Translations under genes and position numbers: made by a program | Shown here: piece after piece, positions 1 to 64,000 of the stretch | Layout: the number at the start of each line of letters is the position of its first letter | Numbering within the stretch: position 1 is the stretch's first letter | The notes under the pieces: model-generated | Seen by the model: only the letters and a program-made list of their open reading frames with translations | What the model was told of the DNA's origin: nothing | The model's database searches: none | Assembly: GCA_041650895.1 (NCBI GenBank) | Contig: JBAZKF010000001.1 | Coordinates: 359,156-423,155, forward strand | Source: Patescibacteria group bacterium | Lineage (GTDB): Bacteria > Patescibacteriota > Patescibacteriia > 2-01-FULL-39-33 | Reading direction: 5' to 3' | Length of the DNA: 64,000 nt

Positions 1-3000
1 TGGCACACTTATTGGTTCCGGGATTGGAACAATGAGCGGAATCTTCACAATTCACAGCGCCACTCTCGCAAGAGCATGGCTCGGCGGTGATTTCGCAAAG
101 ATAAGTATAGTCCTTGATCGACTGCGCATAATTTTCGGCCAAATCAGCAGTGATACAATTATTATTGGAAGAAAAAGCCGCTATCGTATTACTGCAATTA
201 CTGGCGCTTCTACAAGTACTGCTATCAGCTTCATCCGCGCTATCGCATTGGCAAGACTTTAAACCACCGCCATAAGACGAATCATTAAGCGTAGCCAAAA
301 CGGAATACTCGCAAACTCTACCATTAGTATTGCCTTGCACCCAAGATTGCACTTCTTCTTGAGCTGGAGTGGTTACGCCTGTACCATCCGAAGTGGTAAT
401 CAGTCCATTGCCGGACGGAACGTAACAAATCGGCAAAGGAATAATGCCTAATGGCTTGGCGCAAACCAAGTTCTTCCACATACCGACTGACAAAACTCCG
501 CCGAACAGAGTATGGCTGGCCGTATCGCCGATAGCGATAAAAATGCCGTCAAATTGAAACTTATAAATAAAAGGATAGCGGAAAAGCGGCGACCAGGTCG
601 GACTAATATTGAATGAAGTGGCCTTAGTTTGTTTGGCATTGGTATCAAATTTTAACGATTCCATGCCGGATTCATTTACGCCTTCACCGAATAGGCCAAA
701 ATTACCCGTATACTGTGAGACGTCCAAAATCATGGTTTTTTTCTCTAAACAATAATACAAGGGATAACGTTCACTATAATAACTAGAGAAATCACTTAAA
801 GTTTCACCACGGATAGAATCAACCGGCCACCACTGCAAGCACTGTTGATTATTAGCCGGATCAGGCGTCAAACAATAGCCATACTGGCCATAAAAATAAT
901 TATTACCGTCATTATATTTGCAGGCCGGCGCATTCATACTGGGATAAACACGGCAAGTTCGATCAATATAACCGCTAGCGCTAGACTTGAGTAATGGTTT
1001 AAGATTGACGTTATCCCATAAAGTATAACCGCCGAGTTTAGAATTATCTATGCCTTTGCTTCCGTCGGGATTCATATTAAATAAGGCGAGCTGCACTCCA
1101 GAAACATTATCGCCCGTACGGAAATGCACGATCACTTGTTTCCAGGGCAAGCCGGTAGGGGTTTGCATTACCTCGCCCTTAACCCAGTCACCCTCGTAAA
1201 CACCGCCATCAACAGCGGCCAAATTAGGACGCGGTTGCCCCTTAGAATTTATAAACCGCAAGCGCAATTCCGCGTAAGGCAAACGGCCGGCAACGCCCGG
1301 ACCTTGCAAATCCTTGGTATGAACCCAGGCAGACAAGAAATAATCTTGATTGGGCAATATATCAACCGATTCAGAAATAACTCCCCAACCCGAGTTAATT
1401 TTCAAATATCCCACACCATCCTTGGCTTTTGCGCCATCACGACCAATAGTGGTATAACTAGCTTGCCAATTCTTATAAACAACATCGGGATTGCCGGCGG
1501 CGCAATCGGAGTTACTGGCGCAATAATAAACGGCCAAACGCCAGCCCAAAGGTTGAGTGGTAGCGCCGAAAGCCTCTTCAAAATTGCCATTAACCACATT
1601 GGACGATTGGCCGACTTGCGTCATAGCATCAAAAGAATAATACCCAACGCGAGAGAAGCCGGATTTATTGGCATCCAATGAAGGAGAATATTGATCGCTA
1701 CTAACAGCATCATTAGCCAGATAATTATTACAAATGCCATTGTCGCCCAAAGAATTACAGGCGCCAACCTCCAAACAGGAATCCTGATCGCTGAAAAAAT
1801 ACGGGGCTAAGGTGGATGATTGGCCCTCCTCTTTCTTTTCAAAAGTAGAGCAAGTCAGCCAATTGGCGCAAGCACGATTGGGTTGCGATTTTAAAATAAT
1901 ATTAGCGTCTTTAGGTTTGCCTGCTTCAGTCACAGCGGCCGGTGGAACCGAGCGGGATAAGCCATTAATACCTTGCGGATAATTATTATCCCGAGTCAGG
2001 CGACTGGAAAAAGACAATGAAGTAGTGGCGCTATTAATCAAATTACTGTAATCAAGCTGACTGCGGTCATTAAATAGAACACAACCCTTATGGTAATCAA
2101 CTTGGCCGTTACAATCACCGCTGCTAACCTTGGAACTTAAAATATAAGAAACGCTGGCTAATCCAACCTTATCCCTGACCAAATCTATTGATGACCCATC
2201 CTGAGTCTTGAAAGTTACACGGCAAGTCAATGACTTGGGATTATCCACAGCTAAATAAAGATAATGGCCAAGATTGTCGGAGAAACTATTGCTTACCCCC
2301 TGAACATCGCTACAAATTATATCGCCAACCTTTATATTATCGGACAAAACATACAGAATGTTTTTCTTAATGGACACATCAACACAGGTGTCCTGGCCTT
2401 CGCAACGTTGCGGAATAAGATTAGACGCCAAGTTTTCCAACGGATCAATGTATTCGCTACAACCGGATTGCTCAGTTGAGCACGCCCCGACCCAGCCACT
2501 ATAAGCCGGACTGGACGGTGCTTGCAAAGTCACTGCATTAATCGGGCCCAACGGCTGTAATTTGTCCGTTGCTGATTTATAACTTAAACCCAATGTTTGC
2601 TGATAAGTGGTGGGACAAGTCTCAACAGTGCCGGATTTAAACCATTTATCCAGGCCGTTGGAACTATCAGAGGAAGTGAATTGGCAAACTTTACCATGCG
2701 GATCCTTAAAGTAAATTAAGGTATTATTACCCGCCCACTCTTCACACCATAAATTCTCCGCCGAACATAAGTCAGTAGAATAACGATCCGGATCGTTTTT
2801 AACATAAATATCCCGATAACCAGTAATCTCATCCCACTTATCTATTAAGGGTAAGCCGTAGCGAGTACAGCCCTTATCCCCTTTAGCACAAGAATACTTG
2901 TCATAATTAACCAAATAGACCAGGGTATCGGTCGCCACAAAAATATCATCATGGTTAACGCTATTGGCGATGTTAAACGATTGCGCCTGAGGCGCACTGG

Positions 3001-6000
3001 AATTAAAGGTATCAATCAAAGCCTCGCAACCGGCCGCCTCCGGACGGCATAAAGAAGCAAAAGATCTTAAGTAAGACACTTTATTCTTACGATCCAGGTA
3101 ACCAGCGCAACCCAGCATCTCTCCAATAGAACAACGCCCAGACTGAGTATCTTGACAAACGCCTTCGGTCTTGGCCTTATTACCATCAGGATCATCTAAT
3201 TTATTATCGCAAGAAAGCGGAGTAAACCAGGAATTTTCGATGGCGTAAACTTGATTCGTAATTTCTTTAAGAATAATATTATCCAAATAAACAACCTGTC
3301 CGTTAGGCATAGAGAACTCCAAGTAATTGCCATCGCCCGGTTCCCAAGTTACAAATAGCGGTCCCAATTCATAACGTTTCCATTCCTCCGTTAATTGCGT
3401 CCGCGGATTAATCAAATTCTCCCCGAGTAAACGGCTGGCGGAAAAATAATTATTGCCGTTAGCGGCGGAATTATCATTCCAATTGATACCGCTCTTTTCA
3501 ACAAATCTAATATTATCAAGATAATAAGAAGCATTGCCTTTGGCCCAGAACGATAAAGTATAAGCTTTGTTCTTCTGAATTGTTATCGGGTAATGAATAG
3601 TAGGATTATTAACCTTATTAGACAGAGAATTACCGCCGGGGAAAGTCGATTCGGAAGAAATAAATAAGCCGTTTCTGCCGCCATTTGCGTCCTCCCACAA
3701 GTCCAAAGCAGTACTGCTGGCGGTAAAATTAACCACATTAATGGCGTTCTTAATATTATTACCTCGATTGCCGGTATAAGCACGACACCCCTGGGCGTTG
3801 GCCGGGCAAATTTTACCTTGTCCGGGGATGGCCATATAAATACATTCATTACTGCCGTTCCACCAACCACTATGGCTTTCGCAATTAGCCTTGGCCTCAG
3901 TAAATGAGGTTTCGGTCATGGTGCGGCGATACGGATGGCAATTATTGGAGACAGAAACGGTACGGGACAGTAAGCGATAATGGATATTGCCGTCTACATC
4001 GTATAATTCGCGGCAATCCGGATTGCTAACCATGTCATCCTTAGTACAAACGCCGAAATCATAACGACCGGCTTCTGCGCCATGGGTATTTGCGGAATCA
4101 TTACAAACAGCATTGCCCGAGGCGTTGTAAATCAAATTAGTGCAAGGAGCAGTGCCCTGGCCGACGCCGGCTGTTTCCGGATCACTGGCAACCTGTGATT
4201 TTTTCAAACTAAACGCTACCAACTGATAGCCGGTGATATCCGAACCCTCCCAAGTATAATAAGCTCCGTCATCAACTGATGGCTTTTGACAGGCTTGGAT
4301 TTGGCTATAGTATTCTTTTTGTTCTCCACCCTGTCCGGCAGTATCAAGGTTGGTAAACTCATCGCAACCGGCATAATTAGCGGAACAAGTCTTAAGTTTA
4401 CTGTCAGCAATAAATTGTCTGAAAGCTTGATTAATGAAACTGGTTTTCTCCTGGTTGTATAATTGATAACCGGCGCACTCCTTTGGGCAAGCATCGAAAT
4501 CCTGCGCCACGCCCGGTATTGACGGATCGCCATTAACGGGCCGATATAACTCACAGCCAACTTCTTGCGGCGTACAAACTCCGGCATAACGGGCGCAATT
4601 GGCATTTTTGTTTTTTAAGACGCTGGTTAACTCCTGTTGATTTTGCGGCCACTGCAAACCGGCAATATCCGGATAAGCGTCGTAACAGCTGAAATAGTCA
4701 GGGGCTTTCTTAAGATAAGCCACTTGTTCAACCGACCGAGCTGCCGGATTATAATCACTATAAATACTAGGATAAGTGGCATTGAAGGAAATCGCCTCAG
4801 TTTTGACATTATCAATAATCGCTTCTTGACCAGTTGCCCCAGTGGAAAACCACAGCTCCATCCTGGCTGCATTATCCGGTGCCTTAAACTTACAGAAGAA
4901 ACGACTAGAAGTCGCAAAAGAAGTAGGAGTGAACTTTAAGGCTAACGTCTGCGGGATGTTGCCATCTTTATCCTGAGCCCATTCGCAAGTCGCAGAAGAA
5001 GTGGCAACCGGCAAAACGGCCCCGGCTTTGGATTTGAATCTCAAGAAAGTTTCAATTAATGTCGCTTGATCGACAGAAATCTGATAACCATCAATAGCCA
5101 AAAAATAATACTGACCGGGAGTAACCTGGATCGTTTTATTGATATTGGCACTATCTAAGCCGCTTAAATAGCTGATTTTAGCTCTAGTGTTATCTGCCAA
5201 AATCAAATTGCTCCAATCATATAAAGTGCCGTCAAAACCGCCATTAATGACAACATTTCCGCCTAAATTTGATTTGGTGCGGATAAATTGGCTGCAACCG
5301 TCGCTCAAGGATGAGCAAGTCTGGGCATCACGATCAAAATACATCTCTGTCGCACCTTCGCGCGAGGAAACAAGAACCGACACGGCGCCGACGCCGCAAG
5401 CAGTACTGATAGGATAGAATTCAAAATCATCAAGATACAAATCAGCATAAACTCCGGCGGGATTACGGACTACCAGAATTATCTGCTCATTGTCGCCGGA
5501 ATTAAAATTAAGATTAGTTTCGCGCCAACCGGAAGAACCGCTGGTCAATTGCAGATTATTCAATAAGGAAGGCCACAAGGAACTATCTTGATCGAAAGAC
5601 GTAGCACCTTTACTGCCAGCCCGCACCTCCACATTAACACTGCCATTAATGGACCCTTTGTAATAGAACCTGACATTATAATTAGTGTTCTTCTCTACTG
5701 GTATGGCCGGTTCGTAACTGATCAGATCAGCCGGAGCATAAAGCGTCTTAATAAAAAGCGAAGCAACGCCACTGTGTTTCTCGGTGGTGACGCGAAGATG
5801 GCGATTATTATTATCAATGAACGCCAAAGTCCAGGAAGCGGCTTTCCACCCTTCCTGACTATTAAGCAATCCTTCCAAACCAAGGTTTGGCTTATTGGCT
5901 ACTTCGGCGGTATAAACGTCAGGGAATAATTTGGCATCATTACATAAACGCAACTGGCAGGACACGCCATTATCCGGAACATTACAAGAAGGATCGCGAG

Positions 6001-8251
6001 GAGCATAACTCGTCTGGTCTATAGCTTCTGAATATTGAAAACTGCAATAATTGCCTCCGGTGGTTTGATGAAAAACACAACCTTTGCCGGTAACATCCAA
6101 TTTGCACATATCCGAAGAACACGGCGAGGCTAAGCGCAAGCGGGAATTGGCGCTGACCTGGTGACCGGCCTGTATCCACCAATCCCTATCGCTTCTACTG
6201 AAAGTAATAACCTGATTGACGGCCTCGGGCGGAGTAAGTTGCGTACCACTACCCAGATTAGTCCAGGTCTGGCTGGAAGGATTATAATCTATGGCATACC
6301 AACGGCAACCAGCCACCTGCGCATTACAATTTCTAAAATCCAAAGTATTGGTTAAATAAGAGGAGGTACCGCCAGTACGCGAAGTATAGGTCTGACAGGA
6401 ATTAACTCTGGCCGGACAGGTTTTGCCTAAATCCCAAATGCGGCGCTCTTCATTGCAATAACCGTAAGCCAAGCAGGCGCCGTTTTCATCTTCTTGCAAA
6501 CATTGTTGCTCGTCAGAGCAGTATTCCAAACGGCCGATGGTTCCGCTTTGATCGTCTTTATTCAGATTTAAAGCGCCATACCCCTGGCGACGACAACTGG
6601 TTTCATACGCCTTAAGCGTCCAGTAGGGGTCAACCATGCCCTTAAAACTATTAGTGGTGCAACCGTTTTTGCCTAAACCCTCATAACAATTAATTAATTC
6701 ACCTAAAGTATATTCGCGATTACTATTAGAATTCCTGATAAGATTAGCGGCCTCTTCCCAACCCACCGGCACGATACGGTATTGACGTAAAACCAAAATA
6801 GAACGGTAAGGAATAGCTGTCTGTAAAGAATTTGACTGTTCTGATCGAGGCGAGAAAACACGATTCTTGATCTGATCAGGCAAATCAATCACATAAGTTT
6901 TGCTTTTAATCACTTGCGCCAAGGAACCATCAATAATACAATCCATTGGTCCGGGATTGGTCTTAGACGAATCATCGCAAGAAGAAAGTCCGACTATTAA
7001 ATCAACCTTCCCGCCTTGTTGACCTTGACTGCCGGAGATGGCATTATTGATTCTCTCTTCAGCTCCTTTAGTGCCTTCGGTTATTATCGGACTGGCCGAA
7101 GGATTAAACAAGGCAGTCAAAGCGCCGGAAAGTATGTTGGAACCTTGACTAGTCAAGGGATTGGAACTACCGCCGGAAGAACCGCCAGATGATGACTGTG
7201 TCAAAGAAAACAAGCCTTCTTTTAACAACCCCAATGATTCAGCCACAACTGTATCCATGAACTCAAATGGCACGGCCATGGCTGTTTCCGTCCAGGTAAT
7301 AGAATATTGGGAGTTACCCTTCTTCAACATAGCATCGGTCATCATGTCATGAAGCATGGTGCCAGGAGTAAGAATTTTACCGTTGAACGTCACCTTACTC
7401 AGCCAACCCTGATTGGTGCTGGCTTCATAGGTCTTAGACTTGACTTGCTGATTGACCGCCAAATCGCGCAAATCCAAAGCCAACAATGAAGCAGTAATGT
7501 CATTTTCCCCGGGCCGTAAAGCCAGAGTGTATTCCAAGGGGAAGGTAGGGTTAGTTACGGCCTCTTGCCAATTAGTCATGATCTCAGAAAAAGTACATCT
7601 GACGCGAGGAGCTGTTCGGCCCAGTTGAATATTGATCAACAACTGGACTTGCAAATCAGGCTGGCAAATATCCACGCCATAATGCTGACTAAAATTATCA
7701 ATAAAATCACCGAGAGCCGAGTCGGCGGCGTTAAGTAAATAAGCATTCCATCCCTCGGTAATATAAGCCGGTTTCTGACCCTTAAGCGCAGTAAAAGCAA
7801 TCTTGGTAGCTTCACGCGTAACACTTCTAAGTAAAGTATCCAACGCTTTAGAAGCGGAATTACTTAAGGCATTTAGAAACTTTTTCCATCTGTCTTGATT
7901 TTTTGCCTTTCTTACTTCCGCCTTTAAATCAGCTTCTATTTGTTGCCCCGTACTATTATCAGAAACATATTTATTGCAGACGGTTTGAGCTTCAGCCAAA
8001 GCGCTTAATTTTGCGCTACAATCATAAAAGCCACAAGGGATGGCGGTTGCCGCCTTTTTTAACGCTTCACACATAGCCAAAGCCTGTTTAGCGGGAAGTC
8101 CAGCTTCAGCCTGACTCAAGGCTGTCTTTGCTTCGCCTAGTTGGGTCTCAAAAGCCGTCGCCGGATCTTGAGCTGAAACGCGTAATGGACAAAAAAAGTA
8201 AAAACAACAAAAAATTACCCCCAATAAGATCATTGGGTTATAAAGCTTCAT
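1..8251 (-). CDS. Giant secreted/cell-surface protein, Cys-rich, more than 2,750 aa; 5' end in window and 3' end beyond the left edge (partial)
   Basis: The ATG is at 8249-8251 (reverse strand) and the N-terminus reads MKLYNPMILLGVIFCCFYFF..., a signal-peptide/TM-like stretch. The minus-strand frame with top position ≡1 mod 3 has no stop in several spot-checked segments (1-61, 1501-1560, 3001-3058, 4202-4231, 6002-6058, 7502-7558) or in a manual read-through. The ORF track lists no complete ORF longer than 130 aa across these 8.2 kb, as expected for an ORF whose stop lies outside the window. Plus-strand ORFs here are short and antisense. Confidence 0.65.
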   Translation of the reverse strand, partial: MKLYNPMILLGVIFCCFYFFCPLRVSAQDPATAFETQLGEAKTALSQAEAGLPAKQALAMCEALKKAATAIPCGFYDCSAKLSALAEAQTVCNKYVSDNSTGQQIEADLKAEVRKAKNQDRWKKFLNALSNSASKALDTLLRSVTREATKIAFTALKGQKPAYITEGWNAYLLNAADSALGDFIDNFSQHYGVDICQPDLQVQLLINIQLGRTAPRVRCTFSEIMTNWQEAVTNPTFPLEYTLALRPGENDITASLLALDLRDLAVNQQVKSKTYEASTNQGWLSKVTFNGKILTPGTMLHDMMTDAMLKKGNSQYSITWTETAMAVPFEFMDTVVAESLGLLKEGLFSLTQSSSGGSSGGSSNPLTSQGSNILSGALTALFNPSASPIITEGTKGAEERINNAISGSQGQQGGKVDLIVGLSSCDDSSKTNPGPMDCIIDGSLAQVIKSKTYVIDLPDQIKNRVFSPRSEQSNSLQTAIPYRSILVLRQYRIVPVGWEEAANLIRNSNSNREYTLGELINCYEGLGKNGCTTNSFKGMVDPYWTLKAYETSCRRQGYGALNLNKDDQSGTIGRLEYCSDEQQCLQEDENGACLAYGYCNEERRIWDLGKTCPARVNSCQTYTSRTGGTSSYLTNTLDFRNCNAQVAGCRWYAIDYNPSSQTWTNLGSGTQLTPPEAVNQVITFSRSDRDWWIQAGHQVSANSRLRLASPCSSDMCKLDVTGKGCVFHQTTGGNYCSFQYSEAIDQTSYAPRDPSCNVPDNGVSCQLRLCNDAKLFPDVYTAEVANKPNLGLEGLLNSQEGWKAASWTLAFIDNNNRHLRVTTEKHSGVASLFIKTLYAPADLISYEPAIPVEKNTNYNVRFYYKGSINGSVNVEVRAGSKGATSFDQDSSLWPSLLNNLQLTSGSSGWRETNLNFNSGDNEQIILVVRNPAGVYADLYLDDFEFYPISTACGVGAVSVLVSSREGATEMYFDRDAQTCSSLSDGCSQFIRTKSNLGGNVVINGGFDGTLYDWSNLILADNTRAKISYLSGLDSANINKTIQVTPGQYYFLAIDGYQISVDQATLIETFLRFKSKAGAVLPVATSSATCEWAQDKDGNIPQTLALKFTPTSFATSSRFFCKFKAPDNAARMELWFSTGATGQEAIIDNVKTEAISFNATYPSIYSDYNPAARSVEQVAYLKKAPDYFSCYDAYPDIAGLQWPQNQQELTSVLKNKNANCARYAGVCTPQEVGCELYRPVNGDPSIPGVAQDFDACPKECAGYQLYNQEKTSFINQAFRQFIADSKLKTCSANYAGCDEFTNLDTAGQGGEQKEYYSQIQACQKPSVDDGAYYTWEGSDITGYQLVAFSLKKSQVASDPETAGVGQGTAPCTNLIYNASGNAVCNDSANTHGAEAGRYDFGVCTKDDMVSNPDCRELYDVDGNIHYRLLSRTVSVSNNCHPYRRTMTETSFTEAKANCESHSGWWNGSNECIYMAIPGQGKICPANAQGCRAYTGNRGNNIKNAINVVNFTASSTALDLWEDANGGRNGLFISSESTFPGGNSLSNKVNNPTIHYPITIQKNKAYTLSFWAKGNASYYLDNIRFVEKSGINWNDNSAANGNNYFSASRLLGENLINPRTQLTEEWKRYELGPLFVTWEPGDGNYLEFSMPNGQVVYLDNIILKEITNQVYAIENSWFTPLSCDNKLDDPDGNKAKTEGVCQDTQSGRCSIGEMLGCAGYLDRKNKVSYLRSFASLCRPEAAGCEALIDTFNSSAPQAQSFNIANSVNHDDIFVATDTLVYLVNYDKYSCAKGDKGCTRYGLPLIDKWDEITGYRDIYVKNDPDRYSTDLCSAENLWCEEWAGNNTLIYFKDPHGKVCQFTSSDSSNGLDKWFKSGTVETCPTTYQQTLGLSYKSATDKLQPLGPINAVTLQAPSSPAYSGWVGACSTEQSGCSEYIDPLENLASNLIPQRCEGQDTCVDVSIKKNILYVLSDNIKVGDIICSDVQGVSNSFSDNLGHYLYLAVDNPKSLTCRVTFKTQDGSSIDLVRDKVGLASVSYILSSKVSSGDCNGQVDYHKGCVLFNDRSQLDYSNLINSATTSLSFSSRLTRDNNYPQGINGLSRSVPPAAVTEAGKPKDANIILKSQPNRACANWLTCSTFEKKEEGQSSTLAPYFFSDQDSCLEVGACNSLGDNGICNNYLANDAVSSDQYSPSLDANKSGFSRVGYYSFDAMTQVGQSSNVVNGNFEEAFGATTQPLGWRLAVYYCASNSDCAAGNPDVVYKNWQASYTTIGRDGAKAKDGVGYLKINSGWGVISESVDILPNQDYFLSAWVHTKDLQGPGVAGRLPYAELRLRFINSKGQPRPNLAAVDGGVYEGDWVKGEVMQTPTGLPWKQVIVHFRTGDNVSGVQLALFNMNPDGSKGIDNSKLGGYTLWDNVNLKPLLKSSASGYIDRTCRVYPSMNAPACKYNDGNNYFYGQYGYCLTPDPANNQQCLQWWPVDSIRGETLSDFSSYYSERYPLYYCLEKKTMILDVSQYTGNFGLFGEGVNESGMESLKFDTNAKQTKATSFNISPTWSPLFRYPFIYKFQFDGIFIAIGDTASHTLFGGVLSVGMWKNLVCAKPLGIIPLPICYVPSGNGLITTSDGTGVTTPAQEEVQSWVQGNTNGRVCEYSVLATLNDSSYGGGLKSCQCDSADEADSSTCRSASNCSNTIAAFSSNNNCITADLAENYAQSIKDYTYLCEITAEPCSCESGAVNCEDSAHCSNPGTNKCA

Positions 8252-8287
8252 TTGTTTATACTTATTCAAAAACATAATCTACAATAT

Positions 8288-9334
8288 TTAAGTGGAGGTT
8301 GCCGTTGAAGAAACCACGCGCTTCTCTAATTCGCTAATAAATATCTGCTTCAGTTCATCATCGCCGGCGGCGTTTAAAATAGTGGAATCGCCGCCGGATT
8401 TAATCAGAATTTGTCTAATCTGCGCGCCGGACAACTCCTTAAAATCAGCCATAGTGGTAACACCGAATGATTCTAAATTAACATTAGCCCAACCGCTCGT
8501 AGCGGCGTCCGTCGTTTCTCCGATCAAGTCCGTTTGATCAATCAAATCATCTGTAGCACCCAAATCACCGCCAATTGCATAAGAAGAAAAAATAGTCGGG
8601 TCAATCAAGCCATATTGCTGTAATTGTTGCGCCATAGTCGGGTTATTCTGCAAATACTGGGCAAAAATCTGCATTAATTCATCGTCAGTGGTATCGGCTA
8701 AATCTTGATCACTAATGCCGCTGTCTTTTAACATTTGCCTGATAACGGACGGAGTCAAAGCCGAATAATTACTGGTCTGGCTAACAGTCGCTGTCGGAGT
8801 AGTCAAATCGGTGAGCTCAGAAGATAATGATCCGCTGACTGAAGGGCTGGCAGTAGAATCCATAGTGGGCAAACCAGTACATTTCTGGCCTTGCGGACAA
8901 TTCGGATCGGTGCCTCTATCCACTTCCATTTTATCATCCAAACCGTCAGAATCGCTATCTTTGAGGTAGGGACTGGTATGATAAACGCTTAACTCAAGAT
9001 TGTCGGCCAAACCGTCAGCATCCGTATCACGGGTCATCATGTCTCTAATCTGCGCCTGTTGCAAAGCCAGCCTTTCCGCGCGGGATTTGTTGCCGGCTTT
9101 AACTATATCCTGAAAAGGATTTTGACTGGCTAAAAAAAACTGCCAAAAACCAAAAACAAGGGCCATTAACCCGATTACTGCGATCAAAACTGTATGCATT
9201 TTTTCCTTGCCTGTAAGTGACTGGCTGATGCCTGAATCTTTGTTGGAGGCTATACTATTGCCTACTTCCAAATTTTTCAAATAATCAGGTTCTTTATCTT
9301 CACTTACCGGCTGGAATTTTTCACTACCTTCCAT
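8288..9334 (-). CDS. Membrane-anchored protein with thrombospondin-type-3-like Ca-binding Asp repeats (DTDADGLAD, DSDSDGLDD), probably co-transcribed with the giant protein gene
   Basis: 348-aa ORF with one TM helix (VLIAVIGLMALVFGFWQFFLA), DxDxDG motifs and a Ser/Thr-rich C-terminus. It ends 37 bp upstream of the giant ORF start. Confidence 0.6.
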   Translation of the reverse strand: MEGSEKFQPVSEDKEPDYLKNLEVGNSIASNKDSGISQSLTGKEKMHTVLIAVIGLMALVFGFWQFFLASQNPFQDIVKAGNKSRAERLALQQAQIRDMMTRDTDADGLADNLELSVYHTSPYLKDSDSDGLDDKMEVDRGTDPNCPQGQKCTGLPTMDSTASPSVSGSLSSELTDLTTPTATVSQTSNYSALTPSVIRQMLKDSGISDQDLADTTDDELMQIFAQYLQNNPTMAQQLQQYGLIDPTIFSSYAIGGDLGATDDLIDQTDLIGETTDAATSGWANVNLESFGVTTMADFKELSGAQIRQILIKSGGDSTILNAAGDDELKQIFISELEKRVVSSTATST

Positions 9335-9490
9335 TTAGAGGTGTGGATAAGTTATGTATTAATTATACCACAAAATCGTTTTCGTAAAAAGATTTATATT
9401 AGAACATTTAAATAATGAATAAATCAAGGAAACAAAAAAACAATAATTACCTATTCTGTTACCTTATCGCCTAATTATTGTCTTATTTTA

Positions 9491-10291
9491 TTATTTGATT
9501 GTTTCCGCCAATTTCACCCAATCTTCTACGCCCAAGTCTTGCGCGCGGATCTTCTCATCCATTCCTAACCCGATCAAAATCGAACGAACCTGCTTTTCCG
9601 GCAGATGCAATCCGCCGGACAAATTATTCTTCATTTGTTTTCTTTTGGCGGCAAAACCGATACGCGCCAAACGGAAAACCTGCTTGGCTCCAGCCGGCGA
9701 AGGTTGCTTTAACTTTATCCGGACTACCGCCGAATCCACCGCCGGAGCGGGCCAAAAACATCCGCGACCGACTTCAAACAATATCTGCGGCTCACCAAAA
9801 AGCTGGGCCGACAAACTCAACAAAGACATTTCTCCCGGCTTAGCCATCAGCCTTTTGGCCACTTCCTTCTGTAACATCAAAATCATTTCTGTTGGCTTTG
9901 GTCCGGTTTCCAAGAATAATTTTAGAAACGCCGCAGTAATGGAATACGGCAAGTTGGCAACAATGCGATAAGAAAAATCCGTAAATCCCTCAGCCGCCAA
10001 ATTAACCCGCAAAATATCACCGGCAATTAATTTGATCTTAGGAAAATTGGTTTTAATATAAGAGATTATTCTTTCGTCTAATTCCACTGCCACTAAATTG
10101 TCAGTGGCCTTAGCCAGCTCTTCGGTCAATACGCCCAATCCCGGTCCGACTTCCAAGATTTTTTCTCCTGGTTCAACGCCGGCGGCGACCATAATTTTTT
10201 TGACAATATTGGCATCAATTAAAAAATTCTGCCCCTTGGACTTGGACGGCCTGATATCATACTGCTGGCATAAGGATTTAACATCAATCAT
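9491..10291 (-). CDS. rsmA: 16S rRNA (adenine1518/1519-N6)-dimethyltransferase RsmA/KsgA
   Basis: Carries the GQNFL motif and an EVGPGLGVLTEEL SAM-binding motif; 266 aa. Confidence 0.85.
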   Translation of the reverse strand: MIDVKSLCQQYDIRPSKSKGQNFLIDANIVKKIMVAAGVEPGEKILEVGPGLGVLTEELAKATDNLVAVELDERIISYIKTNFPKIKLIAGDILRVNLAAEGFTDFSYRIVANLPYSITAAFLKLFLETGPKPTEMILMLQKEVAKRLMAKPGEMSLLSLSAQLFGEPQILFEVGRGCFWPAPAVDSAVVRIKLKQPSPAGAKQVFRLARIGFAAKRKQMKNNLSGGLHLPEKQVRSILIGLGMDEKIRAQDLGVEDWVKLAETIK

Positions 10292-11475
10292 AAACGATAA
10301 AACAAATAGAATAAAGTAAAAATTGCGCCAACGATGAACATCGTGTTCCAGCCCGGCGCCACCAACTGCAAAGCCAAGAAGCAGACAATCATGGCCGCTA
10401 TCTTGCCCAAAACCAAAGTCATCTCAAAAAACACAATGGAATTCATCACCGAACTGTCCCTGGCATCCTTATAAACAAAAGCGGTAATCGGCACCGTCAG
10501 GGAATCCTTGGAGATGCGGGAAAAAATATCCAAAAGCAGCACCCCCCAAGGCAAACGTGTTACCAATTTAAGCAACCAGCTAAAAAAATAAAAAACAATG
10601 CCGTAGCCTAAAATTTGCTGACGAGGGCTCCTATCCGTCCAACGGCCAATAAACAATAGGACGACCAAAGAAATTAAAGTTGATACTGCTGAGAGAATAC
10701 CAAGATTAAGATAAGTGCCGACCGCCAAAAAAACAAAAATCGGCCAAATGATCAAAATAATCCACTCTTCACCAAAGCCCAGATTAGCCCAGAACCTAAG
10801 TCTGTTTTCTTTGGCAAGGATACGCTTAAAAGCCTCGCGATAGCTGAATGGTTTAGGATCAAACTTTTCCTTAGTGATTAACATGGGAATATTAGAAACC
10901 AAAATGAGTATGGCAGTAACCACAAATAACACTTTGAAACCGTAAAATTGCACAATCAAACCACCGACTAAAGGAGAAATAACATAAACAATATTTAAAA
11001 TAACGTACAAATTGCTAATTTGCCTGCCCTGCTCGCCATCAGAGGAAAACTTAGCAAAATTAGAATGGTAAGACGGCCAATAAAGCATCTTAAAAATTAC
11101 ATAGGGTATGGTCGCCAGCCAAACCGCAGGTGCAAAACGATTAGCGGAAAACAACAAAAAATACATTAACACCATAAAAGGCGTAGACAGGGCAATGGAG
11201 TTCTCGTAACCGAAGCGGCGGGCAAATTTGGCGCCAAACGGCACTAAGAAAAAATACGGAATATAAACCAACAAATAAAAAAGAATGATTAACTCTAATG
11301 TATTTTGCAAATTATTAGTCTGTGAAAAAAAAATATATAAAAATACCGGTTCAAAAATACTAACCATACAGACGGCAAAATCCAAAATAATGGAAGAAGC
11401 ATAAAGCTCCTTCACCTGACGAGTCAACCGGTGAGCAAAAAATGACGATAAAACATTTAGTGGATTGCGGCTCAT
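10288..11475 (-). CDS. Polytopic membrane transporter (MFS-like)
   Basis: 395 aa with about 12 predicted hydrophobic helices; overlaps the rsmA start by 4 nt. Confidence 0.5.
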   Translation of the reverse strand: MSRNPLNVLSSFFAHRLTRQVKELYASSIILDFAVCMVSIFEPVFLYIFFSQTNNLQNTLELIILFYLLVYIPYFFLVPFGAKFARRFGYENSIALSTPFMVLMYFLLFSANRFAPAVWLATIPYVIFKMLYWPSYHSNFAKFSSDGEQGRQISNLYVILNIVYVISPLVGGLIVQFYGFKVLFVVTAILILVSNIPMLITKEKFDPKPFSYREAFKRILAKENRLRFWANLGFGEEWIILIIWPIFVFLAVGTYLNLGILSAVSTLISLVVLLFIGRWTDRSPRQQILGYGIVFYFFSWLLKLVTRLPWGVLLLDIFSRISKDSLTVPITAFVYKDARDSSVMNSIVFFEMTLVLGKIAAMIVCFLALQLVAPGWNTMFIVGAIFTLFYLFYRL

Positions 11476-12458
11476 GATCTTCTAATTGTTTTATAAATAA
11501 AATATAACAAAGGATTAGCGACCAGATCATAAGCCCCGGCATACTTAGTCAGCGGGAGCTGAGGGGCAAAACCGACCTTAAACCTAGTCACGCCCGGCCA
11601 TTTATCAGGATCGGCGCCAAAAAAGTCATAATGTTTGCAACCGCGGTTCTGTGCTTCCCTAATCATTTCCCATTGCAATAAGTATGGCGCCATTTTTTCC
11701 CGTGCCTCGTAAGCCGAAGCGCCATGCAGGTAATAACACCAACTACCATAGAACATCATAATGGCAGTAGCAACAGCTTGGCCATTAACTTGAGCAAAAA
11801 CTAATTTTATTTCCGGCTGTTCCAGCATTTTCCGATAATATTCTTCGGGATGAACGGCTATATTATCACGCTTAGCTGTTTGTTTCATTAACACCAGGAA
11901 CTCGCTTAATTCCTTTTGCGGATTAATGCTGGTTATTATTTTTACGCCGTGTTTCTGCGCCACTTTGATATTGTAACGGGTCTTAGGCTTCATCGCTTTC
12001 ATCAAATCCTCTGCAGATTCGGCCAAGTCCAAAACTAGAGTACTCCGAGGCTGGACTTGCCCGCTGGACTTTAATTCATTGGCTATCAAAATATCGTCCC
12101 CCTCCCAGGCCGGATCCATCCTGACAAAAATCGCTTTTTCTTCTTGTGCCAACTTCTTCAATCCTGATAAAACATTTTCAAAAATCTCCTGTCTCTCAAT
12201 CCTGGGCTCAGATTTGATTATCGGCCCTCGAGGCAGATAAAAATAACCCAGCCTGCCGGGCAGCGGCTGGCGAACAATCAGAGCCACGGCAATAATCTTA
12301 TTACCATCCAACCAAGCCAGGCGCCAAATCCGTCGGCCATAAGACCGCTGAAACTCCCCCCAATCCCAAGATTGTAATAAACCTCCGTCAGCGGCATTAG
12401 CCAAGACGAATTCTTCCCAAGAACGGCGATTAAGATTAAAAACTTTTTCTAATTTCAT
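11472..12458 (-). CDS. FemAB-family peptidoglycan aminoacyltransferase
   Basis: 328 aa with FemAB-like sequence (…YYLHGASAYEAREKMAPYLLQWEMIREAQNRGCKHYDFFG…). Confidence 0.6.
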   Translation of the reverse strand: MKLEKVFNLNRRSWEEFVLANAADGGLLQSWDWGEFQRSYGRRIWRLAWLDGNKIIAVALIVRQPLPGRLGYFYLPRGPIIKSEPRIERQEIFENVLSGLKKLAQEEKAIFVRMDPAWEGDDILIANELKSSGQVQPRSTLVLDLAESAEDLMKAMKPKTRYNIKVAQKHGVKIITSINPQKELSEFLVLMKQTAKRDNIAVHPEEYYRKMLEQPEIKLVFAQVNGQAVATAIMMFYGSWCYYLHGASAYEAREKMAPYLLQWEMIREAQNRGCKHYDFFGADPDKWPGVTRFKVGFAPQLPLTKYAGAYDLVANPLLYFIYKTIRRS

Positions 12459-12588
12459 TACTTATATCATAACATAAAAATTAAAAAGCCGCGAAACGCG
12501 GCAAAGTAAAAAACATTTTACCTTGACAAAGCGGCTAAAAATATTATATGATATTGTTTTGTCCCTAAATAACTGATACCATATTAAT

Positions 12589-13944
12589 ATGTCTGATAAA
12601 TTACCACAAGTAGCGATTGTCGGCCGAGCCAATATCGGCAAATCAACCCTATTTAATCGCCTAATCGAGCAGAACAAGGCAATAGTCTCTTCTATTGCCG
12701 GCACTACTCGCGACCGCAACATCGGCATAGCCGAGTGGCGCGGTATCAGGTTTACTTTAGTTGACACTGGCGGATTGGACGTAGACCTGATTGAAGGCGC
12801 ACCCGAAGAAATTGCGCAAGGTATCATTAAACAGGCTCAGCAAGCCATCAAAGCCGCCAAGGTGATTATTTTTGTCGTTGACCTGAAAACCGGCATTTTG
12901 TCTTCGGATAGAGAATTAGCCAAGGCCCTGCTTCAGCAAGGGTTAAGTTCAAAAATACTAGTGGTCGGCAACAAAGCGGAGACGGCTCGTTATGAAAAAC
13001 ACTCAGCGGGTGTAGAAAAGCTAGGCTTGGGCGAACCGTTATTTGTTTCTGCCGCTTCCGGCTCCGGTACCGGCGACCTGCTGGATGAAGTCGTTAAAAA
13101 GCTTCCACCGCAAAAAATCTCCGAACCGGACGAGCGAAAACCCATCCGCGTCGCATTGTTAGGCAAGCCCAATGTCGGCAAGTCGTCTTTGCTTAATTCC
13201 ATCCTGGGCGAAGAAAGGGTTATTGTCAGCCCCTTGCCTCATACCACTCGCGAAGCGCACGATACTGAATTTGAATATCATGATCACAAGTTTGTCATCA
13301 TTGACACGGCCGGCCTGCGCAAAAAAGCCAAAGTGGAAGGCGGACTGGAAAGGAAATCAGTTGATAAATCGCTTAGGGCGCTGGCCGAATGCGATGTGGC
13401 TGTCTTGGTTACTGAAGCGGACAAAAAAATTGACGTACAGGACAAAAAAATAACTCAGGCCATTTTAGAATCCGGCAAATCAGTGATCATTGTTGCCAAC
13501 AAATGGGACTTAATCGGCGATAAGGACACGGCGACGATTGACAAGTTCGTTGACTATTATCACCTGTCTTTTCCTTATTTATGGTGGGCGCCCTTGATCT
13601 TCGTTTCCGCCAAAGAAAATTTACGCAGCAAAAAGATCCTGGACGTTATCCTGGAAATAATCGCCTCGCGCACGGTGGAGATTTCCGATTCGCGCTTGGA
13701 TAAATTCCTAAAGTCCAAAATCAAGCAACACCGGCCGAGTCGAGGCAGAGGATTAAAAAATCCCTACATTTATAATATCCGCCAAGACGGCACCAATCCG
13801 CCCCGTTTTCTTATTAATGTTAATGATCCGGAGACTCTGCATTTTTCTTATTTGCGTTTCCTGCAAAACAACTTGCGCGAAACCTTCAAGATCATCGGCA
13901 CACCCATTCAGATTGAAATGAGAAAATGGCAAGTAAAAAAATAA
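12589..13944 (+). CDS. der: Ribosome-associated GTPase Der (EngA), with two GTPase domains
   Basis: Two G1 motifs are present: GRANIGKST and GKPNVGKSS; 451 aa. Confidence 0.9.
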   Translation: MSDKLPQVAIVGRANIGKSTLFNRLIEQNKAIVSSIAGTTRDRNIGIAEWRGIRFTLVDTGGLDVDLIEGAPEEIAQGIIKQAQQAIKAAKVIIFVVDLKTGILSSDRELAKALLQQGLSSKILVVGNKAETARYEKHSAGVEKLGLGEPLFVSAASGSGTGDLLDEVVKKLPPQKISEPDERKPIRVALLGKPNVGKSSLLNSILGEERVIVSPLPHTTREAHDTEFEYHDHKFVIIDTAGLRKKAKVEGGLERKSVDKSLRALAECDVAVLVTEADKKIDVQDKKITQAILESGKSVIIVANKWDLIGDKDTATIDKFVDYYHLSFPYLWWAPLIFVSAKENLRSKKILDVILEIIASRTVEISDSRLDKFLKSKIKQHRPSRGRGLKNPYIYNIRQDGTNPPRFLINVNDPETLHFSYLRFLQNNLRETFKIIGTPIQIEMRKWQVKK

Positions 13945-13988
13945 TCAAAGTTAAAAGTTTAATCATTAATTATCAGCAATCAATCCTT

Positions 13989-14555
13989 ATGTATTTAATA
14001 ATGGGTCTGGGAAATCCCGGCAAAAAATACGAATCCACCTGGCATAACCTGGGCTGGTTAACTGTTGAAAATTTTCGACAGTTGACTGATCTACCACAGT
14101 TTAAAAAGTCAGCCAAATTCCAGGCGGAAATCAGCGCCGGTGAAGTTAATGGCGAAAAAATTATCGTAGCTAAGCCGCTGACCTACATGAATAATTCCGG
14201 AATCAGCATCGGCGCACTGGCCAAATTCTATAAAATAAAAACCGAAAATATCATCATTGTCCACGACGATAAGGATTTGTCTCTGGGTCGGTTGCGTTTG
14301 TCGCAAGACTCTTCGGCCGGCGGACATAACGGGGTCAAATCGATTATTGAACATCTGAATAGCCAAAAATTCTTGCGTGTTCGTTTGGGCGTCAAAACGC
14401 CGCTGTTGGATAAAGTTTCTACCGCCGATTATGTTTTGATGAAATGGAACAAAAACGAAATGATGGCAATCAAAGAGCAAACAAAAAAAGCCGCAGAAGC
14501 GACTTTAGCTATTATTACCGACGGATTGGCCAAGGCCATGAATCAATATAATTAA
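13989..14555 (+). CDS. pth: Peptidyl-tRNA hydrolase
   Basis: Begins MYLIMGLGNPG… (Pth signature). The start used here is the internal Met of track ORF 13926..14555. Confidence 0.85.
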   Translation: MYLIMGLGNPGKKYESTWHNLGWLTVENFRQLTDLPQFKKSAKFQAEISAGEVNGEKIIVAKPLTYMNNSGISIGALAKFYKIKTENIIIVHDDKDLSLGRLRLSQDSSAGGHNGVKSIIEHLNSQKFLRVRLGVKTPLLDKVSTADYVLMKWNKNEMMAIKEQTKKAAEATLAIITDGLAKAMNQYN

Positions 14556-14792
14556 AAATGACGAGCATAATACTGTCTGCCAATAAGCGAAAATTATCAG
14601 GAGGGGGACAATAATCGCTAGTTAACAGACAGGATTATAACCGTCATTTGCTGTTTTTAATCAAATTATAGCCGATTTGTTTTACGACCCCATCTTAACA
14701 AATAACCCCAAACCCGTCAAGGCCTCGGGGTAAAAAATTAATAAATCATTAAAATTAAGATTTTTTCTTGATTTTTATCTTCTTAGTCGGCC

Positions 14793-15899
14793 ATGATTAA
14801 CGCGCCTTATTTAATAGCCTTGTCACAAATAAGTTTCTTAGGTCCTTCGCGTCTCAGGCGGCTGATTGATTTTTTTTCTGACCCCAAAGACGCTTGGACC
14901 GCCAAACTGCCGGAATTTTTGGCTGCAGGATTCAGTGAAAAGGAAGCGACTGATATAATTATAAAACGCCAGGAAATCAATCCGGAAAATGAATTAAAAC
15001 GATTAGAACAAGCCGGCATTGGATTCATCACTTCTGACGAAGCCGCTTATTCAAAATTGTTGAAAGAAATCTATAACACTCCCCCGCTATTGTATTATCG
15101 TGGCAACATCAATTGCCTGAACATGCCTTGCCTGGGCGTCGTCGGCGCTAGAAAACATACGGCCTACGGCCAGCAAGCAACAGAAAAGATTGTCGCCGGC
15201 ATTGCTCAGGCCGGAATCACAGTAATCTCTGGCTTAGCTTTGGGCATTGACGCTTTAGCGCACAAGATAACTTTGGATCAGGGAGGATTGACGGCGGCCG
15301 TGCTGGGGTCAGACTTAAGCTGGGATAATATCGGGCCTAAGACTAATTTCCATTTAGCTGAAAAAATCTTGGAATCAGCCGGCTGTTTGGTTTCGGAGTT
15401 CCCCTTAGGCGTCAGTGCTAATCGAGCGACTTTCCCCCAACGCAACCGCCTTATCTCCGGCTTATCTTCCGGCGTATTAGTCATTGAAGCCGGCGAGAGC
15501 TCCGGTTCATTGATTACCGCCGATTACGCTTTAGAACAAAATCGCGACGTTTTCGCCGTACCCGGAAGCATCTTTAGCCCCTACTCCGCTGGCACCAATA
15601 ATCTGATAAAAAAGGGGGCTAAGCCAGTCACCGGATCGGATGAGATTATTGAAGAGTACGGCTGGCAAAAACTGCCAAAAATAACAGTAACTGCTACAGA
15701 AAACGAACCGACTGAAACAGAAAAAGAAATTTTGGGGTACCTCTCCGCTGAGCCTCTTCACCTTGACAAAATCGTTCAAGTATGCAATATTAGGATTAAT
15801 ACTCTTTCGTCTTTGTTTATGATAATGTCTATCAAGGGATTAGTAAAAGACATCGGCGGAGGAAATTATATTAGAATCTATAAAAACAAAGACTCATAA
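14793..15899 (+). CDS. dprA: DNA processing protein DprA (Smf)
   Basis: Contains the Rossmann-like core LGVVGARKHTAYGQ…VISGLALGIDALAH; lies upstream of topA as in many bacteria. Confidence 0.85.
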   Translation: MINAPYLIALSQISFLGPSRLRRLIDFFSDPKDAWTAKLPEFLAAGFSEKEATDIIIKRQEINPENELKRLEQAGIGFITSDEAAYSKLLKEIYNTPPLLYYRGNINCLNMPCLGVVGARKHTAYGQQATEKIVAGIAQAGITVISGLALGIDALAHKITLDQGGLTAAVLGSDLSWDNIGPKTNFHLAEKILESAGCLVSEFPLGVSANRATFPQRNRLISGLSSGVLVIEAGESSGSLITADYALEQNRDVFAVPGSIFSPYSAGTNNLIKKGAKPVTGSDEIIEEYGWQKLPKITVTATENEPTETEKEILGYLSAEPLHLDKIVQVCNIRINTLSSLFMIMSIKGLVKDIGGGNYIRIYKNKDS

Positions 15900-16018
15900 A
15901 ATAAAAAGTTTGATAACGGTTTATCCCATCTTTGCCGGCCCCGACCTTAATAACCTTAGGGAAGTTCGACTCTTTTGTTTCTTAATTTAATCAATACGCA
16001 AAAATATTAATTTTTCTT

Positions 16019-18205
16019 ATGCCTCATAAACTTCTCATCGTTGAGTCCCCGGCCAAAGCCAAAACCATCGCCAAATACCTGAATAATGAATATACGGTCA
16101 AGGCATCGGTCGGCCACATTCGCGATCTGCCGAAATCAAACAAAAACGCCATTGATATCAAGGGCGGCTTCATACCGCATTACGAGATTGTCCCCGGCAA
16201 GGAAAAAATTGTCAGCGAATTGAAAAGTTTGGCGCATAAAGCCGACGAAGTGGTATTGGCCACCGATCCGGACCGTGAAGGAGAGGCGATCGCCTGGCAC
16301 ATCAAAGAAGCTATCGGCTTAAAGCACCCCAAAAGAATCGTCTTTCATGAAATTACCAAAGAGGCCGTGCAAGAAGCCATCAAGCATCCGCGCGAGATTG
16401 ATGAAAATCTAAAAGAAGCGCAGGAAGCGCGCCGCGTCCTTGATCGCTTGTTCGGTTACGATCTAAGCGCCTTAATCTGGCAGAAAGTCCGCTACGGGCT
16501 ATCCGCCGGTCGCGTCCAATCCCCGGCTTTGCGTATTCTAACGGAAAAAGAAAAGGAAATCCGCGCTTTCGTGCCGGAAACTTATTTTGTTTTGGAAGCC
16601 GATTTTGAAACGCCCCAAAATGATAAAATAAAATTCAAATGCAGTAAACAGCCCAAAACAGCCGAGGACTCGGAAGACATCCTGACCAAAGCCAAAAAAG
16701 CCGATTGGCAAGTCAAGGCCGTAGAAGAAAACGAGGCCACGCGTCGCGCCAAAGCGCCGTTTACCACCTCAACCTTACAGCAATCTTCCTCTTCACGCCT
16801 GGGTTATTCGCCCAGCCAGACTATGCGTTTGGCGCAAAAACTCTATGAAGCCGGGCACATTACTTACATGCGTACCGATTCCACCACTTTGAGCGGCCAG
16901 GCCATGAAAGAAATCAACAGTTTAATTACAGATAAATTCGGCAAAGAATATGCCAAACCGCAAAAATTCTTAACCAAAAGCAAGAACGCGCAAGAGGCGC
17001 ATGAAGCTGTCCGCCCGACGCATTTCTCTACCGTTGAAGCCGGACATACGCCGCAAGAGAAGCGACTCTACCAATTGATTTGGCAAAGGACTGTCGCCTG
17101 CCAAATGGCCGACGCCAAAACCCTGAAAACCAAAGCCATCGCCATCGTTAAAAACGAAACGGAAATGCCGGAATTTGTCGCCGAAGGCAGCCGCATCACT
17201 TTTGCCGGCTGGCTCAAGGCCGACCCCAAAGCCCGTGGCGAAGAAGTGGAATTGCCCAAAATGACGGCGGGAGAAAAATTAAAACTGCTGGATATTCTGG
17301 CCGAAGAAAAACAGACCGAACCGCCGCACCGCTACACCGAAGCCGGCCTGGTCAAAGAACTGGAAAAACGCGGCATCGGCCGTCCTTCCACTTATGCCTC
17401 TATTATTGACACCGTTATTAAGCGCGGTTACGTCACCAAAGAACAAAAATCACTCAAAGTAACAGAGATCGGCGAGTTGGTGGATGACTTTTTGGAAAAA
17501 AACTTCGGCGACTACATCTCTGACACCTTTACCGCGGAAATGGAAAACCAACTGGATGAAATCGCCCGAGGCCAAGACACTTATATCAAAACCCTGAAAG
17601 ATTTTTACAGTCCCTTTACTGAAACGGTCAAAAGCAAAAAATCCATCCCTAAAATCACTGATTTAGGCGATGCGCCGGCTGATATCAAATGCCCGGAGTG
17701 CGGAGCAAAAATGAAAATAAAACTGGGACGCGGCGGCAAATTCTACTCTTGCGAACGCTTCCCCGATTGTCAAGGCGCTTTGACCATGGAGGGCAAGGTC
17801 TTGGAACCGCCCAAAGACACAGGTGAAATCTGTCCTAAATGCGGCAAGGGCAAACTGATTGAACGCGAAGGCAAATACGGCAAATTCATTGCCTGCTCCA
17901 ATTATCCCAAATGCAAATTCATCAAAAAAGACGAGGTGGCCGAGGCGGAACGCATGAAGGCCGCCGATACCGGCGTGCAATGCCCGGAATGCAAAAAGGG
18001 CACGATGATAGAAAAACGCGGTCGCTTCGGCGTCTTCTACGGTTGCAGTAATTATCCGGAATGCAAAAATATCGTCAAAGCCAAACCCACGGGCAAGCTC
18101 TGCCCGCAATGCGGCAAGCTGATGATGGAAGGAACCAAAACTATTCCGGAAAGATGTTCAGACAAAAACTGCCCTAACCATAATCCGCAAAAACTCAAAA
18201 AATAA
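16019..18205 (+). CDS. topA: DNA topoisomerase I, with repeated C-terminal zinc-ribbon domains
   Basis: Has a Toprim domain N-terminally and four CxxC…CxxC zinc-ribbon repeats at the C-terminus; 728 aa. Confidence 0.9.
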   Translation: MPHKLLIVESPAKAKTIAKYLNNEYTVKASVGHIRDLPKSNKNAIDIKGGFIPHYEIVPGKEKIVSELKSLAHKADEVVLATDPDREGEAIAWHIKEAIGLKHPKRIVFHEITKEAVQEAIKHPREIDENLKEAQEARRVLDRLFGYDLSALIWQKVRYGLSAGRVQSPALRILTEKEKEIRAFVPETYFVLEADFETPQNDKIKFKCSKQPKTAEDSEDILTKAKKADWQVKAVEENEATRRAKAPFTTSTLQQSSSSRLGYSPSQTMRLAQKLYEAGHITYMRTDSTTLSGQAMKEINSLITDKFGKEYAKPQKFLTKSKNAQEAHEAVRPTHFSTVEAGHTPQEKRLYQLIWQRTVACQMADAKTLKTKAIAIVKNETEMPEFVAEGSRITFAGWLKADPKARGEEVELPKMTAGEKLKLLDILAEEKQTEPPHRYTEAGLVKELEKRGIGRPSTYASIIDTVIKRGYVTKEQKSLKVTEIGELVDDFLEKNFGDYISDTFTAEMENQLDEIARGQDTYIKTLKDFYSPFTETVKSKKSIPKITDLGDAPADIKCPECGAKMKIKLGRGGKFYSCERFPDCQGALTMEGKVLEPPKDTGEICPKCGKGKLIEREGKYGKFIACSNYPKCKFIKKDEVAEAERMKAADTGVQCPECKKGTMIEKRGRFGVFYGCSNYPECKNIVKAKPTGKLCPQCGKLMMEGTKTIPERCSDKNCPNHNPQKLKK

Positions 18206-18243
18206 TATTTGCTACGTAGCATGTTACGTAACATGCAGATAAC

Positions 18244-18271
18244 AAAATCCCGCCGGCCGGCGGGATTTTTT
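18244..18271. terminator. Bidirectional intrinsic terminator (perfect 13-bp palindrome aaaatcccgccgg/ccggcgggatttt followed by a T-run)
   Basis: Lies between the convergent topA (+) and the GC-rich minus-strand gene at 18390–19188. Confidence 0.7.
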
Positions 18272-18389
18272 GAAATTAAAAAAGACGCAAAGATCGACCG
18301 AAGCCGCTCTTTGCGCCTTAATAATGAGCGTCGTTCCTGCGAAATCAGGGACCAAAATCCAAAAATCAGATCAATGACCGAGCTCGACA

Positions 18390-19188
18390 TTACCCGATGA
18401 GCAGAAGCCCGCTGGAAAAATCGCAAAACGTGTAAGCCAAGTCGTCGATGCGACCGAGGACGAGACAGTCATCGCGGGCCTCGAAGTAGAGCGAATACGC
18501 TGGCGACTGTAAAGTATTGGACGCGCAATCATTGCCAGGGACACGATGGTCGCGAGCCATTACATCAGGATAGCCGATAATGGCGTGGCCGTGAATGATG
18601 ACGTCCGGCAGGACGAACCTCAGGCCTTGCGGTAGCGTCTCCATCTGCCTGCGAGCATCGAGGATGGACCACGACCGCAAAGCATCCGGGAAATACGCCG
18701 CCACGACCGGACCGGCGTCCATGGCTTCGAGGAACAATCTGAAGTTGATCTCGGGCACATAGTTGACCTGATGTTTGACCTGTCTAGCTATATTGAACGG
18801 CCGTCCTGCGAATTGGCCTTCATAGGCAGACCTGACGCCAGCGAGCACTGTGTTTTCCAGATACGTACCCAAGTCAATCTTGATCGCGCCAGCAGCAAAA
18901 ACGAGTGGCAAGCACGGACCGTTGAGAATATTACACACGTCCTCACGGCCGCTGACGGTTTCGATGATCGCCATGAAGCGAAAGTAGAAATCATTGAGTT
19001 GGGGCAGTTCGGAACCCGCTGGCAAATGCCTCTTGAACTGACTCAGGGCCTGGGCGAAACGCGACTTGCCGAAAAACTGCGGTACAACAAATCGGAAATC
19101 CCAATTGGGCGTGTTGGCCTGATTATTGAGGTCATTATAAGGAATACGGACTCCGTTTTCGTCAAACAAACTGGGTTGCTTGGTCATG
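18390..19188 (-). CDS. Hypothetical protein with anomalous GC (about 58–60%), likely horizontally acquired
   Basis: Track ORF 18390..19367. The true start is probably the ATG at 19186-19188 (MTKQPSLFDENG…), preceded by the RBS AGGAGA and lying downstream of a mapped promoter. GC of a 60-nt sample is 60%, against about 45% locally. Confidence 0.55.
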
Positions 19189-19337
19189 ATCGTTCTCCTA
19201 TTTACCTCGCCAATTTCTTGACGTAGGCCCGGTGTTAGTTTGGGGCCATTCCCCCTTCTTTTTTGGATTGTTTTATAGGTACTGCCACCACTAAGCCGAC
19301 TGGGCCAAGCGGATTGCTTCCAATTTATGGAATATAT

Positions 19338-19366
19338 AATTGTAGCATATCTATTACAATTTGTCA
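19338..19366 (-). promoter_or_regulatory. Sigma70-type promoter: TTGACA-17nt-TACAAT (minus strand)
   Basis: The reverse complement of 19338-19366 reads TTGACAaattgtaatagatatgcTACAAT. It is about 140 nt upstream of the predicted start, implying a long 5' UTR. Confidence 0.55.
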
Positions 19367-19479
19367 ATAGTTATAACAAAAAAGTCTAATTTTAGATATT
19401 TATTTATAAAAAATAAACAAAAAATATAACACTTAATAGACAGCCGACTGTTTATTGCTTATAATAAGCTTACACCAAT

Positions 19480-20943
19480 ATGGCTATCCTTAATCCGCAA
19501 AAAGAGTTTGATAAACTGCTCAAAACCGTTCAGGAAAAACAGATCGGCGGTGATTTGGATATGTTAAAGCTAGCTTATGACTTCGCTTCCGAAGCTCATA
19601 AAGGGCAAATGCGCGCCTCCGGCAACCCCTACATCGTTCATCCGCTGGCGACCGCCCAAAAATTAGCGGAGATGAATTTGGACTTGACGACGATTATTGC
19701 CGGCCTGCTCCATGACATTCCCGAAGATACTGATGTAACACTACAAGAAATAGAAAAAAATTTCGGTCCGGAAGTATCTCAATTAGTTGAGGGTATCACT
19801 AAGCTGGGCAAACTCAAATACCGCGGTATGGAACGCTACGCCGAGAATCTGCGCAAGATGTTCGTAGCCATGTCAGATGACATCAGGGTTATCCTAATAA
19901 AATTCGCCGATCGCTTGCATAACCTGAAAACTTTGGACGCTCTGCCCGCGGACAAACGCTTCCGCATCGCCAAAGAGACCCTGGAGATCTATGCACCCAT
20001 CGCTGATCGTCTGGCTATCGGGCAAATCAAAGGCGAGCTGGAAGATCTATCCTTCCCCTATGTTTATCCTGAAGATTACAAATGGATTACTGCGATTATT
20101 CCGCACGAATATAAAATCAAAGAAAAATACTTGCAAGAAGTCAAAGACAAAGTTAAGAAAAAATTAGCGGAAGAAGGAATCACGATTGATGAAATTTCCA
20201 TCCAAGGCCGCACCAAGCATCTTTACTCGCTATACAAAAAACTTTTGCGACCGCATATCAACCGCGATTTGTCCAAAATATACGATCTAATCGCCTTGCG
20301 CCTGATTGTGCCGACCCTTACCGATTGTTACAGCGCCTTGGGAGTCCTGCACAGCGTTTACCGGCCCATGCCCGGACGCATTAAGGATTATATCGCTAAT
20401 CCCAAACCTAACGGCTACCAATCACTGCACACCACTGTCTTCACTGATGATGGGGAAATCGTGGAATTCCAAATCCGCACCAGAAAAATGCACGAACAAG
20501 CCGAATACGGAATTGCCGCCCATTGGAGTTACAAAGAAGACGGGGGCAAAACCGGCAACACTAACTTAAAATGGCTGAGCGAACTGGTGAAGTGGCAGAA
20601 AAAAGTCAAAGACAACGATCAATTCCTGCAAACCGTCAAGTTGGACGTCTTTCAAAACCGCATTTTCGTTTTCACGCCTCACGGCGATGTCATTGACTTG
20701 CCGGAAGGCGCTACACCGGTTGATTTTGCCTATCATGTCCATAGCTCTCTGGGCGATAAGTGCGTCGGCGCCAAGGTTAACGATCAGTTGGTCAGTTTGG
20801 GCTATCAGCTTAAATCCGGCGATATCGTAGAAATCATTACGGACAAAAACCGCAAAACTCCCAACGCCGACTGGATGGAAACAGTCAAGACTTCCATGGC
20901 CAAAAGTAAAATCAGAGCGGCTATCAATAAGCTAAAAAAATAA
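19480..20943 (+). CDS. rel: (p)ppGpp synthetase/hydrolase, RelA/SpoT family (HD + synthetase + TGS domains; short form)
   Basis: HD motif (HDIPEDT), a synthetase core and a TGS domain (…TPHGDVIDLPEGATPVDFAY…); 487 aa. Confidence 0.85.
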   Translation: MAILNPQKEFDKLLKTVQEKQIGGDLDMLKLAYDFASEAHKGQMRASGNPYIVHPLATAQKLAEMNLDLTTIIAGLLHDIPEDTDVTLQEIEKNFGPEVSQLVEGITKLGKLKYRGMERYAENLRKMFVAMSDDIRVILIKFADRLHNLKTLDALPADKRFRIAKETLEIYAPIADRLAIGQIKGELEDLSFPYVYPEDYKWITAIIPHEYKIKEKYLQEVKDKVKKKLAEEGITIDEISIQGRTKHLYSLYKKLLRPHINRDLSKIYDLIALRLIVPTLTDCYSALGVLHSVYRPMPGRIKDYIANPKPNGYQSLHTTVFTDDGEIVEFQIRTRKMHEQAEYGIAAHWSYKEDGGKTGNTNLKWLSELVKWQKKVKDNDQFLQTVKLDVFQNRIFVFTPHGDVIDLPEGATPVDFAYHVHSSLGDKCVGAKVNDQLVSLGYQLKSGDIVEIITDKNRKTPNADWMETVKTSMAKSKIRAAINKLKK

Positions 20944-20987
20944 AAGACCGCGGAAGCGGCCTTTTATAATTTTTATAATATTTAAAG

Positions 20988-21869
20988 TTAAGAGATTTTG
21001 TTGACTATGCTGCGCAGTTCTTCATTGGAAAAAAACTTAATGGTAATCTGTCCCACCCCGCCATGGCGCCTGATCTCTATCTTGGTGCCCAAGGCCGAAG
21101 CTAAATCTTCCTCCATTTGTTTTGTTTCCGGATCAAATGATACTTTGCGCAAATTCCTCTTGACGACAATGACTTTGGCCGCCTTTTCGGCTTCGCGCAC
21201 GCTCATCTTGTTCTCCAGTATTCGCTGTAAGCCGTCAAACTGCTCATCCTGAGGCAGTCCGGCCAAGGTACGCGCATGCCCTTCAGACAACCGGCCGTCA
21301 ACAATCGCCTCTTTGACTTCCGGTATCAAATTCAGTAAACGCAAACTGTTAGCTACGGAGGAAGTGCTTTTGCCGACTTTTTTGGCCAACTCCGCTCGAC
21401 TAAGATTGAATTCATCCTCTAATTTCTTATAAGCCATGGCCACCTCCAGCGAATTCAAATCCTCGCGCTGCAGATTCTCAATCAAAGCCAACTCCATTTT
21501 TTTCTGTTCGCTTACCTCGCGGATAATCGCCGGAACTGTCCTAAGGCCGGCCAGCTTGCCGGCCTTAAGGCGGCGTTCGCCGGCAATCAACTCATAGTCT
21601 TCGCCGCGCTTAGTAACGATTAACGGCTGAATTATGCCATGTTCCCTAATAGACTCTGCTAATCCTTCCAACGCTTCCGCGTCAAAACTCTGCCGCGGTT
21701 GATGCGGATTAGGCAATATCTTCTCAACCGGCAGTTGATTGATTCTTTCGTGGCTTTCAATCACTTCTTTAATTGTCGGATCGATCAAGCCGATGTTGCT
21801 GTCGGATTTTTTGCCGGCAGGTATAAGTGAACCCAGGCCGCGGCCCAAGCCAGAAGGACGGGTGGACAT
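20988..21869 (-). CDS. parB: Chromosome partitioning protein ParB/Spo0J
   Basis: Contains the ParB box LIAGERRLKA and an HTH. Confidence 0.85.
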   Translation of the reverse strand: MSTRPSGLGRGLGSLIPAGKKSDSNIGLIDPTIKEVIESHERINQLPVEKILPNPHQPRQSFDAEALEGLAESIREHGIIQPLIVTKRGEDYELIAGERRLKAGKLAGLRTVPAIIREVSEQKKMELALIENLQREDLNSLEVAMAYKKLEDEFNLSRAELAKKVGKSTSSVANSLRLLNLIPEVKEAIVDGRLSEGHARTLAGLPQDEQFDGLQRILENKMSVREAEKAAKVIVVKRNLRKVSFDPETKQMEEDLASALGTKIEIRRHGGVGQITIKFFSNEELRSIVNKIS

Positions 21870-21925
21870 AAAATTTAAATTTATATTCTATCTATATCAT
21901 TCCCGCGTAGGCGGGCAAATCGTAA

Positions 21926-22690
21926 TTATTTTTCAGTCAAATACACAAACTCGCGAGCTAAGCGTTCGTAAGCCTTAGCCCCCTTAGATTTAGGGTCGTA
22001 CCCCAAAATAGTCTTGCCATGACTGGGTGCTTCTGATAAACGCACACTGCGAGGGATTACTGTGCGGAATATTTGATTGGGAAAATAATTATACAACTCA
22101 CTTAAAACATCATTAGCCAGCTTGAAACGACTGTCATACATCGTCAGAACCACACCCAAGATATCCAATTCCGGCTTAAGATTTTCGCGGATTAAACCGA
22201 TGGTATCAACTAACTGGCCCAAGCCCTCCAAGGCAAAATATTCGGCTTGCACTGGAATCATCAATTTATCGGCCGCAGTTAGGCCGTTTAAAGTCAAAAG
22301 CCCCAATGATGGCGGACAGTCAATGATAATATAATCATAGTTTTTCTTGACTTCCAATAAATTATCATAAAGCCGGAATTCACGGCGGTCAAGATTGACA
22401 AATTCCACGTTGGCGCCGGCCAAAGAAGTAGTGGAGGGGGCCAGATGATAATTTTCATGGCCGGTTTCTACGGCTACATCAGAAAAAGAGTAGGGACCGG
22501 TTAAAACCTCATACACGCCACGGTCTAAATTCTTGGCTACGCCCAAATGCGAAGTAGCGTTGGACTGAGGATCAAGATCAACCAAAAGCACGCGTTTACC
22601 CAGGCGGCTTAAAAACGCGGCTAAATTAACGGAGGTGGTGGTCTTGCCGACTCCGCCTTTTTGATTAACAACGGAAATTACTTGTCCCAT
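21926..22690 (-). CDS. parA: Chromosome partitioning ATPase ParA/Soj
   Basis: Contains the deviant Walker A motif KGGVGKTT. Confidence 0.9.
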   Translation of the reverse strand: MGQVISVVNQKGGVGKTTTSVNLAAFLSRLGKRVLLVDLDPQSNATSHLGVAKNLDRGVYEVLTGPYSFSDVAVETGHENYHLAPSTTSLAGANVEFVNLDRREFRLYDNLLEVKKNYDYIIIDCPPSLGLLTLNGLTAADKLMIPVQAEYFALEGLGQLVDTIGLIRENLKPELDILGVVLTMYDSRFKLANDVLSELYNYFPNQIFRTVIPRSVRLSEAPSHGKTILGYDPKSKGAKAYERLAREFVYLTEK

Positions 22691-22773
22691 AACGGATTAA
22701 TTATAACACAAAATTACTGAGCGGGCAAAATAAAAAAAATAAAAGCCAGCGTAATGCTGACATTTCATTCCAG

Positions 22774-22845
<72 letters not shown>

Positions 22846-22934
22846 CTAACCAATCACTGATTAATAATTACTAATTACGAATATAATTATTTTAATTCGT
22901 AATTTGAAATCCGTAATTTGTAATTGACATTTGT

Positions 22935-23007
22935 TGCGGGGGGCGGATTCGAACCGCCGACCTCTTGGTTATGAGCCAAGCGAGCTGCCGGACTGCTCTA
23001 CCCCGCG
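22935..23007 (-). tRNA. tRNA with CAU anticodon and a C1·A72 mismatch (initiator-like tRNA-fMet)
   Basis: Reverse complement reads CGCGGGGTAGAGCAGTCCGGCAGCTCGCTTGGCTCATAACCAAGAGGTCGGCGGTTCGAATCCGCCCCCCGCA. The acceptor stem 5' C pairs against 3' A, as in bacterial initiator tRNA. Confidence 0.7.
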
Positions 23008-23052
23008 ATAATATTTTATTTTCCATCTCTCCCTAAATAGATGAGATTGATG

Positions 23053-23134
23053 TGCCCGAGGAGAGACTCGAACTCTCACATATTGCTATACACGATTTTG
23101 AGTCGTGCGCGTCTACCAGTTCCGCCACTCGGGC
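23053..23134 (-). tRNA. tRNA-Leu (CAA), type II with long variable arm
   Basis: Reverse complement reads GCCCGAGTGGCGGAACTGGTAGACGCGCACGACTCAAAATCGTGTATAGCAATATGTGAGAGTTCGAGTCTCTCCTCGGGCA. Confidence 0.8.
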
Positions 23135-23234
23135 AATTTAGACTTTATTTATTTTATACTATTTTTTGAAAATTGTCAAATATTTCAAGGTTTGATATAA
23201 TTAAGTCATTGCAAATCTGCTTATTCCAAGTATA

Positions 23235-23750
23235 TTGTCAACTAAACAGGCAAACCAAAACCATATGTTTATAACCGTACACGCGGCCGCTTCAGCTGTT
23301 ATTGGCAAGGAAATCGCCAACCCCTTTATTGCTTTTGTCATCAGCTTCGTCCTGCATTTTATCTTTGACATCATCCCACATGGCGACAAAGATTATTGTA
23401 CCCGGTTTTTCGGCTTGCAATTCAAGCGCGCCAGCGAGGAAGCAAAATTCAAATCCATGGCCTTATACAGTTTGATTGATACTGTAATCCTGGTTTTTTT
23501 CTTACTCTATTTGTTTAAAAACTTCACTTGGGCCAAGGATGACAGTGTTATCTGGGCGATTATCGGCGGCATTATTCCCGACTTCATTGTGGCACTCTAT
23601 ATGCTGACCAAGTCCCGCTGGCTTAAAGGCTTCTTCGTTTTCCACCATGAAAACCATAGTTTGATCAAACGAGATTTTTCTCTTTACGCCGGCATGATTT
23701 TCCAAGCCGTAATCCTTCTTGGCTTAATCTCATCTCTTTACCTGCTGTAA
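23235..23750 (+). CDS. Small integral membrane protein (hypothetical)
   Basis: 171 aa with four hydrophobic helices; the start may be the internal Met (MFITVH…). Confidence 0.4.
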   Translation: MSTKQANQNHMFITVHAAASAVIGKEIANPFIAFVISFVLHFIFDIIPHGDKDYCTRFFGLQFKRASEEAKFKSMALYSLIDTVILVFFLLYLFKNFTWAKDDSVIWAIIGGIIPDFIVALYMLTKSRWLKGFFVFHHENHSLIKRDFSLYAGMIFQAVILLGLISSLYLL

Positions 23751-24845
23751 CCCCTCCAATAATTCCTTTGTCTGTTGCGCGCATTTATCCCAAGTAAACT
23801 CTCGGGATTTTTGTTTTCCTTTTTCTGCCAACTGCTGTCGAAAATTTTCGACAGTAATTACTTTTTTAATCGCTAAACATATCTCTTCTTCTTTTAAGGG
23901 GTTCACATAGAGCACCGCTTCTCCGCCAATCTCCGGCAAAGAACCGGCGTCGGAAGTTATAACCGGCAAGCCACAAGCCATCGCCTCTGCCACCGGCAAG
24001 CCGAATCCCTCATACAAACTCGGAAAAACAAACACCTCAGCGTGGCTTAATAATTCATGTTTTCTTTCTGGCGTAACATAGCCCAGATACTTTATCGCTT
24101 CTTCCTGCAATTCAGCGTTAGCTTGTCTTAATCCTCTGAATATCTCTTCATTCTTCCAGCCGTTTTTACCGGCCAGAATTAATTTTAAGTCACGCGCCAC
24201 CGGCTCTTCCTGCTTAAGTTTTTTAAACGCCCCGATCAATCGCGTCAGGTTTTTCCGCGGTTCAATAGTACCCAGATACAAAATATATTTCTCTTTGCCT
24301 TTTTGATAAGTCGCTTCTCTGTCGGCCACGCCCTCATAGATCACCTCAATCTTTTCTGGCGCAATGCCAAATAGCTTAATAATATCTCGTTTAGTACTGT
24401 TAGAAACGGCGATAATCTTATCTGCTTGTTTTAAGGATTGCGGTACCAAATAACGCCGATCAAAATTGATCAACCGATCCAGAAATAACTCCGGATAAAG
24501 ATAAACTGCCAAATCATGAATTGTTACCACGGCTTGGCCGCGATAGCCCAAGGGAATAATATTGGCGGGAAACAGGCAGACATCAAGCTTTTGCCGGTTG
24601 ATTAACTTACCAACTATCAACTGGGAATAAAAAAACGGCAAATAACGACGATAACGCGACAACGGAAAACGCTTTATTTCATAATCGCCTGCCACTATTT
24701 CCGGAGGCAGTTTTTCATCTTCATTCAAAAACAAGACATAATGATTATGCTTGTCCTGAATCAATAGATTTTTAACCAACTGCCTGCCGTACTCGCCGAT
24801 TCCCGCCGAGGCAACCAGAGTCCGGCAATCAATCCCGATTCTCAT
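23730..24845 (-). CDS. Glycosyltransferase family 1 (GT4-like)
   Basis: C-terminal motif EGFGLPVAEAMACGLPVITS. Confidence 0.8.
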   Translation of the reverse strand: MRIGIDCRTLVASAGIGEYGRQLVKNLLIQDKHNHYVLFLNEDEKLPPEIVAGDYEIKRFPLSRYRRYLPFFYSQLIVGKLINRQKLDVCLFPANIIPLGYRGQAVVTIHDLAVYLYPELFLDRLINFDRRYLVPQSLKQADKIIAVSNSTKRDIIKLFGIAPEKIEVIYEGVADREATYQKGKEKYILYLGTIEPRKNLTRLIGAFKKLKQEEPVARDLKLILAGKNGWKNEEIFRGLRQANAELQEEAIKYLGYVTPERKHELLSHAEVFVFPSLYEGFGLPVAEAMACGLPVITSDAGSLPEIGGEAVLYVNPLKEEEICLAIKKVITVENFRQQLAEKGKQKSREFTWDKCAQQTKELLEGLQQVKR

Positions 24846-24846
24846 A

Positions 24847-26103
24847 TTATTTGATTAAGCGTCGCAGTTTATCGGCATTTAAGCCCGGCCCGATCAAAGC
24901 TAGATTGACGCGTTTAAAATCAAAAATATCCTTGGCCACCCGTTGCACTTCTTTGGCCGATACTGCAAAAATCTTTTTTAATTTCTGCTCCGGCGTCATT
25001 AACGGCTTATTCATTAATTCCTGATTGACATAAAACTGCGCAATAGACATGGAATCCTCCAAATCCAAAGCGGTCTTTCCGGCAACGAATTCTTTGGCTC
25101 GATTCAATTCCTCAGCAGTCACGCCGCCAGCCAGGATACTTTTAATTTCTAAAATAATCGCCTCTAAAGCCAACTCCAACCGCGCCTTGTCCAAGCCTGC
25201 CTGAATCACTAATAACCCGGTATCCTCATACAGATTCGGCCAGGAACGGATAAAGTAAGCTAGGCCCTTTTGTTCCCGTATGTTAATGAATAAACGCGAA
25301 CTCATATTGCCACCGAGAATAATCGCTAGAAGATTCAAGGCGGGAACGCGTTTATCATGAGTGGACCAAGCAGGAAAACCCAAAGCCAACTGTACTTGTT
25401 CTGTCGCCTTATCCTTGATTTTTATCCTCGGCTTTTGTTGTTTAATTATTGATCGTTTAATGGCTGACTTTTTTCCGCCGGGCAAAGAGAATTTAGCCGA
25501 GATTTCCTTGATCTGCTTATCGCTGAATTTTCCAGCCAAACCGATAACGACATTGGCGCCGTTATAATAATTACGTTTGTAGGCCAAAAGTTTTTTTCTG
25601 TCCAGTCCCCTGACTGTTTTCTTACTGCCGGCAATCAGATGACCCAGCTGCCCGCCGTCAAAGACTAATTCCTCCAACATCTCCTCCACATGCATCAAGG
25701 GATTATCCTCATACATATTGATCTCTTCCACAATCACACCCTTCTCTTTTTCCAACTCAACGGCATCAAATTTAGAATTAATAACCATGTCCGACAGCAT
25801 ATCAATAGCCAGTGGCAAGTGCCGAGCATCGGATTTGATATAATAACCGGTCATATCCTTGCCGGTAAAAGCGTTGTATTCCGCACCAATGCCGTCCAGC
25901 TCCTTGGACAAATCCAAGGTCGTCGGACGCCGATCCGTCCCCTTAAACATCATATGTTCAATAAAATGAGAAACACCTCTAAGCTGTGGCGTTTCCTGGC
26001 GGCTACCCACCTTAAACAGCACCAGCAAGCTGGCAGTCTGAGTATCATGAAGCGGCGCCGTAATCAATCTGATGCCGTTTTTCAGGGTTTGCTTTTTATA
26101 CAT
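24847..26103 (-). CDS. M16-family zinc peptidase (insulinase/pitrilysin-like)
   Basis: HxxEH motif (HFIEHMMFKGT); 418 aa. Confidence 0.8.
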   Translation of the reverse strand: MYKKQTLKNGIRLITAPLHDTQTASLLVLFKVGSRQETPQLRGVSHFIEHMMFKGTDRRPTTLDLSKELDGIGAEYNAFTGKDMTGYYIKSDARHLPLAIDMLSDMVINSKFDAVELEKEKGVIVEEINMYEDNPLMHVEEMLEELVFDGGQLGHLIAGSKKTVRGLDRKKLLAYKRNYYNGANVVIGLAGKFSDKQIKEISAKFSLPGGKKSAIKRSIIKQQKPRIKIKDKATEQVQLALGFPAWSTHDKRVPALNLLAIILGGNMSSRLFINIREQKGLAYFIRSWPNLYEDTGLLVIQAGLDKARLELALEAIILEIKSILAGGVTAEELNRAKEFVAGKTALDLEDSMSIAQFYVNQELMNKPLMTPEQKLKKIFAVSAKEVQRVAKDIFDFKRVNLALIGPGLNADKLRRLIK

Positions 26104-26156
26104 AAACTTATTTTTGCTAAATTTACAAAGTATTTTAATATTTTCGCTATTTTCCT

Positions 26157-26185
26157 ATTGACAAATAATATGGATATGCTATAAT
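26157..26185 (+). promoter_or_regulatory. Strong sigma70 promoter TTGACA-16nt-TATAAT, orphan (points into the 3' end of the convergent NYN gene)
   Basis: Sequence ttgacaaataatatggatatgctataat; there is no plus-strand CDS downstream. Confidence 0.5.
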
Positions 26186-26191
26186 TACGAT

Positions 26192-26252
26192 AGAATCACG
26201 ACGAGAGAGGTTCTCTAAGGGTTTCGTCCCGACGAGAGCCTTTTTCATTTGT
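26192..26252 (+). ncRNA. Candidate small RNA (about 60 nt) driven by the orphan promoter, with nested stem-loops and a 3' T-run
   Basis: acgatagaatcacGACGAgagaggttctctaagggttTCGTCccgacgagagcctttttc: imperfect hairpins followed by TTTTT. Confidence 0.3.
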
Positions 26253-26781
26253 GTTTATTTTTATACTCCAACTTACCCTTCAAAGCATTTAAAAAAATCA
26301 AAATATTATTTGCCGAGGAACTTAAGCGATCCAAAAGACAAGAATAATTATTTTGATTCGGAATTAACACTCTCTTGAGTTTTGAGTTATTAATTAGATA
26401 TTCTACCAAACAATAAAAATCACCATCACCGGAAACAATAATGGCCTTATCATAATTAGAATATTCAATCATGGCGTGCAATACCAATTCGGCATCTACG
26501 TTACCCTTAACTGTGCCATCAGCTAATTCCAGTGTCGGTTTAAATACGCAAATATAGCCATACTCCTGTAATTTTGTATACATCGCTTGATTACCGGGTT
26601 TAAAGCCGATGAATAGGAAGGCCTTTTCAATGCCATATTTATCTTTAAGATAAATCCTGAATCTTCTATAATCAAGCTGCCAGCCGGAATAAATCTTCCG
26701 GTCTTTTTTATAAATGTCTTTTGACAAGCTTTGATATAAATTATTGCTGTCAATAAAAGCGTAGTTTTTTCCTTGTGGCAT
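26245..26781 (-). CDS. NYN-domain (LabA/DUF88, PIN-like) putative RNase, immediately downstream of the DGR RT on the same strand
   Basis: NYN hallmarks YAFIDSNNLY…, KAIIVSGDGDF; 178 aa. Confidence 0.65.
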   Translation of the reverse strand: MPQGKNYAFIDSNNLYQSLSKDIYKKDRKIYSGWQLDYRRFRIYLKDKYGIEKAFLFIGFKPGNQAMYTKLQEYGYICVFKPTLELADGTVKGNVDAELVLHAMIEYSNYDKAIIVSGDGDFYCLVEYLINNSKLKRVLIPNQNNYSCLLDRLSSSANNILIFLNALKGKLEYKNKHK

Positions 26782-26801
26782 ATTATTTTATATAGATAAT
26801 C

Positions 26802-27788
26802 TTAGCAAGTATAAGCCAAATTAGCAATTTTTCGTTGTAATTTATAGCTCTGGCCGTGACTCAATAAACCCAAATATGAATTCATGGTTTCCGGGTTATG
26901 ATTTTTCCTCACTCGCCTGAACATCCTTCTTTTACTCGCCGTCCGAAACACCCGATGATCAAAAAAATTCACCCAACCCAGAAAGTCTAAGCCGGGACTT
27001 AAAGTTTTGATAAATAGCTTATCGGGATGAAGCGTCAGTTTCATTTTATCTCTCAAATAAGCATCAACCGATGGAATTATTTTTTCCAAATAATTTTTAT
27101 CATCAGCCATAATCACGAAGTCATCGGCATAGCGGATATAATATTTTACTTTCAGTTTATGCTTAACAAATTGATCAAATCTGTTCATATAAATATTAAC
27201 CAATAACTGCGAAGTTAAATTCCCCAACGGCAAACCTCCGTTAAAACTGTCAATCGCCTCGTCTAATAAACCCAAAATCTTTTTATCCGGAATATACTCG
27301 GCCAGGATATTTTCCAATATCCCATGATCGATATTGGCAAAAAATTTCCTGATGTCACCCTTTAAAATCCAACAAGTGTGGGTGTTATTCTGGCTGGCTT
27401 TGTAAGCAAATTTCTTGAATCTGGCCAAGGCCTTATGCGTGCCCTTGCCCAGCCGGCAGGAATAAGAATCGACGATGAAAGTCCGGTCAAAAAACGGATA
27501 CAAAATCCGATAAATCGCATGATGAACCAACCTATCACTGACCGACGCCTTATGGATTTGCCGCGACTTGGGATCGCAGATCTTAAAGGCCTGGTAGCCG
27601 CCATGGCGATAAGCGCCGGTTGCCAAATCCCGATGCAATGCGATAAGATTATCCATAAGGCGCAATTGGAATTCCTGCACGTCTTTTCTATTCCTTTTGC
27701 CCCTGACAAACTCCTGCCAAGCCAACAATAAATTATCAAGACAGATAATCTCTTCAAAAGTATGGCTCAACTTGATTTTCCCGTTCAT
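26802..27788 (-). CDS. Diversity-generating retroelement (DGR) reverse transcriptase
   Basis: RT domains with a YADD catalytic box (YIRYADDFVIM) and motif 4 LPLGNLTSQLLVNIYM (the DGR-specific xGxxxSQ, not the QGxxSP of group II/retron RTs). 328 aa, no maturase or endonuclease domain. Adjacent TR/VR pairs are present. Confidence 0.9.
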   Translation of the reverse strand: MNGKIKLSHTFEEIICLDNLLLAWQEFVRGKRNRKDVQEFQLRLMDNLIALHRDLATGAYRHGGYQAFKICDPKSRQIHKASVSDRLVHHAIYRILYPFFDRTFIVDSYSCRLGKGTHKALARFKKFAYKASQNNTHTCWILKGDIRKFFANIDHGILENILAEYIPDKKILGLLDEAIDSFNGGLPLGNLTSQLLVNIYMNRFDQFVKHKLKVKYYIRYADDFVIMADDKNYLEKIIPSVDAYLRDKMKLTLHPDKLFIKTLSPGLDFLGWVNFFDHRVFRTASKRRMFRRVRKNHNPETMNSYLGLLSHGQSYKLQRKIANLAYTC

Positions 27789-27815
27789 AATGATTCCTTT
27801 AATTTACCCCCCCCC

Positions 27816-27825
27816 CAACGGAAAA
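27816..27825. repeat. C10 homopolymeric tract between the divergent RT and avd1 genes
   Basis: cccccccccc in an AT-rich intergenic/5' region; a candidate slipped-strand phase-variation site. Confidence 0.6.
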
Positions 27826-27834
27826 TTTATCCCG

Positions 27835-28140
27835 TTGATTCAAAAAACCAAAACGCTATACATAGTATGGCATGGTTACTACCAATCTCTACCCAAAACC
27901 CATAAATACTCATTGGGTCAAAAAATCGACATCTTCTTTATTGAGGCGATTGAAGCTATGGCTACCGCCAGTTTCCTGCCACCACAAGCCAAACCGCCTC
28001 ATATCTGCCTAGCAATTCAAAAAATTGATTTGATAAAAATCATGCTAATGATTCTATGGGAGATAAAGGCGATTGATAATAATAAGTATTTAAATCTATC
28101 GCAACCACTAGACGAAATCGGCCGGATGCTAGGCGGCTAG
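27835..28140 (+). CDS. Avd-like four-helix-bundle (23S rRNA IVS protein family) accessory protein, copy 1 (start uncertain; no in-frame ATG until 27958)
   Basis: The C-terminus …LWEIKAIDNNKYLNLSQPLDEIGRMLGG matches the Avd/four-helix-bundle family C-terminal helix (…EIGkmLggW). It is paralogous to copy 2 with synonymous third-position differences in this frame. It is on the strand opposite to the RT and TR. Confidence 0.45.
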   Translation: MIQKTKTLYIVWHGYYQSLPKTHKYSLGQKIDIFFIEAIEAMATASFLPPQAKPPHICLAIQKIDLIKIMLMILWEIKAIDNNKYLNLSQPLDEIGRMLGG

Positions 28141-28149
28141 TACAACAAA

Positions 28150-28185
28150 CTGACAAAACAAAACTCCCCGGATAAACTCAGGGAG
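28150..28185 (-). terminator. Hairpin CTCCC-N12-GGGGAG plus T-run immediately 3' of TR1 (minus sense): DGR RNA 3' structure or terminator
   Basis: Minus-sense sequence …cgcaac tctctttatttttCTCCCtgagtttatccGGGGAGttttgtttt. The same element follows TR2. Confidence 0.5.
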
Positions 28186-28199
28186 AAAAATAAAGAGAG

Positions 28200-28320
28200 T
28201 TGCGGAGCGCAGCCGGATTATCGACGTTGAAGTCGTTATCAAGCCAGTTGTAGTTCCAGTTCCATCTGTCGCCATTCCAGTACAGGTAACGCACATACAG
28301 GTTGTCGTCCGAGTTGCGAT
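28200..28320 (-). repeat. DGR template repeat TR1 (cognate to VR1 at 28702-28822)
   Basis: 121-nt match to VR1. All 20 mismatches fall on TR adenines in the minus sense (TR AAC, GAC, TAC, AAT or AGA codons against G, D, C, R or F codons in the VR). Minus-sense TR1 encodes …RNSDDNLYVRYLYWNGDRWNWNYNWLDNDFNVDNPAALRN. Confidence 0.9.
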
Positions 28321-28576
28321 TTTCGCAAAATTCCGCCTAAACCACCATCCGTTGATCCGCCGACTGGCGGAATCTCCAGATTGAATCTTATGCGTGAGCT
28401 AAACTCACATAGAACATTGCGCCAAGTATCTTTACTTTAATTAGGCATTAATATATTACGCTACTACTGACATTGATCAGTAATATTCTGAATAATACTA
28501 ACACCGGCTGAGGTAGCGGATAGCCGTAACCAACCGCGGATTTACCTGTGGCTATTTACATAATAGCAGAATAATT

Positions 28577-28619
28577 TGAAAAAATAAATCCTGCACAAGT
28601 CAGATGACCGATGCAGGAT
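28577..28619 (-). terminator. Intrinsic terminator of target gene 1 (hairpin atcctgca…tgcaggat plus T-run on the minus strand)
   Basis: An 8-bp perfect stem followed by TTATTTTTT in the minus sense. Confidence 0.6.
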
Positions 28620-28697
28620 ATTTTGTACAAAATTTAGGGCTAAGGACTAAAGTTTAAAATTTCAAGAACTGAAAATCAAAATTCTAAGTCCAAAGGA

Positions 28698-29255
28698 CTA
28701 CTTGCGGAGCGCAGCCGGATCACCGACGCCGAAGCCGCCATCAAGCCAGCCGTAGCCCCAGTCCCATCCGCCGCCACCCCAGCACAGGTAACGCACAAAC
28801 AGGCGGTCGTCCGAGTCGCGATAAATAGTCCCCCAAAAGAAAATACATTTGCCTTTCCATTCTTCCGGAATCAACTCGAGATGTGCGAGTAAATAGTCAA
28901 GAACATTAGCGTTCAAGACCAGCTTGCCGGCCAACAACTTACGCAAAGCGTGACCTTTGACGATGTTATTCTTCTGGTCATTGGCCAGATAAAGCTCAAT
29001 CAATGCCGGATTCCACTCCAGTTGACCGCCCTTCTGGTGTTCTTCAACTTTCCAGCCGGACGGAACGAAAGGATGAACGTCGCAGTCAATAATGTACTTG
29101 GTCACGATGATTTCCGCCAAGCCATGCAGCACTTTCTTGAATTCCGCCAAACTCTTAAACTGCTGGAGCTTCGTCATCTCCTCCGGCGTATAACCAGCAG
29201 CTTCAAAAGCATCCATTACCTTGTTGGCTTGGCCTACCGAGTAAAGCGTGGACAT
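28698..29255 (-). CDS. DGR target (variable) protein 1; C-terminal VR at 28702-28822
   Basis: Probable start MSTLYSVGQ… with RBS AGGAGA; the track ORF extends to 29285 via GTG. The C-terminus …FVRYLCWGGGGWDWGYGWLDGGFGVGDPAALRK differs from the TR1-encoded peptide only at Asn/adenine-containing codons. It is paralogous to target 2 (shared core …VLDYL…IPEEWK…FFWGTI…). Confidence 0.85.
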   Translation of the reverse strand: MSTLYSVGQANKVMDAFEAAGYTPEEMTKLQQFKSLAEFKKVLHGLAEIIVTKYIIDCDVHPFVPSGWKVEEHQKGGQLEWNPALIELYLANDQKNNIVKGHALRKLLAGKLVLNANVLDYLLAHLELIPEEWKGKCIFFWGTIYRDSDDRLFVRYLCWGGGGWDWGYGWLDGGFGVGDPAALRK

Positions 29256-29338
29256 AGTCCATCTCCTTTTTGCGGACACGTTCACTTTGGAACCCGTCCA
29301 GTTTGAGGTGCGAATTGGCCTTGCATACAGAGCAATTC

Positions 29339-29367
29339 CAATATATTAAGTATAGCACGTATTATAT
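29339..29367 (-). promoter_or_regulatory. Promoter of target gene 1: TTGACA-17-TATACT (minus strand), with a TTTATCCAC motif just upstream
   Basis: Reverse complement reads TTGACAaaatatataatacgtgcTATACT. Confidence 0.5.
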
Positions 29368-29455
29368 ATTTTGTCAATAGATTTATCCACTCTACCAACT
29401 AACTAATTATTTTTATCTAAATTTAAACAAAAAATCACCACTATCTATTGGGATA

Positions 29456-29701
29456 ATGGAAGCAATTGCCACGGCCAGTTTCCTGGACAAACTGAGTAAG
29501 TCGCCGTATGTGGAAACAGCGATCAGAAAAACTGATATTTTAAAAATATTATTATTACTTTTGTGGGAGACAAAATCATTAGATAATAATAAATATTTGG
29601 CCTTATCAATTAAGATTGATGAGGTGGGCAAAATGCTTGGCGGCTGGAAAGGACAATTACTAAGTAAAAACTCCCCCGACAATAAAGCGGGAGAGAAATG
29701 A
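29456..29701 (+). CDS. Avd-like four-helix-bundle accessory protein, copy 2 (81 aa)
   Basis: MEAIATASFL…LWETKSLDNNKYLALSIKIDEVGKMLGGW…; resembles the BPP-1 Avd C-terminus (…EVGRILGSW…). A 40-nt upstream element (aaatttaaacaaaaaatcacc…ttgggataATG) is shared with a truncated third copy at 31508-31556. Confidence 0.5.
   Translation: MEAIATASFLDKLSKSPYVETAIRKTDILKILLLLLWETKSLDNNKYLALSIKIDEVGKMLGGWKGQLLSKNSPDNKAGEK
29663..29695 (-). terminator. Hairpin CTCTCCCGC-N-GGGGGAG plus T-run immediately 3' of TR2 (minus sense), homologous to the element after TR1
   Basis: Minus-sense sequence …gcaactcacttcatttCTCTCCCgctttattgtcGGGGGAGttttta. Confidence 0.5.
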
Positions 29702-29707
29702 AGTGAG

Positions 29708-29829
29708 TTGCGAGAACCGCAGCCGGATTATCGACGTTGAAGTCGTTATCAAGCCAGTTATAGTTCTCATTCCACTGGCTGTCGTTCCAATACAAGTAAC
29801 GGACGTAGAGGTTGCCATCAGAGTTGCGG
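29708..29829 (-). repeat. DGR template repeat TR2 (cognate to VR2 at 30184-30305)
   Basis: 122 nt, with no indels against VR2. The minus-sense sequence encodes RNSDGNLYVRYLYWNDSQWNENYNWLDNDFNVDNPAAVLA against the VR2 peptide RRSDGRLYVRCLFWSGSQWRGCYSWLDSGFVGGSPAAVLA. Most mismatches fall at TR adenines, and four non-adenine mismatches cluster at the 3' end (IMH/IMH*-like). Confidence 0.85.
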
Positions 29830-30065
29830 TTGTATGTGGCGCGCCGCCGATATCACTGCCCGTCGAATACTCTCTGGGCTGGATCTTATTTGTGATCTTA
29901 AATCACTTAGCGCTCCGCACCAAGTATCTTCATTTTTGAAGTTTCTACAGGCGCCACACTGCCTGAAGCCTTGACCGCAGGCATTCTCGGCGACTGGACA
30001 CTGGATTCGGTGGCAAGCAGCCATAACCGCTTGCTGATATTCACCTAATACCTTTTTTATTTTAG

Positions 30066-30101
30066 CATAAAAAATAATCCCGAACCATTGCTGATTCGGG
30101 A
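30066..30101 (-). terminator. Intrinsic terminator of target gene 2 (ttcccgaa…ttcggga plus T-run)
   Basis: A 7-bp stem followed by TTATTTTTT in the minus sense. Confidence 0.6.
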
Positions 30102-30169
30102 ATATGTTCAAAAAAATTGCATTAAGGTCAAATTTCCCAAGGATCCATATAGATCCAGGAAATCAAGAC

Positions 30170-30847
30170 CTAAGCGCTGATACTTGCGAGAACCGCAGCG
30201 GGGCTGCCGCCGACGAAGCCGCTATCAAGCCAGCTATAGCACCCACGCCACTGGCTGCCGCTCCAAAACAAGCAACGGACGTAGAGGCGGCCATCAGAGC
30301 GGCGGAAAATTGTGCCCCAGAAAAAGATAAAGATAATATTTCCTTTTTCATTTTTTTCCTTCCACTCTTCGGGGATGTACTCCTGATTGGCCCTAAGAAA
30401 GTCCAGAACGCTTGCCGACAACACCGGCCGGCCGTCAAGTTCTTTACGTAGTTCATGGCCGACAATAAATCGACCGTTAACCTGGAGCGTTGAGCGATAC
30501 AAAACGACTTTCTGTCCGTCAATGTATAAACCGTCAAATCTCTTTTCAATTGAAATCTTGCCCTGGCGGGCATGTTTCTCAACTGTTGCGTCAGTAAATG
30601 GCGGTCGCGGATCATTGTCCGTATCAATTACCGCCCGAAGGATCGGCGTTGTCTGGCGCAGAAATTCCTCGCCGATTTCCTTGAGTTTCTCAACAAAAAA
30701 ACTCTTGCCCGGACCAGTCGCCCAATCAATCACTTCGGCGCCGACCTTGATTTTCTTCAGAGTTGCGGCTATCAGCGAGAATAGATTGGCGAGCGCCGCC
30801 ACAAACTGCCCGACTTCCTTCCAATTCAAACTCTTTTTCGTCGACAT
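30170..30847 (-). CDS. DGR target (variable) protein 2; C-terminal VR at 30184-30305
   Basis: 225 aa; paralogous to target 1, and its C-terminus matches the TR2 product apart from differences at Asn codons. Confidence 0.85.
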   Translation of the reverse strand: MSTKKSLNWKEVGQFVAALANLFSLIAATLKKIKVGAEVIDWATGPGKSFFVEKLKEIGEEFLRQTTPILRAVIDTDNDPRPPFTDATVEKHARQGKISIEKRFDGLYIDGQKVVLYRSTLQVNGRFIVGHELRKELDGRPVLSASVLDFLRANQEYIPEEWKEKNEKGNIIFIFFWGTIFRRSDGRLYVRCLFWSGSQWRGCYSWLDSGFVGGSPAAVLASISA

Positions 30848-30974
30848 CTTTCACGTCCTTTCTATCTCCCCCATTACTGGCTCCTGGCCAACTCCGGATT
30901 GATATATTGAACTTCATGCAACAATTGGCTCTGCCGGAATGACAGCTTGCCAATATACTATTTTGTATCATACA

Positions 30975-31003
30975 TCAATAATTTTGTCAAGGGGTTTATC
31001 CAC
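30975..31003 (-). promoter_or_regulatory. Promoter of target gene 2 (TTGACA -35 box; weaker -10), with a TTTATCCACTCC motif upstream as for target 1
   Basis: Reverse complement reads …gtggataaaccccTTGACAaaattattgatgtatgaTACAAA. Confidence 0.4.
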
Positions 31004-31098
31004 TCCACTGAACTTTTTATCCGTGATTCAATGATTAATAGCCTATAATTACCAAAAAACAATAAAAAAGCCATCCGTCAACGGGTGGCTAAAGAACC

Positions 31099-31431
31099 TT
31101 ATTTACTCTGCAGACATGGTAACGCCGAAAGCCATTTATCAAATTTCCTATAAATCCGCCCCAAAAACCTGTTCCATTTTTTCTCACCATAAAAATCTAT
31201 GTACCTTTGCCTAAATTCAAGAAAAGACACTCTGGGAGCTAACCGTGGAACTCCAATCATCGCCTTGATCCTATTGGGATATTCTTTGATAAATCTCCTG
31301 GGGAATCGTTGGTGAATAAAAGCAATCGTATACGGGTCATCATCATGATTGCCCAATAACGGAACCACGAGCCTTTCATAAAGATCTTGACCATGCAACC
31401 CAATAAATTCAGACTTACTCATTACGTCCAT
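31099..31431 (-). CDS. Hypothetical 110-aa protein with its own TTGACA-17-TATGCT promoter and GGAGG RBS
   Basis: Has an ORF, an RBS and a promoter at 31450-31480 (reverse complement). The ORF shows no similarity to the DGR targets. Confidence 0.45.
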   Translation of the reverse strand: MDVMSKSEFIGLHGQDLYERLVVPLLGNHDDDPYTIAFIHQRFPRRFIKEYPNRIKAMIGVPRLAPRVSFLEFRQRYIDFYGEKKWNRFLGRIYRKFDKWLSALPCLQSK

Positions 31432-31580
31432 GACGCCCTCCTTTGTTTTTATTGTTTCTTAGAAAGCATAGACGACTTTAGAAAAAATGTCAATAATTTT
31501 GTTACTATTCAAATTTAAACAAAAAATCACCGCTATCTTTTGGGATAATGATGATTTTTAGTCAATCTCTGATTTTATAA

Positions 31581-32981
31581 TTATTTTAATCTCTTTTTCA
31601 CCCATTCCTTCAATTCTTCCGTCTTAACCTTATCCTGCTTCATAGTGTCGCGATTGCGGACAGTCACCTCGCCTTTTTCCAAGGTGTCAAAATCAACGGT
31701 AACGCAAAACGGCGTACCCACCTCATCTTGCCGGCGATAGCGTTTGCCCACATTGCCGTTATCATCAAATTCACATTTAAATTCACTGCGCAGATCGTCA
31801 AATATCTCCCGCGCCTTAGCCACTAGTTCCGGCTTGTTTTTCAGTAACGGGAAAACCGCGACCTTAACCGGGGCGATTTTGACTGGGAACTTCAATACCA
31901 CTCGGGAATCGCCTTCGTCCAAGTCCTCTTCAGTATAAGCGGCTGACAAAGCCACCAGCACCGAACGATCCAAACCAAAAGTTGGCTCTAGGACATGAGG
32001 CAGATATTTTTTGCCGGCTTGCTGATCAAAATAACTCAAGTCCGTGCCGGAAAATTTCTGATGCTGACTCAAATCAAAATCCCCGCGATGCGCCAAGCCG
32101 AACAATTCGGCAAAACCAAAGGGAAAATTATACTCAATATCCACAGTCTTACGGGAATAATGCGACAATTTTTCTTTCGGATGCTCATAATGCTTCAAGT
32201 CTTCTTTTTTAGCTCCCAATTCCAGGGCAAATTCTTCTTGCGCCTTCAGCCAATCCTTAAACAACGATTTCCACTCGGCATCCGGTGAAATAAAATATTC
32301 TATCTCCATTTGCTCGAATTCACGCACGCGAAAAATAAAATTACGCGCCACGATCTCATTGCGAAACGCCTTGCCGATCTGCCCGATGCCAAACGGCACC
32401 TTCACCCGACAAGAATCAACCACATTCTTAAAATCGGAAAAGATCGCGCCGGCCGTTTCCGGTCGCAAGTAAACCGGCTCATCAATGCCATTCATTTCCG
32501 TCTTAAACATCATATTGAAAAACCGGGCCTCAGTCCAATTCTTCTTGCCACAATTAGGGCAACTAATCTTTTCTTGAATAACTTTACTCATTTCATCCAA
32601 TTTTCCCTCTAAGTCTTCCCCCAAGACCTCACTGATCAAATTATCAGCCCGATAACGCATTTTGCAATTCTTACAGTCAACCATCGCATCATTAAAACCG
32701 CTCAAATGACCGGAAGCCTCCCATAACTTAGGATGCAACATGATTGGGCCGTCAATTCCCACCATATCCTCACGCTCGGTAACGAACATCTTCCACCATA
32801 AGGCCTTAATGTTATTCTTGAGTTCTACGCCATACGGGCCATAGGAGTAAGCATTGGCAAAGCCACCATAAATCTCACAGGCCGGAAAAACAAAGCCTTT
32901 CCGCTTGCATAAAGCCACAATTTTCTCCATCTTGTCATTCTGTTGCTGTTTATTAGCCATAAAAATAAAGTTATTTAACAA
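31581..32981 (-). CDS. glyQS: Glycine--tRNA ligase (class II, dimeric GlyQS type)
   Basis: …GFVFPACEIYGGFANAYSYGPYGVELKNNIK… and class II motifs; 466 aa (the start may be a later Met). Confidence 0.85.
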   Translation of the reverse strand: MLNNFIFMANKQQQNDKMEKIVALCKRKGFVFPACEIYGGFANAYSYGPYGVELKNNIKALWWKMFVTEREDMVGIDGPIMLHPKLWEASGHLSGFNDAMVDCKNCKMRYRADNLISEVLGEDLEGKLDEMSKVIQEKISCPNCGKKNWTEARFFNMMFKTEMNGIDEPVYLRPETAGAIFSDFKNVVDSCRVKVPFGIGQIGKAFRNEIVARNFIFRVREFEQMEIEYFISPDAEWKSLFKDWLKAQEEFALELGAKKEDLKHYEHPKEKLSHYSRKTVDIEYNFPFGFAELFGLAHRGDFDLSQHQKFSGTDLSYFDQQAGKKYLPHVLEPTFGLDRSVLVALSAAYTEEDLDEGDSRVVLKFPVKIAPVKVAVFPLLKNKPELVAKAREIFDDLRSEFKCEFDDNGNVGKRYRRQDEVGTPFCVTVDFDTLEKGEVTVRNRDTMKQDKVKTEELKEWVKKRLK

Positions 32982-33011
32982 GGTAAATCTTAACTAAAAT
33001 CGCCGGTTTAG

Positions 33012-33653
33012 TCAAAAACCGGCTTGATCCGTTCCTCCGGCCACTCGACCTCGCCGTTTTATGAGGTTGTATTTAATTAACCGTTCTATTTTGTCTGTTA
33101 TAACCTCATCATTAATTTTAACCAAAACTTTTTGATTTACTAACTCCACCGGCGCTCGGTAAACCGCTTGAGCGGCCGGAATAAAAGTATAATTCAAAAA
33201 ATATTTAGAACAATAAACCAACAAATAAGAATTACGCGGTATAAAACTGACAACTAATCCGGCTACGACTAACGCCGTTACGGCCACCAAAGCCGCTTCG
33301 CCCGCCAAATGACGCCAAAAAAAACTTTTCTTCCCCGACGATTTAACGCGCTTAGTTTGCACCCAGACCGAAGGACGCGATTGCAGATGGCGTTCCAATT
33401 CTTTATCCAGATGCTGATGGAAGCCGGACAAAAATTCAGCCAAACGCTTGGGCTCAGTGTACCATTCTAAACCGACTTTAAAAGCTTTGAGCCTACCCTT
33501 AACCGCCAAGCCAACCAAGTATTCCTGGCGCACATTAAACTTTTTGGCAGCATCAGACAAGGCAACCAATTCGGCTTGCAATAAATCCGCCAGTTGTTGT
33601 TTTAACTCTTGAGTCATAGCCATATTATAGCACAAATAGACGGCCGGCGGCAA
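33012..33653 (-). CDS. Hypothetical membrane protein
   Basis: 213 aa with one TM segment; a terminator hairpin (ccggttt…aaaccgg) overlaps the stop codon. Confidence 0.4.
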   Translation of the reverse strand: MPPAVYLCYNMAMTQELKQQLADLLQAELVALSDAAKKFNVRQEYLVGLAVKGRLKAFKVGLEWYTEPKRLAEFLSGFHQHLDKELERHLQSRPSVWVQTKRVKSSGKKSFFWRHLAGEAALVAVTALVVAGLVVSFIPRNSYLLVYCSKYFLNYTFIPAAQAVYRAPVELVNQKVLVKINDEVITDKIERLIKYNLIKRRGRVAGGTDQAGF

Positions 33654-33696
33654 AACAAAAAGACCACCCCGTAAGGGGCGGCCTCGTTATAAAACA

Positions 33697-34242
33697 TTAT
33701 TTGGTTGCTGTTTTTTGATCGCTGATATATTTGCTGATGGCCTGTACCACGCGAGAATCCTTCTTCAACTTTTCCGTCAAAAGAATCATATCGCGATTAA
33801 TGACCATGCGATCAGACGGCCCATGGATTTCATTGCCTAATTTGATCAAAGTCAGCTCTTGCTGGGATTGATCGCCGGTAGCGGTAGCGCTCTGTTGGGT
33901 TTGCTGCAAAGGCTTAGTAACGACTTGCAAGTAATAGATGTCAGTCAAAGTCAGAGTCTTTCTGCCGACAGCAGTAACTTTACCGAAGTAAACTTGGCCA
34001 TTGCCTAAGAAAACCGCCTGCCAATCGGCTGATGTAACATGAGCAATAGGATCACCGCCTAAAAGCGAACCGCCCCAGCGCATAACTGCGCCGACGGCCA
34101 GAATCGCGATAATCAATACGATAATAATACTGATGATTGATTTCCAAACGCCTCTTTTTCTGCGTCCGGCCATCGGCATTTCTGAAGGCAGACCCGCCTC
34201 AGGCATATCATCATCCATAGAACGAAATTTTGCGTAAGCCAT
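33697..34242 (-). CDS. Hypothetical membrane-anchored protein
   Basis: 181 aa with one N-terminal TM segment. Confidence 0.4.
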   Translation of the reverse strand: MAYAKFRSMDDDMPEAGLPSEMPMAGRRKRGVWKSIISIIIVLIIAILAVGAVMRWGGSLLGGDPIAHVTSADWQAVFLGNGQVYFGKVTAVGRKTLTLTDIYYLQVVTKPLQQTQQSATATGDQSQQELTLIKLGNEIHGPSDRMVINRDMILLTEKLKKDSRVVQAISKYISDQKTATK

Positions 34243-34344
34243 GTTATTTTCTCCTCAATGCGGCAAAATAGAAGCCGCGTTAATTTTTAATATTTAGTTT
34301 ATTGATTGCAATTAGTATAAAATAAAATTTATAATTTCGCCAAA

Positions 34345-35382
34345 TTATTTTGATTTCCGATGCTCCAAATAATCACCTAGGCCCACGCCGATCGCCGTGG
34401 CTACCGGTACGGATAGTATAATACCCATCAATCCGCTTAATTTAAAACCGATCATCATGACAATAATGGTAATAACCGGATTAAGACCGATCGCCTTGCG
34501 CATGACTTGCGGAGTAATAAAATAATTTTCCGATTGCTGGACAACGATGAACAAAATCAAAACCGCTAGGCCCAACCAAGGCGACTGAGTAGAAGCGATA
34601 AATACTGCCGGAATGCCAGCCATAAAAGGCCCGAGATAGGGAATGATTTCGGTTATGCCGGCGATTAATGCCAAGACCCAGGCATACTTAACCCCTAAAA
34701 CCAGCAAGCCAACCAAAGACATGATAAAAATAATCAAACACAGCAAAAGCTGGCCGCGCAACCATAAGCCGATCTTCTCTTGCATACGATCAATCAGATG
34801 GTCAAAGTAATCACGATGATTGGCAGGCAAAAAATTCCGAGCCACTATTTTCATCTGCCGATCATAAACCGCCAAATAAAAAGTCATGACCAATATTACC
34901 AATAGAGAGAACACGCCACCAATAAAAGAAACCAAGCCACCGACTAAATTTGTTGCCAGCGAAGTCAAGCCGGCTTGCATGGCTGACAAAGCATCTTCAA
35001 TATTCTGTTTCAAGCCGTGGCTTTGGGAAAACGCCGCCACATGATTCCAACCGGAGGAAACATTCTGCCAATAAACCGGAAAATCCTCAGACAAGTTTTT
35101 GATTTCCGAACTAATAGGATTAATCAAGAGGAAAAAAGCCATAAACACCGCCCATAATCCGATCAAATAAATTATCAAAATCCCCAAAGAGCGCGGGACC
35201 TTGTTTTTGGCAAACCAATCCACCCAAGGTTTAATAGCCGAGGCCAAAATCAAAGAAACAAAGACCATTAACAAAATATCGCGGATATAAAACAACAAAA
35301 GCAATGCCAAACAGACGACGGCTATCTTCAATAGTGTAGATAAGTTAAAATCAATAGTAAATTTTTTGTTGCTGACTTGCAT
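34345..35382 (-). CDS. AI-2E family transporter (PerM/UPF0118)
   Basis: Eight TM helices and the characteristic …ITEIIPYLGPFMAGIPAV… region. Confidence 0.7.
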   Translation of the reverse strand: MQVSNKKFTIDFNLSTLLKIAVVCLALLLLFYIRDILLMVFVSLILASAIKPWVDWFAKNKVPRSLGILIIYLIGLWAVFMAFFLLINPISSEIKNLSEDFPVYWQNVSSGWNHVAAFSQSHGLKQNIEDALSAMQAGLTSLATNLVGGLVSFIGGVFSLLVILVMTFYLAVYDRQMKIVARNFLPANHRDYFDHLIDRMQEKIGLWLRGQLLLCLIIFIMSLVGLLVLGVKYAWVLALIAGITEIIPYLGPFMAGIPAVFIASTQSPWLGLAVLILFIVVQQSENYFITPQVMRKAIGLNPVITIIVMMIGFKLSGLMGIILSVPVATAIGVGLGDYLEHRKSK

Positions 35383-35455
35383 GGGTGGGTTGTAATATCC
35401 CTTAGATATATTATACTATAAAAGTACTGGGAGTGCAAAACTAATTATTTTAATT

Positions 35456-35905
35456 ATGTCGGTGATCACCAAAAACAAAGAAGGCTTGTTCGGTTATGAG
35501 ATTATTGACACCTGGCGAGCCGGCATTGTTCTGTCCGGTCCGGAAGTTAAGGCGGTTAAGTTGGGACAAATCAGCCTGAAAGGAAGTTTTGTTCAAATTG
35601 ACAATAAAAACGAAGCTTGGATAGTTAATTGCCATATCAGCCCCTATAAACCGGCTAAAGGCCACCAAAACGGCTATAACCCCGATAAAAGCCGTAAACT
35701 CCTCCTAAACAAAAAAGAAATCGCCTCAATTATAGGCAAAAAAGCCCAAAAGGGGTTGACAATTATCCCCATTTCGGTATATACTTATAAAAGACTAATC
35801 AAGGTGGAAATCGGACTGGCCCGCAGCCGAACCAAGGTAGACAAGCGAGAGGTCGTCAAAAAACGAGAGCAAGAACGGGAGATAGAAAGAACGTTGAAAA
35901 AGTAA
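35456..35905 (+). CDS. smpB: SsrA-binding protein SmpB
   Basis: …GYEIIDTWRAGIVLSGPEVKAVK…; 149 aa. Confidence 0.85.
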   Translation: MSVITKNKEGLFGYEIIDTWRAGIVLSGPEVKAVKLGQISLKGSFVQIDNKNEAWIVNCHISPYKPAKGHQNGYNPDKSRKLLLNKKEIASIIGKKAQKGLTIIPISVYTYKRLIKVEIGLARSRTKVDKREVVKKREQEREIERTLKK

Positions 35906-36007
35906 ACTGGGTCAGAGACCTGCCGGCAGGCAAGTCCGTAAAATCTACGCTTGTAACTTTAGACCTGCTTAATCGGCAAATAAGCTTTCGACCCGCGACT
36001 TAATTTT

Positions 36008-36395
36008 GGGGATGTTTTGCTTTGATAGAGATAATGTTTTCCTATTAGCAAACCGAGCATGGCGGCAAACTCGTTAATCCGTCGCCACAGGCAAAAATGC
36101 CAAAAACATCTTAGCTAAAGTCCAATCTGCTTTTAGCAGCCTGGCTTTGGCTCCTGTTCTCGCTTAATATCGAGAACCATCGCCGCGCCCATTCCCGGTA
36201 AGCGCTAAGCGGTGTTATATTATCGGGATCGCCACTGACGTCGCCAGAGCGCCCTTGGTCAAACTTTTCTGGATCGCTTAAGGATTTTTTGCCGCTTTTT
36301 CAGTCCTTAAGTCAGAATATAAAACGGCTAAGTTTGTATCACTTTAGGGGATAATTTATTTCTAGACAGGGGCTCATTACCCCTCATCTCCACAC
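36008..36395 (+). ncRNA. ssrA: Candidate tmRNA (ssrA) downstream of smpB
   Basis: The 5' GGGGATG pairs with the 3' CATCTCC, followed by a discriminator A (acceptor stem). An internal ORF …AKNILAKVQSAFSSLALAPVLA ends with TAA inside the loop of the hairpin gttctcg-cttaatat-cgagaac. A T-arm-like GGGG-ctcatta-CCCC lies just before the 3' end. The length, about 388 nt, is typical. The region is a 575-nt non-coding gap. Confidence 0.45.
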
Positions 36396-36489
36396 AAAAT
36401 TAAAAAGTCATTGAAGTCATAAAGTTAAACATCAACATCATTGCTTTAAATTTTATGGGCTTTAGACTTTAATAGACTAAATTAATACC

Positions 36490-37059
36490 ATGCGTAAATC
36501 ATTCAGAGGACGCCATCAAAAGCCGGAAGGCCCCAAGGAATTCCGCATCAATGAAAAAATCTTTTCTCCGGAATTGATGATTATTGATGAAAACGGAGCC
36601 AATCTCGGGGCCATGAGCCGTGATCAAGCGCTTAGCGAAGCTCGCGAACGGGAGCTTGATTTGGTTGAAGTTTCACCCAAGGCCAATCCGCCCATAGCCA
36701 AATTCATGGATTATGGCAGTTTCAAGTATCAGCGCGAAAAACAAGAGCGCAAAGCCAAGGCCAAACAAAAAACCACCGAAACAAAAACAGTCAAAATCTC
36801 GCCACGCATCGGCCAGCACGATTTGGAGGTCAGAGCGTCACAAGCCGCCGGATTCTTGGCTGACGGCGACAAAGTCAAAATAGAGCTGCAACTTCGTGGC
36901 CGGGAAAACCAACATACTGATTTAGCCAAAGGAAACATCCGCGAACTGGTTGAGGCTATCAAAGTCAGACTGATTGAGAAAAAAGAAGAACAGCCGATCA
37001 GGATTGAATCCGACATCACCAAGCAAGGCGGCCGTTTATCCATGACCATCACCTTATAA
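36490..37059 (+). CDS. infC: Translation initiation factor IF-3
   Basis: …MIIDENGANLGAMSRDQALSEARERELDLVEVSP…; the true start may be a non-ATG codon. Confidence 0.85.
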   Translation: MRKSFRGRHQKPEGPKEFRINEKIFSPELMIIDENGANLGAMSRDQALSEARERELDLVEVSPKANPPIAKFMDYGSFKYQREKQERKAKAKQKTTETKTVKISPRIGQHDLEVRASQAAGFLADGDKVKIELQLRGRENQHTDLAKGNIRELVEAIKVRLIEKKEEQPIRIESDITKQGGRLSMTITL

Positions 37060-37163
37060 ATAAAAAAATAATAAAAATCTGAATTCCCGAAAAATTCCAG
37101 TCCGCTAACGCCCGCTGCAAATTTTAGAGAATAACAAAATAAGGATAAATACTATTTTATAAT

Positions 37164-37364
37164 ATGCCTAAAATCAAGAGCAAGCAATCTATTGCTAAAA
37201 GATTCAAAATCACCAAAAAGAAGAAGGTTATCAAGCGTTCCACCGGTCAAAACCACTTTAACGCTAGAGAAACCGGCAAGACCAAACGCGCCAAAAGATC
37301 AGACGTTTCTTTGCAGGGCAAACAAACAGCGGCCAATATCCGCCGTCTTTTACCGTATAATTAA
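37164..37364 (+). CDS. rpmI: 50S ribosomal protein L35
   Basis: MPKIKSKQSIAKRFKITKK…; 66 aa. Confidence 0.85.
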   Translation: MPKIKSKQSIAKRFKITKKKKVIKRSTGQNHFNARETGKTKRAKRSDVSLQGKQTAANIRRLLPYN

Positions 37365-37437
37365 TTAATAACTAACAGTCCATAAAGTCCAAACTTTCAA
37401 CTTTACAGGCTTTAAAGACTTTCAATTTTATTACCAT

Positions 37438-37782
37438 ATGCCTAGAGTAAAACGCGGCGTCATGCATGCCAAAAGACGAAAAAACTTATTAAAAACCACC
37501 AAAGGTTTTGAACGAGGCCGCAAAAAGCTAATCAAACTGGCCAAAACCGCCTCCATTAAAGCCGGCGCTAACGCTTTACGCGACAGGCGCGCCAAGAAAC
37601 GAACAACCCGCACCCTCTGGCAAATCCAGCTTAATGCGGCTGTCCGCGAATACGGCTTGTCCTATTCCAAATTCATCGCCGGCCTCAAAAAAGCCAAAAT
37701 TGATTTGGATCGCAAAGTGCTGGCTCAACTGGCCCAGAAAGAACCGGCGGTCTTTGCCAAAATTGTGGAAAAAGTTAAATAA
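37438..37782 (+). CDS. rplT: 50S ribosomal protein L20
   Basis: MPRVKRGVMHAKRRKNLLKTTKGF…. Confidence 0.9.
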   Translation: MPRVKRGVMHAKRRKNLLKTTKGFERGRKKLIKLAKTASIKAGANALRDRRAKKRTTRTLWQIQLNAAVREYGLSYSKFIAGLKKAKIDLDRKVLAQLAQKEPAVFAKIVEKVK

Positions 37783-37790
37783 AAAAAGTA

Positions 37791-37828
37791 GGTCGCTCCG
37801 ATATTGCATCGGGGCGATTTTTTTATAA
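37791..37828 (+). terminator. Intrinsic terminator after rplT
   Basis: tcgctccgat…atcggggcga followed by TTTTTTT. Confidence 0.6.
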
Positions 37829-37916
37829 CGCAAATATTATTCTGACAAAAAACCGTGTCAGACAATGCCGACACGGCGTAAAGAACAAAAAAATTCAACA
37901 ACTCATAAAGAAAGAG

Positions 37917-38843
37917 TTAAAAATCAAACTTCCGGAAAAGACAGACGCGCAAATCAAAACTCGGTCTGCTGTGTTTGTGATTTTCGACACGGAGGCCGTA
38001 AGCATGGAAAAAGCCGACGGAAACGAACCAGTTAAAACTATCAGTCACGCTTGAACAATGTTGCCAATCTTCAGCTAAACGCTCTCCATTGATCATGAAA
38101 TTAGTCAGAATCGCTTCGCTAAAGATGGCGGGATTGACGCGCTCGTAAAGCGATTCGGGCTTCTGCGATTCCGCTTCCCGTTGGCCCCAATTGTGCCCAA
38201 CCCATCGACCCTTAAAGTCAATCAGATGGTAGCCACTGGCCGGCTGATGCTTAACCCAATAACCCTCTTTGTCGTGCAACCACCAGGTATAACCACTATG
38301 AAAACATGGCTGTTTTTCTTTCTCCCCGCCCTTACCGCGGATTTCGTACTGCTGGCGCAGGGATTTGCCGCTGACAAACACCAGGCGCCAATCAGTCCGG
38401 CCGGAGTAATTTTCAGCGGCCGCCTGTTTCAGTGTTGCTTTGGTGTAACGGATAGGTCCGTTAACAATCGGCTGACGCCAAACTCTAGCTGTGGCACGAG
38501 CCATGATCACCTTATTGGCACCAAGGATTCTAATCGCCTGTCGTACTGACAGATTAATCTGCACCGTTGCTTCATTTTGTGCTTGTGTTTGTATTGGATT
38601 AATCTGCACCGTTACTTCATTCCGCAATATGGCAGCGATCATAGCCGCCTGACCATCTCTTGGCACATCAGCCAAAACACGATTCAATACGGCTTCAAGC
38701 TGGCCGAGGTCAATATCGCCATATTTAATCGGTTTCCCGGCCTTGGCAGCTAAAAGCCGCGCCGCAGGCACGCCCAAGTGCTCAAGCAGAGCATAAACTT
38801 CATGTAATGTAAAAGTTCTGCAATCTTTCTTTTCATCTTCCAT
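37917..38843 (-). CDS. Hypothetical protein, moderately GC-rich, with an internal 22-bp direct repeat and a W/G/Y-rich segment
   Basis: 308 aa; RBS AAGGAGA. The consensus promoter TTGACA-17-TATAAT lies at 38960-38990 (reverse complement). attaatctgcaccgtt[g/a]cttcatt is repeated at 38559 and 38606. Confidence 0.5.
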   Translation of the reverse strand: MEDEKKDCRTFTLHEVYALLEHLGVPAARLLAAKAGKPIKYGDIDLGQLEAVLNRVLADVPRDGQAAMIAAILRNEVTVQINPIQTQAQNEATVQINLSVRQAIRILGANKVIMARATARVWRQPIVNGPIRYTKATLKQAAAENYSGRTDWRLVFVSGKSLRQQYEIRGKGGEKEKQPCFHSGYTWWLHDKEGYWVKHQPASGYHLIDFKGRWVGHNWGQREAESQKPESLYERVNPAIFSEAILTNFMINGERLAEDWQHCSSVTDSFNWFVSVGFFHAYGLRVENHKHSRPSFDLRVCLFRKFDF

Positions 38844-39194
38844 CTCATTCTCCTTTCAGGCGATTGGCCCGATTGATGGAATTTTTCCCCTACCCGAGGA
38901 TCAGGGTAACTCGACAATCACAATGCCAAGCCAACGAGTCATTATATCAAAAACAATATAATTTGTCAATAGTGTAAAGTAATAACAAAAAATTAGTAAT
39001 AAAATATCTAATTTTAGACAAAATTAACCATCTTGACTTTACCCAAACAATACGATATAATGATAACACAACTTAACCCTTTCCCATTCCCTTTTCAGGG
39101 GCTCTTAAGCGCCAAACGACTTAAGAAAAGGCAAACAACCACGATTCCTACGAGAATTCCAGGCTTGCCTTGGGATTTTTTTAATGTCTCGCTT

Positions 39195-39356
39195 GTCATT
39201 CCGACTAAGCGAGCAAGGCGAACGCGTGGAGGAATCGCTTGTTCTTCTTTGTCATTCCGACTAAGCGAGCAAGGCGAACGCGTGGAGGAATCGCTTGTAT
39301 TAAATAATTAAGGAATTCCTCGACTCCACTCCCGCTTCGCTTACGTTGCGCTCGGA
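39195..39356. repeat. Tandem direct repeat (2 × about 55 bp: ttgtcattccgactaagcgagcaaggcgaacgcgtggaggaatcgcttgt) plus a diverged inverted copy, upstream of rpsF
   Basis: Exact duplication at 39195-39249 and 39250-39304. Each unit is itself hairpin-forming (ATTCC…GGAAT). An inverted partial copy lies at 39320-39356. Confidence 0.7.
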
Positions 39357-39403
39357 ATAACAATGAGGAAAAACGCTGAATATTAATATAATTAACTCAT
39401 ACT

Positions 39404-39877
39404 ATGAACAATTACGAATTACTCTACATCATCTCCAATCAGTACACTGATGATGAAGCCGCCAAAATCAAAGCTAAAATCGACGGCATGCTTAAGGGCT
39501 TTGGCGCCGTTATCGGACTAGAAGAAAACTTAGGCAAAAAAAAATTAGCCTACCCCATCAATCGTATCGCCCACGGTTATTATTTACTCAATGAATTTGA
39601 ATTGGAAGACGGCAATCAACTCAAACAAATCAACGAGTTCTTACGCTTAGACAAAGAGATCCTGCGCGCGCAAATCGTTATCAAAAAGAAACTGTCTCCC
39701 GAAGAAATCGAAAAACAGAAAAAGCGCGAACAAGCCGCTGAGTTGCGCCGAGCCGCCGGAGAAAAAACCGAGGAAAAAGCCAAGCCGGCCGAAGCCAAAA
39801 AAGAAAGCAAGAAGGTAGACATTAAGGACTTAGACGAAAAATTGGAGGAGATTTTAAAAACCGACGATTTAGTGTAA
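39404..39877 (+). CDS. rpsF: 30S ribosomal protein S6 (with Lys/Glu-rich C-terminal extension)
   Basis: MNNYELLYIISNQYTDDEAAKIKAKIDGMLKGFG…. Confidence 0.85.
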   Translation: MNNYELLYIISNQYTDDEAAKIKAKIDGMLKGFGAVIGLEENLGKKKLAYPINRIAHGYYLLNEFELEDGNQLKQINEFLRLDKEILRAQIVIKKKLSPEEIEKQKKREQAAELRRAAGEKTEEKAKPAEAKKESKKVDIKDLDEKLEEILKTDDLV

Positions 39878-39991
39878 ACTGTAATAGTCCAAAGCTCATA
39901 AAGCCACAAGCCAAAACATCAAAAGGGGCTTCAACTTTATAAATTTTCGGACTTTATAAACCCAATAAATAATTACTCTAAATAAAATCGT

Positions 39992-40468
39992 ATGAACCTA
40001 AACAAAGCCATTATCATTGGCAATCTCACCGCCAATCCCGAGGTCAAAAAAACCGCTTCAGGTCAAACCATTGCCAATTTCTCCATCGCCACCAACCGCG
40101 TCTGGACCAACCAGCAGGGTGTTAAGCAGGAACAAGCCGAGTTTCATGCCATCGTCGCCTTCGGCCGCCTGGCCGAGATCGTCGGCCAATACCTGGCCAA
40201 GGGTCGCCTCTGTATGGTGGAAGGCCGTATCCAAACCCGCAACTGGATGGATACCAGTAATGTTAAACATTGGAAGACAGAAATCGTCGCTGAAAATATC
40301 CAATTAGGACCGCGTAGCACCACTTCCGCTAATGGCGGTTACGGCCAAGAGAGACCGAGTAACGGCGGCTATGATGCCGCTCCGGCTTATGAAGTTGAAC
40401 AGGTAGCTGCCGCTCCTGTAGCCAACGATAATGAAGAAGAAATAAAAGTTGAAGATATTCCATTTTAA
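39992..40468 (+). CDS. ssb: Single-stranded DNA-binding protein
   Basis: An OB-fold and the C-terminal acidic tail …EEEIKVEDIPF. Confidence 0.9.
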   Translation: MNLNKAIIIGNLTANPEVKKTASGQTIANFSIATNRVWTNQQGVKQEQAEFHAIVAFGRLAEIVGQYLAKGRLCMVEGRIQTRNWMDTSNVKHWKTEIVAENIQLGPRSTTSANGGYGQERPSNGGYDAAPAYEVEQVAAAPVANDNEEEIKVEDIPF

Positions 40469-40561
40469 ACCATCATTAAGTCAAAAGTCCATAAAGCCCG
40501 TGGAGTTAATTAATTTTGATTTTAACTTTGCGGACTTTGACTTTAAAAGACCACCAATATT

Positions 40562-40804
40562 ATGATCCAAAATAAAAAAAACACCAGTGCCGCAACACCG
40601 CAAAAACGCTATTGCCATTTTTGCGTCCACAATGTCAGCGACATTGATTACAAAAACGTTAATTTATTGCGCCGTTTCATCTCTTCTTATTCCAAAATCG
40701 TACCGCGCAAAAGAAGCGGTGTCTGCGCCTTCCATCAACGCAAACTCTCTAACGCCATTAAGCGCGCCAGAATCATGGCCCTGTTGCCGTTTGTTACAAA
40801 ATAA
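40562..40804 (+). CDS. rpsR: 30S ribosomal protein S18
   Basis: …[26 protein letters not shown]…. Confidence 0.85.
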
Positions 40805-40916
40805 ACAGTTATAAGCCTGAAAAATCATAAGTCATAAATCATAAAACCAAACATTTTATGAACTTGCAGATTTTTAATTTTAAGGGCTTTATAAACTTTT
40901 CACCAGAACTACTCCT

Positions 40917-41486
40917 ATGTCAATTTCCACCTTAAATGATATCAAAAAAGGCGTGAGTGTTATTTATAATGGCGAACCCTATGCCGTTGTTGAAGCCAAC
41001 TTTGTCAGAATGCAACAGCGCAAACCGGTCATGCAAACCAAACTGCGCAATCTATTAAACGGCAAAATAGCCGAATACAGCTTTCATCAAGGCGAGAGAG
41101 TCGACGAAGCCGACATGACCAGAAAAAAAGTCGACTACCTGTATAACGACGGCACCAGCTATTATTTCATGTCGCAAGATGATTTTGAACAATTTGCTTT
41201 GTCCGGCGAAAGCTTAAGCGACAAAGTCGGCTATCTGAAAGAAGGCGACAAGGTTGACGCTCTCTACTGGAACAATAATCCTGTTTCCGTTTCCCTACCG
41301 CCGAAAGTAGAGTTTAAAGTAATATCAGCTCCGGAAGGCGTTAAAGGCAACTCCGCCCAAGGCCGTGTCACCAAAACCGCTGAAATAGAAACCGGCCTCT
41401 CCGTACAGGTCCCCCTGTTCGTCAAGGAAGGCGACACTATTAGAATCAATACCGACACCGGCGAATACGTGGAGCGAGTCAACTAA
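40917..41486 (+). CDS. efp: Elongation factor P
   Basis: MSISTLNDIKKGVSVIYNGEPYAVVE…; 189 aa. Confidence 0.85.
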   Translation: MSISTLNDIKKGVSVIYNGEPYAVVEANFVRMQQRKPVMQTKLRNLLNGKIAEYSFHQGERVDEADMTRKKVDYLYNDGTSYYFMSQDDFEQFALSGESLSDKVGYLKEGDKVDALYWNNNPVSVSLPPKVEFKVISAPEGVKGNSAQGRVTKTAEIETGLSVQVPLFVKEGDTIRINTDTGEYVERVN

Positions 41487-41488
41487 CC

Positions 41489-41533
41489 CCGAGATATATA
41501 AAACAGCTCCGAGATAATCGGGGCTGTTTTTAT
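41489..41533. terminator. Bidirectional terminator between efp and recA
   Basis: ccccgagat…atcggggctg followed by a T-run. Confidence 0.5.
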
Positions 41534-41541
41534 ATATAATT

Positions 41542-42630
41542 TTATTCTTTCATTGCCGGTTCATCTTCATAACCATCATTGTTGGCTGGTGGCGGAGCAA
41601 CGCCCGCTTGTTCAGCCTCTCTAAGCTTTTTTACCTCTTCCAGAATCTGTTTCCTAATTATAGTCATCAGCTTGGGATTAGCCTTAAGATAAGCCTTGGC
41701 ATTTTCACGGCCTGTGCCTAGCTTTTCTTCGCTGAAAGTATAAGTATTGCCGGCTTTGCTGATAACGCCTTTCTCTAAACCGACATCCAGTAAATCGCCG
41801 GAAACAGAAATGCCTTCATTATACATGATATCAAATTCGCAAGTCTGAAAAGGCGCGGCCACTTTATTCTTAACCACTTTAACCTTAACCCGATTGCCGA
41901 TATTTTTATCGCCCTGTTTTATTTGCGCGGCGCGACGGACTTCAATGCGGACTGAAGAATAAAACTTCAAAGCGGTGCCGCCGGTAGTGGTCTCCGGATT
42001 ACCGAAAAACACGCCAATCTTCATGCGGGTCTGGTTAATGAAAATCAATACGGTTTTAGATTTGGAAATGGCGCCGGTCAGTTTCCTCAATGCTTGACTC
42101 ATCAGACGCGCCTGCAGGCCCATGTGGGAATCACCCATATCACCTTCAATTTCCGCTTTAGGCACCAAAGCCGCCACCGAATCTACTACTACGACATCAA
42201 CGGCATTGGAGCGAATCAGGGTTTCTACTATCTCTAAAGCCTGTTCGCCGGTATCGGGCTGAGAAATAAACAACTCATCAACCTTCACGCCGATTTTTCT
42301 GGCATAATCGGGATCCAACGCATGCTCTGCGTCAACGAAAGCGGCCACGCCACCCAATTTCTGCACCTCAGCCACAATATGCTGAGCCAGAGTGGTTTTG
42401 CCTGATGCCTCCGGTCCGAAAACCTCCACAATCCTGCCTCGAGGCACTCCACCCACGCCTAAGGCGATATCCAATGACAGAGCGCCTGTGGACACGGCAT
42501 CAACTTCCATAGCCCGAGCCTCACCGAACTTCATAATGGCTCCATCGCCAAAACGCTCTTTAATCTGGCTGATAGCCGATTCTACGGCCTTGAACTTCTC
42601 ATTTCCCTCCTCGCTGGTCTTTTTAGGCAT
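41542..42630 (-). CDS. recA: Recombinase RecA
   Basis: Walker [10 protein letters not shown] and RecA signature sequences; 362 aa. Confidence 0.95.
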
Positions 42631-42641
42631 AAATATAAAAA

Positions 42642-43277
42642 TTACTGATTAATCTCGTTAAATAGCACACGGATGATCGCTTCGGACTGGCGACTGTAAC
42701 GCTTCTTCGCAGTTATTTTAATCAAATTCAAGCCCTTTTGCAAGTCAACAGTAGTGGAAAAATTACCGCCGGTATCCACAAACACCGCTCGGTTATTAAT
42801 GACAATTTCCGCCTCGCGCGAAGACGTACCAGTCACTTCCAACTGGCGATTAACTGTTATCAATCCGTCAGTCGGGTGTAACACCGTCAACTGCGGCGGC
42901 CGAAAAATTTCATTGACCCGCCAAATCAAAAAAGCCAGAAGCGCAATAATACCGATAATAACCACTGCCTGGGAAATAAAATTAGACCAGACAAACAAAT
43001 TTTTGTTCTTCAACGATTTATAAGACAAGGAATGCAGTTTATCGGCGGCCTCTTGGCAAACAGGATGGTCCAAACCCAAGTAGTCACAGTAAGTCTTGAG
43101 AAATTTAGGCAGATAGTCTTTACCCGGCAAGAGCCAAGGTTGATTCTGCTCCAAGGCCTCCAGATATTTAGTGGCGATTTTGGTTTCTCCTGATGCCTTA
43201 AGTAAGCTCACGCCCTTTTTGAGGCGCGCCTCTTTTAAATTATCCCCCAAATTTTCAATAAAACCTTTTTCTAACAT
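42642..43277 (-). CDS. HTH (XRE-type) domain membrane protein, RodZ-like
   Basis: An N-terminal HTH ([30 protein letters not shown]), a TM helix and a C-terminal β-rich domain. Confidence 0.5.
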
Positions 43278-43295
43278 AAAATAATTGATTTATAA

Positions 43296-43378
43296 AGTCA
43301 AAAGTCCATAAAGTCCATAAAGTCAAGACTTCCAATATTTAATGACTTTAGACCTTATGGACTTTCAACTTTTAACTT
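43296..43378. repeat. REP-like intergenic palindrome (GTCCATAAAGTC … GACTTTATGGAC family), one of at least six copies
   Basis: aAGTCCATAAAGTCCATAAAGTCaagacttcc…GACTTTAGACCTTATGGACTTTc. Related hairpin units occur at 36405-36475, 37375-37435, 39878-39960, 40470-40555 and 40805-40910. Confidence 0.6.
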
Positions 43379-43384
43379 AAAAAG

Positions 43385-46255
43385 CTAAGCCCATTCGTCA
43401 TCGTCAAAGTAATTCTTTGACGATCCTTTTGTTGATTTTTTAATTTTAACTTCCTCTTCTTCTGGCTCCTCCGGCTGGTTATCGGCGGTAAACGGTTTTT
43501 CCTCCTCTTCTTCCTTTATTATTTCTTCTTTTGATTCTTCCCGCATTTCCTCCGTCTTCTCCGGCTCTTGCGGGGTTTTCTCAAACGCCGGCTTTATTCT
43601 TTCCTTCTTTTCTTTCTTCTCAACTTTGTTCGGCTTATCTTTGTACGATACTTGTTCAAATTCTTCCACTTCCGCAAACTGAGCCATAGGCAATTCTTCC
43701 TCTTTTTCGCCTTTTTCTTCCTGGATCAACGAAACGTCTTCCGGCTCATTCAATTCCTTCTCCAAAAAATCCGGCGATTCTTCATCTGACTCTGCTAATT
43801 CCTCGCTGGATCCAAACAGATCGTCACTATCATCCTCCGGTGGACGGAAGGCGGTAAAACTCGGCTCTTCTTCGGCTTCATCGGAATCAGCCTCCACAAA
43901 AGGATTATCATCCAATGGCCTTAGCTCTCCGGTTAAGCCGTGTTCGCGGGCAGCAAACTCTACCGGGTCAGCTCCGCCTAATTTATCCAAAAATATCTCT
44001 CGGGGTTTGGCGCCGTCAGCCGGACCAATCACGCCTCGTTCTTCCAATAAATCAAGAATTCTGGCCGCCCGAGCATAACCCAATTTCAAACGGCGTTGCA
44101 ACAACGAAGCCGAGGCTTTGCCATTCTGTTTGATTACCTCAACCGCCTCGCCCAGAAGCGGCTCGTCATCGCTATCAAAACTGCCATTACCGCCACCGCC
44201 GAAACTGCCACCGGTCGTGGCCAAATCATCAATATAGTCGGCTTGGCCTTGTTTCTTAATATAGCTAACCACGTCATTAATCTCATGGTCAGACAAGAAT
44301 ACCCCTTGAATGCGTTTGGACTTGGCGAATTCCGCTCCCAAATACAGCATATCGCCGCGGCCCACTAACTTCTCTGCGCCAGTACCGTCAAGAATAGTGC
44401 GCGAATCAATGGAAGAAGCAACAGCAAAAGAAATACGCGTAGGAATATTTGCCTTAATCAACCCGGTGATAACCTCGGTGGAGGGGCGTTGAGTAGCCAA
44501 AACCAAATGAATGCCCACGGCGCGAGCCATTTGCGCCAATCGCACAATACCCGCTTCCATATCATTAGGATTGGAAGCCATCAAGTCGGCCAGCTCGTCA
44601 ATAATCACGACAATGTAAGGCATCTTCTCGGCATGGGTTTGGTTATAAGACGCGATATTGCGATTACCGAATTTAGCCAGAAGTTCAAAACGCCTTTCCA
44701 TTTCTGTAATCAGCCATTTCAAAGCGCCAACAGTCTTTTTGACATCAGTAACAACCGGAGTAAGCAGATAAGGAATATTATTATACACCGGCATTTCTAC
44801 GCGCTTGGGATCAATTAAAATGAATTTCAACTCGTCCGGACTGTTCTGGTACATTAAAGAAACAATAATGGAATTAACACAGACGGATTTGCCGCTGCCC
44901 GTCTGGCCGGCGATAAGTAAATGAGGCATACGGCCCAAATCAGCAAAAATCGGCTTACCGGACACATCTTTGCCCAAGGCCAAAAATAAATTATTGCCCC
45001 GCTCTTTGAATTCCTTGCTGGCCAGCACTTCTCCCATAGTCACCTTGGCCGCGGTTTGATTGGGAATCTCTATGCCCACCAAGGCCTTGCCAGGGATAGG
45101 CGCTTCAATACGAATCGGATGAGCGGCTAAAGCCAAGGCCAAATCAGCATTAAGCGTAGTCAAACGCGCCAACTTTATTCCGGCAGCCGGACGCATGGTG
45201 TATTGAGTGACAGTCGGACCGACATTGACTTCGCCCATTTCCACATCCACACCAAAATTAGCCAACGTACGCCTAATGATTTCTTGATTGGCCTTAATAT
45301 CTCCGGAAGTAGGTTTGCCTGATTTGGCAGACAGTAAACTCAAAGGCAAATCTAGTCGGCCGAACTTGCGACGCTTGGCTTCAGGCGTAAATTCATCCCT
45401 AATGCCGGAATCAGTCAGCGGTTTGTTGGTAAAATTCGGGCTATCGTCGTCAGTCGGCATAACCGATCCATCCTCTTCGGTACCTTCCTCTTCGGCCGAT
45501 TCACCTACCGCCTCTTCCTCATAATCTTCTTCGGCCGCCAGATTGGCCAGTTTGCGCTCGTTGCGCTTAAGCCGATAATAAAAATACCAATCCTTCAGTT
45601 TTCCAAAAACAAATTTAAATAATTTTATCGGCCACATCAAACCGTAAAAAGAAGTTTCTAAAGCCAACAGAATGCCGACCAAAAGCAAAGCGATCAAAAC
45701 TACCAGGGCACCCCAAAAACTCATCAGCCGTACTAAGGGCAAAGCGACAAGCGCTCCGAGATAACCGCCGCCTTGGCCGATCTTAGCCATCTCTAACGCC
45801 TGCCAGGAATCGTATTGCAAATGGAATAAGCCACACAAGCTGACGACCAAAAATAAGGCGCCTAAATAATTAATAAAACTGATGGGATATTTTTCCTCGT
45901 AAAGCAAGAAAAAAATCAAAGCAGCCAAAAGAACCGGAATCAGCCATTTAACACTGCCGAAGACTATGGCCAGGACATAAGCCGCCACCTGCCCTATTTG
46001 GCCGGACAAATCAAACAAGCCCAAAATAGTCAGGGCGGCAAAGACAAACAGGAAAATAATAAATATCCCCTTTTTGGTCTCCGGCGACAAACCGCGCCAA
46101 TAATCAAAAAAATTAAAACGCGGTGCCGTGTAATGGCCGCGATTGGATTTTCCCCGGCCCCAGAAGGCGCGGTTGGTTTTACGATAATGACGAGGCATGA
46201 AAAATAGAGACGTTTCTTTTGCCTTATTATACCACAAAAAGCAAAAAAGCGCCAA
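43385..46255 (-). CDS. ftsK: DNA translocase FtsK/SpoIIIE with an approximately 230-aa acidic low-complexity C-terminal extension
   Basis: N-terminal TM helices, the motor Walker A GQTGSGKS and a γ winged-helix (…LLQRRLKLGYARAARILDLLEERGVIGP), followed by a D/E/K-rich tail. Confidence 0.9.
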   Translation of the reverse strand: MALFCFLWYNKAKETSLFFMPRHYRKTNRAFWGRGKSNRGHYTAPRFNFFDYWRGLSPETKKGIFIIFLFVFAALTILGLFDLSGQIGQVAAYVLAIVFGSVKWLIPVLLAALIFFLLYEEKYPISFINYLGALFLVVSLCGLFHLQYDSWQALEMAKIGQGGGYLGALVALPLVRLMSFWGALVVLIALLLVGILLALETSFYGLMWPIKLFKFVFGKLKDWYFYYRLKRNERKLANLAAEEDYEEEAVGESAEEEGTEEDGSVMPTDDDSPNFTNKPLTDSGIRDEFTPEAKRRKFGRLDLPLSLLSAKSGKPTSGDIKANQEIIRRTLANFGVDVEMGEVNVGPTVTQYTMRPAAGIKLARLTTLNADLALALAAHPIRIEAPIPGKALVGIEIPNQTAAKVTMGEVLASKEFKERGNNLFLALGKDVSGKPIFADLGRMPHLLIAGQTGSGKSVCVNSIIVSLMYQNSPDELKFILIDPKRVEMPVYNNIPYLLTPVVTDVKKTVGALKWLITEMERRFELLAKFGNRNIASYNQTHAEKMPYIVVIIDELADLMASNPNDMEAGIVRLAQMARAVGIHLVLATQRPSTEVITGLIKANIPTRISFAVASSIDSRTILDGTGAEKLVGRGDMLYLGAEFAKSKRIQGVFLSDHEINDVVSYIKKQGQADYIDDLATTGGSFGGGGNGSFDSDDEPLLGEAVEVIKQNGKASASLLQRRLKLGYARAARILDLLEERGVIGPADGAKPREIFLDKLGGADPVEFAAREHGLTGELRPLDDNPFVEADSDEAEEEPSFTAFRPPEDDSDDLFGSSEELAESDEESPDFLEKELNEPEDVSLIQEEKGEKEEELPMAQFAEVEEFEQVSYKDKPNKVEKKEKKERIKPAFEKTPQEPEKTEEMREESKEEIIKEEEEEKPFTADNQPEEPEEEEVKIKKSTKGSSKNYFDDDEWA

Positions 46256-46422
46256 AAGATTTTGACGCTTTTTACAGCCGGTAAGGCGCTTTAATAATTG
46301 CAGAGATCAAAGCGCCCAAACCGCCAATATCAGAAGGGGCACGACAAGCCAAATTAAATCGATCAGGGCCTTTCTCGGATCCTTGCGTTTCTGGTAAGTT
46401 TCGATGTTTAGGAAGGTCATAA

Positions 46423-46668
46423 TCAGCGGCGAAAATACTTTTTTATTTCCCTGATAGTCAAACGACGAGCGGTTTGCAATCGCTGTATTTCCTTGAGCCG
46501 TTTCAAGGCCCAAGACCGGTCATACAGGCGATAACCGCCTGGTGATTGATCGGCGAATTTAAGCAACCCTTCCCGCGTATAGTAATGGATGGTGGAGGGC
46601 AAAACTCTGGCCGCTTGGGCCAATTCCCCGATTTTTAACAACTCAGCCAACCGGCCGCTCTTGTCCAT
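46423..46668 (-). CDS. MerR-family HTH transcriptional regulator (short, 81 aa)
   Basis: LAELLKIGELAQAARVLPSTIHYYTREGLL matches a MerR HTH. A possible small TM peptide overlaps its 3' end (46307-46420). Confidence 0.55.
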   Translation of the reverse strand: MDKSGRLAELLKIGELAQAARVLPSTIHYYTREGLLKFADQSPGGYRLYDRSWALKRLKEIQRLQTARRLTIREIKKYFRR

Positions 46669-46899
46669 AATTATAGCTTCCCGGTATTGCCGTCTCAGCT
46701 GTATTCAAATACAACGATCCGGCATAACGGTAAGGGGTGACACTAACCATAAAGTATGAAGTACGAAGTACGAAGTACGAAGTAATAAGGCATACTTTAT
46801 AGTTAGTATATTACAGCAATTTTTTCTTTCTGACAAGAGACGGTTATCCACAGGGGAAAACTCATTGTTCAGAACAAATTAAAACAATAAAAAAAACCG

Positions 46900-46935
46900 C
46901 TCCCCCGAAGGAGAGCGGTTTTTATAGTAAACTTA
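46900..46935 (-). terminator. Intrinsic terminator of rpoC
   Basis: ccgctctccttcgggggagcgg plus a T-run in the minus sense. Confidence 0.7.
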
Positions 46936-46943
46936 ATTTAGTT

Positions 46944-49900
46944 TTAGAGCTTGCCGTAAACAAAGCCGGTACCGGCCGGAATCTTGCGACCGATGATAAT
47001 GTTTTCTTTCGGTCCGGTCAAATCGTCTGTTTTGCCGGTAATAGCGGCGTTAATTAACACTTTAGCCGTCTCTTGAAATGAGGCGGAAGCCAGCCAGGAA
47101 CGAGTAGACAAAGAAACCTTGGTAATGCCCATAAGCAACTGCTCATATTGGGCCAAAGTCTTTTTATGCTTCTTTAATTCGTTATTGGCATTGGCGACAT
47201 CCACATATTCCACCACTTCACCCGGCATGAAATCGGAATCACCGGAATCCAGCACATACACCTTGGAAAACATCTGACGCACGATCACTTCAACGTGTTT
47301 GTCATTGATCTTCTGGCCCTGACTGGAATAAATATGCTGAATTTCCTTCATGATATACTTCTTGGTGAAATCAGCTTCTTTTAATTTATGCAATTGATGC
47401 AAATCAAGAGGGCCTTCAGTCAACTGGTCGCCGGCCTCAACTTTGGAATTATCCTTAACCATAATTGATTTAACCGAGGCTACCAAATATTCTTTAACGC
47501 CCAACTCATTACCCAACAAAGTCAGGGAGTGTCCATCAATTTTGACCGTGCCGGCAAACGGTGAAAAATATTTATTTTCGCCGTTCTCATACAAGACCTG
47601 GCCGTCTTTGACTTCATCGCCGTCTTTGACCTGCAGGACAACCTTCTTGCCTTTAGGTATATTGATTTTCTTTTCTTTATCCTGATCAAAGGAAATCTCC
47701 AAAATCCTCTCTTTGCCCGAGGTCTTGATTATGGGCTGGCCATCCTCGCTGATGATTTCTCGCTGGCGCGGTTCCTTGATATGCACAATACCGGAAACAT
47801 CGGCAATAATCGCCTTGTTCTTCGGCGTGCGCGCCTCAAAAATTTCCTCCACGCGCGGCAAACCTTGCGTAATATCGCTTTCAGAAGCCACACCGCCGGT
47901 ATGGAAAGTTCTCATGGTCAGCTGAGTACCGGGTTCGCCCACGGATTCAGCGGCGATAACGCCCACGGCCACGCCCAATTCCACTGGTTTATTATAAGCC
48001 AAGTCATAACCATAGCATTTGGAACAAACACCGCGAATATTCTTGCAAGTCATGACTGAGCGATAGGTCGCTTCTTCAATCTCCGCCGAACCGATCTTAG
48101 CCGCTACTTCTTCCGTCACCATCTCTCCGGCCTTGGCCACCACCTTCTTGCCGGCGATCAAATCCTTAACCAGATAACGTCCCAGCAAGCGGTTAGCCAA
48201 CTTATCGCCCATGACTTCTGATTCGGCCTTAGTAACAGTCAAACCGGAAGTATCATGGCAATCCTCATTATTAATAACTATGTCTTGCGCCACATCCACC
48301 AAACGGCGAGTCAAGTAACCGGCAGAAGAAGTACGCAAAGCCGTATCGGATAAGCCCTTTCTGGCACCATGGCTGGAAATAAAGAATTCCAAAACATTAA
48401 AGCCGCGCTTGAAATTGTTTTTGACCGGTAATTCAATAACTTCGTAATTAGGATTGACCACCGGGCCCTTCATGCCGATCATCTGCGACAACTGTCCCCA
48501 GGAACCGCGGGCGCCCGAATCAATCATGGACAAAATGGAATTGCCTTCGGTCATGCAATGTTTGACCTTATCTAAAATCTGAGTATTGATGCGCAACCAA
48601 TTTTCCACAATCTTCTCATGGCGTTCGTCTTCGGTCAGAAGACCCATCATATACTGACTGTCAATAACATCAACCTCCTTGTCCCCTTTCGCCACCAATT
48701 CATCACGACCTTCTACATTGACTAAATCGGCAATACCGAAAGATTGAGCGGATAAGGTCAAATATTTAAAACCGGTATCTTTCATGGCGTCCAAAGTCTT
48801 AACGGTCGCTTCGGGACCGAATTGATAAAGCACGTCAGCCAAAATTTTAGACAAATCTTTCTTACTCACGCGTTTATTGACAAAGTCAAACTCCGCCGGC
48901 AGAACCGCATTGAAAATAATACGTCCGACGGAAGTCTCCAATAATTCTTTCTTGGAACGTTTATCGGTTTTTCTGGCGTATAAAACCTTAATCTTTGATT
49001 GCAAAGAAATAATATGCTTATCAACGGCCAAAATCGCCTCATCCAAAGAAGAAAATGCCCGGACCGGCTGGCTTTCATCCAGAGTAGTCAAATAGTAACA
49101 GCCCCAGACGATATCTTGGTTAGGCGTAACAATTGGTTGTCCGCTGGCCGGTTTCAATAGATTTTTAGAAGCCAGCATTCTCTCGGCCGCCTCTTTATTG
49201 GCGTCCTCAGATAACGGTACATGGACGGCCATCTGGTCGCCGTCAAAGTCAGCGTTGAAAGCGGCGCAAACCAAAGGATGGATTTGAATAGCCAAACCCT
49301 CAATCAAAATCGGTTTAAACGCCTGGATACCCAAACGATGTAAAGTCGGAGCACGATTCAATAAAACATGAGCGCCTTTGACCACTTCCTCCAAAATGTC
49401 CCAGACTTCGTCATGCTTGGCGTCGATATAACGATTGGCGCTTCTGATATTATGCACAATACCGCGCTCGATTAATTTGGAAATAATAAACGGTTTAAAT
49501 AACTCCAAAGCCATAATCTTAGGAATACCGCATTGATCCAAACGCAATTTTGGGCCGACTACGATAACTGAACGGCCGGAATAATCGATGCGTTTGCCCA
49601 ACAAGTTCTGACGAAAACGGCCCTGTTTGCCCTTAAGAATATCGGCTAAGGATTTAAGCATGCGCTTCTGCCCGGTCGAGGCCACTACAGTCTTGCCATG
49701 GCGCGCATTATTATCGATTAGAGAATCTACCGCTTCCTGCAACATGCGTTTCTCGTTTCTAGTGATAACTTCGGGCGCATTAAGCTCCTGCAACTGTTTT
49801 AAACGATTGTTGCGGTTAATAACGCGACGATACAAGTCATTCAAATCGGAAGTGGCGAAACGTCCGCCATCAAGCGGTACCATAGGACGCAAATCCGGCG

Positions 49901-50831
49901 GGATTACCGGAACGGCGGTCAAAACCATCCATTCGGGACGGAGGCCGTTCTTGATCAAGTTGTTAAAAAATTTGACACGGCGGATCAGCTTATCTTTCTT
50001 GGCGCCGACTGTAACGATGATTTGCTTATCAAGCTCTTCCACGGTCTTAGTCAAATCAATACGCGACATCAACTCGCGAATCGCTTCCGCGCCGATGCCC
50101 GCTTCAAAAATATGACCGTATTTCAATGACAACTCATGAAAGGTATGCTCGGAAATAATCTTTAAGGGGCGGATTTCTTTGAGTTCGCTTTCCGCCATCA
50201 AGACAGTCTCTTCCAATTCCTTCAATTTTTCATCGCGCAACTTGGCAAAATTCTCCAAGGCTTCGGACTTTTCCGCCTCAGGATTGCCGGAAGCGCTCAG
50301 CTGTTTGACTTTATTATCATAATCAGCTTCAATCTGCTTGCGGTATTGCTTATACTCCCCTCGCAACTGTTCAAATGTCTGACTCTTTAAATCTTCATTG
50401 ACATTGGTAATGATAAAATCAGCAAAATAAATAACTTTTTCCAAATTCTGGACAGACATGTCCAACGCCAAGCCGATCTTGGACGGAATACCGCGCAAGA
50501 ACCAAATATGCGAAACCGGGGACGCCAAATCAATATGACCCATGCGTTCGCGGCGTACCACGGCGCGAGTCACTTCTACGCCACATTTGTCGCAGATAAT
50601 GCCCTTATACCGAATTTTCTTGTATTTGCCGCAATAGCATTCCCAATCTTTAATCGGACCAAAAATACGTTCGCAGAATAAGCCGTCTTTTTCCGGCTTC
50701 TGCGTACGGTAATTAATGGTTTCGGGACGCGTCACCTCGCCGTGCGACCAGGTATGGATATCCTCGGGCGATGCCATTTTTAACCGAATAGAGTCAAAAT
50801 GGATGTTGGGCACTTGTTCTTGGTTGAACAT
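46944..50831 (-). CDS. rpoC: DNA-directed RNA polymerase subunit beta'
   Basis: 1295 aa with a Zn-binding CxxC…CxxC region, the NADFDGD catalytic motif and other conserved blocks. Confidence 0.95.
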
Positions 50832-50859
50832 ATTATGTTAGTAATTAGGAATAAAGAAA

Positions 50860-53800
50860 TTAAGCGTCTATTTCCTCATCGTCTTTTATCATGCCGGACT
50901 CGATCTTATCATCAGCGTTCCTGATCGGCTTATTATTTTCCAACAATTCCACATTAAGCGCCAATCCCTTAAGTTCACGAATCAAAACGTTAAACGATTC
51001 CGGAATATATAAGTTAGTAATAGGTTCACCCTTGATGATGTTTTCGTAAGTCTTGCTGCGGCCGACCACATCATCGGATTTGATGGTTAAAATCTCCTGC
51101 AAGGTCGCGGCGGCGCCATAGGCTTCCAGCGCCCACACTTCCATTTCGCCGAATCTTTGTCCGCCGAATTGCGCTTTACCGCCCAAAGGCTGTTGAGTAA
51201 TCAAGGAATAAGGGCCGATAGAACGAGCATGAATCTTATCTTCCACCAAATGATTCAACTTCAACATATACACCATGCCGACAGTTGATTTCTTGGCAAA
51301 GGATTCACCGGTACGGCCATCATACAATTGAATACGCCCATCTTCCGGATAACCAGCGGCTTTAAGCTGTTCACGGATATTATCTTCGGTCGCGCCATTA
51401 AAGACGTTGGTCGCCACTTTATAACCCAAAGCTTTGGCGGCCAGACCCAAATGAGTCTCCAAAATCTGTCCCAGGTTCATACGGGAAACAACGCCTAAGG
51501 GAGACAGGATAATATCAACCGGTGTGCCATCAGCCAAATGCGGCATATCTTCTACGGGCACAACCTTGGAAATAACACCCTTATTGCCGTGACGGCCGGC
51601 CATTTTATCGCCGACTTGCACCTTGCGCAAAGAAGCGACAGTCACCTGAACCATCTTAATCATGCCGGCTGACATCTTATCGCCGTTCTCGCGGGAGAAA
51701 ATCTTGATATCAATCACCTTGCCGGAAGAACCATGCTCCAAGTATAAAGAAGAATCGCGGACGTCTCGAGCTTTTTCACCAAAAATGGCGCGCAACAATT
51801 TCTCTTCGGCCGACAGTTCGGTTTCGCCCTTTGGCGTAATCTTACCGCACAGAATATCGCCGGACTTGACGGTGGCGCCGATGCGCACAATTCCTTCCTC
51901 ATCCAAATCTTTTAACTTTTCTTCACTAATATTAGGAATATCGGAAGTAACGATTTCCGGACCCAGTTTAGTCTCACGCACTTCGCAAGTATAATTTTCA
52001 ATATGAATCGAAGAATAACGATCCTTCTGCACTAATTTTTCCGACAGGATAATCGCGTCTTCATAGTTATATCCCTGCCACGGCATGAAAGCGACCAAAA
52101 CATTCTGACCCAAAGACAGTTCTCCCTGATCGGTGCCGGGCCCGTCAGCCAAAACATCACCCTTCTTAATTTCCTGATCAATACTGACAATCGGCTTCTG
52201 GTTAATGCAGGTGGAAGCATTAGAGCGGGTATATTTGGTCAAACGGTAAGTATCTATTTTATTATTTTTATTCAAAATTTCAATCTTGTCGCCATGCAAA
52301 CCGATGACTTTGCCGTCTTCTTTGGCTAAAGCCACATGGCCGGAATCGCGAGCGGCGATGCGCTCCAGTCCGGTGCCGATCAGAGGCGCTTGCGGCCTGA
52401 CCACGCAAACAGCTTGGCGTTGCATGTTCGTACCCATCAACGCGCGGACAGCGTCATCATGTTCCAAAAACGGAATACAAGAAGTGGCAATAGAAACAAT
52501 CTGGTTGGACGACACGTCCATATAATCAACTTGATTGGTGGGAGCGACAGTCGGATTCAATTTAACGCGAGCCTCCACTTTATCAGATTTAAAATATCCC
52601 CCTTCATCCAATTCCGTATTATACGGAGTGGTAGTGGAACGAGATTCCTCAAAAGCATCAATATATTTAATTTCATCGGTCACGCGCGGCTTAACGCTGA
52701 TCTTTTTCAATTCGGCGTTTTCTGCCAAAACCTTGGCGATTTCTTTAGAAATTTTCTCTCCGGCCTTGACTGCGACCGAACCGCTTCCGTCTTTCAGATC
52801 AACTTGGGCGATTTCGCCGACAGCGGCCTTGCCATCATTAACCAAAGTATGGGCCACTTTATAATAAGGGGCTTCAATAAAACCATATTCGTTAATACGG
52901 CAATAACCGGCCAAATGGCCGACCAAACCGATATTGGGACCTTCCGGAGTGGCAATCGGGCAGATTCTGCCATAATGAGTCGGGTGTACGTCGCGCACTT
53001 CAAAACCGGCGCGTTCGCGGGATAAGCCGCCCGGACCAAGCGCCGAGATTCTGCGTTTATGCTCCAGCTCGGCCAAAGGATTGACCTGATCCATAAACTG
53101 CGACAGCTGGGAAGACATGAAAAATTCCTTGACCACCGACATTAATGGTCGCGCGTTGATTAATTTTGACGGGTTTAAGGTGGTAACATCCAAAGTGGAC
53201 ATGCGATCTTTAATGATCCTCTCCATTCTAGCTAAACCGATGCGGAACTTAGCCTGGACTAATTCGCCTACGGCCTTAACCCGGCGATTTCCCAGATGAT
53301 CAATATCATCAGCTTGCTCCTGAGTCAAAGTCAGGCGCATGATTTCTTTCAAAATATTAATAATATCTTCTTTCAGCAAGACTCTGCTCTCTTTATTGAT
53401 TTCGCGATCGCTTTCAAAACGCTGATTCATCTTATAGCGACCCACTGAACCGAAATCGTAACGCGAAAAATTAAAAAACATGTTATCAATCAACTGTTTG
53501 GCATTATCGGGCGCAGCCAGATCTCCCGGACGAATACGCTTATAGACTTCAATCAAGCCTTCGGCTTCATTTTCTGAGACGTCTTTCTTGATGGTCGCCT
53601 CAATAAACTCTTCGGCGCCTTCAAAATCAGTGAATTGGCCAAGTATTTCTTCATTGCTGGAAAAACCGAAAGCGCGCAACAAAGCGGTTGCGGCTACTTT
53701 TCTTTTGCGGTCAATCTTAACCCAAAGCACTTTATTCAAATCAGTTTCAAACTCCAGCCAAGAACCGCGATTAGGAATGACTTTAGCACCGTATAATTTG

Positions 53801-54264
53801 CGATCAACTGCCGGAGTGGAAGTAAAGAAAACACCGGCCGATCGGACTAATTGAGAAACAACGACACGCTCAATACCATTAACGATAAACGTACCGCGAT
53901 CGGTCATCAAAGGATAATCGCCCAAATAAATCTCCTGTTCCATGCTTTGGCCGGTCTTTTTATTAACCAACTTAACATTAACGCGTAATGGCGCTTCATA
54001 AGTAATATTCTTCTCCTTGGAGGCCACTTCATCAAATTTGGGTTCATCCATGTAATAATTCATGAAATACACCTCTAAATCTCGGCCGATAAAGTCGGTA
54101 ATCGGTGAAAATTCATCCAAAAGCTCGCGCAAACCAACTTTCCAGAACCAGTCATAAGACCATTTCTGCAATTCAATCAAATCAGGCGCCTGAAACAAAT
54201 TTTTTGTTAGAGGCGCAAAATTAACTCGACCGTTAACCACGTTCAAATTATTTTTATTAGACAT
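50860..54264 (-). CDS. rpoB: DNA-directed RNA polymerase subunit beta
   Basis: 1134 aa with conserved β-subunit blocks. Confidence 0.95.
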   Translation of the reverse strand: MSNKNNLNVVNGRVNFAPLTKNLFQAPDLIELQKWSYDWFWKVGLRELLDEFSPITDFIGRDLEVYFMNYYMDEPKFDEVASKEKNITYEAPLRVNVKLVNKKTGQSMEQEIYLGDYPLMTDRGTFIVNGIERVVVSQLVRSAGVFFTSTPAVDRKLYGAKVIPNRGSWLEFETDLNKVLWVKIDRKRKVAATALLRAFGFSSNEEILGQFTDFEGAEEFIEATIKKDVSENEAEGLIEVYKRIRPGDLAAPDNAKQLIDNMFFNFSRYDFGSVGRYKMNQRFESDREINKESRVLLKEDIINILKEIMRLTLTQEQADDIDHLGNRRVKAVGELVQAKFRIGLARMERIIKDRMSTLDVTTLNPSKLINARPLMSVVKEFFMSSQLSQFMDQVNPLAELEHKRRISALGPGGLSRERAGFEVRDVHPTHYGRICPIATPEGPNIGLVGHLAGYCRINEYGFIEAPYYKVAHTLVNDGKAAVGEIAQVDLKDGSGSVAVKAGEKISKEIAKVLAENAELKKISVKPRVTDEIKYIDAFEESRSTTTPYNTELDEGGYFKSDKVEARVKLNPTVAPTNQVDYMDVSSNQIVSIATSCIPFLEHDDAVRALMGTNMQRQAVCVVRPQAPLIGTGLERIAARDSGHVALAKEDGKVIGLHGDKIEILNKNNKIDTYRLTKYTRSNASTCINQKPIVSIDQEIKKGDVLADGPGTDQGELSLGQNVLVAFMPWQGYNYEDAIILSEKLVQKDRYSSIHIENYTCEVRETKLGPEIVTSDIPNISEEKLKDLDEEGIVRIGATVKSGDILCGKITPKGETELSAEEKLLRAIFGEKARDVRDSSLYLEHGSSGKVIDIKIFSRENGDKMSAGMIKMVQVTVASLRKVQVGDKMAGRHGNKGVISKVVPVEDMPHLADGTPVDIILSPLGVVSRMNLGQILETHLGLAAKALGYKVATNVFNGATEDNIREQLKAAGYPEDGRIQLYDGRTGESFAKKSTVGMVYMLKLNHLVEDKIHARSIGPYSLITQQPLGGKAQFGGQRFGEMEVWALEAYGAAATLQEILTIKSDDVVGRSKTYENIIKGEPITNLYIPESFNVLIRELKGLALNVELLENNKPIRNADDKIESGMIKDDEEIDA

Positions 54265-54753
54265 AAAAAAGCCCTCATTTCCCTTATTTTAGCCAAATAC
54301 TTGGCCATGAGCGTTAGAAATGAGTTCGATTATTTATTTATTGAGTTGTATTTTTAGAATAAGACACTAATTTTTACGGCTTATTAGTGTTCACAAGCAC
54401 TCTAAATGACTTCTCCGCCCGTTAGCGGATAAAGATTTAATATAATTATATTAACAGAAACGATAAAAGAAGTCAACACTTTTTTTGACCACTTGAGCAA
54501 GATTTTATTATTTGTCAAATAATAATTAATTATTATCTAAATTTAGCCAATAATAGGTATAAAATATCTAAAAAATTAAAATTATAAATTAAAAAATATT
54601 TGAGTTATCCACAGGTAGATTACTAATCTAATCAGTAGTCAAACTGCAATAGTTGATTTTTATGCTTCTTAGGATTATACTTACCAATACATTTTAGCAA
54701 AAAATGAGGCACTTTACAAAATCATTGCACAAAACGCAAAGGAGTAAAAAACG

Positions 54754-56472
54754 ATGATAGTCCCACGAGTTAAGCTTTTACGCCTGATTATCCCCGCCTA
54801 TCCCCCATTTAATCCTTATAATCAGTTTTATAGCCGTACGACCGCCCTGGGAGCGATCCTGACTGCCTCGGCGGCTAACAAAATACCGGATTGGGAAGTT
54901 GAGGTAATTGACGAAAATAACTGCCCCAATACTCCTGCCTGGCTGAAATTGACACCCGATGGCCGGATTGACCATCAAACCTTGCAAAAAGAACGGCCGG
55001 CAGATATTGTCGCTTTATGCGCCTCACTCAGTTCAACCATGCCCCGCGTCTTTGAATTGGCCGAGACTTACCAATCATGCGGAATACTAACGGTGGCTGG
55101 CGGTTATCACGTTACCGCTTTACCCGAGGAAGCGCTTGATCATTATCTGGATATCGTGATTACGGATGACGAAGAAAAAACAATCATGCAAGTCATGAAA
55201 GTTTACGATTCTTTATGTCAGGATATTAATTATGACTTATACCTGGCAAACAGAGCGATAGAAACCTATAAAAATAATCGCTCGTCTCATTTTTATGAGC
55301 TGGAAGAAAATATAAAGAACTATTGGCTTAAAGTGGACGGCATTGCCTTTCGGCATATTAATGAAACCATAATCAACCCGCTTGCCAACCGACCATACAA
55401 CTGCCGACCGGCATCATTGCCTGATTTTAGTTTGTTGCGTTACGCCAAATTGGAAGTCTATCCTATTAATTGGCACCGTGGCTGTCCGCTTAGATGCGAG
55501 TTCTGCGCCGTCAGAGAAAAACCCAGCAAGGAGTCGGCTCTTGATCTGTTTAAAGTTGTCCGACATTATCATGAAAAATTCGGGGCTGATAACTTTTTTA
55601 TCGTTGACGATCGTTTTGGCGGCAATCTAAACAACAAAACAGAACGCGATGAACTGATCTCGGCCTTGAAACTGCTCATCACTTACCAAAAAAAAGTCAG
55701 GCGGAACTTTAGCTTCAGCGCCCAATTGGAACTTAATGCTTCAGATGATACCAAACTTCTTTTATTACTATATCAAGCAGGAATAAACACCGTACGCTTA
55801 AGCTATGATTCGTCCATTATTGAGGCTCCGGAGATTAATGATGGAACCCACCATCAAGCGACCAAAGGCCACACTATAAAATGGCGCACTATGGTTTATT
55901 ATACTCGGCAATGGCATCAGGCGGGATTTCTCGTCCATGGCATGTTTATTTTCAATTATCCCCAAAAGGCGGAAACGATTGCCGATTGGGCTAATGAATT
56001 AAAACAACACGGGGAGTTGAGCGCCGAAACAGAAAAGATTATTAATCTTGTGGCCGAAGCCGAACAAACCTGCGGCCTCAACGAGTTGCCGACAATAAAA
56101 GATCGAGTCCGCGCCGTAAAAGAATTCATCAAATGGGCGAGAATAGATACAATACAAGTAACTCTGGCTGTGCCTTCGCCGGGAACCGCATTGCGCTCCC
56201 GATTGGAAAAATCAGGACAACTCTTCTCTCCGACAGAAGTCGGCTGGGAATACTATGACGGGCAATTCCCGCTATACCAGCCAAGCAACTGCGAAGCGGA
56301 AGAAATGTGGCAAGGAGCTCAAGACATTATGTCCGGCTTCTATGGCTTGAAGAATCTCTTCCGTCAACTTTCCGTAAGCGGTTGGGCGATCAAGAGAAAC
56401 CGGATGAATGAATCGGTACGCCATAATTTTTTGGGCAAACTAAAAAGAGCCAAAACAGCTCTTAACAAGTAA
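54754..56472 (+). CDS. B12-binding-domain radical SAM protein (class B-like), function unknown
   Basis: Carries the Cx3Cx2C motif (GCPLRCEFC) and an N-terminal cobalamin-binding-like Rossmann region. 572 aa. The track start may be a non-ATG codon. Confidence 0.65.
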   Translation: MIVPRVKLLRLIIPAYPPFNPYNQFYSRTTALGAILTASAANKIPDWEVEVIDENNCPNTPAWLKLTPDGRIDHQTLQKERPADIVALCASLSSTMPRVFELAETYQSCGILTVAGGYHVTALPEEALDHYLDIVITDDEEKTIMQVMKVYDSLCQDINYDLYLANRAIETYKNNRSSHFYELEENIKNYWLKVDGIAFRHINETIINPLANRPYNCRPASLPDFSLLRYAKLEVYPINWHRGCPLRCEFCAVREKPSKESALDLFKVVRHYHEKFGADNFFIVDDRFGGNLNNKTERDELISALKLLITYQKKVRRNFSFSAQLELNASDDTKLLLLLYQAGINTVRLSYDSSIIEAPEINDGTHHQATKGHTIKWRTMVYYTRQWHQAGFLVHGMFIFNYPQKAETIADWANELKQHGELSAETEKIINLVAEAEQTCGLNELPTIKDRVRAVKEFIKWARIDTIQVTLAVPSPGTALRSRLEKSGQLFSPTEVGWEYYDGQFPLYQPSNCEAEEMWQGAQDIMSGFYGLKNLFRQLSVSGWAIKRNRMNESVRHNFLGKLKRAKTALNK

Positions 56473-56479
56473 TCGTACT

Positions 56480-56788
56480 TTATACCGTTCGCTTCGACGA
56501 ACGGTTTTTCTTTTGCCAAAATTCTTCAATCTGCTTGGCGATTATTCCCGGTTTAGCGGTGTAAACAAATAAAAATTGCCTGGCGTTAATTCCGCGAACC
56601 ATCAGTTTCAACCCCGCCTCAATCGCTGTTATCTTTATCCGGCGCGGACCATGCTCAATGGACTTTATTTCACCGGTGACAATTTTCGTTACTAACGACT
56701 GGCGATATAGAAATTTCACCAACTTATCCGCTTCATCAATAACAGTAGAATGGCCCGAAGCGACTTTTTTTCCGGCAATATGCGGCAT
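56480..56788 (-). CDS. Hypothetical 102-aa protein
   Basis: Has an ORF; convergent with the rSAM gene. Confidence 0.35.
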   Translation of the reverse strand: MPHIAGKKVASGHSTVIDEADKLVKFLYRQSLVTKIVTGEIKSIEHGPRRIKITAIEAGLKLMVRGINARQFLFVYTAKPGIIAKQIEEFWQKKNRSSKRTV

Positions 56789-56812
56789 AAATAAATCAGC
56801 TAAAAAAACTAA

Positions 56813-58123
56813 TTAAAGTTGTTTAAGCAATTCCCTGACCACTCCCCGTTCATCCCATTTCAACTTACGGCCGTTAGCAACACAAATCGCCTGCTCCGAA
56901 CCCTTGCCGGTCAAAAGAACCAAATCGCCAGCCTGGGCCAGATCCAAGGCGAACTTGATAGCCTCGCGCCGATCCAAAATCCTAAACAAATTTTCGCCCT
57001 CAAGCTTGCCGGACTTACTGGCGCCCTCGGCCACCTGATCAATAATCATCTGCGGATCATCATCGTAAGGATCCTCATTAGTTATCACGCAAACGTCGGA
57101 ATTCTTTGCCGACAATTCTCCCAAAATCGGACGACGACTAATATCCCGGCCCCCGCCACAAGAACCAAAAACATGGATTATTTTGTTGTCAGTACCGACT
57201 AATTGATGGTCTTTGACGGTGGCGAACAATTGCCGCATCGATTCCGGTTCCGGCGCATAATCAACCAAAACCTTAAACGGCTGGCCAACAGCGATAAACT
57301 CCATTCGGCCGGGCACGCCAGCAACTTGCTCCAGAGATCCCCGGCATTGCGCGAGAGCCACTCCCTGCGACTGCGCCACGGCAATCGCCGCCAAAGAATT
57401 ATAAATATTGAATCTGCCGAACAGCTTAAGATCGAATTTTTCATCTCCGACAGTAAAACCGACACCATTGGGCTGATAAGAAACATTTTCCGCTTTGATT
57501 TGGTTGCTGTCAGCTAAACCAAAAATAGTTTTTTTATCAACTTGAAAATTCAAAAATTCTTTGGCATAACCGTCATCGCCGTTAGCGATTATGGCTTTAG
57601 TTATTTTTCGTCCGGCGATTATTTTAACCGGAGAATCCTCCAAATGCTGGAACAGCTTTAATTTGGCGTTTTTGTAATTTTCAAATCCGCCATGCGCTTC
57701 AATATGCTCCGGTGTCAAATTGGTAAAAACGCAAACGTCATAGTGAATCCCTAAATGGCGATACTGCTCAATACCCTGGGAGGAGGTTTCAATCACGGCA
57801 TACTGACAACCGGCGGAAACCATCTGAGAAAGCAGTCTTTGCAAGGCCAACCGCCCCAACATAGTCATTTTTTTATCATTCAGCTTCTCCTTATCAGCAA
57901 TTTTAAACAAGGTCGTAGAAGCGGCACCGACTTTATAACCGGCGCCTTCAAGAATTTCAGCGATCAGACTGACTGTGCTGGATTTGCCATTAGTGCCGGT
58001 TACCCCGATAACGATCATTTTTTCCGACGGCCGGCCATAAATAATATTGGCCAAAAGCGCCAAACACTTATGGTAAGTATTCAGCCAGGATACAGGAATG
58101 ACTTTTTTTATTTTAGCTAACAT
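56813..58123 (-). CDS. murE: Mur ligase family protein (MurE-like UDP-MurNAc-tripeptide synthetase)
   Basis: GVTGTNGKSST P-loop and the Mur ligase middle and C-terminal domains. Confidence 0.75.
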   Translation of the reverse strand: MLAKIKKVIPVSWLNTYHKCLALLANIIYGRPSEKMIVIGVTGTNGKSSTVSLIAEILEGAGYKVGAASTTLFKIADKEKLNDKKMTMLGRLALQRLLSQMVSAGCQYAVIETSSQGIEQYRHLGIHYDVCVFTNLTPEHIEAHGGFENYKNAKLKLFQHLEDSPVKIIAGRKITKAIIANGDDGYAKEFLNFQVDKKTIFGLADSNQIKAENVSYQPNGVGFTVGDEKFDLKLFGRFNIYNSLAAIAVAQSQGVALAQCRGSLEQVAGVPGRMEFIAVGQPFKVLVDYAPEPESMRQLFATVKDHQLVGTDNKIIHVFGSCGGGRDISRRPILGELSAKNSDVCVITNEDPYDDDPQMIIDQVAEGASKSGKLEGENLFRILDRREAIKFALDLAQAGDLVLLTGKGSEQAICVANGRKLKWDERGVVRELLKQL

Positions 58124-58137
58124 AGAATTTTAACGGG

Positions 58138-58761
58138 TTATCTTCCCAAAATCTTCAACGCTTCCTTAATCTTATCACCGGCGTCCAACGATTGGCACTG
58201 GCTAAGCGCCTCGCGCGCCTGGCCGGCCGAATAACCCAAGGACACCAGCGCTTCCAGGGCGTCGCCAAAGCTATCATTCCAAGAGGCGGCGGCGCCAGTC
58301 ATTGTTCCGCCCAATTTATCCTTAAGTCCTGTTACGATTTTTTCCGCGGTCTTAGGACCGATGCCGGAAACTTTAGCCAGAATCTCGTGATTACCGCTTT
58401 GCACGGCGGTAATAATATCATCGATCTTAGCTTTACGCAGAATATCCAAAGCGCTTCTGGGGCCGATGCCGGATAAGGATAGCAGTAACTCAAAAAATTC
58501 CAATTCCTCGTGAGTGGCAAAGCCGTACAAATCCAACACGCCTTCGGCCACTTGCGTATAAATAAAAGCTTCTGCCGTCTGGCCGATAGCTAAATCATTC
58601 AATAATCTGTCCAAAACATAAACTTTATAGCCGACCCCGCTAACATCAATCACCGCGAAGTTTTCCCTCTTCAGCTGATTGGATTTTAAGCGGACTTGGC
58701 CTTTAAGATAAGCAATCATAAACGCTTGACAAATGTTATTTACCTCATTATAATACAGCAA
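58138..58761 (-). CDS. ruvA: Holliday junction DNA helicase RuvA
   Basis: Contains the HhH motifs (…LLSLSGIGPRSALDIL… and …AKVSGIGPKTAEKIV…). Confidence 0.85.
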   Translation of the reverse strand: MLYYNEVNNICQAFMIAYLKGQVRLKSNQLKRENFAVIDVSGVGYKVYVLDRLLNDLAIGQTAEAFIYTQVAEGVLDLYGFATHEELEFFELLLSLSGIGPRSALDILRKAKIDDIITAVQSGNHEILAKVSGIGPKTAEKIVTGLKDKLGGTMTGAAASWNDSFGDALEALVSLGYSAGQAREALSQCQSLDAGDKIKEALKILGR

Positions 58762-58810
58762 AACAGAACATTTTACAACCTCAAAAAATCAAACCTTAAA
58801 GGAGGTAACT

Positions 58811-59014
58811 ATGCCCGACAATTGCCGACATATCCCGAAATTCGTAACAAAAGATGAGAGGGTTTGCCGATTATGCGGAAAAAAATTCGGAAGACATGAA
58901 GTGCTTACGCCGGAAGAAATAGCCGCATTGCTCGGGGCCGAACCGCCGACAAAAAAAAGATTCGTCGTGACCGGCGGACTCGGAGCATTTTTCTTATCTT
59001 GGCTTAAAAGGTAA
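58811..59014 (+). CDS. Small CxxC…CxxC protein with a C-terminal hydrophobic segment (hypothetical)
   Basis: Strong SD (AAAGGAGGtaactATG); 67 aa; followed by a terminator. Confidence 0.45.
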   Translation: MPDNCRHIPKFVTKDERVCRLCGKKFGRHEVLTPEEIAALLGAEPPTKKRFVVTGGLGAFFLSWLKR

Positions 59015-59050
59015 TTTTAATCGAACATTTAACTACTAGAATAAAAGCTG

Positions 59051-59085
59051 TCGAAAATTTTCGACAGCTTTTTATTTTTCTTATC
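59051..59085. terminator. Bidirectional terminator: perfect palindrome agctgtcgaaaattttcgacagct followed by a T-run
   Basis: The same 21-bp palindrome also occurs inside the glycosyltransferase gene at about 23833-23853. Confidence 0.6.
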
Positions 59086-60052
59086 TTTTGACTCTGATTA
59101 ACCCGGAAAACGGCGAAACTTCCACGCTGTGCTTCTCCAGCTCATCCAAGAACAGATTAACGCCCAGGGAATCGGAAGACATGTGTCCGGCGATTACTAC
59201 ATTGACATGGTATTTTTGCGCTTCTTTCTTATGCTCCTCGCTCATATGCATGCCGACAATCGTGCCGATGCCGGCTTGCGCCATCTTCTCATAAATATCT
59301 TTGGAGTTGGAAGTACCACCGGTGATTTCCGTCAAGACAACCCGGCCGCAATAGTTATCCTCACTGCCGGCAAAAATTTTCGGACCGGTTTTCTGCTTGG
59401 CCGCCAACTGATATTCAGTAATCTCTTTCAATAGTTTCATTAGTTCGCCAACCGTCTCCAACTCTCCGGCTTCCACCTTGCCCTTCAAAAATCTCGCCGC
59501 CAAGTTGTCGCAGGGAGTATGAAGGCAAACCAGATTAATATCTAATAGTTTCGCCGCGTCCACCGAACGCTGATGGTTGGCCGGCGAAACCCCGCGCGCC
59601 ACCTCGGAAATCCGCTCTTTGGTAATGGCTTGCGCCACATTAATCGGCACGCCATATTGCGCCAGCACTTCCGCCTGCAAATGCATAACATCGCCCAAGT
59701 CAGCCAAAGCCTCGCCTTCCGGGTGATGAGCGATAACCGTGTCATAACCCAATTGCTTGGCCAAAATCAACTCCGGCGTTTCAATGTCAATGCCGCACAT
59801 AACTTTCTTCACCTCTCGGCCGTTGTCGTACAAAATCCTGGAGTCGGCATAAGGGTTGATGAGTTTCTCCGTATCAAAATCATTCTTCTGTTCCTCGCTC
59901 AGTTTATCAAATTTCTCTTTAGCTTTGGCCAGGTTTTTCCTCACCCGCTCCTCGCCTCGCAGATCCGCTTCAATGCCCATTTTAATCGCCAGGGCGTAAA
60001 TGTCTTTAAGCAACATAAAGTTAAAATTAAAATTATTAGTTAATCTAACCAT
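59081..60052 (-). CDS. Nif3-family dinuclear metal-centre protein (YqfO/GTP cyclohydrolase I type 2-like)
   Basis: …DTVIAHHPEG… and …VIAGHMSSDSLGVN… are His/Asp metal-ligand blocks typical of the NIF3 family. Confidence 0.6.
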   Translation of the reverse strand: MVRLTNNFNFNFMLLKDIYALAIKMGIEADLRGEERVRKNLAKAKEKFDKLSEEQKNDFDTEKLINPYADSRILYDNGREVKKVMCGIDIETPELILAKQLGYDTVIAHHPEGEALADLGDVMHLQAEVLAQYGVPINVAQAITKERISEVARGVSPANHQRSVDAAKLLDINLVCLHTPCDNLAARFLKGKVEAGELETVGELMKLLKEITEYQLAAKQKTGPKIFAGSEDNYCGRVVLTEITGGTSNSKDIYEKMAQAGIGTIVGMHMSEEHKKEAQKYHVNVVIAGHMSSDSLGVNLFLDELEKHSVEVSPFSGLIRVKR

Positions 60053-60121
60053 TAATTAGAAAAAAAGTCAAAAAAAACATCCCGAGACCACAGTGGCTCG
60101 GGATGATGGTAAGATAAGGGT

Positions 60122-61165
60122 TTATATTTCCTTGCCCATAATTACCTGAGGCAACTCGCGAAAATCCTGCACCACCCTTTCCAGTTTGCTGGTTTCTTCA
60201 TTGCCCGCCAACCGGTCAAACAACACTGTCCAACCCGCCCACTGAAAAGTTGTAATCAATCCAGTGACGACAAAAATTATCAGCAGAATGGCGATCAGAC
60301 AAATCAAAGAGATAATCATTTTGATCCAAAAAACCAAGAAAGGAAAATACAGGGGAATGACTACGACTGAAACGGCAATAAAAACCAAAACCAAAAAAGT
60401 TACAACGAAAGCGGCAATCATATAAGCCAAAAACATAAACAAAGCCATCTCCAAAGAAATCAGCCAATTAGCCTTAAACAACTCCCAAGCGGAGATCAAA
60501 GCGGTTCCCATTTTTTGCTTTTTAAGCAGGATGAAAAAAATTTGATATTTAATGACGAAAGACACGACCAAAGCCAAAATAACAAAAATCAGAAAAGATA
60601 GAATATAAATCGCCACGCCCCACATACCCAAGCCGGAAATCAACCCTGCCTGCCAACCCAATAAAGAGAATAAAACAAATAAAACCAATTTTAACAGGAC
60701 AACTGCGCCAAAAACCGGCCAAAAATTAGCCCAAGCAAACTGCCAGGCCTCCTTGAGGATCGGTTTCTTGTTGCGATTATACAAAGCGATATTGCGAATA
60801 AGCCCCGACTGACATAAAACAGCAACAGCAATAACCGCAAAAATTATAGCCAAGGAAACCAAAAGTATTAATAGGGCTACGCCCAAAAGAATAGCGCTGG
60901 ACGGCCAAGCAGATTGAAAAGCCGACCAACTCAAGGTAGCGCCACTGGCCACAGCCGTAGCTGCACCCTCTTGAAAACCGCTGATAACCGAGCTGACGAT
61001 ATTAGTGGATGAATTATTAAGGAAAGCGCGGGAAATAATTTCGTATTCTCCGCCCGAGGAAATCAAAACGGCGACAAGTCCCAGCCACCAAAGTTTTTTG
61101 TAGCGCCAGGTGATTCCCCAGGCCCGTTTTAAAACGGGACGATAAAGATAATTGGTTGTTTGCAT
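60122..61165 (-). CDS. Polytopic integral membrane protein (hypothetical)
   Basis: 347 aa with at least eight hydrophobic helices. Confidence 0.5.
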   Translation of the reverse strand: MQTTNYLYRPVLKRAWGITWRYKKLWWLGLVAVLISSGGEYEIISRAFLNNSSTNIVSSVISGFQEGAATAVASGATLSWSAFQSAWPSSAILLGVALLILLVSLAIIFAVIAVAVLCQSGLIRNIALYNRNKKPILKEAWQFAWANFWPVFGAVVLLKLVLFVLFSLLGWQAGLISGLGMWGVAIYILSFLIFVILALVVSFVIKYQIFFILLKKQKMGTALISAWELFKANWLISLEMALFMFLAYMIAAFVVTFLVLVFIAVSVVVIPLYFPFLVFWIKMIISLICLIAILLIIFVVTGLITTFQWAGWTVLFDRLAGNEETSKLERVVQDFRELPQVIMGKEI

Positions 61166-61403
61166 ATACTTGGTTAAATTGCTTACTTATATATTATAGC
61201 ATAAAAAACAACAAGGTAAAAAGACGGCGGAGTAACAAATAATAGATAGAAGATAAAAAAACATAATTAAAAAAATAAAAAGAAGGGGCTATCCACGATA
61301 TTACTGCGGACAACCCCTTGGGATGTAGCGACCGCCTACGGCGGAAAGTGCAAGGATCAAATGACAAGGAGTCAAAAAATCCAATGGTTCAAGCGTTCAA
61401 AGC

Positions 61404-62141
61404 TCAAATTACTGCGAGAGAAGCCCGGAAGCCGAACCGTAGAGGTCGTGGGCAAGGACCCAGAGCGTGTCGAACCAGACCCCGGCCGCCGTCGAACCCG
61501 AAGCAGAAGCACGGAGACTCCGAGAAGTCGCCATCGGCAACGAGAGCATATTCGTCGCCGGGGCAATCAATGTGGAGTTGTTCGCATTGAACGAGCCGTT
61601 CGGGATGAGCGATGAGCATACAGCCCACGATGAATGACCCGAGGCCGAACTCGCCGGGGGCATACACGACTCGCACGCGCCGAACCGAACGTCCGCGGTG
61701 GCTGAAACCGAATTGCGCCGGGATGAGTAGGAAATCGCCCTTCTGCTTTTCGCCGAGCATCTGGAGAGCGACCGCCGTCCGTTCCGTAAGCCGCAAATAC
61801 TTCTCGTCGAGCTTGCCCTTGCGGAAGTTGTAAAGCGTCCGCGTTTTGCCGATGATGTCTATCACTCGTTCAACGGCGTCGTTGTAGTCCTTGCCGACCT
61901 TCTCAAACTTCGGTACGGCGAACCATCTCTCTGCTCCTGATGGCAGGATCGGCAATTCCTTGGAACTGTTCAATGCCGAGCTAGCATCAAGGTTGGGGAG
62001 ATGCCTGGATAACGCCACGAGCTGTTCGGCTATCGGCTTCACGGCATATCCTTGCGGATAACCGTAATTGGATTGCACTTCCTCGTTGGCGTAAAACGGG
62101 CAGGCAGCGGCCATGGCCGGTGCTGCAACGTGAGTCGTCAT
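61404..62141 (-). CDS. Hypothetical protein with anomalous GC (about 58%), likely horizontally acquired
   Basis: 245 aa. A consensus promoter TTGACA-17-TATACT lies at 62308-62336 (reverse complement); a GTTATCCACAG motif at 62412-62422 lies upstream. Confidence 0.5.
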   Translation of the reverse strand: MTTHVAAPAMAAACPFYANEEVQSNYGYPQGYAVKPIAEQLVALSRHLPNLDASSALNSSKELPILPSGAERWFAVPKFEKVGKDYNDAVERVIDIIGKTRTLYNFRKGKLDEKYLRLTERTAVALQMLGEKQKGDFLLIPAQFGFSHRGRSVRRVRVVYAPGEFGLGSFIVGCMLIAHPERLVQCEQLHIDCPGDEYALVADGDFSESPCFCFGFDGGRGLVRHALGPCPRPLRFGFRASLAVI

Positions 62142-62520
62142 GATGACAACATCCTTCTTCTTTTGGATCTGCCAGAGTCGCTCTGGCTGACGTCTTGCCT
62201 CTATCTATATGAGGCGAGCATATTAGACACGAATAATTCATGTCCGATACGCTTGCCTCATAATCCTATAAGCCTAAATTTAATGCTTTTAAGGAACAAT
62301 AACTATCATATTAGTATAGCAAATATGGTAAATTTTGTCAAGCATTTTAGGTATGGTCTACGGACATATCCGACACTTTCGTGGTAATATTTAGCCAAAA
62401 CAAGCTAAATGGTTATCCACAGAAATTTCCAAGCAACAGCAATCCATAAGAATCTATTAAATAAAAAGGCCCGACTAAGAATTAATCAGGCCTCATTAAA
62501 AATTCAATCGTGATACTAAA

Positions 62521-64000
62521 CTAAACAAACAACTGTTTGAATTCTTCAGATTCTATGGTTTCTTTTTCTATCAAAGTATTGGCAATCTTATCCAGATATT
62601 CCCGCTTTTCGGTGATGACTTTTAAAGCCAGTTTGGCGGCCTCATCCAGCAAGCGACTGATTTCTTTATCAATCTCTTCGGCTGTCCGATCGGAATAATC
62701 GCGTTCCTCATGAAGTTCTCGGCCCAAGAAAATCAACTCTTCCCGTTCGCCGAAAGTTCTTAGTCCCATCTTCTCGCTCATGCCGAAATCGGAAATCAAG
62801 CGACGCGCCAGCTTAGTGGCTTGACGCAAATCATTCTGGTCGCCGGTAGTCACTTCATTAAACACCTCTTCTTCGGCGATACGGCCGGCCAGCATTACTG
62901 CCAAATCCTCCAAAAATTCGCTCTTGGTATGAAGCTTCTTGTCTTCTAACGGCAGTTTCAAAGTATAACCGGCAGCCGAACCGCGGGCGATAATAGAAAC
63001 TTTCCTGACCGGATCAGTATGAGGCAACTCATGAGCGAGCAGGGCATGGCCGGCTTCATGATAAGCCGTAATCTTTTTTTCCTGGTTGTTCAAGATGTGG
63101 CTCTTGCGTTCCGGCCCAAGCAAAACTTTATCAATGCAGGATAAAATATCATTTTGAATCACTGATTTCTGATTGGTTAAGGCGGCTTTAATCGCCGCTT
63201 CATTCAGCAAGTTCATCAAATCAGCGCCGGAAAATCCCGGCGTGCGCTCCGCTATTTGGCGCAAATCAACATCCTTGGCCAAGGGTTTTTTCTTGGCATG
63301 GACTTTCATGATGGCTTCGCGATCATTAATGTCAGGCAAATCCAAAGTCACTCGGCGATCAAAACGTCCCGGCCGCAATAAAGCGGCATCAAGGACATCG
63401 GGCCGATTAGTGGCGGCCATAACAATGACATTATCTGACGGTTCAAAGCCGTCCATTTCGGTTAAAATCTGATTCAAAGTCTGCTCGCGTTCATCATGCG
63501 ATCCGCCCAGTCCGGCTCCGCGCTGTCGGCCGACAGCATCAATCTCATCAATAAAAATAATGCACGGAGAATGCTTCTTGGCTTTCTTGAACAAGTCGCG
63601 CACGCGGGACGCGCCCACGCCCACAAACATTTCCACGAATTCCGAGCCAGAGATAGAAAAAAAAGGCACACTCGCTTCGCCGGCGACCGCTTTGGCCAGC
63701 AAAGTTTTGCCGGTGCCGGGAGAACCCAAAAGCAAAACGCCTTTGGGAATAGTCGCGCCCATAGCCAAAAACTTTTTCGGGCTTTTCAAAAAATCAACCA
63801 CCTCCAATAATTCCTGTTTAGCTTCCTTAACGCCGGCCACATCCTTGAAAGTGACCTTATTATCCTTATCCGGATTAAACTGTCGCGCGCCACTCTGGCC
63901 GAAAGACATAGCTTTGTTGTTGGCGCCCGAAGCCGACTTCAGCATGAACCAAAAAAAAGCTAAGATTATGACAGCGGGGATAACGATGGGTAAAAGCGTA
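62521..64000 (-). CDS. ftsH: ATP-dependent zinc metalloprotease FtsH; N-terminus beyond the right window edge (partial)
   Basis: AAA+ Walker A GSPGTGKT, an SRH region and the HEAGH zinc motif. The frame upstream of the listed Met stays open and encodes a TM helix (…[17 protein letters not shown]…) that runs to position 64000. Confidence 0.9.

Follow-up and report, generated by a model that had tools for sequence, protein, structure and literature searches.

A giant cysteine-rich protein and a TSP3-type membrane partner head the chromosomal T4SS operon of ABY1-type Patescibacteria

Introduction

Patescibacteria account for much of bacterial diversity, and their cultivated members live attached to host cells. 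A chromosomal, MPF-FATA-like T4SS has been described in this group (Quiñonero-Coronel et al. 2025, PMC12102498), and it is essential in Southlakia epibionticum, the one species tested (Wang et al. 2023, PMC10633639). Its role in Patescibacteria has been called "completely unknown" (PMC11665869), and adhesins such as PrgB were not detected in these bacteria (PMC12102498). Here we describe a giant protein and a TSP3-like membrane protein that together form a two-gene module heading the chromosomal T4SS operon of ABY1-type Patescibacteria. Neither of these two accounts of the system (PMC12102498, PMC10633639) mentions a Cys-rich protein of ~3,000 aa or a TSP3-type membrane protein where the cluster begins, and we found no description of this module in the literature searched.

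Results

Extent and Composition of the Giant Protein

The window, meaning the whole stretch of DNA analyzed, comprises 64,000 nt of a 958-kb Patescibacteria contig related to Buchananbacteria, in agreement with the CPR origin proposed in an earlier, sequence-only reading. That reading had described an uninterrupted minus-strand frame from 8251 to the left window edge and beyond, and had named an internal stop codon as its refutation. When the window was translated, we found no stop in the 2,750 codons from 8251 to 1; a single base remains at position 1, so the ORF runs off the window. The full-length protein (NCBI MFA5124541.1, locus tag WC473_01775) has 3,852 aa; thus the last 1,102 residues (3,308 nt) are encoded past the left edge, where the same Logan contig has the stop codon at a distance of 3,308 nt, and the window holds the N-terminal 71%. 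Another gene caller chose an in-frame ATG at 8275, 8 codons upstream of the NCBI start (MFLNKYKQ-), which gives a giant of 3,860 aa. The features of the locus within the window are as follows.

1..8251, minus strand: giant ORF, first 2,750 of 3,852 codons (stop-free frame; 100% match to P0001 / MFA5124541.1)
8288..9334, minus strand: partner gene, 348-aa single-pass membrane protein with TSP3-type motifs (NCBI MFA5124542.1, WC473_01780)
8879..9028, minus strand: two TSP3-type motifs of the partner, DTDADGLADNLE and DSDSDGLDDKME, then DPNCPQGQKC, aa 103-152 (7-ortholog alignment)
9128..9193, minus strand: transmembrane helix of the partner, aa 48-69, TVLIAVIGLMALVFGFWQFFLA (position conserved in 7/7 orthologs)
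9362..9370, minus strand: candidate extended -10 element TGgTATAAT, 27 nt upstream of the partner's ATG (read from sequence)
9491..10291, minus strand: rsmA/ksgA, 16S rRNA dimethyltransferase (Pfam RrnaAD), context outside the module

The richness in Cys, Gly, Asn, Ser and Thr noted earlier was borne out over all 3,852 aa (S 9.6%, G 8.4%, N 7.4%, T 6.1%, and C 3.45%, or 133 Cys). CX6C spacings occur 16 times, compared with 4.6 ± 2.1 expected from 2,000 shuffles, and across the family the Cys content ranges from 2.5 to 4.7% with the paired positions invariant. The N-terminal domain defines ~1,087 representative clusters, nearly all of 2,300–3,900 aa. Homologs of equal size and collinear architecture (31 close, ~1,087 representative) rule out an artefact as the source of the ORF.

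Domain Architecture of the Giant Protein

The part of the giant encoded in the window was divided into the following regions, all on the minus strand.

8171..8251, minus strand: signal peptide, aa 1-27, hydrophobic core and VSA before QD (Kyte-Doolittle peak at aa 1-19; cleavage site placed by eye)
6998..8170, minus strand: conserved N-terminal helical region, aa 28-418 (conservation and AlphaFold2)
6605..6997, minus strand: small α/β domain, aa 419-549, with a C425/C438 pair and invariant R492, G497 and W498 (pLDDT 85-93, 41-sequence model)
5900..6604, minus strand: first Cys-rich segment, aa 550-784 (invariant columns, motif list)
5387..5899, minus strand: β-sandwich B1, aa 785-955, Pfam CBM_4_9 with an overlapping Endotoxin_C match (Pfam, model, Foldseek)
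4727..5269, minus strand: β-sandwich B2, aa 995-1175, with an invariant CX6C pair, 979/986, just before it (model, hhalign)
3770..4726, minus strand: second Cys-rich segment, aa 1176-1494 (conserved columns, motif list)
3227..3769, minus strand: β-sandwich B3, aa 1495-1675 (profile-profile homology to B1 and B2, 97%, E ~1e-10 to 1e-11)
1625..3226, minus strand: third Cys-rich segment, aa 1676-2209 (conserved columns, motif list)
977..1624, minus strand: β-sandwich B4, aa 2210-2425 (hhalign to B1 and B2, 97%, E ~1e-10)
692..976, minus strand: conserved Cys block, aa 2426-2520, CRxYP…C…YGYCL..DP.N…CLQWWPVD…PLYYC (60% mean column identity, 18 sequences)
1..691, minus strand: poorly conserved region, aa 2521-2750 (occupancy and identity profile)

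The N-terminus reads MKLYNPMILLGVIFCCFYFFCPLRVSA followed by QD, and its hydrophobic core and VSA motif are, by eye, typical of a Sec signal peptide, consistent with the hydrophobic signal seen previously; essentially all complete family members have a hydrophobic N-terminal segment with an AxA-like end. The N-terminal ~650 aa are the best conserved part of the protein, in which Pfam, PDB-sequence and fold searches recognized no fold or family. Within it, the helical region has near-invariant G158, P161, D177, G181, C196, C219 and P296 and no Pfam, PDB-sequence or fold match; AlphaFold2 predicted long helices, with pLDDT 75-88 at ~aa 30-140 and low values at ~aa 160-415. A structure search with the α/β domain gave no significant match. 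Overall confidence of the giant's structure models was low (pLDDT 56 and 61).

Four homologous CBM4/9/16/22-like β-sandwiches are distributed along the protein, with Cys-rich segments between them. B1 scored above the Pfam cutoffs for both PF02018 (36.2 bits, or 34.2 in a full-length scan, vs 25.9) and PF03944 (30.2 vs 21), and B2 to B4 are tied to it solely by profile-profile homology (B2 vs B1, hhalign 97% probability, E 2e-11). B1 and B2 were modelled as confident β-sandwiches, or β-jelly rolls, for which Foldseek returned CBM16, CBM22, CBM4-2 and a porphyran-binding CBM (TM to target 0.6-0.76). These modules may bind glycans. Of the domain types suggested for searching in the sequence-only reading, the lectin-like one was thus recovered as four CBM-like modules, while Ig-like domains and β-helix repeats were not detected; Pfam and NCBIfam searches at E ≤ 1 likewise gave no polymer-adhesin (GbpC / antigen I/II-type) or Ig-like domains.

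The first Cys-rich segment, whose structure was predicted with low confidence, has nine invariant Cys at aa 553-649, the family's most conserved stretch, including the CX6C pairs 612/619 and 642/649. The second likewise ranks with the best conserved regions (mean identity of 43-54% in windows of 100 aa) and has invariant or near-invariant pairs such as 1226/1233, 1289/1296 and 1482/1489. The third contains CX6C pairs 1735/1742, 1788/1795, 1829/1836 and 1924/1931 as well as 2128/2134, and its similarity to the second is weak (hhalign 51%). All three are probably rigidified by disulfides. Beyond the window, conserved blocks at ~aa 2900-3000 and 3200-3400 precede a lineage-specific Cys-rich tail (3400-3852). 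The giant has no retention signal in the form of a C-terminal TM segment or sortase motif; the few LPxT[GAS] matches in the family sit within a conserved 'QLPLTSY' β-sandwich motif, not near the C-terminus. Judged by its sequence, the giant is a predicted exported, Cys-rich, sugar-binding-like protein from an ultrasmall CPR/Patescibacteria bacterium.

Partner Gene and Upstream Context

The partner gene is co-directional with the giant and lies 12-36 nt from its start. As proposed earlier, it encodes a membrane-anchored TSP3-type protein, with one hydrophobic helix and two DxDxDG-type motifs in 348 aa. Every acidic position of the two DxDxDGxxDxxE Ca²⁺-loop motifs is invariant among seven syntenic orthologs (invariant residues D103, D105, D107, G108, D111, E114, D126, D128, D130, D134, E137, C146 and C152), and the protein is probably Ca²⁺-binding, judging from these motifs. 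PF18884 scored 22.2 bits on the window protein (cutoff 25) and 28.2 bits on an 84%-identical ortholog. The candidate -10 element is located inside the 156-nt gap after rsmA and is absent from the list produced by a two-hexamer scan.

Downstream T4SS Genes and Conservation of the Linkage

WC473_01780 (TSP3-like), 01775 (giant) and 01770 (VirB6-like) are consecutive in the source genome. Beyond the left edge of the window, the giant is followed by genes for the VirB6-like protein (1,029 aa), proteins of 341 and 468 aa, PrgI (147 aa), TraC-like/TrsD (227 aa) and VirB4 (635 aa). The whole downstream array is on the same strand with gaps of 7-80 nt; the gap between the giant's stop and the VirB6-like gene is 63 nt, and no terminator-like site was found in it. 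This conserved same-strand array into the T4SS lies outside the window and was hence missed by the sequence-only reading. VirB4 of the source contig carries P-loop_TraG/AAA_10, and that of an 89%-related locus matched PF19044 (P-loop_TraG) at 105 bits (cutoff 25.8). PrgI (VirB3/PrgI) scored 30.4 bits (cutoff 27), and the 227-aa gene has a precomputed annotation as PF26593, TraC-like. The order PrgI-TrsD-VirB4 is present in all loci where the flank extends that far, and neither a relaxase nor a coupling protein occurs nearby. The VirB6-like protein is polytopic with a long hydrophilic C-terminal part. In its 1,079-aa family, TrbL/VirB6 was the sole recurrent Pfam match (6 of 14 members at E ≤ 0.01, best 3.4e-5), with scores mostly under the cutoff (19 bits vs 25.9); some further homologs carry precomputed PF04610/PF19590, and there was no PDB sequence match.

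The pattern of the conserved Cys block (aa 2426-2520) served as a family signature for genome scans, which recovered 84 relatives from species-representative genomes. The TSP3-like gene was directly upstream of the giant on the same strand in all 66 eligible loci, and rsmA was the next gene upstream of the partner in 62/62; genes further upstream of rsmA vary between loci. A VirB6-like gene was found downstream of the giant in 57 of 59 loci (≤1.5 kb in 50), while the other two, as well as locus L007, have none nearby. The linkage spans Buchanan-, Uhr-, Komeili- and Falkowbacteria and Parcubacteria, and the triad of TSP3-like, giant and VirB6-like genes is retained at 26-40% protein identity, down to 26%. 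Conversely, of the 39 VirB6-like loci whose upstream sequence extends for 5 kb or more, 34 have a giant upstream. The remaining five keep the VirB6-like gene and the genes after it, with PrgI/TrsD/VirB4 seen in four.

Discussion

Given the T4SS genes next to the giant, in the source genome and across its family, the question is no longer that of a generic giant surface protein but of a surface module linked to the T4SS. On balance, the gene context makes it somewhat probable that the giant and its partner serve the T4SS as an accessory adhesin module for host contact, in which the giant may attach to the host. The conserved signal peptide, the paired Cys and the four CBM-like β-sandwiches speak for an exported, extracellular protein. 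We infer its surface location, anchoring and functional coupling to the T4SS as follows. The giant would be exported by Sec and retained on the surface of the cell, where the membrane partner, the VirB6-like protein or both are candidate anchors; it would reach outward and bind glycans on the host cell envelope, and this binding would supply the cell-to-cell contact needed by the T4SS, a role like that of PrgB in Gram-positive conjugative T4SSs. The five giant-less T4SS loci that keep the VirB6-like and later genes fit a contact module that is accessory and varies between lineages. Against this reading stand the absence of a retention signal in the giant, its best conserved part having no recognizable fold or family, the low overall confidence of the structure models, the sub-threshold Pfam scores behind the VirB6 assignment, and the loci in which either the giant or a nearby VirB6-like gene is absent.

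Alternatively, the giant may stand alone at the surface or in the envelope, as an adhesin, a glycan scavenger or part of the cell coat, acting with its TSP3-like partner but independently of the T4SS; adjacency to the T4SS genes would then reflect no more than the very stable gene order of this origin-proximal region. The housekeeping gene rsmA is linked just as tightly (62/62), so the stability of gene order in this clade need not have a functional cause. Consistent with this, ksgA, comF and recG are commonly near virB4 in a published survey (PMC12102498), the giant is absent from 5 of 39 T4SS operons, no T4SS genes lie within 10 kb of it at one locus, and CPR giant surface proteins are known without reference to a T4SS (PMC8080830). 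However, the giant and VirB6-like genes share one strand across the 63-nt, terminator-free gap, the triad persists at 26-40% identity while genes upstream of rsmA differ, and the linkage is strong whichever gene is taken as the starting point (57/59 and 34/39). We regard independence from the T4SS as rather unlikely, while giving it real weight.

A bolder extension of the host-contact module, which we hold to be speculative and doubtful, is that the TSP3-like protein and the ~3,000-4,000-aa giant might constitute a T4SS extracellular organelle in pilin-less Patescibacteria, namely a Ca²⁺-/disulfide-stabilized fibre docked on the extended VirB6, bridging to the host envelope, perhaps guiding or forming the transfer path, and functionally replacing the VirB2/VirB5 pilus. 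If true, no other T4SS known would share this architecture. That the giant is itself a structural, load-bearing T4SS part, an extracellular stalk or conduit in place of that pilus and not an accessory adhesin, seems very improbable. Its gene immediately precedes that of the VirB6-like channel protein, and the strong conservation of its N-terminal domain would suit a docking interface. No pilin gene is annotated in the giant loci examined, a statement about annotation only, whereas VirB2-like pilin arrays characterize the saccharibacterial T4SS and are carried by Saccharimonadia and Microgenomatia (PMC12102498). On the other hand, related operons exist without the giant (5/39), a Sec signal peptide with lectin-like modules is typical of adhesins, and nothing in the giant indicates oligomerization or a lumen. 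Just as improbable is a host-attacking, toxin-like protein on the Vip3 or three-domain Cry plan, with a helical N-terminus inserting into or breaching the host membrane and CBM-like domains targeting host surface glycans, perhaps deployed alongside the T4SS: domain III of Cry toxins is related to CBM4/9, CBM16 and CBM22 modules, but Endotoxin_C, this CBM-like domain III, alone matched in Pfam scans, which gave no Endotoxin_N (domain I) or Endotoxin_M (domain II), and the N-terminal model had no significant match to toxin domains.

Placed at the head of the T4SS operon in ABY1-type and related lineages, the giant family with its TSP3-like partner offers a concrete candidate for the missing host-contact part. 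The family is large and previously uncharacterized (~1,087 representative clusters of ~3,000-aa, predicted exported, lectin-like proteins). Both its N-terminal region and its CX6C-rich linkers stand out as conserved domains that have no known relatives.

In comparison with known systems, the genes after the giant share VirB4, TrsD and PrgI/VirB3, and a putative VirB6-like component, with the MPF-FATA-like T4SS of Patescibacteria, and the ksgA, comF and recG neighborhood matches the published class ABY1 locus (PMC12102498). The VirB6-like neighbor, as distinct from the giant, resembles extended VirB6 proteins (PMC12857230) in its polytopy, long hydrophilic C-terminus and weak TrbL/VirB6 similarity, with scores mostly below the Pfam cutoff. 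As in PrgB, the aggregation substance of pCF10, a Sec signal peptide, a gene within a T4SS operon and a presumed role in cell-cell contact come together in the giant. Unlike PrgB-type adhesins, it has no LPXTG anchor near the C-terminus, and it differs from PrgB in lacking sequence or domain homology, in being ~3x larger and Cys-rich, and in having CBM-like β-sandwiches and a dedicated TSP3-type membrane partner. Its modules resemble CBM4/9, CBM16 and CBM22, B1 scoring above the CBM_4_9 cutoff and B1 and B2 being modelled with the jelly-roll fold; they differ in having no attached glycoside hydrolase and in being embedded between Cys-rich segments without known relatives. The partner's two DxDxDGxxDxxE motifs are those of bacterial TSP3-repeat proteins (PF18884; the Myxococcus adhesion proteins CglD and MtsD), although its NCBIfam alignments to CglD and MtsD are weak and confined to the TSP3 motifs (~22 bits vs full-length cutoffs of 400 and 800), and it is a small protein (214-348 aa), single-pass and with two repeats only. 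Finally, giant surface proteins of CPR bacteria such as Vampirococcus lugosii (PMC8080830) and the products of giant genes beside secretion/pilus systems in Omnitrophota (bioRxiv 10.1101/2023.11.21.568195) are likewise predicted to be very large proteins of the envelope. They come from putative epibionts or predators, and a part in contact with host or prey has been proposed for them; the Omnitrophota genes, which are far larger, are also preceded by secretion-system genes. The giant described here belongs to another protein family with other domains, and represents a collinear orthologous family with a fixed position in the T4SS operon.

The giant gene and its partner

The following minus-strand genes occupy the left part of the window:
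8251 to beyond position 1 (-), gene for the giant protein
8288-9334 (-), TSP3-like partner gene, 348 aa
9491-10291 (-), rsmA/ksgA

The sequence-only reading had described the first two as a giant Cys-rich secreted protein gene and, upstream, a co-directional gene for a membrane-anchored protein with thrombospondin-type-3-like repeats, and both descriptions held. Translated from 8251 to 1, the giant frame comprises 2,750 codons with 0 stops; it is absent from the ORF list because it leaves the window. As predicted, the gene continues beyond the left edge by 1,102 residues, giving a protein of 3,852 aa (MFA5124541.1; annotated as [quoted passage not shown] and encoded on a contig of 957,791 bp) that is 100% identical to the window frame. 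The proposed N-terminal signal, MKLYNPMILLGVIFCCFYFFCPLRVSA followed by QD, has a hydrophobic core with a VSA motif at its end, and the composition is rich in the residues named earlier (S 9.6%, G 8.4%, N 7.4%, T 6.1% and C 3.45%). The giant is thus a real, very large gene. Gene callers disagree on its start: NCBI gives 3,852 aa while others give 3,860 aa, using a second in-frame ATG at 8275 (8252-8275, -), 8 codons before the annotated start, which adds MFLNKYKQ. With initiation there, the signal peptide would gain a positively charged n-region, and the start would lie 12 nt after the partner stop.

The partner has a hydrophobic helix at aa 48-69 and two DxDxDG-type motifs. Seven syntenic orthologs span 214-348 aa and have in common a short N-terminal tail, a single TM helix, the invariant motifs DTDxDGLxDxxE and DxDxDxxxDxxE, and a Cys pair, DP.C..G..C; in most of them a helical "…IRQxL…DDELKQxF" segment occurs twice. 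The Pfam family TSP3_bac scored 22.2 bits in the window partner, just under its cutoff, and 28.2 bits, above it, in an ortholog. The spacing between the TSP3-like gene and the giant is 12-36 nt, and a candidate extended -10 element, TGgTATAAT, lies within the 156 nt that separate rsmA from the TSP3-like gene.

The other genes of the window are ordinary housekeeping genes of a small genome (rsmA, femAB, der, pth, dprA, topA, relA, parAB, recA, ftsK, rpoBC and ftsH). An Rfam search over the window matched only a tmRNA and three tRNAs. Additional features are:
18390-19367 (-), 325-aa ORF between topA and relA, without a Pfam match; gene calling on related contigs puts a 265-aa gene on the opposite strand at this site, so that the coding strand is in conflict
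22774-22845, 22934-23007 and 23053-23134 (-), three tRNA genes
36008-36395 (+), tmRNA gene (109 bits), which with three tRNA genes adjoins parA

Family and domain architecture of the giant

Using aa 30-700 of the giant as a HMMER query against 1.84 billion representative proteins, we obtained 1,087 family members at E ≤ 1e-3 and 474 at E ≤ 1e-30. Nearly all of the best 150 are 2,300-3,900 aa long and match at the N-terminus; the shorter ones among them look like contig-end fragments. Sources that name family members use "hypothetical" or "carbohydrate binding domain-containing" protein, and the family is uncharacterised yet widespread. When aligned, 31 homologs are collinear with the giant across aa ~100-2500, with further blocks at ~2900-3000 and ~3200-3400; these proteins therefore represent an orthologous family and not a loose assortment of repeat-bearing proteins. 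The final ~450 aa are confined to the giant's own lineage; the stretch at aa 3400-3852, beyond the window, is Cys-rich and is shared in part with one homolog, P0010.

The alignment shows dozens of invariant Cys positions arranged in pairs, among them 612/619, 642/649, 979/986, 1289/1296, 1482/1489, 1735/1742, 1788/1795, 1829/1836, 1924/1931 and 2128/2134, and CX6C occurs 16 times compared with 4.6 ± 2.1 in shuffled sequences. We considered whether the Cys-rich linkers are duplicated units and rejected this, the best hhalign probability being 51%. A membrane anchor at aa ~2790-2900 was not supported: the stretch is hydrophobic, peaking near aa 2843 (Kyte-Doolittle 1.67), but poorly conserved.

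The sequence-only reading had proposed a search for lectin-type modules, and this yielded a CBM_4_9 match and four CBM-like β-sandwiches. CBM_4_9 (36.2 bits) and an overlapping Endotoxin_C (30.2 bits), at aa 820-948, were the only Pfam matches of the full protein at E ≤ 1, while NCBIfam and PDB sequence searches of the full protein gave no match. A profile of the N-terminal region matched solely CBM16 in the PDB, through the first β-sandwich. Overall confidence of the AlphaFold2 models was low (pLDDT 56 for aa 30-1180, 27 sequences; pLDDT 61 for aa 30-700, 41 sequences), and only the first ~110 residues, the α/β domain and the β-sandwiches were confident.

Regions of the giant protein and the analyses that delimit them
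N-terminal ~400 aa, helical region (AlphaFold2 models)
aa 419-549, small α/β domain (AlphaFold2, confident)
aa ~789-949 and ~1039-1159, confident β-sandwiches (AlphaFold2)
aa 785-955, 995-1175, 1495-1675 and 2210-2425, four mutually homologous β-sandwich modules (profile-profile comparison)

The giant thus belongs to a defined family whose architecture unites CBM-like modules and conserved Cys pairs with a signal for export. In structure matches the modelled β-sandwiches resemble CBM16, CBM22, CBM4 and Cry domain III. A Vip3/Cry-like attack protein is a reading that we consider improbable; Cry/Vip3 membership was rejected on defining features, as Endotoxin_C occurs alone, without Endotoxin_N or Endotoxin_M.

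Linkage to a type IV secretion operon

On a Logan contig with a 100% match to the window, a VirB6-like gene starts 63 nt after the giant stop. The genes after the giant lie on the same strand with gaps of 7-80 nt and encode, in order, the VirB6-like protein (1,029 aa), proteins of 341 and 468 aa, PrgI (147 aa), TraC-like/TrsD (227 aa), VirB4 (635 aa), a 189-aa protein, and ComFC-like and RecG proteins. No terminator-like site was found after the giant in the source contig. In the source genome the VirB6-like gene (MFA5124540.1, WC473_01770), the giant (01775) and the TSP3-like gene (01780) are three successive genes.

Homologs at 26-89% identity have the order rsmA, TSP3-like gene, giant, a gene for a protein of ~1,080-1,240 aa, one or two unknown genes, PrgI, TraC-like gene and VirB4-type ATPase. 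At the locus of the 89%-identical ortholog, VirB4 matched P-loop_TraG (105 bits), PrgI scored 30.4 bits against a cutoff of 27, and the large polytopic protein weakly matched TrbL/VirB6 (19 bits); TrbL is the sole recurrent Pfam family of this protein, found in 6 of 14 members. One ortholog, P0178 (1,078 aa, Candidatus Buchananbacteria), is named "MFS transporter" at NCBI, which is probably a misannotation.

To assess generality we scanned one genome per species with a signature block, aa 2428-2505, chosen in place of a C-terminal block (aa 3170-3400) that was too divergent for a pattern. The scan returned 80 loci from Buchanan-, Uhr-, Komeili- and Falkowbacteria (class ABY1) and from Parcubacteria/Paceibacterota. 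The 62 complete giants measured 1,640-3,885 aa (median 3,066) as stop-to-stop frames, a measure that slightly exceeds protein length. About 30 species-representative MAG records (TPA; L017, L021-L025, L027, L029 and ~20 more, for example CAZLFP010000003.1 and CAYVUR010000001.1) hold a typical Patescibacteria locus of rsmA, TSP3-like, giant, VirB6-like and T4SS genes under the title "uncultured Gammaproteobacteria bacterium", and these titles look wrong.

Neighbours of the giant, counted with neighbour HMMs at eligible loci (those with enough flank); for PrgI, TrsD and VirB4 the 10-kb flank and gene insertions limit the counts
TSP3-like gene, directly upstream, same strand: 66 of 66
rsmA, upstream: 62 of 62
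VirB6-like gene, downstream, same strand: 57 of 59 (≤100 nt in 33, ≤1.5 kb in 50)
PrgI, nearby: 27 of 44
TrsD, nearby: 22 of 35
VirB4, nearby: 14 of 27

The reverse test, a metagenome scan with the VirB6-like alignment, found a giant-family ORF upstream at 44 of 57 loci with ≥1.5 kb of upstream sequence and at 34 of 39 with ≥5 kb. The giant and its partner are thus tightly linked, in both directions, to a T4SS operon, in the source genome as well. In the five loci that lack the giant, the VirB6-like gene persists together with its downstream genes (PrgI/TrsD/VirB4 observed in four of the five), and the TSP3-like/giant pair therefore resembles an accessory front end of the operon that varies between lineages. 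We regard a true structural stalk of the T4SS as an unlikely role for the giant. The operons of this type without the giant/TSP3-like pair (L099 at 5808-6470, L121, L124, L125 and L135) are preceded by ORFs of 180-220 aa, one with 5% Cys, which may constitute a different, minimal front-end module.

Two loci differ in their neighbours. L007, from a distant relative, retains only rsmA, the TSP3-like gene and the giant; genes for peptidase S9, a YcaO/nitroreductase fusion and seryl-tRNA synthetase replace the T4SS genes after the giant (19567-29567), and a Peptidase_M23 protein with TSP_3 repeats is encoded ~9 kb downstream. At L006, an opposite-strand Fib_succ_major-domain gene (17856-18926, -) sits between the giant and the VirB6-like gene, and a DsbA/thioredoxin-like gene lies ~5 kb upstream of the giant, worth mentioning for a protein with ~3% Cys.

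Possible role and comparison with known systems

Based on genomic context, we consider it somewhat more probable than other accounts together that the giant and its partner form a surface host-contact module of the T4SS. The giant would sit on the cell surface, its Cys pairs forming disulfides, while the partner would bind Ca²⁺ and anchor it; the β-sandwiches would bind host glycans, and the pair would thereby supply host contact for the secretion system. The main rival, to which we assign a real but distinctly smaller likelihood, is that the giant is a surface protein working independently of the T4SS, its adjacency reflecting only how stable gene order is in the region. Here rsmA gives fair warning, lying immediately upstream of the TSP3-like gene at every eligible locus and linked as tightly as the T4SS genes. 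The sequence-only reading, which had proposed host attachment, was supported in part: the exported-type, Cys-rich gene and its partner stood, and gene context sharpened the interpretation to a T4SS-linked module.

The T4SS described in Patescibacteria comprises VirB4, TrsD, PrgI/VirB3 and VirB6, with a relaxase mostly absent; ksgA is common nearby ("abundant near virB4"), and comF, recG and radA are typical neighbours in ABY1 (PMC12102498). That survey did not detect adhesins such as PrgB, and neither in its text nor in the supplements searched is there any reference to CBM_4_9, to TSP3 or to a neighbour protein of very large size. PrgB membership of the giant was itself rejected on defining features, as it has neither a C-terminal LPXTG nor polymer-adhesin/Ig-like domains. 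Our literature search for a giant, Cys-rich or thrombospondin-type protein tied to the Patescibacteria T4SS returned nothing relevant, and nothing on the giant family. The T4SS is essential in Southlakia epibionticum (PMC10633639), and its role in Patescibacteria has been called "completely unknown" (PMC11665869); from its genomic context, the giant is a specific candidate for the host-contact component still missing from this essential, enigmatic system. The partner's NCBIfam alignment to the Myxococcus adhesion proteins CglD/MtsD covers the TSP3-type motifs only. Giant surface proteins are known in CPR bacteria in general (PMC8080830), and giant genes adjoining secretion systems have already been described in Omnitrophota (bioRxiv 10.1101/2023.11.21.568195). 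On the favoured reading the module would be a surface, adhesin-like one attached to a secretion system, of a kind already known, built from an uncharacterised family.

Follow-up and report, generated by a model that had tools for sequence, protein, structure and literature searches.

Two groups of described systems lie closest to the gene analysed here. One consists of variable proteins of diversity-generating retroelements (DGRs) with a C-type-lectin fold, namely Mtd of Bordetella phage BPP-1, TvpA of Treponema denticola and TaqVP of Thermus aquaticus. The other consists of domain-less DGR targets known from CPR bacteria (RT clade 2, Roux et al. 2021, PMC8144416; 'unknown VR' classes UVR1-6, Wu et al. 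2018, PMC5758913). CPR targets are typically without recognisable domains (PMC8144416), and several CPR classes of variable region (VR) are unassigned (PMC5758913).

Here we describe a minus-strand gene in a 64-kb stretch of a 957,791-bp Patescibacteria contig (hereafter the window). As in the Mtd, TvpA and TaqVP systems, homologues of this focal gene feature a C-terminal VR that ends at the stop codon with an IMH-like GC-rich boundary, a template repeat (TR) with adenine-specific differences, and avd and RT genes alongside; unlike them, the focal protein has no detectable sequence similarity to these three proteins, and the focal copy lacks its own TR, avd and RT. As in the domain-less CPR targets, the family is found in Patescibacteria only and has no recognisable domain or transmembrane segment, and linked members show the order target, TR, avd and RT, whereas the focal gene stands without a retroelement. 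Overall, we consider the focal gene probably an orphaned DGR variable-protein gene, with a native-type promoter, a frozen former VR and a probable allele swap in its history.

Organization of the transcription unit

An earlier note on this DNA had reported an ORF at 18390-19370. Its minus-strand end at 18390 is confirmed but its extent is not: the mechanical ORF start is a TTG at 19367, i.e. the -35 box itself, and the CDS spans 18390-19187, with 19188-19370 taken up by leader and promoter. The unit features the following elements:

19339..19367 (-), sigma-70-type promoter TTGACA-17 nt-TACAAT with a TG extension, 11/12 consensus positions
19188..19333 (-), 5' leader of ~146 nt
19333-19318 (-), leader hairpin P1, 5'-terminal
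19312-19288 (-), leader hairpin P2'
19255-19242 (-), leader GGGG..CCCC hairpin
19229-19204 (-), leader hairpin specific to the window
19199-19195 (-), SD sequence AGGAG, supporting the ATG at 19187
18390..19187 (-), CDS of 265 aa plus stop, MTKQPSLFDENG...SSGLLLIG, with the same product in the NCBI annotation
18386..18514 (-), apparent fossil variable region (VR equivalent), residues 225-265
18392-18416 (-), IMH-like GC-rich end, 25-mer TCCAGCGGGCTTCTGCTCATCGGGT
18390-18392 (-), stop codon of the focal CDS
18278..18319 (-), intrinsic terminator specific to the cassette, predicted to fold as an interrupted 16-bp hairpin followed by U6
18244..18269 (both strands), perfect 26-nt palindrome between A and T runs, a bidirectional terminator shared with topA

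The promoter and the RBS-supported start behind a long leader, both anticipated in the earlier note, are thus borne out. The same promoter and three other minus-strand promoters of the window share the extended consensus CTATTGACAAAT...TGCTAyAAT (family D3), which argues for a native-type promoter. On the downstream side, the palindrome that had been proposed to bound the gene is indeed perfect, but it is not the sole boundary, as the gene's own terminator precedes it and the order after the focal gene is two terminators, then topA. The palindrome stretch is 88% identical to its counterpart in the syntenic homologous locus L014/L038 (homologous loci are given by their L numbers throughout), compared with 65% for the CDS, and on this sequence comparison the palindrome is part of the conserved flank rather than of the cassette. 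The terminator hairpin AAGGyGCAAAGA...TCTTTGCrCC followed by a T run is also found after the homologues L013, L037, L016 and L008, in other genomic contexts. Promoter, leader, CDS, 3' UTR and terminator form a self-contained unit, and the same regulatory parts accompany homologues in at least four genomic contexts. The focal gene would be transcribed alone from its strong native-type promoter, and transcription would stop at the cassette's own terminator.

A protein family with a confidently modeled fold

Searches of Pfam, NCBIfam, PHROGs, PADLOC and PDB sequences gave no match for the focal protein, in line with the earlier description of a product without recognisable domain, and neither a signal peptide nor a lipobox was seen in the protein, nor a phage context at its locus. 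The identical gene is present in the metagenome SRR8542065. Nine relatives were retrieved by a word-indexed search and 534 cluster representatives by a full profile search; the lineages named for the sources are all CPR (Doudnabacteria, Falkowbacteria, Parcubacteria), apart from one MAG labelled Gammaproteobacteria, and none of 131 family members examined has a convincing Pfam domain. Most members are ~300 aa long and feature an N-terminal extension of ~45 aa that is lacking in the focal protein. Paralogue pairs within one genome are frequent, each copy with its own promoter and leader, as seen on either side of ruvA in L006 (2948-3898 and 4749-5825) and in tandem in L001 (10001-11803) and L012 (2980-4798).

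The AlphaFold model of the focal protein reached a pLDDT of 96 and a pTM of 0.93 with an alignment of 131 sequences, compared with a pLDDT of 46.6 when only 9 sequences were used. The predicted fold is partly C-type-lectin-like, in the C-terminal portion where the variable residues would be located, and a Foldseek search of the model against PDB and BFVD returned nothing significant. The residues that hardly vary across the 131 members are Gly, Pro, aromatic and aliphatic ones, with no conserved His, Cys or Asp of catalytic type, a pattern that suggests a binding scaffold rather than an enzyme and that sets the family apart from FGE-sulfatase-like domains (PvdO and the C-terminal domains of EgtB, OvoA and SenA).

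A sister family is represented in the window by a gene of 58% GC at 61404-62141 (-), with its own TTGACA promoter, a hairpin-rich leader of ~190 nt reaching to ~62350, and a terminator. This family, also from CPR bacteria (>250 hits), is a distant homologue of the focal one (hhalign probability 93.5%, E = 2.4e-7, 195 columns). Elsewhere its members are followed by bAvd and RVT_1 genes and are DGR targets, with a GC content of up to 62% in genomes of 40% GC. The copy at 61404-62141 lacks ~40 N-terminal residues of its homologues, and no TR lies nearby.

Homologues of the focal gene are DGR targets

Loci of the focal family were searched with the RT and Avd of the sister family, and several members were found to have Avd and RT genes directly behind them. 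Among these are the closest relatives of the focal gene, L015 and L016, with 68-72% identity over the full length and 76-77% outside the VR. In the DGR-linked loci the last 124-131 nt of the gene are repeated ~500 nt downstream, and mismatches between the two repeats fall nearly all at template adenines: 20/21 in both L015 and L016, 17/18 in L021, 25/26 in L022 and 20/20 in L034 for the focal family, and 16/16 in L040 and 17/17 in L042 for the sister family. The cassette order is target, TR, avd on the opposite strand, and RT in L016, L021, L022 and L040. As 3' repeats with mismatches at template adenines are the hallmark of DGRs, the family is a class of DGR variable proteins, and this assignment of a domain-less family agrees with the statements on CPR targets in PMC8144416 and PMC5758913. 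A "dark" family of ~534 clusters, with a confident structure model, and its sister family of >250 members can now be placed among DGR variable proteins.

In the linked members, the template repeat that lies ~500 nt downstream is copied by RT and Avd with misreading of its adenines, and the resulting cDNA takes the place of the last ~125-130 nt of the gene, i.e. its VR. Such replacement rewrites the binding surface of the predicted C-type-lectin-like domain.

Leader RNAs of the focal gene and its family

Stabilizing hairpins at the 5' terminus are a feature of some bacterial mRNAs, such as those with the ompA and aprE leaders. Similarly, the focal gene and almost all loci of its family have a hairpin that begins at most a few nucleotides from the predicted start of transcription; unlike a stabilizer of the ompA/aprE type, however, the focal leader carries further conserved helices that a simple stabilizer does not need. 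Its predicted fold has an energy of -42.3 kcal/mol (z = -2.05). P1 (ATTCCA...TGGAAT, at the extreme 5' end), P2' and a GTACnTA box recur in the six closest homologous leaders, a conservation that argues for a functional 5' UTR, and across seven sequences of the focal leader subtype P2' forms a 9-pair helix with compensatory changes in four pairs, a modest degree of support. Judging by position and conservation, the 5'-terminal hairpin would most likely guard the mRNA from 5'-end-dependent decay, while the remaining helices would modulate ribosome access. No Rfam family matched inside 19188-19338 at E ≤ 10 and none reached the gathering score, and none matched in 10 homologous loci. A 4-codon uORF present in the focal leader and in the leader at 62142-62350 was dropped as a candidate element, as it is not conserved in L014 or L037.

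Most of the longer family members carry a leader different from the focal one, referred to here as canonical. Its layout consists of a 5' hairpin, the element CCC-N2-4-[5-bp helix, GGGNA loop]-AAAA, a linker, and a 6-bp helix abutting AAGGAGG. Upstream of all those longer members, a covariance model of this leader (R1, two helices) reaches 47-76 bits, and the canonical leader is found at L005, L006, L007, L017, L019, L021-L026, L028, L030, L031, L033 and L036, as well as at 38841-38906 of the window. Helices P2 and P3 covary, with 96% of positions paired and double changes in 8/11 pairs; 0/500 shuffles scored as well, and slid controls were far lower. The CCC and GGG segments are invariant and constitute a putative pseudoknot pair. 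An anti-SD switch through CCUC was also considered for this leader and is contradicted by L005 and L036. The canonical leader is absent from Rfam, and no described counterpart was found in the literature; viral contigs scanned for exact matches to one variant of its core gave nothing useful. R1 matched neither the focal leader nor those upstream of sister-family genes. The covarying motif of the canonical leader is a candidate new cis-acting RNA.

The match to R1 within the window (38906-38841, minus strand, 58 bits, E 9e-19) lies upstream of ORF 37917-38843 (-) and comes with a consensus promoter. This ORF encodes a protein of 308 aa (WC473_01950) of a third dark family, whose first ~80 residues show homology to the N-terminal extension found in long focal-family members. 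Full homology between the two families was rejected, the profile comparison not being significant and only a domain of ~45 aa at the N-terminus being shared. The occurrence of both the R1 leader and the ~45-aa N-terminal domain with an otherwise unrelated protein indicates that the two travel as one module. In its broadest form, which we regard as rather doubtful, this observation would extend to a dedicated and so far undescribed class of structured leaders of CPR DGR targets, inherited as a regulatory module with the ~45-aa N-terminal domain, shuffled between unrelated C-terminal domains and making production of variable proteins depend on a signal or a trans-acting factor, from which the focal variant would have diverged.

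Could the long focal leader be a ligand- or protein-responsive switch, akin to a riboswitch, that makes production of the protein conditional? We consider this unlikely. Conservation of the leader among the closest homologues despite an overall identity of 60% would be in keeping with such a function, as would the different, strongly conserved and covarying leader of most longer members, the pseudoknot that its invariant CCC...GGG could form, and the partial pairing of the SD in the minimum-free-energy fold of the focal leader. On the other hand, no Rfam family matches, the canonical model does not recognize the focal leader, neither SD sequestration nor the short uORF is conserved, the CCC/GGG pair never varies and hence provides no covariation for its pairing, the anti-SD reading fails in L005 and L036, and the z-score of the fold is no lower than -2.05. 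Of the "possibly regulated leader" proposed earlier, a conserved and functional 5' UTR is therefore retained, whereas a riboswitch is not, given the Rfam result and the modest structural support.

The focal gene as a probable orphaned target

Despite its close relationship to DGR-linked genes, the focal copy is followed directly by no TR, avd or RT. Comparison of its 3' end with the TR of L016, used as a heterologous reference, revealed identity at 82/99 non-A sites (83%) but at only 12/30 A sites (40%; Fisher p = 1.2e-5), and AAC codons of the L016 template appear in the focal gene as TAC, CGC, TGT, GTC, GGT etc. As TR adenines fall in codons of the least constrained residues, part of this contrast could arise without retrohoming. 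The IMH-like 25-mer, which occurs once in the window, matches the VR/TR of L016 at 23/25 positions and encodes the conserved C-terminus of the family, SGGLLLxG. By these sequence features, the last 129 nt of the focal gene resemble a fossil VR. A search of the 64-kb window with 7-nt words and, for the IMH, with up to 3 mismatches recovered no repeat of 18386-18514.

A complete DGR is present in the window, at the following positions:

26802-27788 (-), RT (RVT_1 1e-22)
27832-28140 (+), bAvd
28198-28321 (TR1) and 28700-28823 (VRa), the latter at the 3' end of ORF 28698-29285 (-); 22/23 mismatches at template A
29390-29647 (+), Avd-like remnant
29708-29831 (TR2) and 30184-30307 (VRb), the latter at the 3' end of ORF 30170-30847 (-); 22/26 mismatches at template A

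With a GC content of 51%, both targets are GC-rich, and neither has a Pfam domain. This nearest RT/Avd pair (26802-28140) lies 7.6 kb from the focal gene and serves other targets, and neither TR1 nor TR2 has similarity to the focal 3' end. Directly downstream of the RT is a gene for an NYN-domain protein, a predicted RNase (26245-26781, minus strand), with a very low GC content of 33%.

That the focal gene is still an active target, diversified in trans from a template outside the 64-kb window by the RT/Avd at 26.8-28.1 kb or by another DGR, appears quite unlikely to us. The window DGR does look functional, with two TR/VR pairs, the focal 3' end retains its IMH-like sequence and a low A content, and remote DGR targets are known (PMC5758913); however, the word and IMH searches above recovered no TR-like match in the window, both TRs there are unrelated in sequence, TRs are normally located beside the RT (PMC5758913), and the non-A sites differ by 17% from the nearest known TR, as expected after decay. 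An orphaned gene with a frozen VR accounts best for these data in our judgement, and the locus would then exemplify a variable protein that persists after loss of its diversifier, with a fossil VR and an independent promoter, leader and terminator, as well as allele exchange at a conserved locus.

Adenine depletion underlies the GC excess

The GC content had first been put at about 60%, 15 points above background. Measured over the CDS it is 53.8%, compared with 44.4% for the window, i.e. a difference of 9.4 points or 2.8 SD of same-length windows, and only the richest 100-nt stretch reaches 66%. The atypical composition and codon usage are nonetheless real: GC3 is 64.3% vs 49.8 ± 5.0% in other genes (+2.9 SD), and the codon-usage score is lower than the mean by 1.5 SD. 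Coding-strand A amounts to 20.2%, vs 28.8 ± 4.0% in the other genes of the window, while T is unchanged (26.1% vs 26.3%); at third positions A falls to 10.2%, the window minimum, where other genes average ~20% (range 12-34%). The GC excess is thus due to adenine depletion on the coding strand. High expression as the source of the codon bias was rejected, rpoB and rpoC having an A3 of 0.16-0.17 and codon scores more typical than that of the focal gene.

The A content is lowest in the last sixth of the focal gene (15%; active targets have 8-12% there), but depletion spans the whole gene, with 20-26% A outside the VR equivalent, and mutagenesis limited to the VR does not explain it. Genes of the family exceed the GC content of their neighbours in 17/21 loci, by 6.2 points on average (Wilcoxon p = 7e-5), in hosts ranging from 25 to 54% GC. 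Within DGR cassettes, targets have 51-61% GC while the adjacent avd and RT genes have 31-46%, and such a contrast between neighbours of one cassette cannot be a donor signature and must be a property of the target-gene class. GC-richness is a trait of this class of genes and no evidence of import. The focal gene is also not unique in this respect, since the sister-family gene at 61404-62141 is the most GC-rich stretch of the window, and the two most GC-rich genes are hence both of the DGR target kind.

Depletion of adenine along the whole gene, next to AT-rich avd and RT genes, may reflect retroelement-linked selection or mutagenesis that shapes the entire target. The available passages of PMC8144416 and PMC5758913 contain no description of a GC or adenine contrast between target and avd/RT, nor of conserved leaders. 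Low adenine on the coding strand at an ordinary T content could provide an inexpensive marker of DGR target genes, among them orphans that escape DGR finders based on TR/VR pairs. These findings also remove a false lead, in that a GC-rich and codon-atypical CPR gene need not be an import.

History of the locus

A homologue is found between the same relA and topA flanks in L014/L038, from a relative. In comparison with L014, nucleotide identity varies along the locus as follows:

Flanks (relA 5' end, palindrome spacer, topA 3' end), 88-93%
CDS, 65%
Leader, 60%
Promoter, 62%
3' UTR, 71%

At third positions, the gene is 48.7% identical and the flanks are 74% identical (p = 5.6e-5). At the protein level, the positional counterpart is 72% identical outside the VR, no closer than non-syntenic copies and compared with the 76-77% of L015 and L016. 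Other contexts of the subfamily include glmS/RNase J (with two tandem copies) and mnmA/alaS, among others, always with a similar set of promoter, leader and terminator. A cassette only 65% identical between flanks of 88-93% identity makes some exchange between lineages likely, and we propose that the whole cassette was probably exchanged through recombination between CPR lineages and not passed down vertically. Neither mobility genes nor tRNA or flanking direct repeats were found within the unit or at its edges, and a scan of viral contigs for the focal protein returned no viral relatives.

Recent acquisition from a GC-richer donor, with a composition not yet ameliorated, is very unlikely, for although the offsets in GC, GC3 and codon score, the homologues in at least four different contexts and a cassette far more diverged than its flanks would all be compatible with it, a relative carries a copy in the same relA/topA slot, the promoter fits the genome's own consensus, the excess is A-specific with T unchanged, recurs in hosts of 25 to 54% GC and is not shared by the adjacent AT-rich avd and RT of DGR cassettes, and the searches for mobility genes, tRNA, flanking repeats and viral relatives were negative. 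Of the horizontal acquisition put forward in the earlier note, the atypical composition, the self-contained unit and a likely exchange between lineages hold, whereas GC excess as a sign of foreign origin does not, and the syntenic copy in L014/L038, a result that the earlier note had named as refuting, speaks against foreign origin itself. With exchange between CPR lineages as the preferred reading, we infer that the focal gene did not recently enter from outside the CPR group.

Other features of the window

Two exact direct repeats of 50 nt (TTGTCATTCCGACTAAGCGAGCAAGGCGAACGCGTGGAGGAATCGCTTGT), spaced 56 nt apart, occupy 39193-39298 in an intergenic region upstream of the promoter at 38939-38977. 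A short motif, AAAGTCCATAAAGTC, recurs in several intergenic regions (37374-37400, 40475-40509 and 43292-43335; repeat families D12 and D19). The palindrome GCTGTCGAAAATTTTCGACAGC is repeated at 23834-23866, 59047-59079 and 14061-14093 and probably represents a shared type of terminator. Finally, the genes for a tmRNA (109 bits) and for three tRNAs, located in 36008-36395 and 22774-23134, appear ordinary.

Follow-up and report, generated by a model that had tools for sequence, protein, structure and literature searches.

A chromosomal DGR with two cognate target-template cassettes in a Patescibacteria clade

Genes at the locus

We describe here a locus within a 64,000-nucleotide stretch of Patescibacteria DNA, referred to below as the window. 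The locus lies between glyQS and an M16 peptidase gene, where an initial annotation had also placed it. It is a genuine chromosomal diversity-generating retroelement (DGR) of a Patescibacteria clade and carries two cognate cassettes, each pairing a template repeat (TR) with a variable repeat (VR); we hold the account of its workings and origin given below with a probability of roughly 80%. DGRs of this kind are already known as the standard in candidate-phyla-radiation (CPR) bacteria; the sole unusual trait of this one is a second target-plus-template cassette without its own reverse transcriptase (RT). The RT, NYN, and target genes lie on the minus strand of the window, and their coordinates are those given by the initial annotation.

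The RT gene (26802 to 27788, minus strand) encodes an intact, full-length protein of 328 amino acids (aa) that contains the LGNLTSQ and YADD motifs and matches Pfam RVT_1 with an E value of 1.1e-22. Among solved structures in the PDB, its top sequence match is 8ub7_A (141 bits), a 328-aa chain named "Reverse transcriptase" that we take to be the BPP-1 RT; group II intron RTs score approximately 72 bits. The LGNLTSQ motif is invariant across 25 relatives, and the protein is 57 to 83% identical to the RTs of 80 related loci, with at least 8,000 homologues in Patescibacteria. Together, these matches classify the enzyme as a DGR-type RT. The NYN/LabA-family gene located 20 nt downstream (26245 to 26781, minus strand; Pfam NYN, E value of 9e-13) had been counted as part of the DGR, but it is a neighbor rather than a component. 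Close homologues of its family number in the thousands in Patescibacteria, four of five sampled orthologues sit in unrelated neighborhoods without an RT or avd gene, and an NYN gene occurs near the RT in only 2 of 80 related RT loci.

Target gene 1 (tgt1; 28698 to 29255, minus strand) encodes 185 aa and carries VR1 at its 3' end, and target gene 2 (tgt2; 30170 to 30847, minus strand) encodes 225 aa and carries VR2 in the same position. More than 1,150 homologues of tgt1 exist; it has no Pfam domain, and its structure model (pLDDT of 94) gives weak matches to C-type-lectin-like folds. The tgt2 open reading frame (ORF) is intact, with an orthologue of 89% DNA identity at L087 (L numbers denote related loci and contigs). 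Both target proteins are singletons in their own 90% clusters. At 42% amino acid identity, the two are less alike than either is to targets in L079, L060, and L064.

Two avd sequences lie on the plus strand, antisense to the RT. The first, avd1 (27790 to 28140, with an alternative TTG start at 27835), matches NCBIfam DivGenRetAVD (E value of 9e-14, below the curated cutoff) and an HMM built from 72 clade homologues (E value of 7e-50). The second, the avd2 fragment (29456 to 29701), represents the C-terminal ∼60% of Avd with the tail kept and the N-terminal helix region missing; it covers positions 52 to 102 of 104 in the protein profile and 153 to 351 of 351 in the DNA profile, and it is nearer to the avd genes of other genomes (63 to 73%) than to avd1. 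The antisense orientation was initially considered unusual. It is, in fact, shared by all 76 Avd matches among the 80 related loci, each in the TR-RT gap, and corresponds to architecture B3, TR-(avd)-RT, which Wu et al. (2018, PMC5758913) defined and which accounts for 90% of CPR DGRs. A G10:C10 homopolymer separates the RT start from the avd body (27807 to 27816), and a pure G run of 7 to 13 nt is present there in 50 of 57 related loci.

The locus had been termed complete, a description that the avd sequences do not sustain. Avd2 lacks the N-terminal ∼45%, and avd1 stops at a TAG (28138 to 28140) in place of the TGG at which 58 of 58 homologues have a tryptophan followed by a basic tail of 4 to 25 aa. 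The Avd of L083 reads GGWYGKLIKQNSP, and conservation with L083 persists in the tail codons past the TAG, a sign that the change may be recent. Loss of the conserved tail, from an invariant tryptophan onward, may now impair Avd and, with it, the entire element; alternatively, the TAG may be a base-calling error.

TR/VR pairs and cis-acting elements

When tabulated by template base, mismatches were biased to adenines in both TR/VR pairs, all four members of which lie on the minus strand. TR1 (28200 to 28320) and VR1 (28702 to 28822) differ at 21 positions, every one at a TR adenine (21/33 A versus 0/88 non-A; Fisher P = 2e-15). TR2 (29708 to 29829) and VR2 (30184 to 30305) differ at 24 positions, 20 of them at adenines (20/32 A versus 4/90 non-A; P = 3.5e-11). 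Each VR fits its own TR only, agreeing at 88/88 and 86/90 non-adenine positions, respectively, versus 67 to 70 with the other TR. With the RT, this adenine specificity confirms the earlier identification of a DGR, and the comparison bears out the claim that one RT is accompanied by two cognate TR/VR pairs. A scan of the 64-kb window with A as a wildcard retrieved no further VRs.

The four non-adenine mismatches between TR2 and VR2 are clustered within 11 nt, and the 3' 42 nt of TR2 are identical to TR1. Outside this tract, TR2 equals VR2 at all non-adenine positions. Three independent VRs all agree with an older TR2 sequence (...AACGGCAACAACCCCGCTGCGG), and the 3' end of TR2 was overwritten by TR1 through gene conversion. 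The VRs of two tgt2 homologues, like VR2 itself, still fit the older TR2; VR2 has therefore not been rewritten from the altered template, and the clustered mismatches point to an absence of homing from the present TR2 over that stretch. A VR2 still homed by the present TR2 would show variants with the TR1-type GTCGATAATCCGG block.

Directly 5' of each TR lies a structured leader RNA on the minus strand (leader 1, 28314 to 28492; leader 2, 29825 to 29999). R1, a covariance model derived from 42 other genomes and no window sequence, matched the window exactly twice: 5' of TR2 (29825 to 29963, 114.6 bits, E value of 1.4e-21) and 5' of TR1 (28314 to 28470, 77.8 bits, E value of 4e-14). In addition, an upstream hairpin of leader 1 (28439 to 28492) gave a weak match to Rfam RT-7. 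In the leader fold, 27 of 30 pairs show compensatory changes, and many G-U pairs occur on the RT-sense strand. Terminator-like hairpins with T-runs follow on the minus strand, directly 3' of TR1 (28154 to 28185) and 3' of TR2 (29666 to 29695); such an element is found 3' of 52 of 57 TRs, both window TRs included, with 30 distinct stem sequences. The promoter region of tgt1 (29349 to 29395, minus strand) contains TTGACA-17-TATACT, with 11 of 12 consensus matches and GTGGATAAA upstream, and a second copy of this promoter-region repeat lies at 30981 to 31008. Three of these features extend across the clade: the leader RNA on the 5' side of the TR, which shows covariation; the terminator-like hairpin on the 3' side of the TR; and the poly-G tract, which is conserved.

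Activity and origin of the two cassettes

The locus follows architecture B3, namely, target(VR)-TR-(antisense avd)-RT. Each cassette begins with a promoter and a terminator enclosing a small target gene, the final ∼120 nt of which form the VR. A separate TR unit follows, in which the 121- to 122-nt TR stands between a ∼140- to 175-nt structured leader RNA and a terminator-like hairpin that ends in a U-run. According to the established DGR pathway, the TR RNA would be reverse transcribed by the RT with Avd, the template adenines would be miscopied, and the cDNA would replace the cognate VR, guided by a GC-rich identical 3' block (CCGGCTGCG...CGCAA). Because the TR RNA resembles a small RNA that is complete in itself and bounded by a terminator, a cassette would need the RT and Avd only in trans, and an RT-less second cassette would be possible. 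Cassette 1 (tgt1/TR1) is the RT's own cassette. Cassette 2 (tgt2/TR2) is a satellite with all cis elements, only the avd fragment, and no RT, and it would be served in trans.

Comparison with relatives bears on the history of diversification. At columns where TR1 equals the TR of L083, the VRs differ at 13 of 28 adenines versus 0 of 75 other sites (P = 3.5e-9), and where the two TRs differ, each VR follows its own TR. This coevolution of TR and VR shows that cassette 1 was rewritten after the lineage split from a relative. For cassette 2, differences between VR2 and the VRs of tgt2 homologues fall at TR2-adenine sites in 18 of 22 (L087) and 17 of 20 (L089) cases (P of about 1e-9); these differences may have arisen while cassette 2 was still served by an RT of its own. 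We rate at somewhat less than even odds the reading that cassette 2 is the dead remnant of another, formerly complete DGR: the RT and the 5' portion of avd would have been lost and diversification would have ceased, leaving only cassette 1 in a working element. The truncation of avd2, the clustered non-adenine mismatches, and the TR1-like end of TR2 alongside VRs of the older type are consistent with such a relic, as is the DGR-less relative L087, which retains tgt2 without any TR. On the other hand, leader 2 outscores leader 1 on the clade model, TR2 retains 32 adenines as well as AAC codons, neither its 3' hairpin nor the tgt2 ORF is disrupted, and outside the converted tract it agrees with VR2 at every non-adenine position. 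Moreover, a further TR/VR cassette without an RT lies close to a complete DGR in L039. We think it rather unlikely that the whole element is switched off or was recently inactivated. Although neither avd copy is full length, given the TAG in avd1 and the missing N terminus of avd2, VR1 still equals TR1 at every non-adenine position and the RT is intact. A single-base assembly error at the TAG is also possible; contig L081, from an independent JGI assembly, ends at 28422, before the TAG site.

A short repeat, "a," occurs twice at the locus. Copy 1 (31494 to 31550) lies directly past the glyQS stop and includes a terminator-like hairpin. Copy 2 (29404 to 29458) is 86% identical and contiguous with the avd2 fragment; the nhmmer avd envelope extends into it, to 29426. 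The two copies flank an extra 2.09 kb. Within this interval lies ORF110 (31099 to 31431, minus strand), a hypothetical gene with its own promoter (31465 to 31493) that is inserted in the window compared with L087 and L083, has no family match, and is absent from 86 related loci. Copy 1 had been interpreted as a vestigial third module. It is indeed a duplicate of the avd2 fragment's 5' edge and is weakly avd-like over 13 to 33 nt; however, it is an internal scrap of avd rather than a promoter and start, it gave no match to the clade avd profile (E value above 10; protein HMM E value of 0.22), and "a" also stands next to glyQS in single-cassette and DGR-less relatives (L083 and L087). At the same chromosomal site, L083 to L086 carry tgt1 only (glyQS-a-tgt1-TR1-[avd]-RT-NYN), and L087 carries tgt2 only (glyQS-a-tgt2-ORF184-M16).

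Because relatives hold either cassette alone at the glyQS-M16 site, the locus gives the appearance of two alleles that recombination has stacked, and such stacking of diverged alleles fits the sequences better than local duplication; the two cassettes are not recent copies of one another. Most likely, two alleles with different cassettes would have undergone unequal, microhomology-mediated recombination, with the crossover between avd2 and the short avd-like scar "a" downstream of glyQS, yielding the tandem pair; TR1 later overwrote the 3' end of TR2. This route is reconstructed from extant alleles. It must also accommodate the greater similarity of the "a" repeats (86%) than of the flanked cassettes (72% DNA identity over the TR-avd stretch), for which constraint or gene conversion has to be invoked.

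The initial annotation had instead suggested "cassette copying." The modules are homologous, as that proposal requires, and a local tandem duplication of one target-TR-avd unit followed by long divergence, with 31494 to 31550 as a third-copy remnant, would account for their collinearity, the repeat spacing of 1,498 to 1,510 nt, and the unbroken passage of the avd2 fragment into an "a" sequence that recurs, weakly avd-like, by glyQS. We nevertheless consider it improbable. The divergence of the targets and of the TR-avd stretch, together with the closer affinity of each target and of the avd2 fragment to foreign genes, already points to cassettes that are not sisters, and "a" precedes either cassette in relatives that have one alone, with no avd profile match in the supposed remnant. 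An assembly chimera of two strain alleles merits very little credence. Both single-cassette alleles do occur in related populations, DGR repeats are known to break assemblies, and contigs L081 and L082 end near repeats; yet L081 covers tgt2-TR2-avd2 fragment-"a"-tgt1 at 99.95% identity (window 30598 to 28422), reproducing the cassette 2/cassette 1 junction, and the Logan contig L082 has the avd2 fragment beside tgt1.

Comparison with known DGRs

The locus most resembles the CPR DGRs of architecture B3 (Wu et al. 2018, PMC5758913) and DGR clade 2 (Roux et al. 2021, PMC8144416), with which it shares the target(VR)-TR-(avd reverse)-RT order, a Patescibacteria host, and a small target without a recognizable domain. 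Unlike these, it contains an additional target-leader-TR cassette whose avd is reduced to a fragment; of the 57 related loci in which a TR could be detected, L039 alone also has a second one. With the prototype DGR of Bordetella phage BPP-1 (mtd-avd-TR-brt), it shares adenine-specific TR-to-VR differences, an AAC-rich TR, a VR at the 3' end of the target gene, and an Avd-type accessory protein. It differs in that avd is antisense and lies between the TR and RT and in that the structured RNA is 5' of the TR, with a terminator-like hairpin 3' of it, whereas the conserved RNA of BPP-1 (Rfam RT-10) occupies the interval from the TR to the RT, on the 3' side of the TR (Weinberg et al. 2017, PMC5737381).

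DGRs with more than one TR have been predicted previously (Yan et al. 2019, PMC6642488), for instance, in Stenotrophomonas sp. SKA14 (two TRs and six VRs); of the multi-VR DGRs in that survey, about 20% had at least two TRs. As in these systems, a single RT locus here has two TRs that differ from each other, and a separate VR is cognate to each. The window cassettes, however, are tandem and collinear, each has a full set of cis elements, and their origin appears traceable to alternative alleles of one chromosomal site. In multi-target, single-TR DGRs (Legionella, Treponema, and others), one RT likewise serves several target genes, but all VRs match a single TR, whereas each VR in the window matches only its own.

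Locus anatomy and DGR class

The locus lies between glyQS and an M16 peptidase gene, and all of its genes are on the window minus strand except two Avd genes on the opposite strand. Read 5' to 3' along the minus strand, glyQS (ending at 31581) is followed directly by a 57-nt element, here termed 'a' (31550-31494), by ORF110 with its own promoter (31431-31099), and then by two cassettes. Cassette 2 consists of the target gene tgt2 with its promoter (30847-30170), which carries VR2 (30305-30184) at its 3' end and has a terminator after it; a structured leader RNA (29825-29999, minus strand); and, immediately 3' of the leader, TR2 (29829-29708), followed by a hairpin and T-run (29666-29695). An Avd gene fragment, avd2 (29456-29701, plus strand, antisense to the RT), runs unbroken into a second copy of 'a' (29458-29404). 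Cassette 1 has the same parts: tgt1 with its promoter (29255-28698), VR1 (28822-28702) at its 3' end and a terminator after it, a leader RNA (28314-28492, minus strand) immediately 5' of TR1 (28320-28200), and a hairpin and T-run (28154-28185). The Avd gene avd1 (27790-28140, plus strand, antisense to the RT), the RT gene (27788-26802, minus strand), a NYN gene (26781-26245, minus strand), and the M16 peptidase gene (26103-24847, minus strand) complete the order. The anatomy given in the initial annotation is accurate. On either side of the region are ordinary RNA genes, one for tmRNA and three for tRNAs (36008-36395, plus strand; 22774-23134, minus strand). ORF110 encodes a 110-aa hypothetical protein; its promoter is near consensus, it also has a terminator, and a direct repeat of 13 nt, ACAAAATTATTGA, flanks it. 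Together with its promoter it forms a further insertion of ∼0.5 kb that is absent from two same-site relatives (L083 and L087); it had no family match and no homologue in any fetched locus.

The locus is a genuine DGR of a well-described kind, from a publicly available Patescibacteria MAG. Its RT matches Pfam RVT_1 and carries LGNLTSQ and YADD motifs; LGNLTSQ, which has the DGR motif 4 form [LIV]GxxxSQ, is invariant among 25 relatives. The best match among solved structures is a 328-aa reverse transcriptase (8ub7_A, 141 bits), which we take to be the Bordetella phage bRT, while group II intron RTs reach 72 bits. Identity as a group II intron or retron RT was considered and rejected: with the group II profile the RT reaches only 138 bits, where the cutoff is 300, it likewise falls far short of the retron cutoff, and a TR/VR adenine signature is present instead. 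An Rfam search of the region returned no intron or retron RNA family. Profile and PDB sequence matches alike favor the DGR clade over group II and retron RTs, as originally proposed.

The gene order is that of architecture B3, TR-(avd)-RT, in which avd occupies the TR-RT interval in reverse orientation and the target lies upstream on the RT strand. This antisense-avd layout has already been described for CPR DGRs (Wu et al. 2018, PMC5758913). For comparison, we used 80 related loci from one-genome-per-species contigs, all from Patescibacteria or unclassified MAGs, with RT identities of 57 to 83%. Wherever a TR was detectable (n = 55), the layout was VR, ∼450 to 500 nt, TR, ∼400 nt, and RT, and all 76 of the Avd matches found across the 80 loci were antisense to the RT and within the TR-RT gap. 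The antisense orientation of avd, which the initial annotation had called unusual, is therefore the norm of the clade, as these counts and the published architecture together indicate. The locus is an ordinary DGR, a member of the largest DGR clade known, with the layout that is standard there.

Adenine bias and the history of the templates

When mismatches were tabulated by template base, a clear adenine bias emerged in both TR/VR pairs, bearing out the initial annotation. Between TR1 and VR1, 21 of 33 template adenines are changed versus 0 of 88 other bases (Fisher p = 2e-15), with all 21 mismatches at A; between TR2 and VR2, the corresponding values are 20/32 and 4/90 (Fisher p = 3.5e-11), with 20 of 24 mismatches at A. 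Each VR fits only its own TR, and an adenine-wildcard scan found no further VR elsewhere in the 64-kb window. VR1 and VR2 end 4 and 14 nt, respectively, ahead of their target stop codons, and TR1 read in frame contains AAC and AAT codons, which place the TR adenines in codon positions 1 and 2. Candidates for the IMH and IMH* are the identical 3' blocks of 16 to 19 nt (TCCGGCTGCGCTCCGCAA in pair 1 and GCTGCGGTTCTCGCAA in pair 2), after which the repeats diverge. Substitution of A by G dominates, accounting for 19/21 changes in pair 1, 14/20 in pair 2, 15/18 in L083, and 10/18 in L088 (a complete tgt2-type DGR located elsewhere), or 58 of 77 adenine substitutions when the four pairs are pooled; both a bias of the RT and selection for Gly or Asp codons are conceivable. 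The variable protein may display the VR on a C-type-lectin or Ig-like fold; a Foldseek search of the PDB with a model of the target protein gave no significant match. Both target proteins are singletons in the 90% clusters of the protein collection, and an independent contig (L081) carries VR1 and VR2 identical to those of the window.

Comparison with relatives dates some of this rewriting. Over the columns in which TR1 and the TR of L083 carry the same base, their VRs disagree at 13 of 28 A sites but at 0 of 75 others (p = 3.5e-9), and at columns where the two TRs differ, each VR tracks its own TR. Since the VR differences are confined to A and the VRs follow their own templates, VR1 was rewritten after the two lineages split. 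For tgt2, comparison of VR2 with the VRs of two homologues in L087 and L089 places 18/22, 17/20, and 14/18 pairwise differences at TR2-adenine sites (p = 1e-9 to 1e-6), although these differences are possibly old. By this pattern, we consider tgt2 to have a history of DGR diversification.

All four non-adenine mismatches between TR2 and VR2 are packed into 11 nt close to the 3' end of the repeat, inside a 42-nt stretch in which the two templates are identical (28200-28241 in TR1 and 29708-29749 in TR2); the remainder of the two TRs is ∼75% identical. TR2 carries here the TR1-type block, GTCGATAATCCGG, and VR2 and the two tgt2-homologue VRs all fit an older TR2 template, ...AACGGCAACAACCCCGCTGCGG. 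Evidently, on this sequence comparison, the 3' end of TR2 was overwritten by TR1, that is, by gene conversion from template to template. Given that all nine adenines survive, plain gene conversion is a likelier route than cDNA homing. Judged by its fit to the older template, VR2 has not been rewritten from the altered TR2, and cassette 2 could be either competent but idle or dead.

RNA elements, Avd, and the NYN gene

In 55 related loci, the TR is directly preceded on its 5' side, in the TR/RT sense, by a structured RNA of ∼140 to 175 nt. Its predicted fold comprises an upstream hairpin plus a long-range helix of 12 bp, inside which lie two further hairpins, with compensatory changes in 27 of 30 predicted pairs; many G-U pairs fix the strand as the RT-sense one. 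A covariance model built from 42 other genomes gave exactly two significant matches in the 64-kb window, one 5' of TR2 (114.6 bits, E = 1e-21) and the other 5' of TR1 (77.8 bits, E = 4e-14), and the sole further match had an E value of 6.5. Across the DGR region of the window, leader included, no Rfam family reached its gathering score, and 16 related loci yielded at that score only tRNA, tmRNA, rRNA, and one LOOT RNA; there were just weak, partial matches to RT-7 (26.6 bits versus 116.8) and RT-9. The leader may be the element recognized by RT or Avd, located 5' of the TR and not 3' of it as in phage BPP-1.

On the other side of the TR, a GC-rich hairpin followed by a T-run occurs 15 to 20 nt downstream in 52 of 57 TRs, both of those in the window included, with 30 different stem sequences. 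This hairpin was assessed by folding each sequence individually, as RNAalifold applied to a MAFFT alignment gave no structure (stem lengths vary). Bounded by an apparent terminator and with conserved structure on its 5' side, the TR looks like a self-contained small-RNA gene. Because the TR RNA appears to be terminated ahead of avd and RT, the RT would need its own promoter.

A pure G run of 7 to 13 nt is found 15 to 30 nt upstream of the RT start in 50 of 57 loci (G10 at 27807-27816 in the window), in or beside the 5' end of avd, where it corresponds to a conserved 'PPP'. The purity of the tract, which lacks synonymous interruptions, points to selection at the nucleotide level. In one further contig (L101), the avd start codon is called downstream of the tract, which makes the tract probably intergenic; a test for in-frame starts across the poly-C tract was ambiguous. 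We saw no length polymorphism, with G8 in three assemblies with identical RTs and G10 in the window, L001, L083, and L084; this constancy among close relatives and identical-RT assemblies gives no sign of phase variation. The tract could be a promoter-spacer or untranslated-region element, or else a slippage switch.

avd1 matches Avd profiles, but a TAG (28138-28140) closes it at a position where Trp is otherwise invariant. There, 58 of 58 homologues, among them the avd2 fragment of the window and the 90%-identical Avd of L083, have Trp and then a conserved basic tail of 4 to 25 aa (W.GQL.KQNSP..). The tail codons of avd1 are still recognizable downstream of the TAG. The stop codon would reflect a recent mutation that inactivates or attenuates Avd, or else an error in base calling. 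avd2 is a fragment that lacks roughly the N-terminal 45%.

The NYN gene is a neighbor of the DGR and not a component of it. Its family is very large and highly conserved, with thousands of patescibacterial homologues at 60 to 96% identity. Four of five sampled orthologues lack a nearby RT and adjoin SecA, UvrC/RecR, Cas12a, or response regulators, the syntenic lineage copy alone having an RT neighbor, and a NYN homologue lies near the RT in only 2 of the 80 related RT loci. This inconsistent co-occurrence with DGR RTs speaks against its earlier inclusion in the DGR; in this lineage the gene, 20 nt from the RT, is probably cotranscribed with it. A literature search on DGRs with NYN genes, multiple TRs, or homopolymers returned nothing pertinent among the papers covered.

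Origin of the two cassettes

A second TR beside a single RT is rare: besides the window, it was seen among the related loci only in L039, where the second TR is also without an RT or avd of its own. The L039 case, from a Yanofskybacteria genome, is an RT-less satellite VR-leader-TR cassette (14688-15282, minus strand) whose leader matches the clade covariance model at 38.6 bits; it lies 5.7 kb from a complete DGR, on the other strand, and the 17-kb locus contains neither an RT nor an avd belonging to it. Multi-TR loci are not unprecedented, since more than one TR has been predicted in ∼20% of multi-VR DGRs (Yan et al. 2019, PMC6642488). What is uncommon here is a second cassette that is RT-less yet complete in cis, together with stacking that can be traced.

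The initial annotation attributed the two modules to duplication, or copying, of a cassette. They are indeed collinear, but a recent copy does not fit. tgt1 and tgt2 share 42% amino acid identity over the C-terminal 150 residues, and the TR-avd stretches share 72% DNA identity; tgt1 is nearer to the targets of three related loci (L079, L060, and L064; 48 to 54%) than to tgt2, and the avd2 fragment is 63 to 73% identical to avd of other genomes, with avd1 not among its best 12 matches. On these identities, we regard the cassettes in the window as old.

Alleles at the same site offer another origin. Four contigs from different samples (L083 to L086), found with a 79%-identical tgt1 homologue as the query, have the order glyQS-'a'-promoter-tgt1-leader-TR1-(avd)-RT-NYN, that is, cassette 1 alone. 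L087, found by a tgt2 search of metagenome contigs and syntenic with the window over 10 kb, has glyQS-'a'-promoter-tgt2 (89% DNA identity)-unrelated ORF-M16, without TR, avd, RT, or NYN. At this site, a sister genome (L001) carries a cassette of a third type, whose target is 631 aa long. The extra 2.09 kb of the window (31550-29459) is bounded by the two 'a' repeats, which are 86% identical to each other. From this synteny, the window looks like two alleles stacked at one site. The simplest route would be an unequal, microhomology-mediated crossover in which avd2, from a DGR allele of the tgt2 type, recombined with the avd-like scar 'a' that lies upstream of tgt1 in an allele of the tgt1 type.

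The nature of 'a' bears on this route. The stretch at 31494-31550 had been described as a vestigial third module, surviving as an avd promoter and start. It does repeat the 5' edge of the avd2 fragment, but it is neither promoter nor start, being an internal scrap of avd with a 2-nt deletion. Because the same sequence follows glyQS in single-cassette and DGR-less relatives, it is an old scar common to the lineage. That 'a' is simply glyQS flank unrelated to avd was also entertained; this is weakened by the weak avd similarity of the second copy, in which 13 nt can be aligned with the avd DNA profile of the clade, the envelope extending to 33 nt.

Further alleles were noted in passing. One relative (L087, 5998-7580; L089, 5743-6483) has tgt2 at the glyQS-M16 site, without DGR machinery, and a second tgt2 paralogue 7 kb away, and the VRs of these paralogues differ from one another mainly at template-adenine sites; the tgt2 copies are either fossils of a DGR or remote targets of one that lies elsewhere in the genome. 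The allele in L093 (4116-4763) reads glyQS-683-aa protein-215-aa weak RVT_1 gene-NYN-M16, and its apparently truncated RT suggests decay of the DGR at this site in some strains.

The appearance of the TR as a self-contained, terminated small-RNA gene makes use of RT-Avd in trans by the second cassette plausible. We tentatively combine these elements in a joint reading, to which we assign a probability of roughly 30%: the CPR TR would be a free-standing small-RNA gene; target and TR would form a portable cassette on which any resident RT-Avd could act in trans; the glyQS-M16 site would be an expandable array in which units are stacked or removed by recombination at an avd-derived scar; and templates would exchange sequence, an example being the replacement of the TR2 end by TR1 sequence. 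Should the single RT still be rewriting cassette 2, the locus would be a natural two-template DGR and would give direct evidence that CPR DGR RNA is recognized through the 5' leader and not the 3' spacer.

As a natural test of cassette turnover and of DGR machinery acting in trans, the locus is moderately interesting. It sets one RT beside two different, fully equipped templates, with relatives that hold either cassette or no DGR at the same site, and it raises the questions of whether CPR RT-Avd acts on a template in trans, how DGR cassettes are gained, lost, and recombined, and whether templates convert one another. The clade-wide leader RNA, 3' hairpin, and poly-G tract may matter more to specialists than the locus itself, and these three features suggest that the CPR DGR RNA layout differs from the Bordetella phage model. 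In that model, a conserved RNA (Rfam RT-10) lies 3' of the TR, between TR and RT (PMC5737381), whereas in the loci described here the conserved RNA lies 5' of the TR.

Follow-up and report, generated by a model that had tools for sequence, protein, structure and literature searches.

Does a gene that lies immediately behind the reverse transcriptase (RT) of a DGR, on the same strand, serve the DGR or is it a neighbour of another kind? The question is raised by a NYN-domain protein gene in a Patescibacteria group bacterium, which lies within the 64,000-nucleotide stretch of DNA analysed here (the window; features are listed in Table 1). The first-pass annotation had recognised a DUF88/LabA-like nuclease gene 20 bp downstream of a DGR RT, and had left two possibilities side by side, an RNase partner that processes the TR RNA or cDNA intermediates of the DGR, or an unrelated neighbour. 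The identification of the gene and the same-strand gap of 20 bp both hold, but the real conserved partner of the nuclease had been missed: it is a convergent small RNA gene 3′ of NYN.

Table 1. The NYN nuclease gene, its small RNA partner and the adjacent DGR in the window.
Feature	Position	Strand	Remarks
M16 peptidase gene	24847-26103	minus	downstream neighbour of NYN
33-aa ORF	26147-26248	minus	overlaps NYN stop (ATGA); gene-caller placement in relatives L001-L005 (33-35 aa)
Small RNA promoter	26158-26185	plus	TTGACA, 16 nt, TG-extended TATAAT; 12/12 sigma-70 match; faces NYN 3′ end
Convergent small RNA gene, ~55 nt	26192-26250	plus	covariance-model match 26195-26250
Small RNA, 5′ tail	from 26195		AUCACGACGA; single-stranded
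Small RNA, hairpin	26203-26245		apical loop UUUCGU
Small RNA, U-run	26241-26245		
NYN/LabA-like nuclease gene	26245-26781	minus	intact ORF, ATG start, 178 aa; PF01936, COG1432 group
DGR reverse transcriptase gene	26802-27788	minus	328 aa; RVT_1 E 1e-22; upstream neighbour of NYN
Avd accessory gene	27697-28140	plus	DivGenRetAVD (NCBIfam) E 1.7e-13; Avd-like part, residues ~46-147
Template repeat TR1	28172-28321	minus	paired with VR1
Variable repeat VR1	28674-28823	minus	3′ end of target gene 1 (28698-29285)
Truncated second Avd copy	29456-29701	opposite to RT	
Template repeat TR2	29682-29831	minus	paired with VR2
Variable repeat VR2	~30184-30305	minus	3′ end of target gene 2 (30170-30847)

The translated NYN gene contains the segments YAFIDSNNLYQ and IIVSGDGDFYC, in which both motifs quoted in the first-pass annotation are present, and its product matches the Pfam NYN family with 49.4 bits (cut-off 24.2, E 9e-13) over residues 9-140. 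Asp11, Asp96, Asp119 and Asp121, as well as Glu98, are invariant in an alignment of 15 homologues with 58-100% identity. The AlphaFold model (pLDDT 88.5) adopts a PIN-like α/β fold as judged by Foldseek, and the sole PDB structure that matches it at E<=0.001 is the LabA-like 2QIP (E 4e-7, TM 0.67-0.73), VPA0982 of Vibrio parahaemolyticus. The same entry is also the best solved-structure match by sequence profile (E 5.6e-11). PADLOC models gave weak matches only ('NYN, LabA-like', E 2.6e-4; HEC-09, E 3.1e-4), and profile searches of NCBIfam and PHROGs returned no match to the protein. The gene product is a predicted metal-dependent nuclease of the LabA-like kind, intact and catalytically plausible. 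It shares its domain, acidic residues and fold with the LabA-like NYN proteins (PF01936, the 'NYN.COG1432' cluster of Matelska et al. 2017; 2QIP), a group whose function is unstudied and unknown (Matelska et al. 2017), and like them it is a stand-alone protein of ~170 aa. The subfamily described here differs from other members in a C-terminal extension that is conserved (…KLEYK) and in its obligatory link with a convergent small RNA gene, the latter being unique as far as found.

The neighbouring RT belongs to a genuine DGR, as had been proposed from the sequence at first sight. It is accompanied by an Avd gene and by two TR/VR pairs with adenine-specific variation; 21 of the 23 differences between TR1 and VR1 fall on TR adenines, as do 21 of the 27 between TR2 and VR2. 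In the direction of the minus strand one passes target gene 2, TR2, truncated Avd, target gene 1, TR1, Avd, RT and NYN. This arrangement is the 'TR-(avd)-RT' B3 architecture, to which 90% of CPR DGRs conform (Wu et al. 2018, PMC5758913).

Within the window, the NYN gene has the looks of a cassette member: it lies within the cassette and on the RT strand, and the 20-nt gap contains neither a promoter-like nor a terminator-like site. A comparison of upstream flanks across NYN loci likewise revealed no conserved promoter or motif 5′ of NYN. In the window's lineage NYN is probably co-transcribed with the RT by read-through, and since the gene has no recognisable promoter of its own, DGR transcription may incidentally drive NYN there. 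The product could then be a lineage-specific DGR accessory nuclease, made together with the RT, that would process the TR RNA or clear away template RNA or cDNA intermediates. Such a role would suit DGR RTs, which carry neither an RNase H nor a nuclease domain (Wu et al. 2018, PMC5758913); a small gene in or beside the cassette and on the RT strand is also what the known accessory genes look like, and the RT-NYN arrangement is kept in L001-L004, L012 and L013.

Co-occurrence counts largely refute this proposal. They were made in two samples, one of 80 NYN loci (one genome per species, relatives 51-96% identical, flanks of up to 10 kb) and one of 80 metagenome loci whose RTs are 59-83% identical to that of the window. 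A tblastn search with the window's RT placed a DGR-type RT within 10 kb of NYN in three loci of the first sample, leaving 77 NYN relatives without one. The three represent two lineages: L012 and L013 share the window's synteny RT-NYN-M16-GT4, and in L051 the RT is convergent with NYN, an orientation different from that of the window, so the adjacencies have no common architecture. In the second sample NYN is present in a single locus (L092, of the same lineage as L012) and absent from the other 79 close RT relatives. RT-NYN pairs, whose recurrence the first-pass annotation had proposed to count, are thus limited to the window's lineage (L012, L013, L005, L092) and the convergent case of L051. 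The four known accessory classes, Avd, HRDC, MSL and CH1, include no nuclease domain and are distributed by RT clade (Wu et al. 2018, PMC5758913), whereas NYN, with one occurrence among 80 RT relatives, does not. The two differently arranged DGR/NYN adjacencies in 80 loci may nevertheless exceed what chance would give, and a weak association, for instance through shared accessory islands, may exist.

The fate of a broken element argues in the same direction. In L005 the RT has lost residues 200-258, including the YADD box, and is frameshifted; the NYN gene, 88% identical to that of the window, is intact at the same position, and the TR/VR pair and the small RNA gene are also still there. This corresponds to one of the two findings that had been named beforehand as speaking against a partnership, an NYN gene conserved in place in a relative that lacks the DGR; the other, no co-occurrence elsewhere, is borne out by the counts. 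The nuclease and its RNA thus outlast the inactivation of the RT, and are not maintained only alongside a functional DGR. Since the RT directly precedes the M16 gene in L105 (RT 336-1310, M16 1358-2614) and in L113 (RT 6001-6969, M16 7065-8306), with no NYN between them, the comparison suggests that the DGR-M16 adjacency is the older one and that NYN was inserted between RT and M16 later. Elsewhere, a 72%-identical NYN homologue lies between uvrC and recR/ybaB/dnaB in six metagenomes. The literature searched describes no link between NYN and DGRs. An accessory role in the DGR is in our view very improbable, all the more as NYN already has a different and universal partner. The best reading of these comparisons is that the nuclease is not a DGR component and sits beside the DGR by chance; of the two original possibilities, the unrelated neighbour is supported, and the processing of TR RNA or cDNA is disfavoured by the counts.

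The partner of NYN became apparent in the 3′ flanks of the 80 NYN loci, which share one layout nearly everywhere, in taxa labelled as Patescibacteria, Omnitrophota, Chloroflexota/Dehalococcoidia, Elusimicrobia, Nitrospirae, Thermodesulfovibrionia, Planctomycetota, Bacteroidia and others. The strand antisense to NYN carries, in this order, a -35 and a -10 element, a spacer of 6-9 nt, the sequence AUCAC(G/C)A(C/U)GA, a hairpin whose apical loop (U)UYNGU is closed by GG(G)/CC(C), and a U-run. In 52 of 68 loci the promoter matches at least 10 of the 12 consensus positions and stands where it is expected, compared with 0.6% of shuffled flanks. The U-run ends 0-4 nt from the NYN stop codon in 33 of 67 loci, and elsewhere the overlap of RNA and ORF extends up to 64 nt; over all loci, the RNA abuts or overlaps the NYN 3′ end by -10 to +64 nt.

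The hairpin covaries. It comes in at least three stem variants, type A outside the CPR and types B, C and a fourth variant within the CPR. When 32 type-A copies were aligned with MAFFT, which is blind to structure, 93% of the cells of the three-helix hairpin pair and 8 of the 12 pairs vary on both sides; none of 500 shuffles was as good, and slid controls reached 53-72%. Counts of G.U versus A.C appositions, 26:5 in type A and 9:1 in type C, favour the strand antisense to NYN; in type B, the window's own type, the count is only 8:7 and ambiguous for the strand. Together with the promoter and the U-run, these counts assign the functional RNA to the antisense strand of NYN.

Two covariance models were used to follow the RNA. 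Model R1, built from type-A copies only, gave 58 matches at E<0.01 in 1.16 Mb, all of them directly 3′ of NYN and on the opposite strand. Model R2, built from the R1 matches, finds the RNA directly 3′ of NYN in 79 of the 80 loci, a figure that is partly circular for the 64 sequences used to build the model and includes independent detections in only ~20 loci; the taxa comprise CPR, Omnitrophota, Chloroflexota, Nitrospirota and Bacteroidota. In the sole locus without a match (L061) the sequence stops 27 nt past the NYN match. R2 also matches an RNA in both NYN-bearing viral contigs described below, as well as in L005 and L006. Among the control DGR loci (0.57 Mb), R1 and R2 match only L092, the one locus that bears NYN. 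The promoter, the conserved 5′ tail, the covarying hairpin, the U-run and the constant position next to NYN establish, by comparison, that the small RNA gene is real, and that the constant companion of NYN is not the DGR but this convergent, independently promoted and structured small RNA.

The window's own copy scores 33.5 bits in the R1 search and 60.4 bits in the R2 search, and folds with -24.9 kcal/mol (z -3.8). Judging from the -10 box, its transcription would start at about 26192-26194, and its U-run extends exactly to the final base of the NYN stop codon (26245-27). The promoter is conserved in L001, L005 and L013, and among close relatives the hairpin has undergone one compensatory change, from U-A to C-G. 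The 33-aa ORF placed here by gene callers is probably not a coding gene: read on the other strand, the same sequence is the small RNA gene with its promoter, and between the window and L005 or L013 its substitutions are mostly non-synonymous, with the features of the RNA and the promoter preserved. The RNA itself is non-coding, since an 11-codon AUG frame, found in type-A copies, is absent from types B and C. In searches of Rfam 15 with the window and eight further loci, nothing matched at the gathering threshold; the best sub-threshold hit was ctRNA_p42d, with 24 bits against a cut-off of 50, and L080 gave none at all. A likeness to the sarcin-ricin loop or to the 16S 3′ end, considered by eye for the 5′ tail, was dropped, as the matches lay in covarying stems or were mere 7-mers. 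The literature searched holds no account of the small RNA, nor of an RNA partner for LabA/COG1432 proteins, and nothing relevant emerged from searches that paired NYN with antitoxins, antisense RNAs or RNA motifs.

Does the RNA act at all, or does only its transcription matter? A strong convergent promoter with a bidirectional terminator could serve as an insulator that blocks read-through out of, or into, a promoterless NYN gene, with no RNA acting in trans. The hairpin is indeed flanked by an A-run and a U-run exactly at the NYN stop codon, and NYN comes without a conserved promoter. Insulation alone gives no reason for a 5′ tail (AUCACGAYGA) and an apical loop that are conserved across phyla, and it leaves unexplained the viral orphan copies of the RNA (see below), which have neither promoter nor U-run and lie inside viral transcription units; we regard it as improbable. 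The conservation across phyla of the single-stranded 5′ tail and the loop argues for an RNA that is recognised by a protein.

The pair of NYN and RNA behaves as a compact module without further fixed neighbours. When the ORFs within ±4 kb were clustered, no protein-coding neighbour was common to more than 5 of the 80 NYN loci, and a protein antitoxin or operon partner of NYN was rejected on these grounds. The distribution of NYN is patchy and its genomic context differs even between homologues with 72-80% identity. In four loci from different phyla (L039, L044, L070 and L071) NYN and the RNA lie between a PLD-SNF2 helicase gene and an Eco57I/MmeI-like methyltransferase gene; many loci are found among housekeeping genes such as UvrC/RecR/DnaB, MurB, DnaK and IleRS. 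L030 holds a tandem array of at least three NYN paralogues (identity down to 35%), and an RNA of its own accompanies each of them; no RNA was detected at a fourth, weak NYN-like match (21% identity) in this locus. The family is large: grouping at 90% identity gives at least 8000 clusters, and grouping at 50% identity gives 95 with E<=1e-30 and 692 with E<=1e-10.

Decay of the module is asymmetric. L067 carries a second NYN copy with an internal deletion and a frameshift, and L012/L001 carry an N-terminal NYN fragment; in both cases the RNA is retained. In L015 the RNA gene is an orphan. The reverse, an intact NYN gene without the RNA, does not occur among the genes with a readable 3′ flank. 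Orphan RNAs are also found in viruses: five IMG/VR contigs, three of them near-identical, carry type-A-like copies (52-64 bits) with no adjoining NYN gene. These copies have no promoter and no U-run, and lie inside phage gene clusters with lysis genes, SSB and a Cas4-like nuclease. The NYN protein itself was found on only 2 of 2.9 million viral contigs. A search of viral contigs with the type-B sequence pattern gave spurious matches to coding sequence only. Neither the NYN protein nor the RNA is present in PLSDB plasmids or INPHARED phages, so that mobility of the module is read from its variable chromosomal context alone.

The comparative evidence for the existence of the module is strong; that for its function is inferential. 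We propose a self-contained two-gene module of ~0.65 kb, composed of the NYN nuclease and a structured RNA of ~55 nt. The RNA would be transcribed from its own sigma-70 promoter, convergently with NYN, and would terminate at or inside the region of the NYN stop codon. It would antagonise the nuclease through binding to the protein or through base-pairing with the 3′ end of the NYN mRNA, and the pair would persist and move as a unit, in the manner of a toxin-antitoxin (TA) or defence-like system. In the window's lineage, the module would have come to lie between the RT gene of the DGR and the M16 peptidase gene, a place where transcription from the RT probably continues into NYN. We favour this reading, with a probability of roughly 55% for the claim that the RNA antagonises the predicted nuclease and that the pair acts as a TA or defence-like unit, because the pairing is obligatory, the module is compact, its distribution is patchy with variable context, and its paralogues form arrays; because some copies are embedded in restriction-modification-like operons; because the nuclease is lost while the RNA stays and the reverse is not seen; and because the viral orphan RNAs recall the pseudo-ToxI of phages.

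Part of the evidence would also suit a housekeeping or regulatory ribonucleoprotein, in which the RNA is a cofactor, a specificity subunit, a natural substrate or a cis-antisense regulator of the NYN level. NYN is highly conserved, with 52-60% identity across phyla and 95 clusters at the stricter threshold given above; the conservation of the 5′ tail and the loop far exceeds what cis-antisense pairing needs; the housekeeping surroundings of many loci fit such a role; and a function in tRNA or rRNA processing has been proposed earlier for bacterial NYN proteins (Matelska et al. 2017). A ribonucleoprotein of this kind sits poorly with the patchy distribution and with a context that has changed even at 72-80% identity, with the paralogue array in L030, with the restriction-modification-like operons of four phyla, with the retention of the RNA by decayed nuclease copies and with the orphan RNAs on viral contigs. 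We consider it unlikely.

The antagonist reading invites comparison with known RNA-controlled toxins. Among type I TA systems, txpA/RatA and bsrG/SR4 of Bacillus subtilis have convergent antisense RNAs that overlap the 3′ end of the toxin gene, and nuclease-type toxins under antisense RNA control are represented by SymE/SymR and RalR/RalA of Escherichia coli. The module described here resembles type I systems in its small RNA, which is convergent, is driven by a strong promoter of its own and touches or overlaps the protein gene at its 3′ end, and in being compact, present in several copies and variable in context. It differs from them in that the protein is a soluble, PIN-like NYN nuclease of 178 aa and not a small hydrophobic membrane peptide, that the overlap of RNA and ORF is often 0-4 nt only, and that its RNA keeps a conserved sequence from phylum to phylum, something that cis-antisense pairing has no need of. 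Nor was a pairing signal detected between the 5′ tail of the RNA and the translation-start region of NYN (mean z -0.27, 66 loci).

Type III TA systems include ToxIN, CptIN and TenpIN, and a phage-encoded pseudo-ToxI is able to neutralise ToxN. The likeness here lies in the combination of a predicted endoribonuclease with a non-coding, structured RNA that varies in sequence together with the protein family, and in the orphan RNA copies of viral genomes. That the RNA might bind and inhibit the nuclease as in these systems is suggested by the conservation of its sequence across phyla next to a conserved protein. The RNAs of type III systems are tandem-repeat arrays upstream of the toxin gene and in the same operon, an arrangement that is absent here; the present module has just one RNA unit of ~55 nt, which is separately promoted and lies downstream of NYN in convergent orientation, and the nuclease fold is NYN, not ToxN/AbiQ. 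The VapC proteins, which are the PIN toxins of type II TA systems, are likewise nucleases of the PIN-like superfamily in two-gene modules of variable context, but the partner in the present case is an RNA and not a protein antitoxin, and no conserved antitoxin ORF lies upstream. In its working the module comes closest to type I pairs with 3′-overlapping antisense RNAs or to type III RNA-protein pairs. With one defining feature of each lacking, it should not be filed as type I or as type III TA on the comparisons made here. It is apparently an undescribed variant of the theme of RNA-controlled nucleases and TA systems.

Taken together, these observations can be joined into a wider reading, which we hold tentatively and at somewhat less than even odds: a widespread family of RNA-antidote TA or anti-phage systems, ranging from the CPR to Bacteroidota and comprising at least thousands of protein clusters at 90% identity, in which the RNA neutralises the nuclease and phages carry decoy RNAs. 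For the DGRs, the consequence is simpler. The link between DGR and NYN in the window is, by the co-occurrence counts, ordinary genomic adjacency, and CPR DGRs of the window's clade would need no dedicated nuclease; a DGR-adjacent gene is not to be taken as a part of the cassette without such counts. For the bacterial LabA-like NYN family, which has thousands of sequences and a function listed as unknown, one sharply defined subfamily now has an obligatory RNA partner, which is contained neither in the RNA-family library (Rfam 15) nor in the searchable literature. A protein of 178 aa and an RNA of 55 nt offer a direct experimental handle on what LabA-like nucleases do. The pair may represent a new class of RNA-controlled nuclease modules in uncultivated bacteria, and a phage countermeasure to it may exist too.

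Two tandem target-VR/TR units share a single RT in the DGR of the window, and after each unit comes an Avd-like ORF encoded on the opposite strand. With 23 differences in 124 aligned positions, TR1 and TR2 are two distinct templates. The DGR of a relative (L005) has been inactivated recently: its RT lacks residues 200-258, which include the YADD box, and is also frameshifted, yet the TR/VR pair retains 85% identity.

The NYN gene and its small RNA are also found in other settings. In four loci (L039, L044, L070 and L071) the same three-gene arrangement is conserved across four phyla, extending ~3 kb to each side of NYN, with a PLD-SNF2 helicase (~1065 aa) followed by NYN with its small RNA and then by an Eco57I/MmeI-like methyltransferase (~1100 aa). 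This set resembles an operon of the restriction or defence type that has spread by horizontal transfer. The tmRNA gene is a classic integration hotspot, and in a Nitrospirae genome (L080) the NYN-RNA module directly adjoins it; in the window, the tmRNA and smpB genes lie ~10 kb from the module. Three tRNA genes in a row are also present in the window, flanked by parA and a membrane-protein ORF.

In a Taylorbacteria genome (L030), at least three NYN paralogues stand in tandem, and behind each of them comes a separate small RNA gene. The paralogues are 59%, 51% and 35% identical to the protein of the window; the array also encloses a fourth, weak NYN-like match (21% identity). A 59-aa N-terminal fragment of NYN, followed by a weak small RNA match, lies inside an island of a 96%-identical relative (L001/L012) that is absent at the corresponding position in the window. 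Copies of the small RNA also occur without a nuclease gene. Those in IMG/VR viral contigs score 52-64 bits in covariance-model searches, have no NYN gene nearby, and are neighboured by lysis, SSB and structural-looking genes; they lack the promoter and U-run of the bacterial small RNA genes. Additional or partial elements with no matching nuclease gene were found in three further loci (L015, L056 and L062).

Coordinates of features in the window and in related loci (L-handles)
Feature	Locus	Position	Strand	Remark
Target-VR/TR units	window	28172-30847
Second Avd	window	29456-29701	opposite to TR/VR units	truncated, 81 aa
RT	L005	7116-7951
VR/TR pair	L005	6135-6263 and 6625-6753
Module beside tmRNA	L080	10479-10950
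tmRNA	window	36008-36395
smpB	window	35456-35905
tRNA genes	window	22774-23134	-
parA	window	21926-22690
NYN array	L030	8281-12363
Island	L001	11654-16537		GIY-YIG, serine recombinase, radical SAM protein, SocA/Panacea
Same island	L012	13654-18537
Viral orphan RNA	L172	3662-3715
Viral orphan RNA	L173	3509-3559
Viral orphan RNA	L174	455-505
Viral orphan RNA	L175	6494-6544
Viral orphan RNA	L176	3331-3391
Orphan RNA	L015	9893-9946		just upstream of NYN
Tandem or partial RNA hairpins	L056	~10480-10576
Tandem or partial RNA hairpins	L062	10472-10515
RT-M16	L105	336-2614
RT-M16	L113	4553-8306
M16 promoter-like site	window	26137-26164	-	weaker

In two more distant relatives the M16 peptidase gene directly follows the DGR RT with no NYN in between, the gap being ~48 nt in L105 and ~96 nt in L113. 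The DGR-M16 adjacency may thus be ancestral, and NYN with its small RNA a later insertion of 0.65 kb. In the window, a weaker promoter-like site for the M16 gene and the small RNA promoter stand back-to-back and share a -35 region (TTGTCAA/TTGACAA). The M16 peptidase gene may therefore owe its promoter to the inserted module, or have one that overlaps with it.
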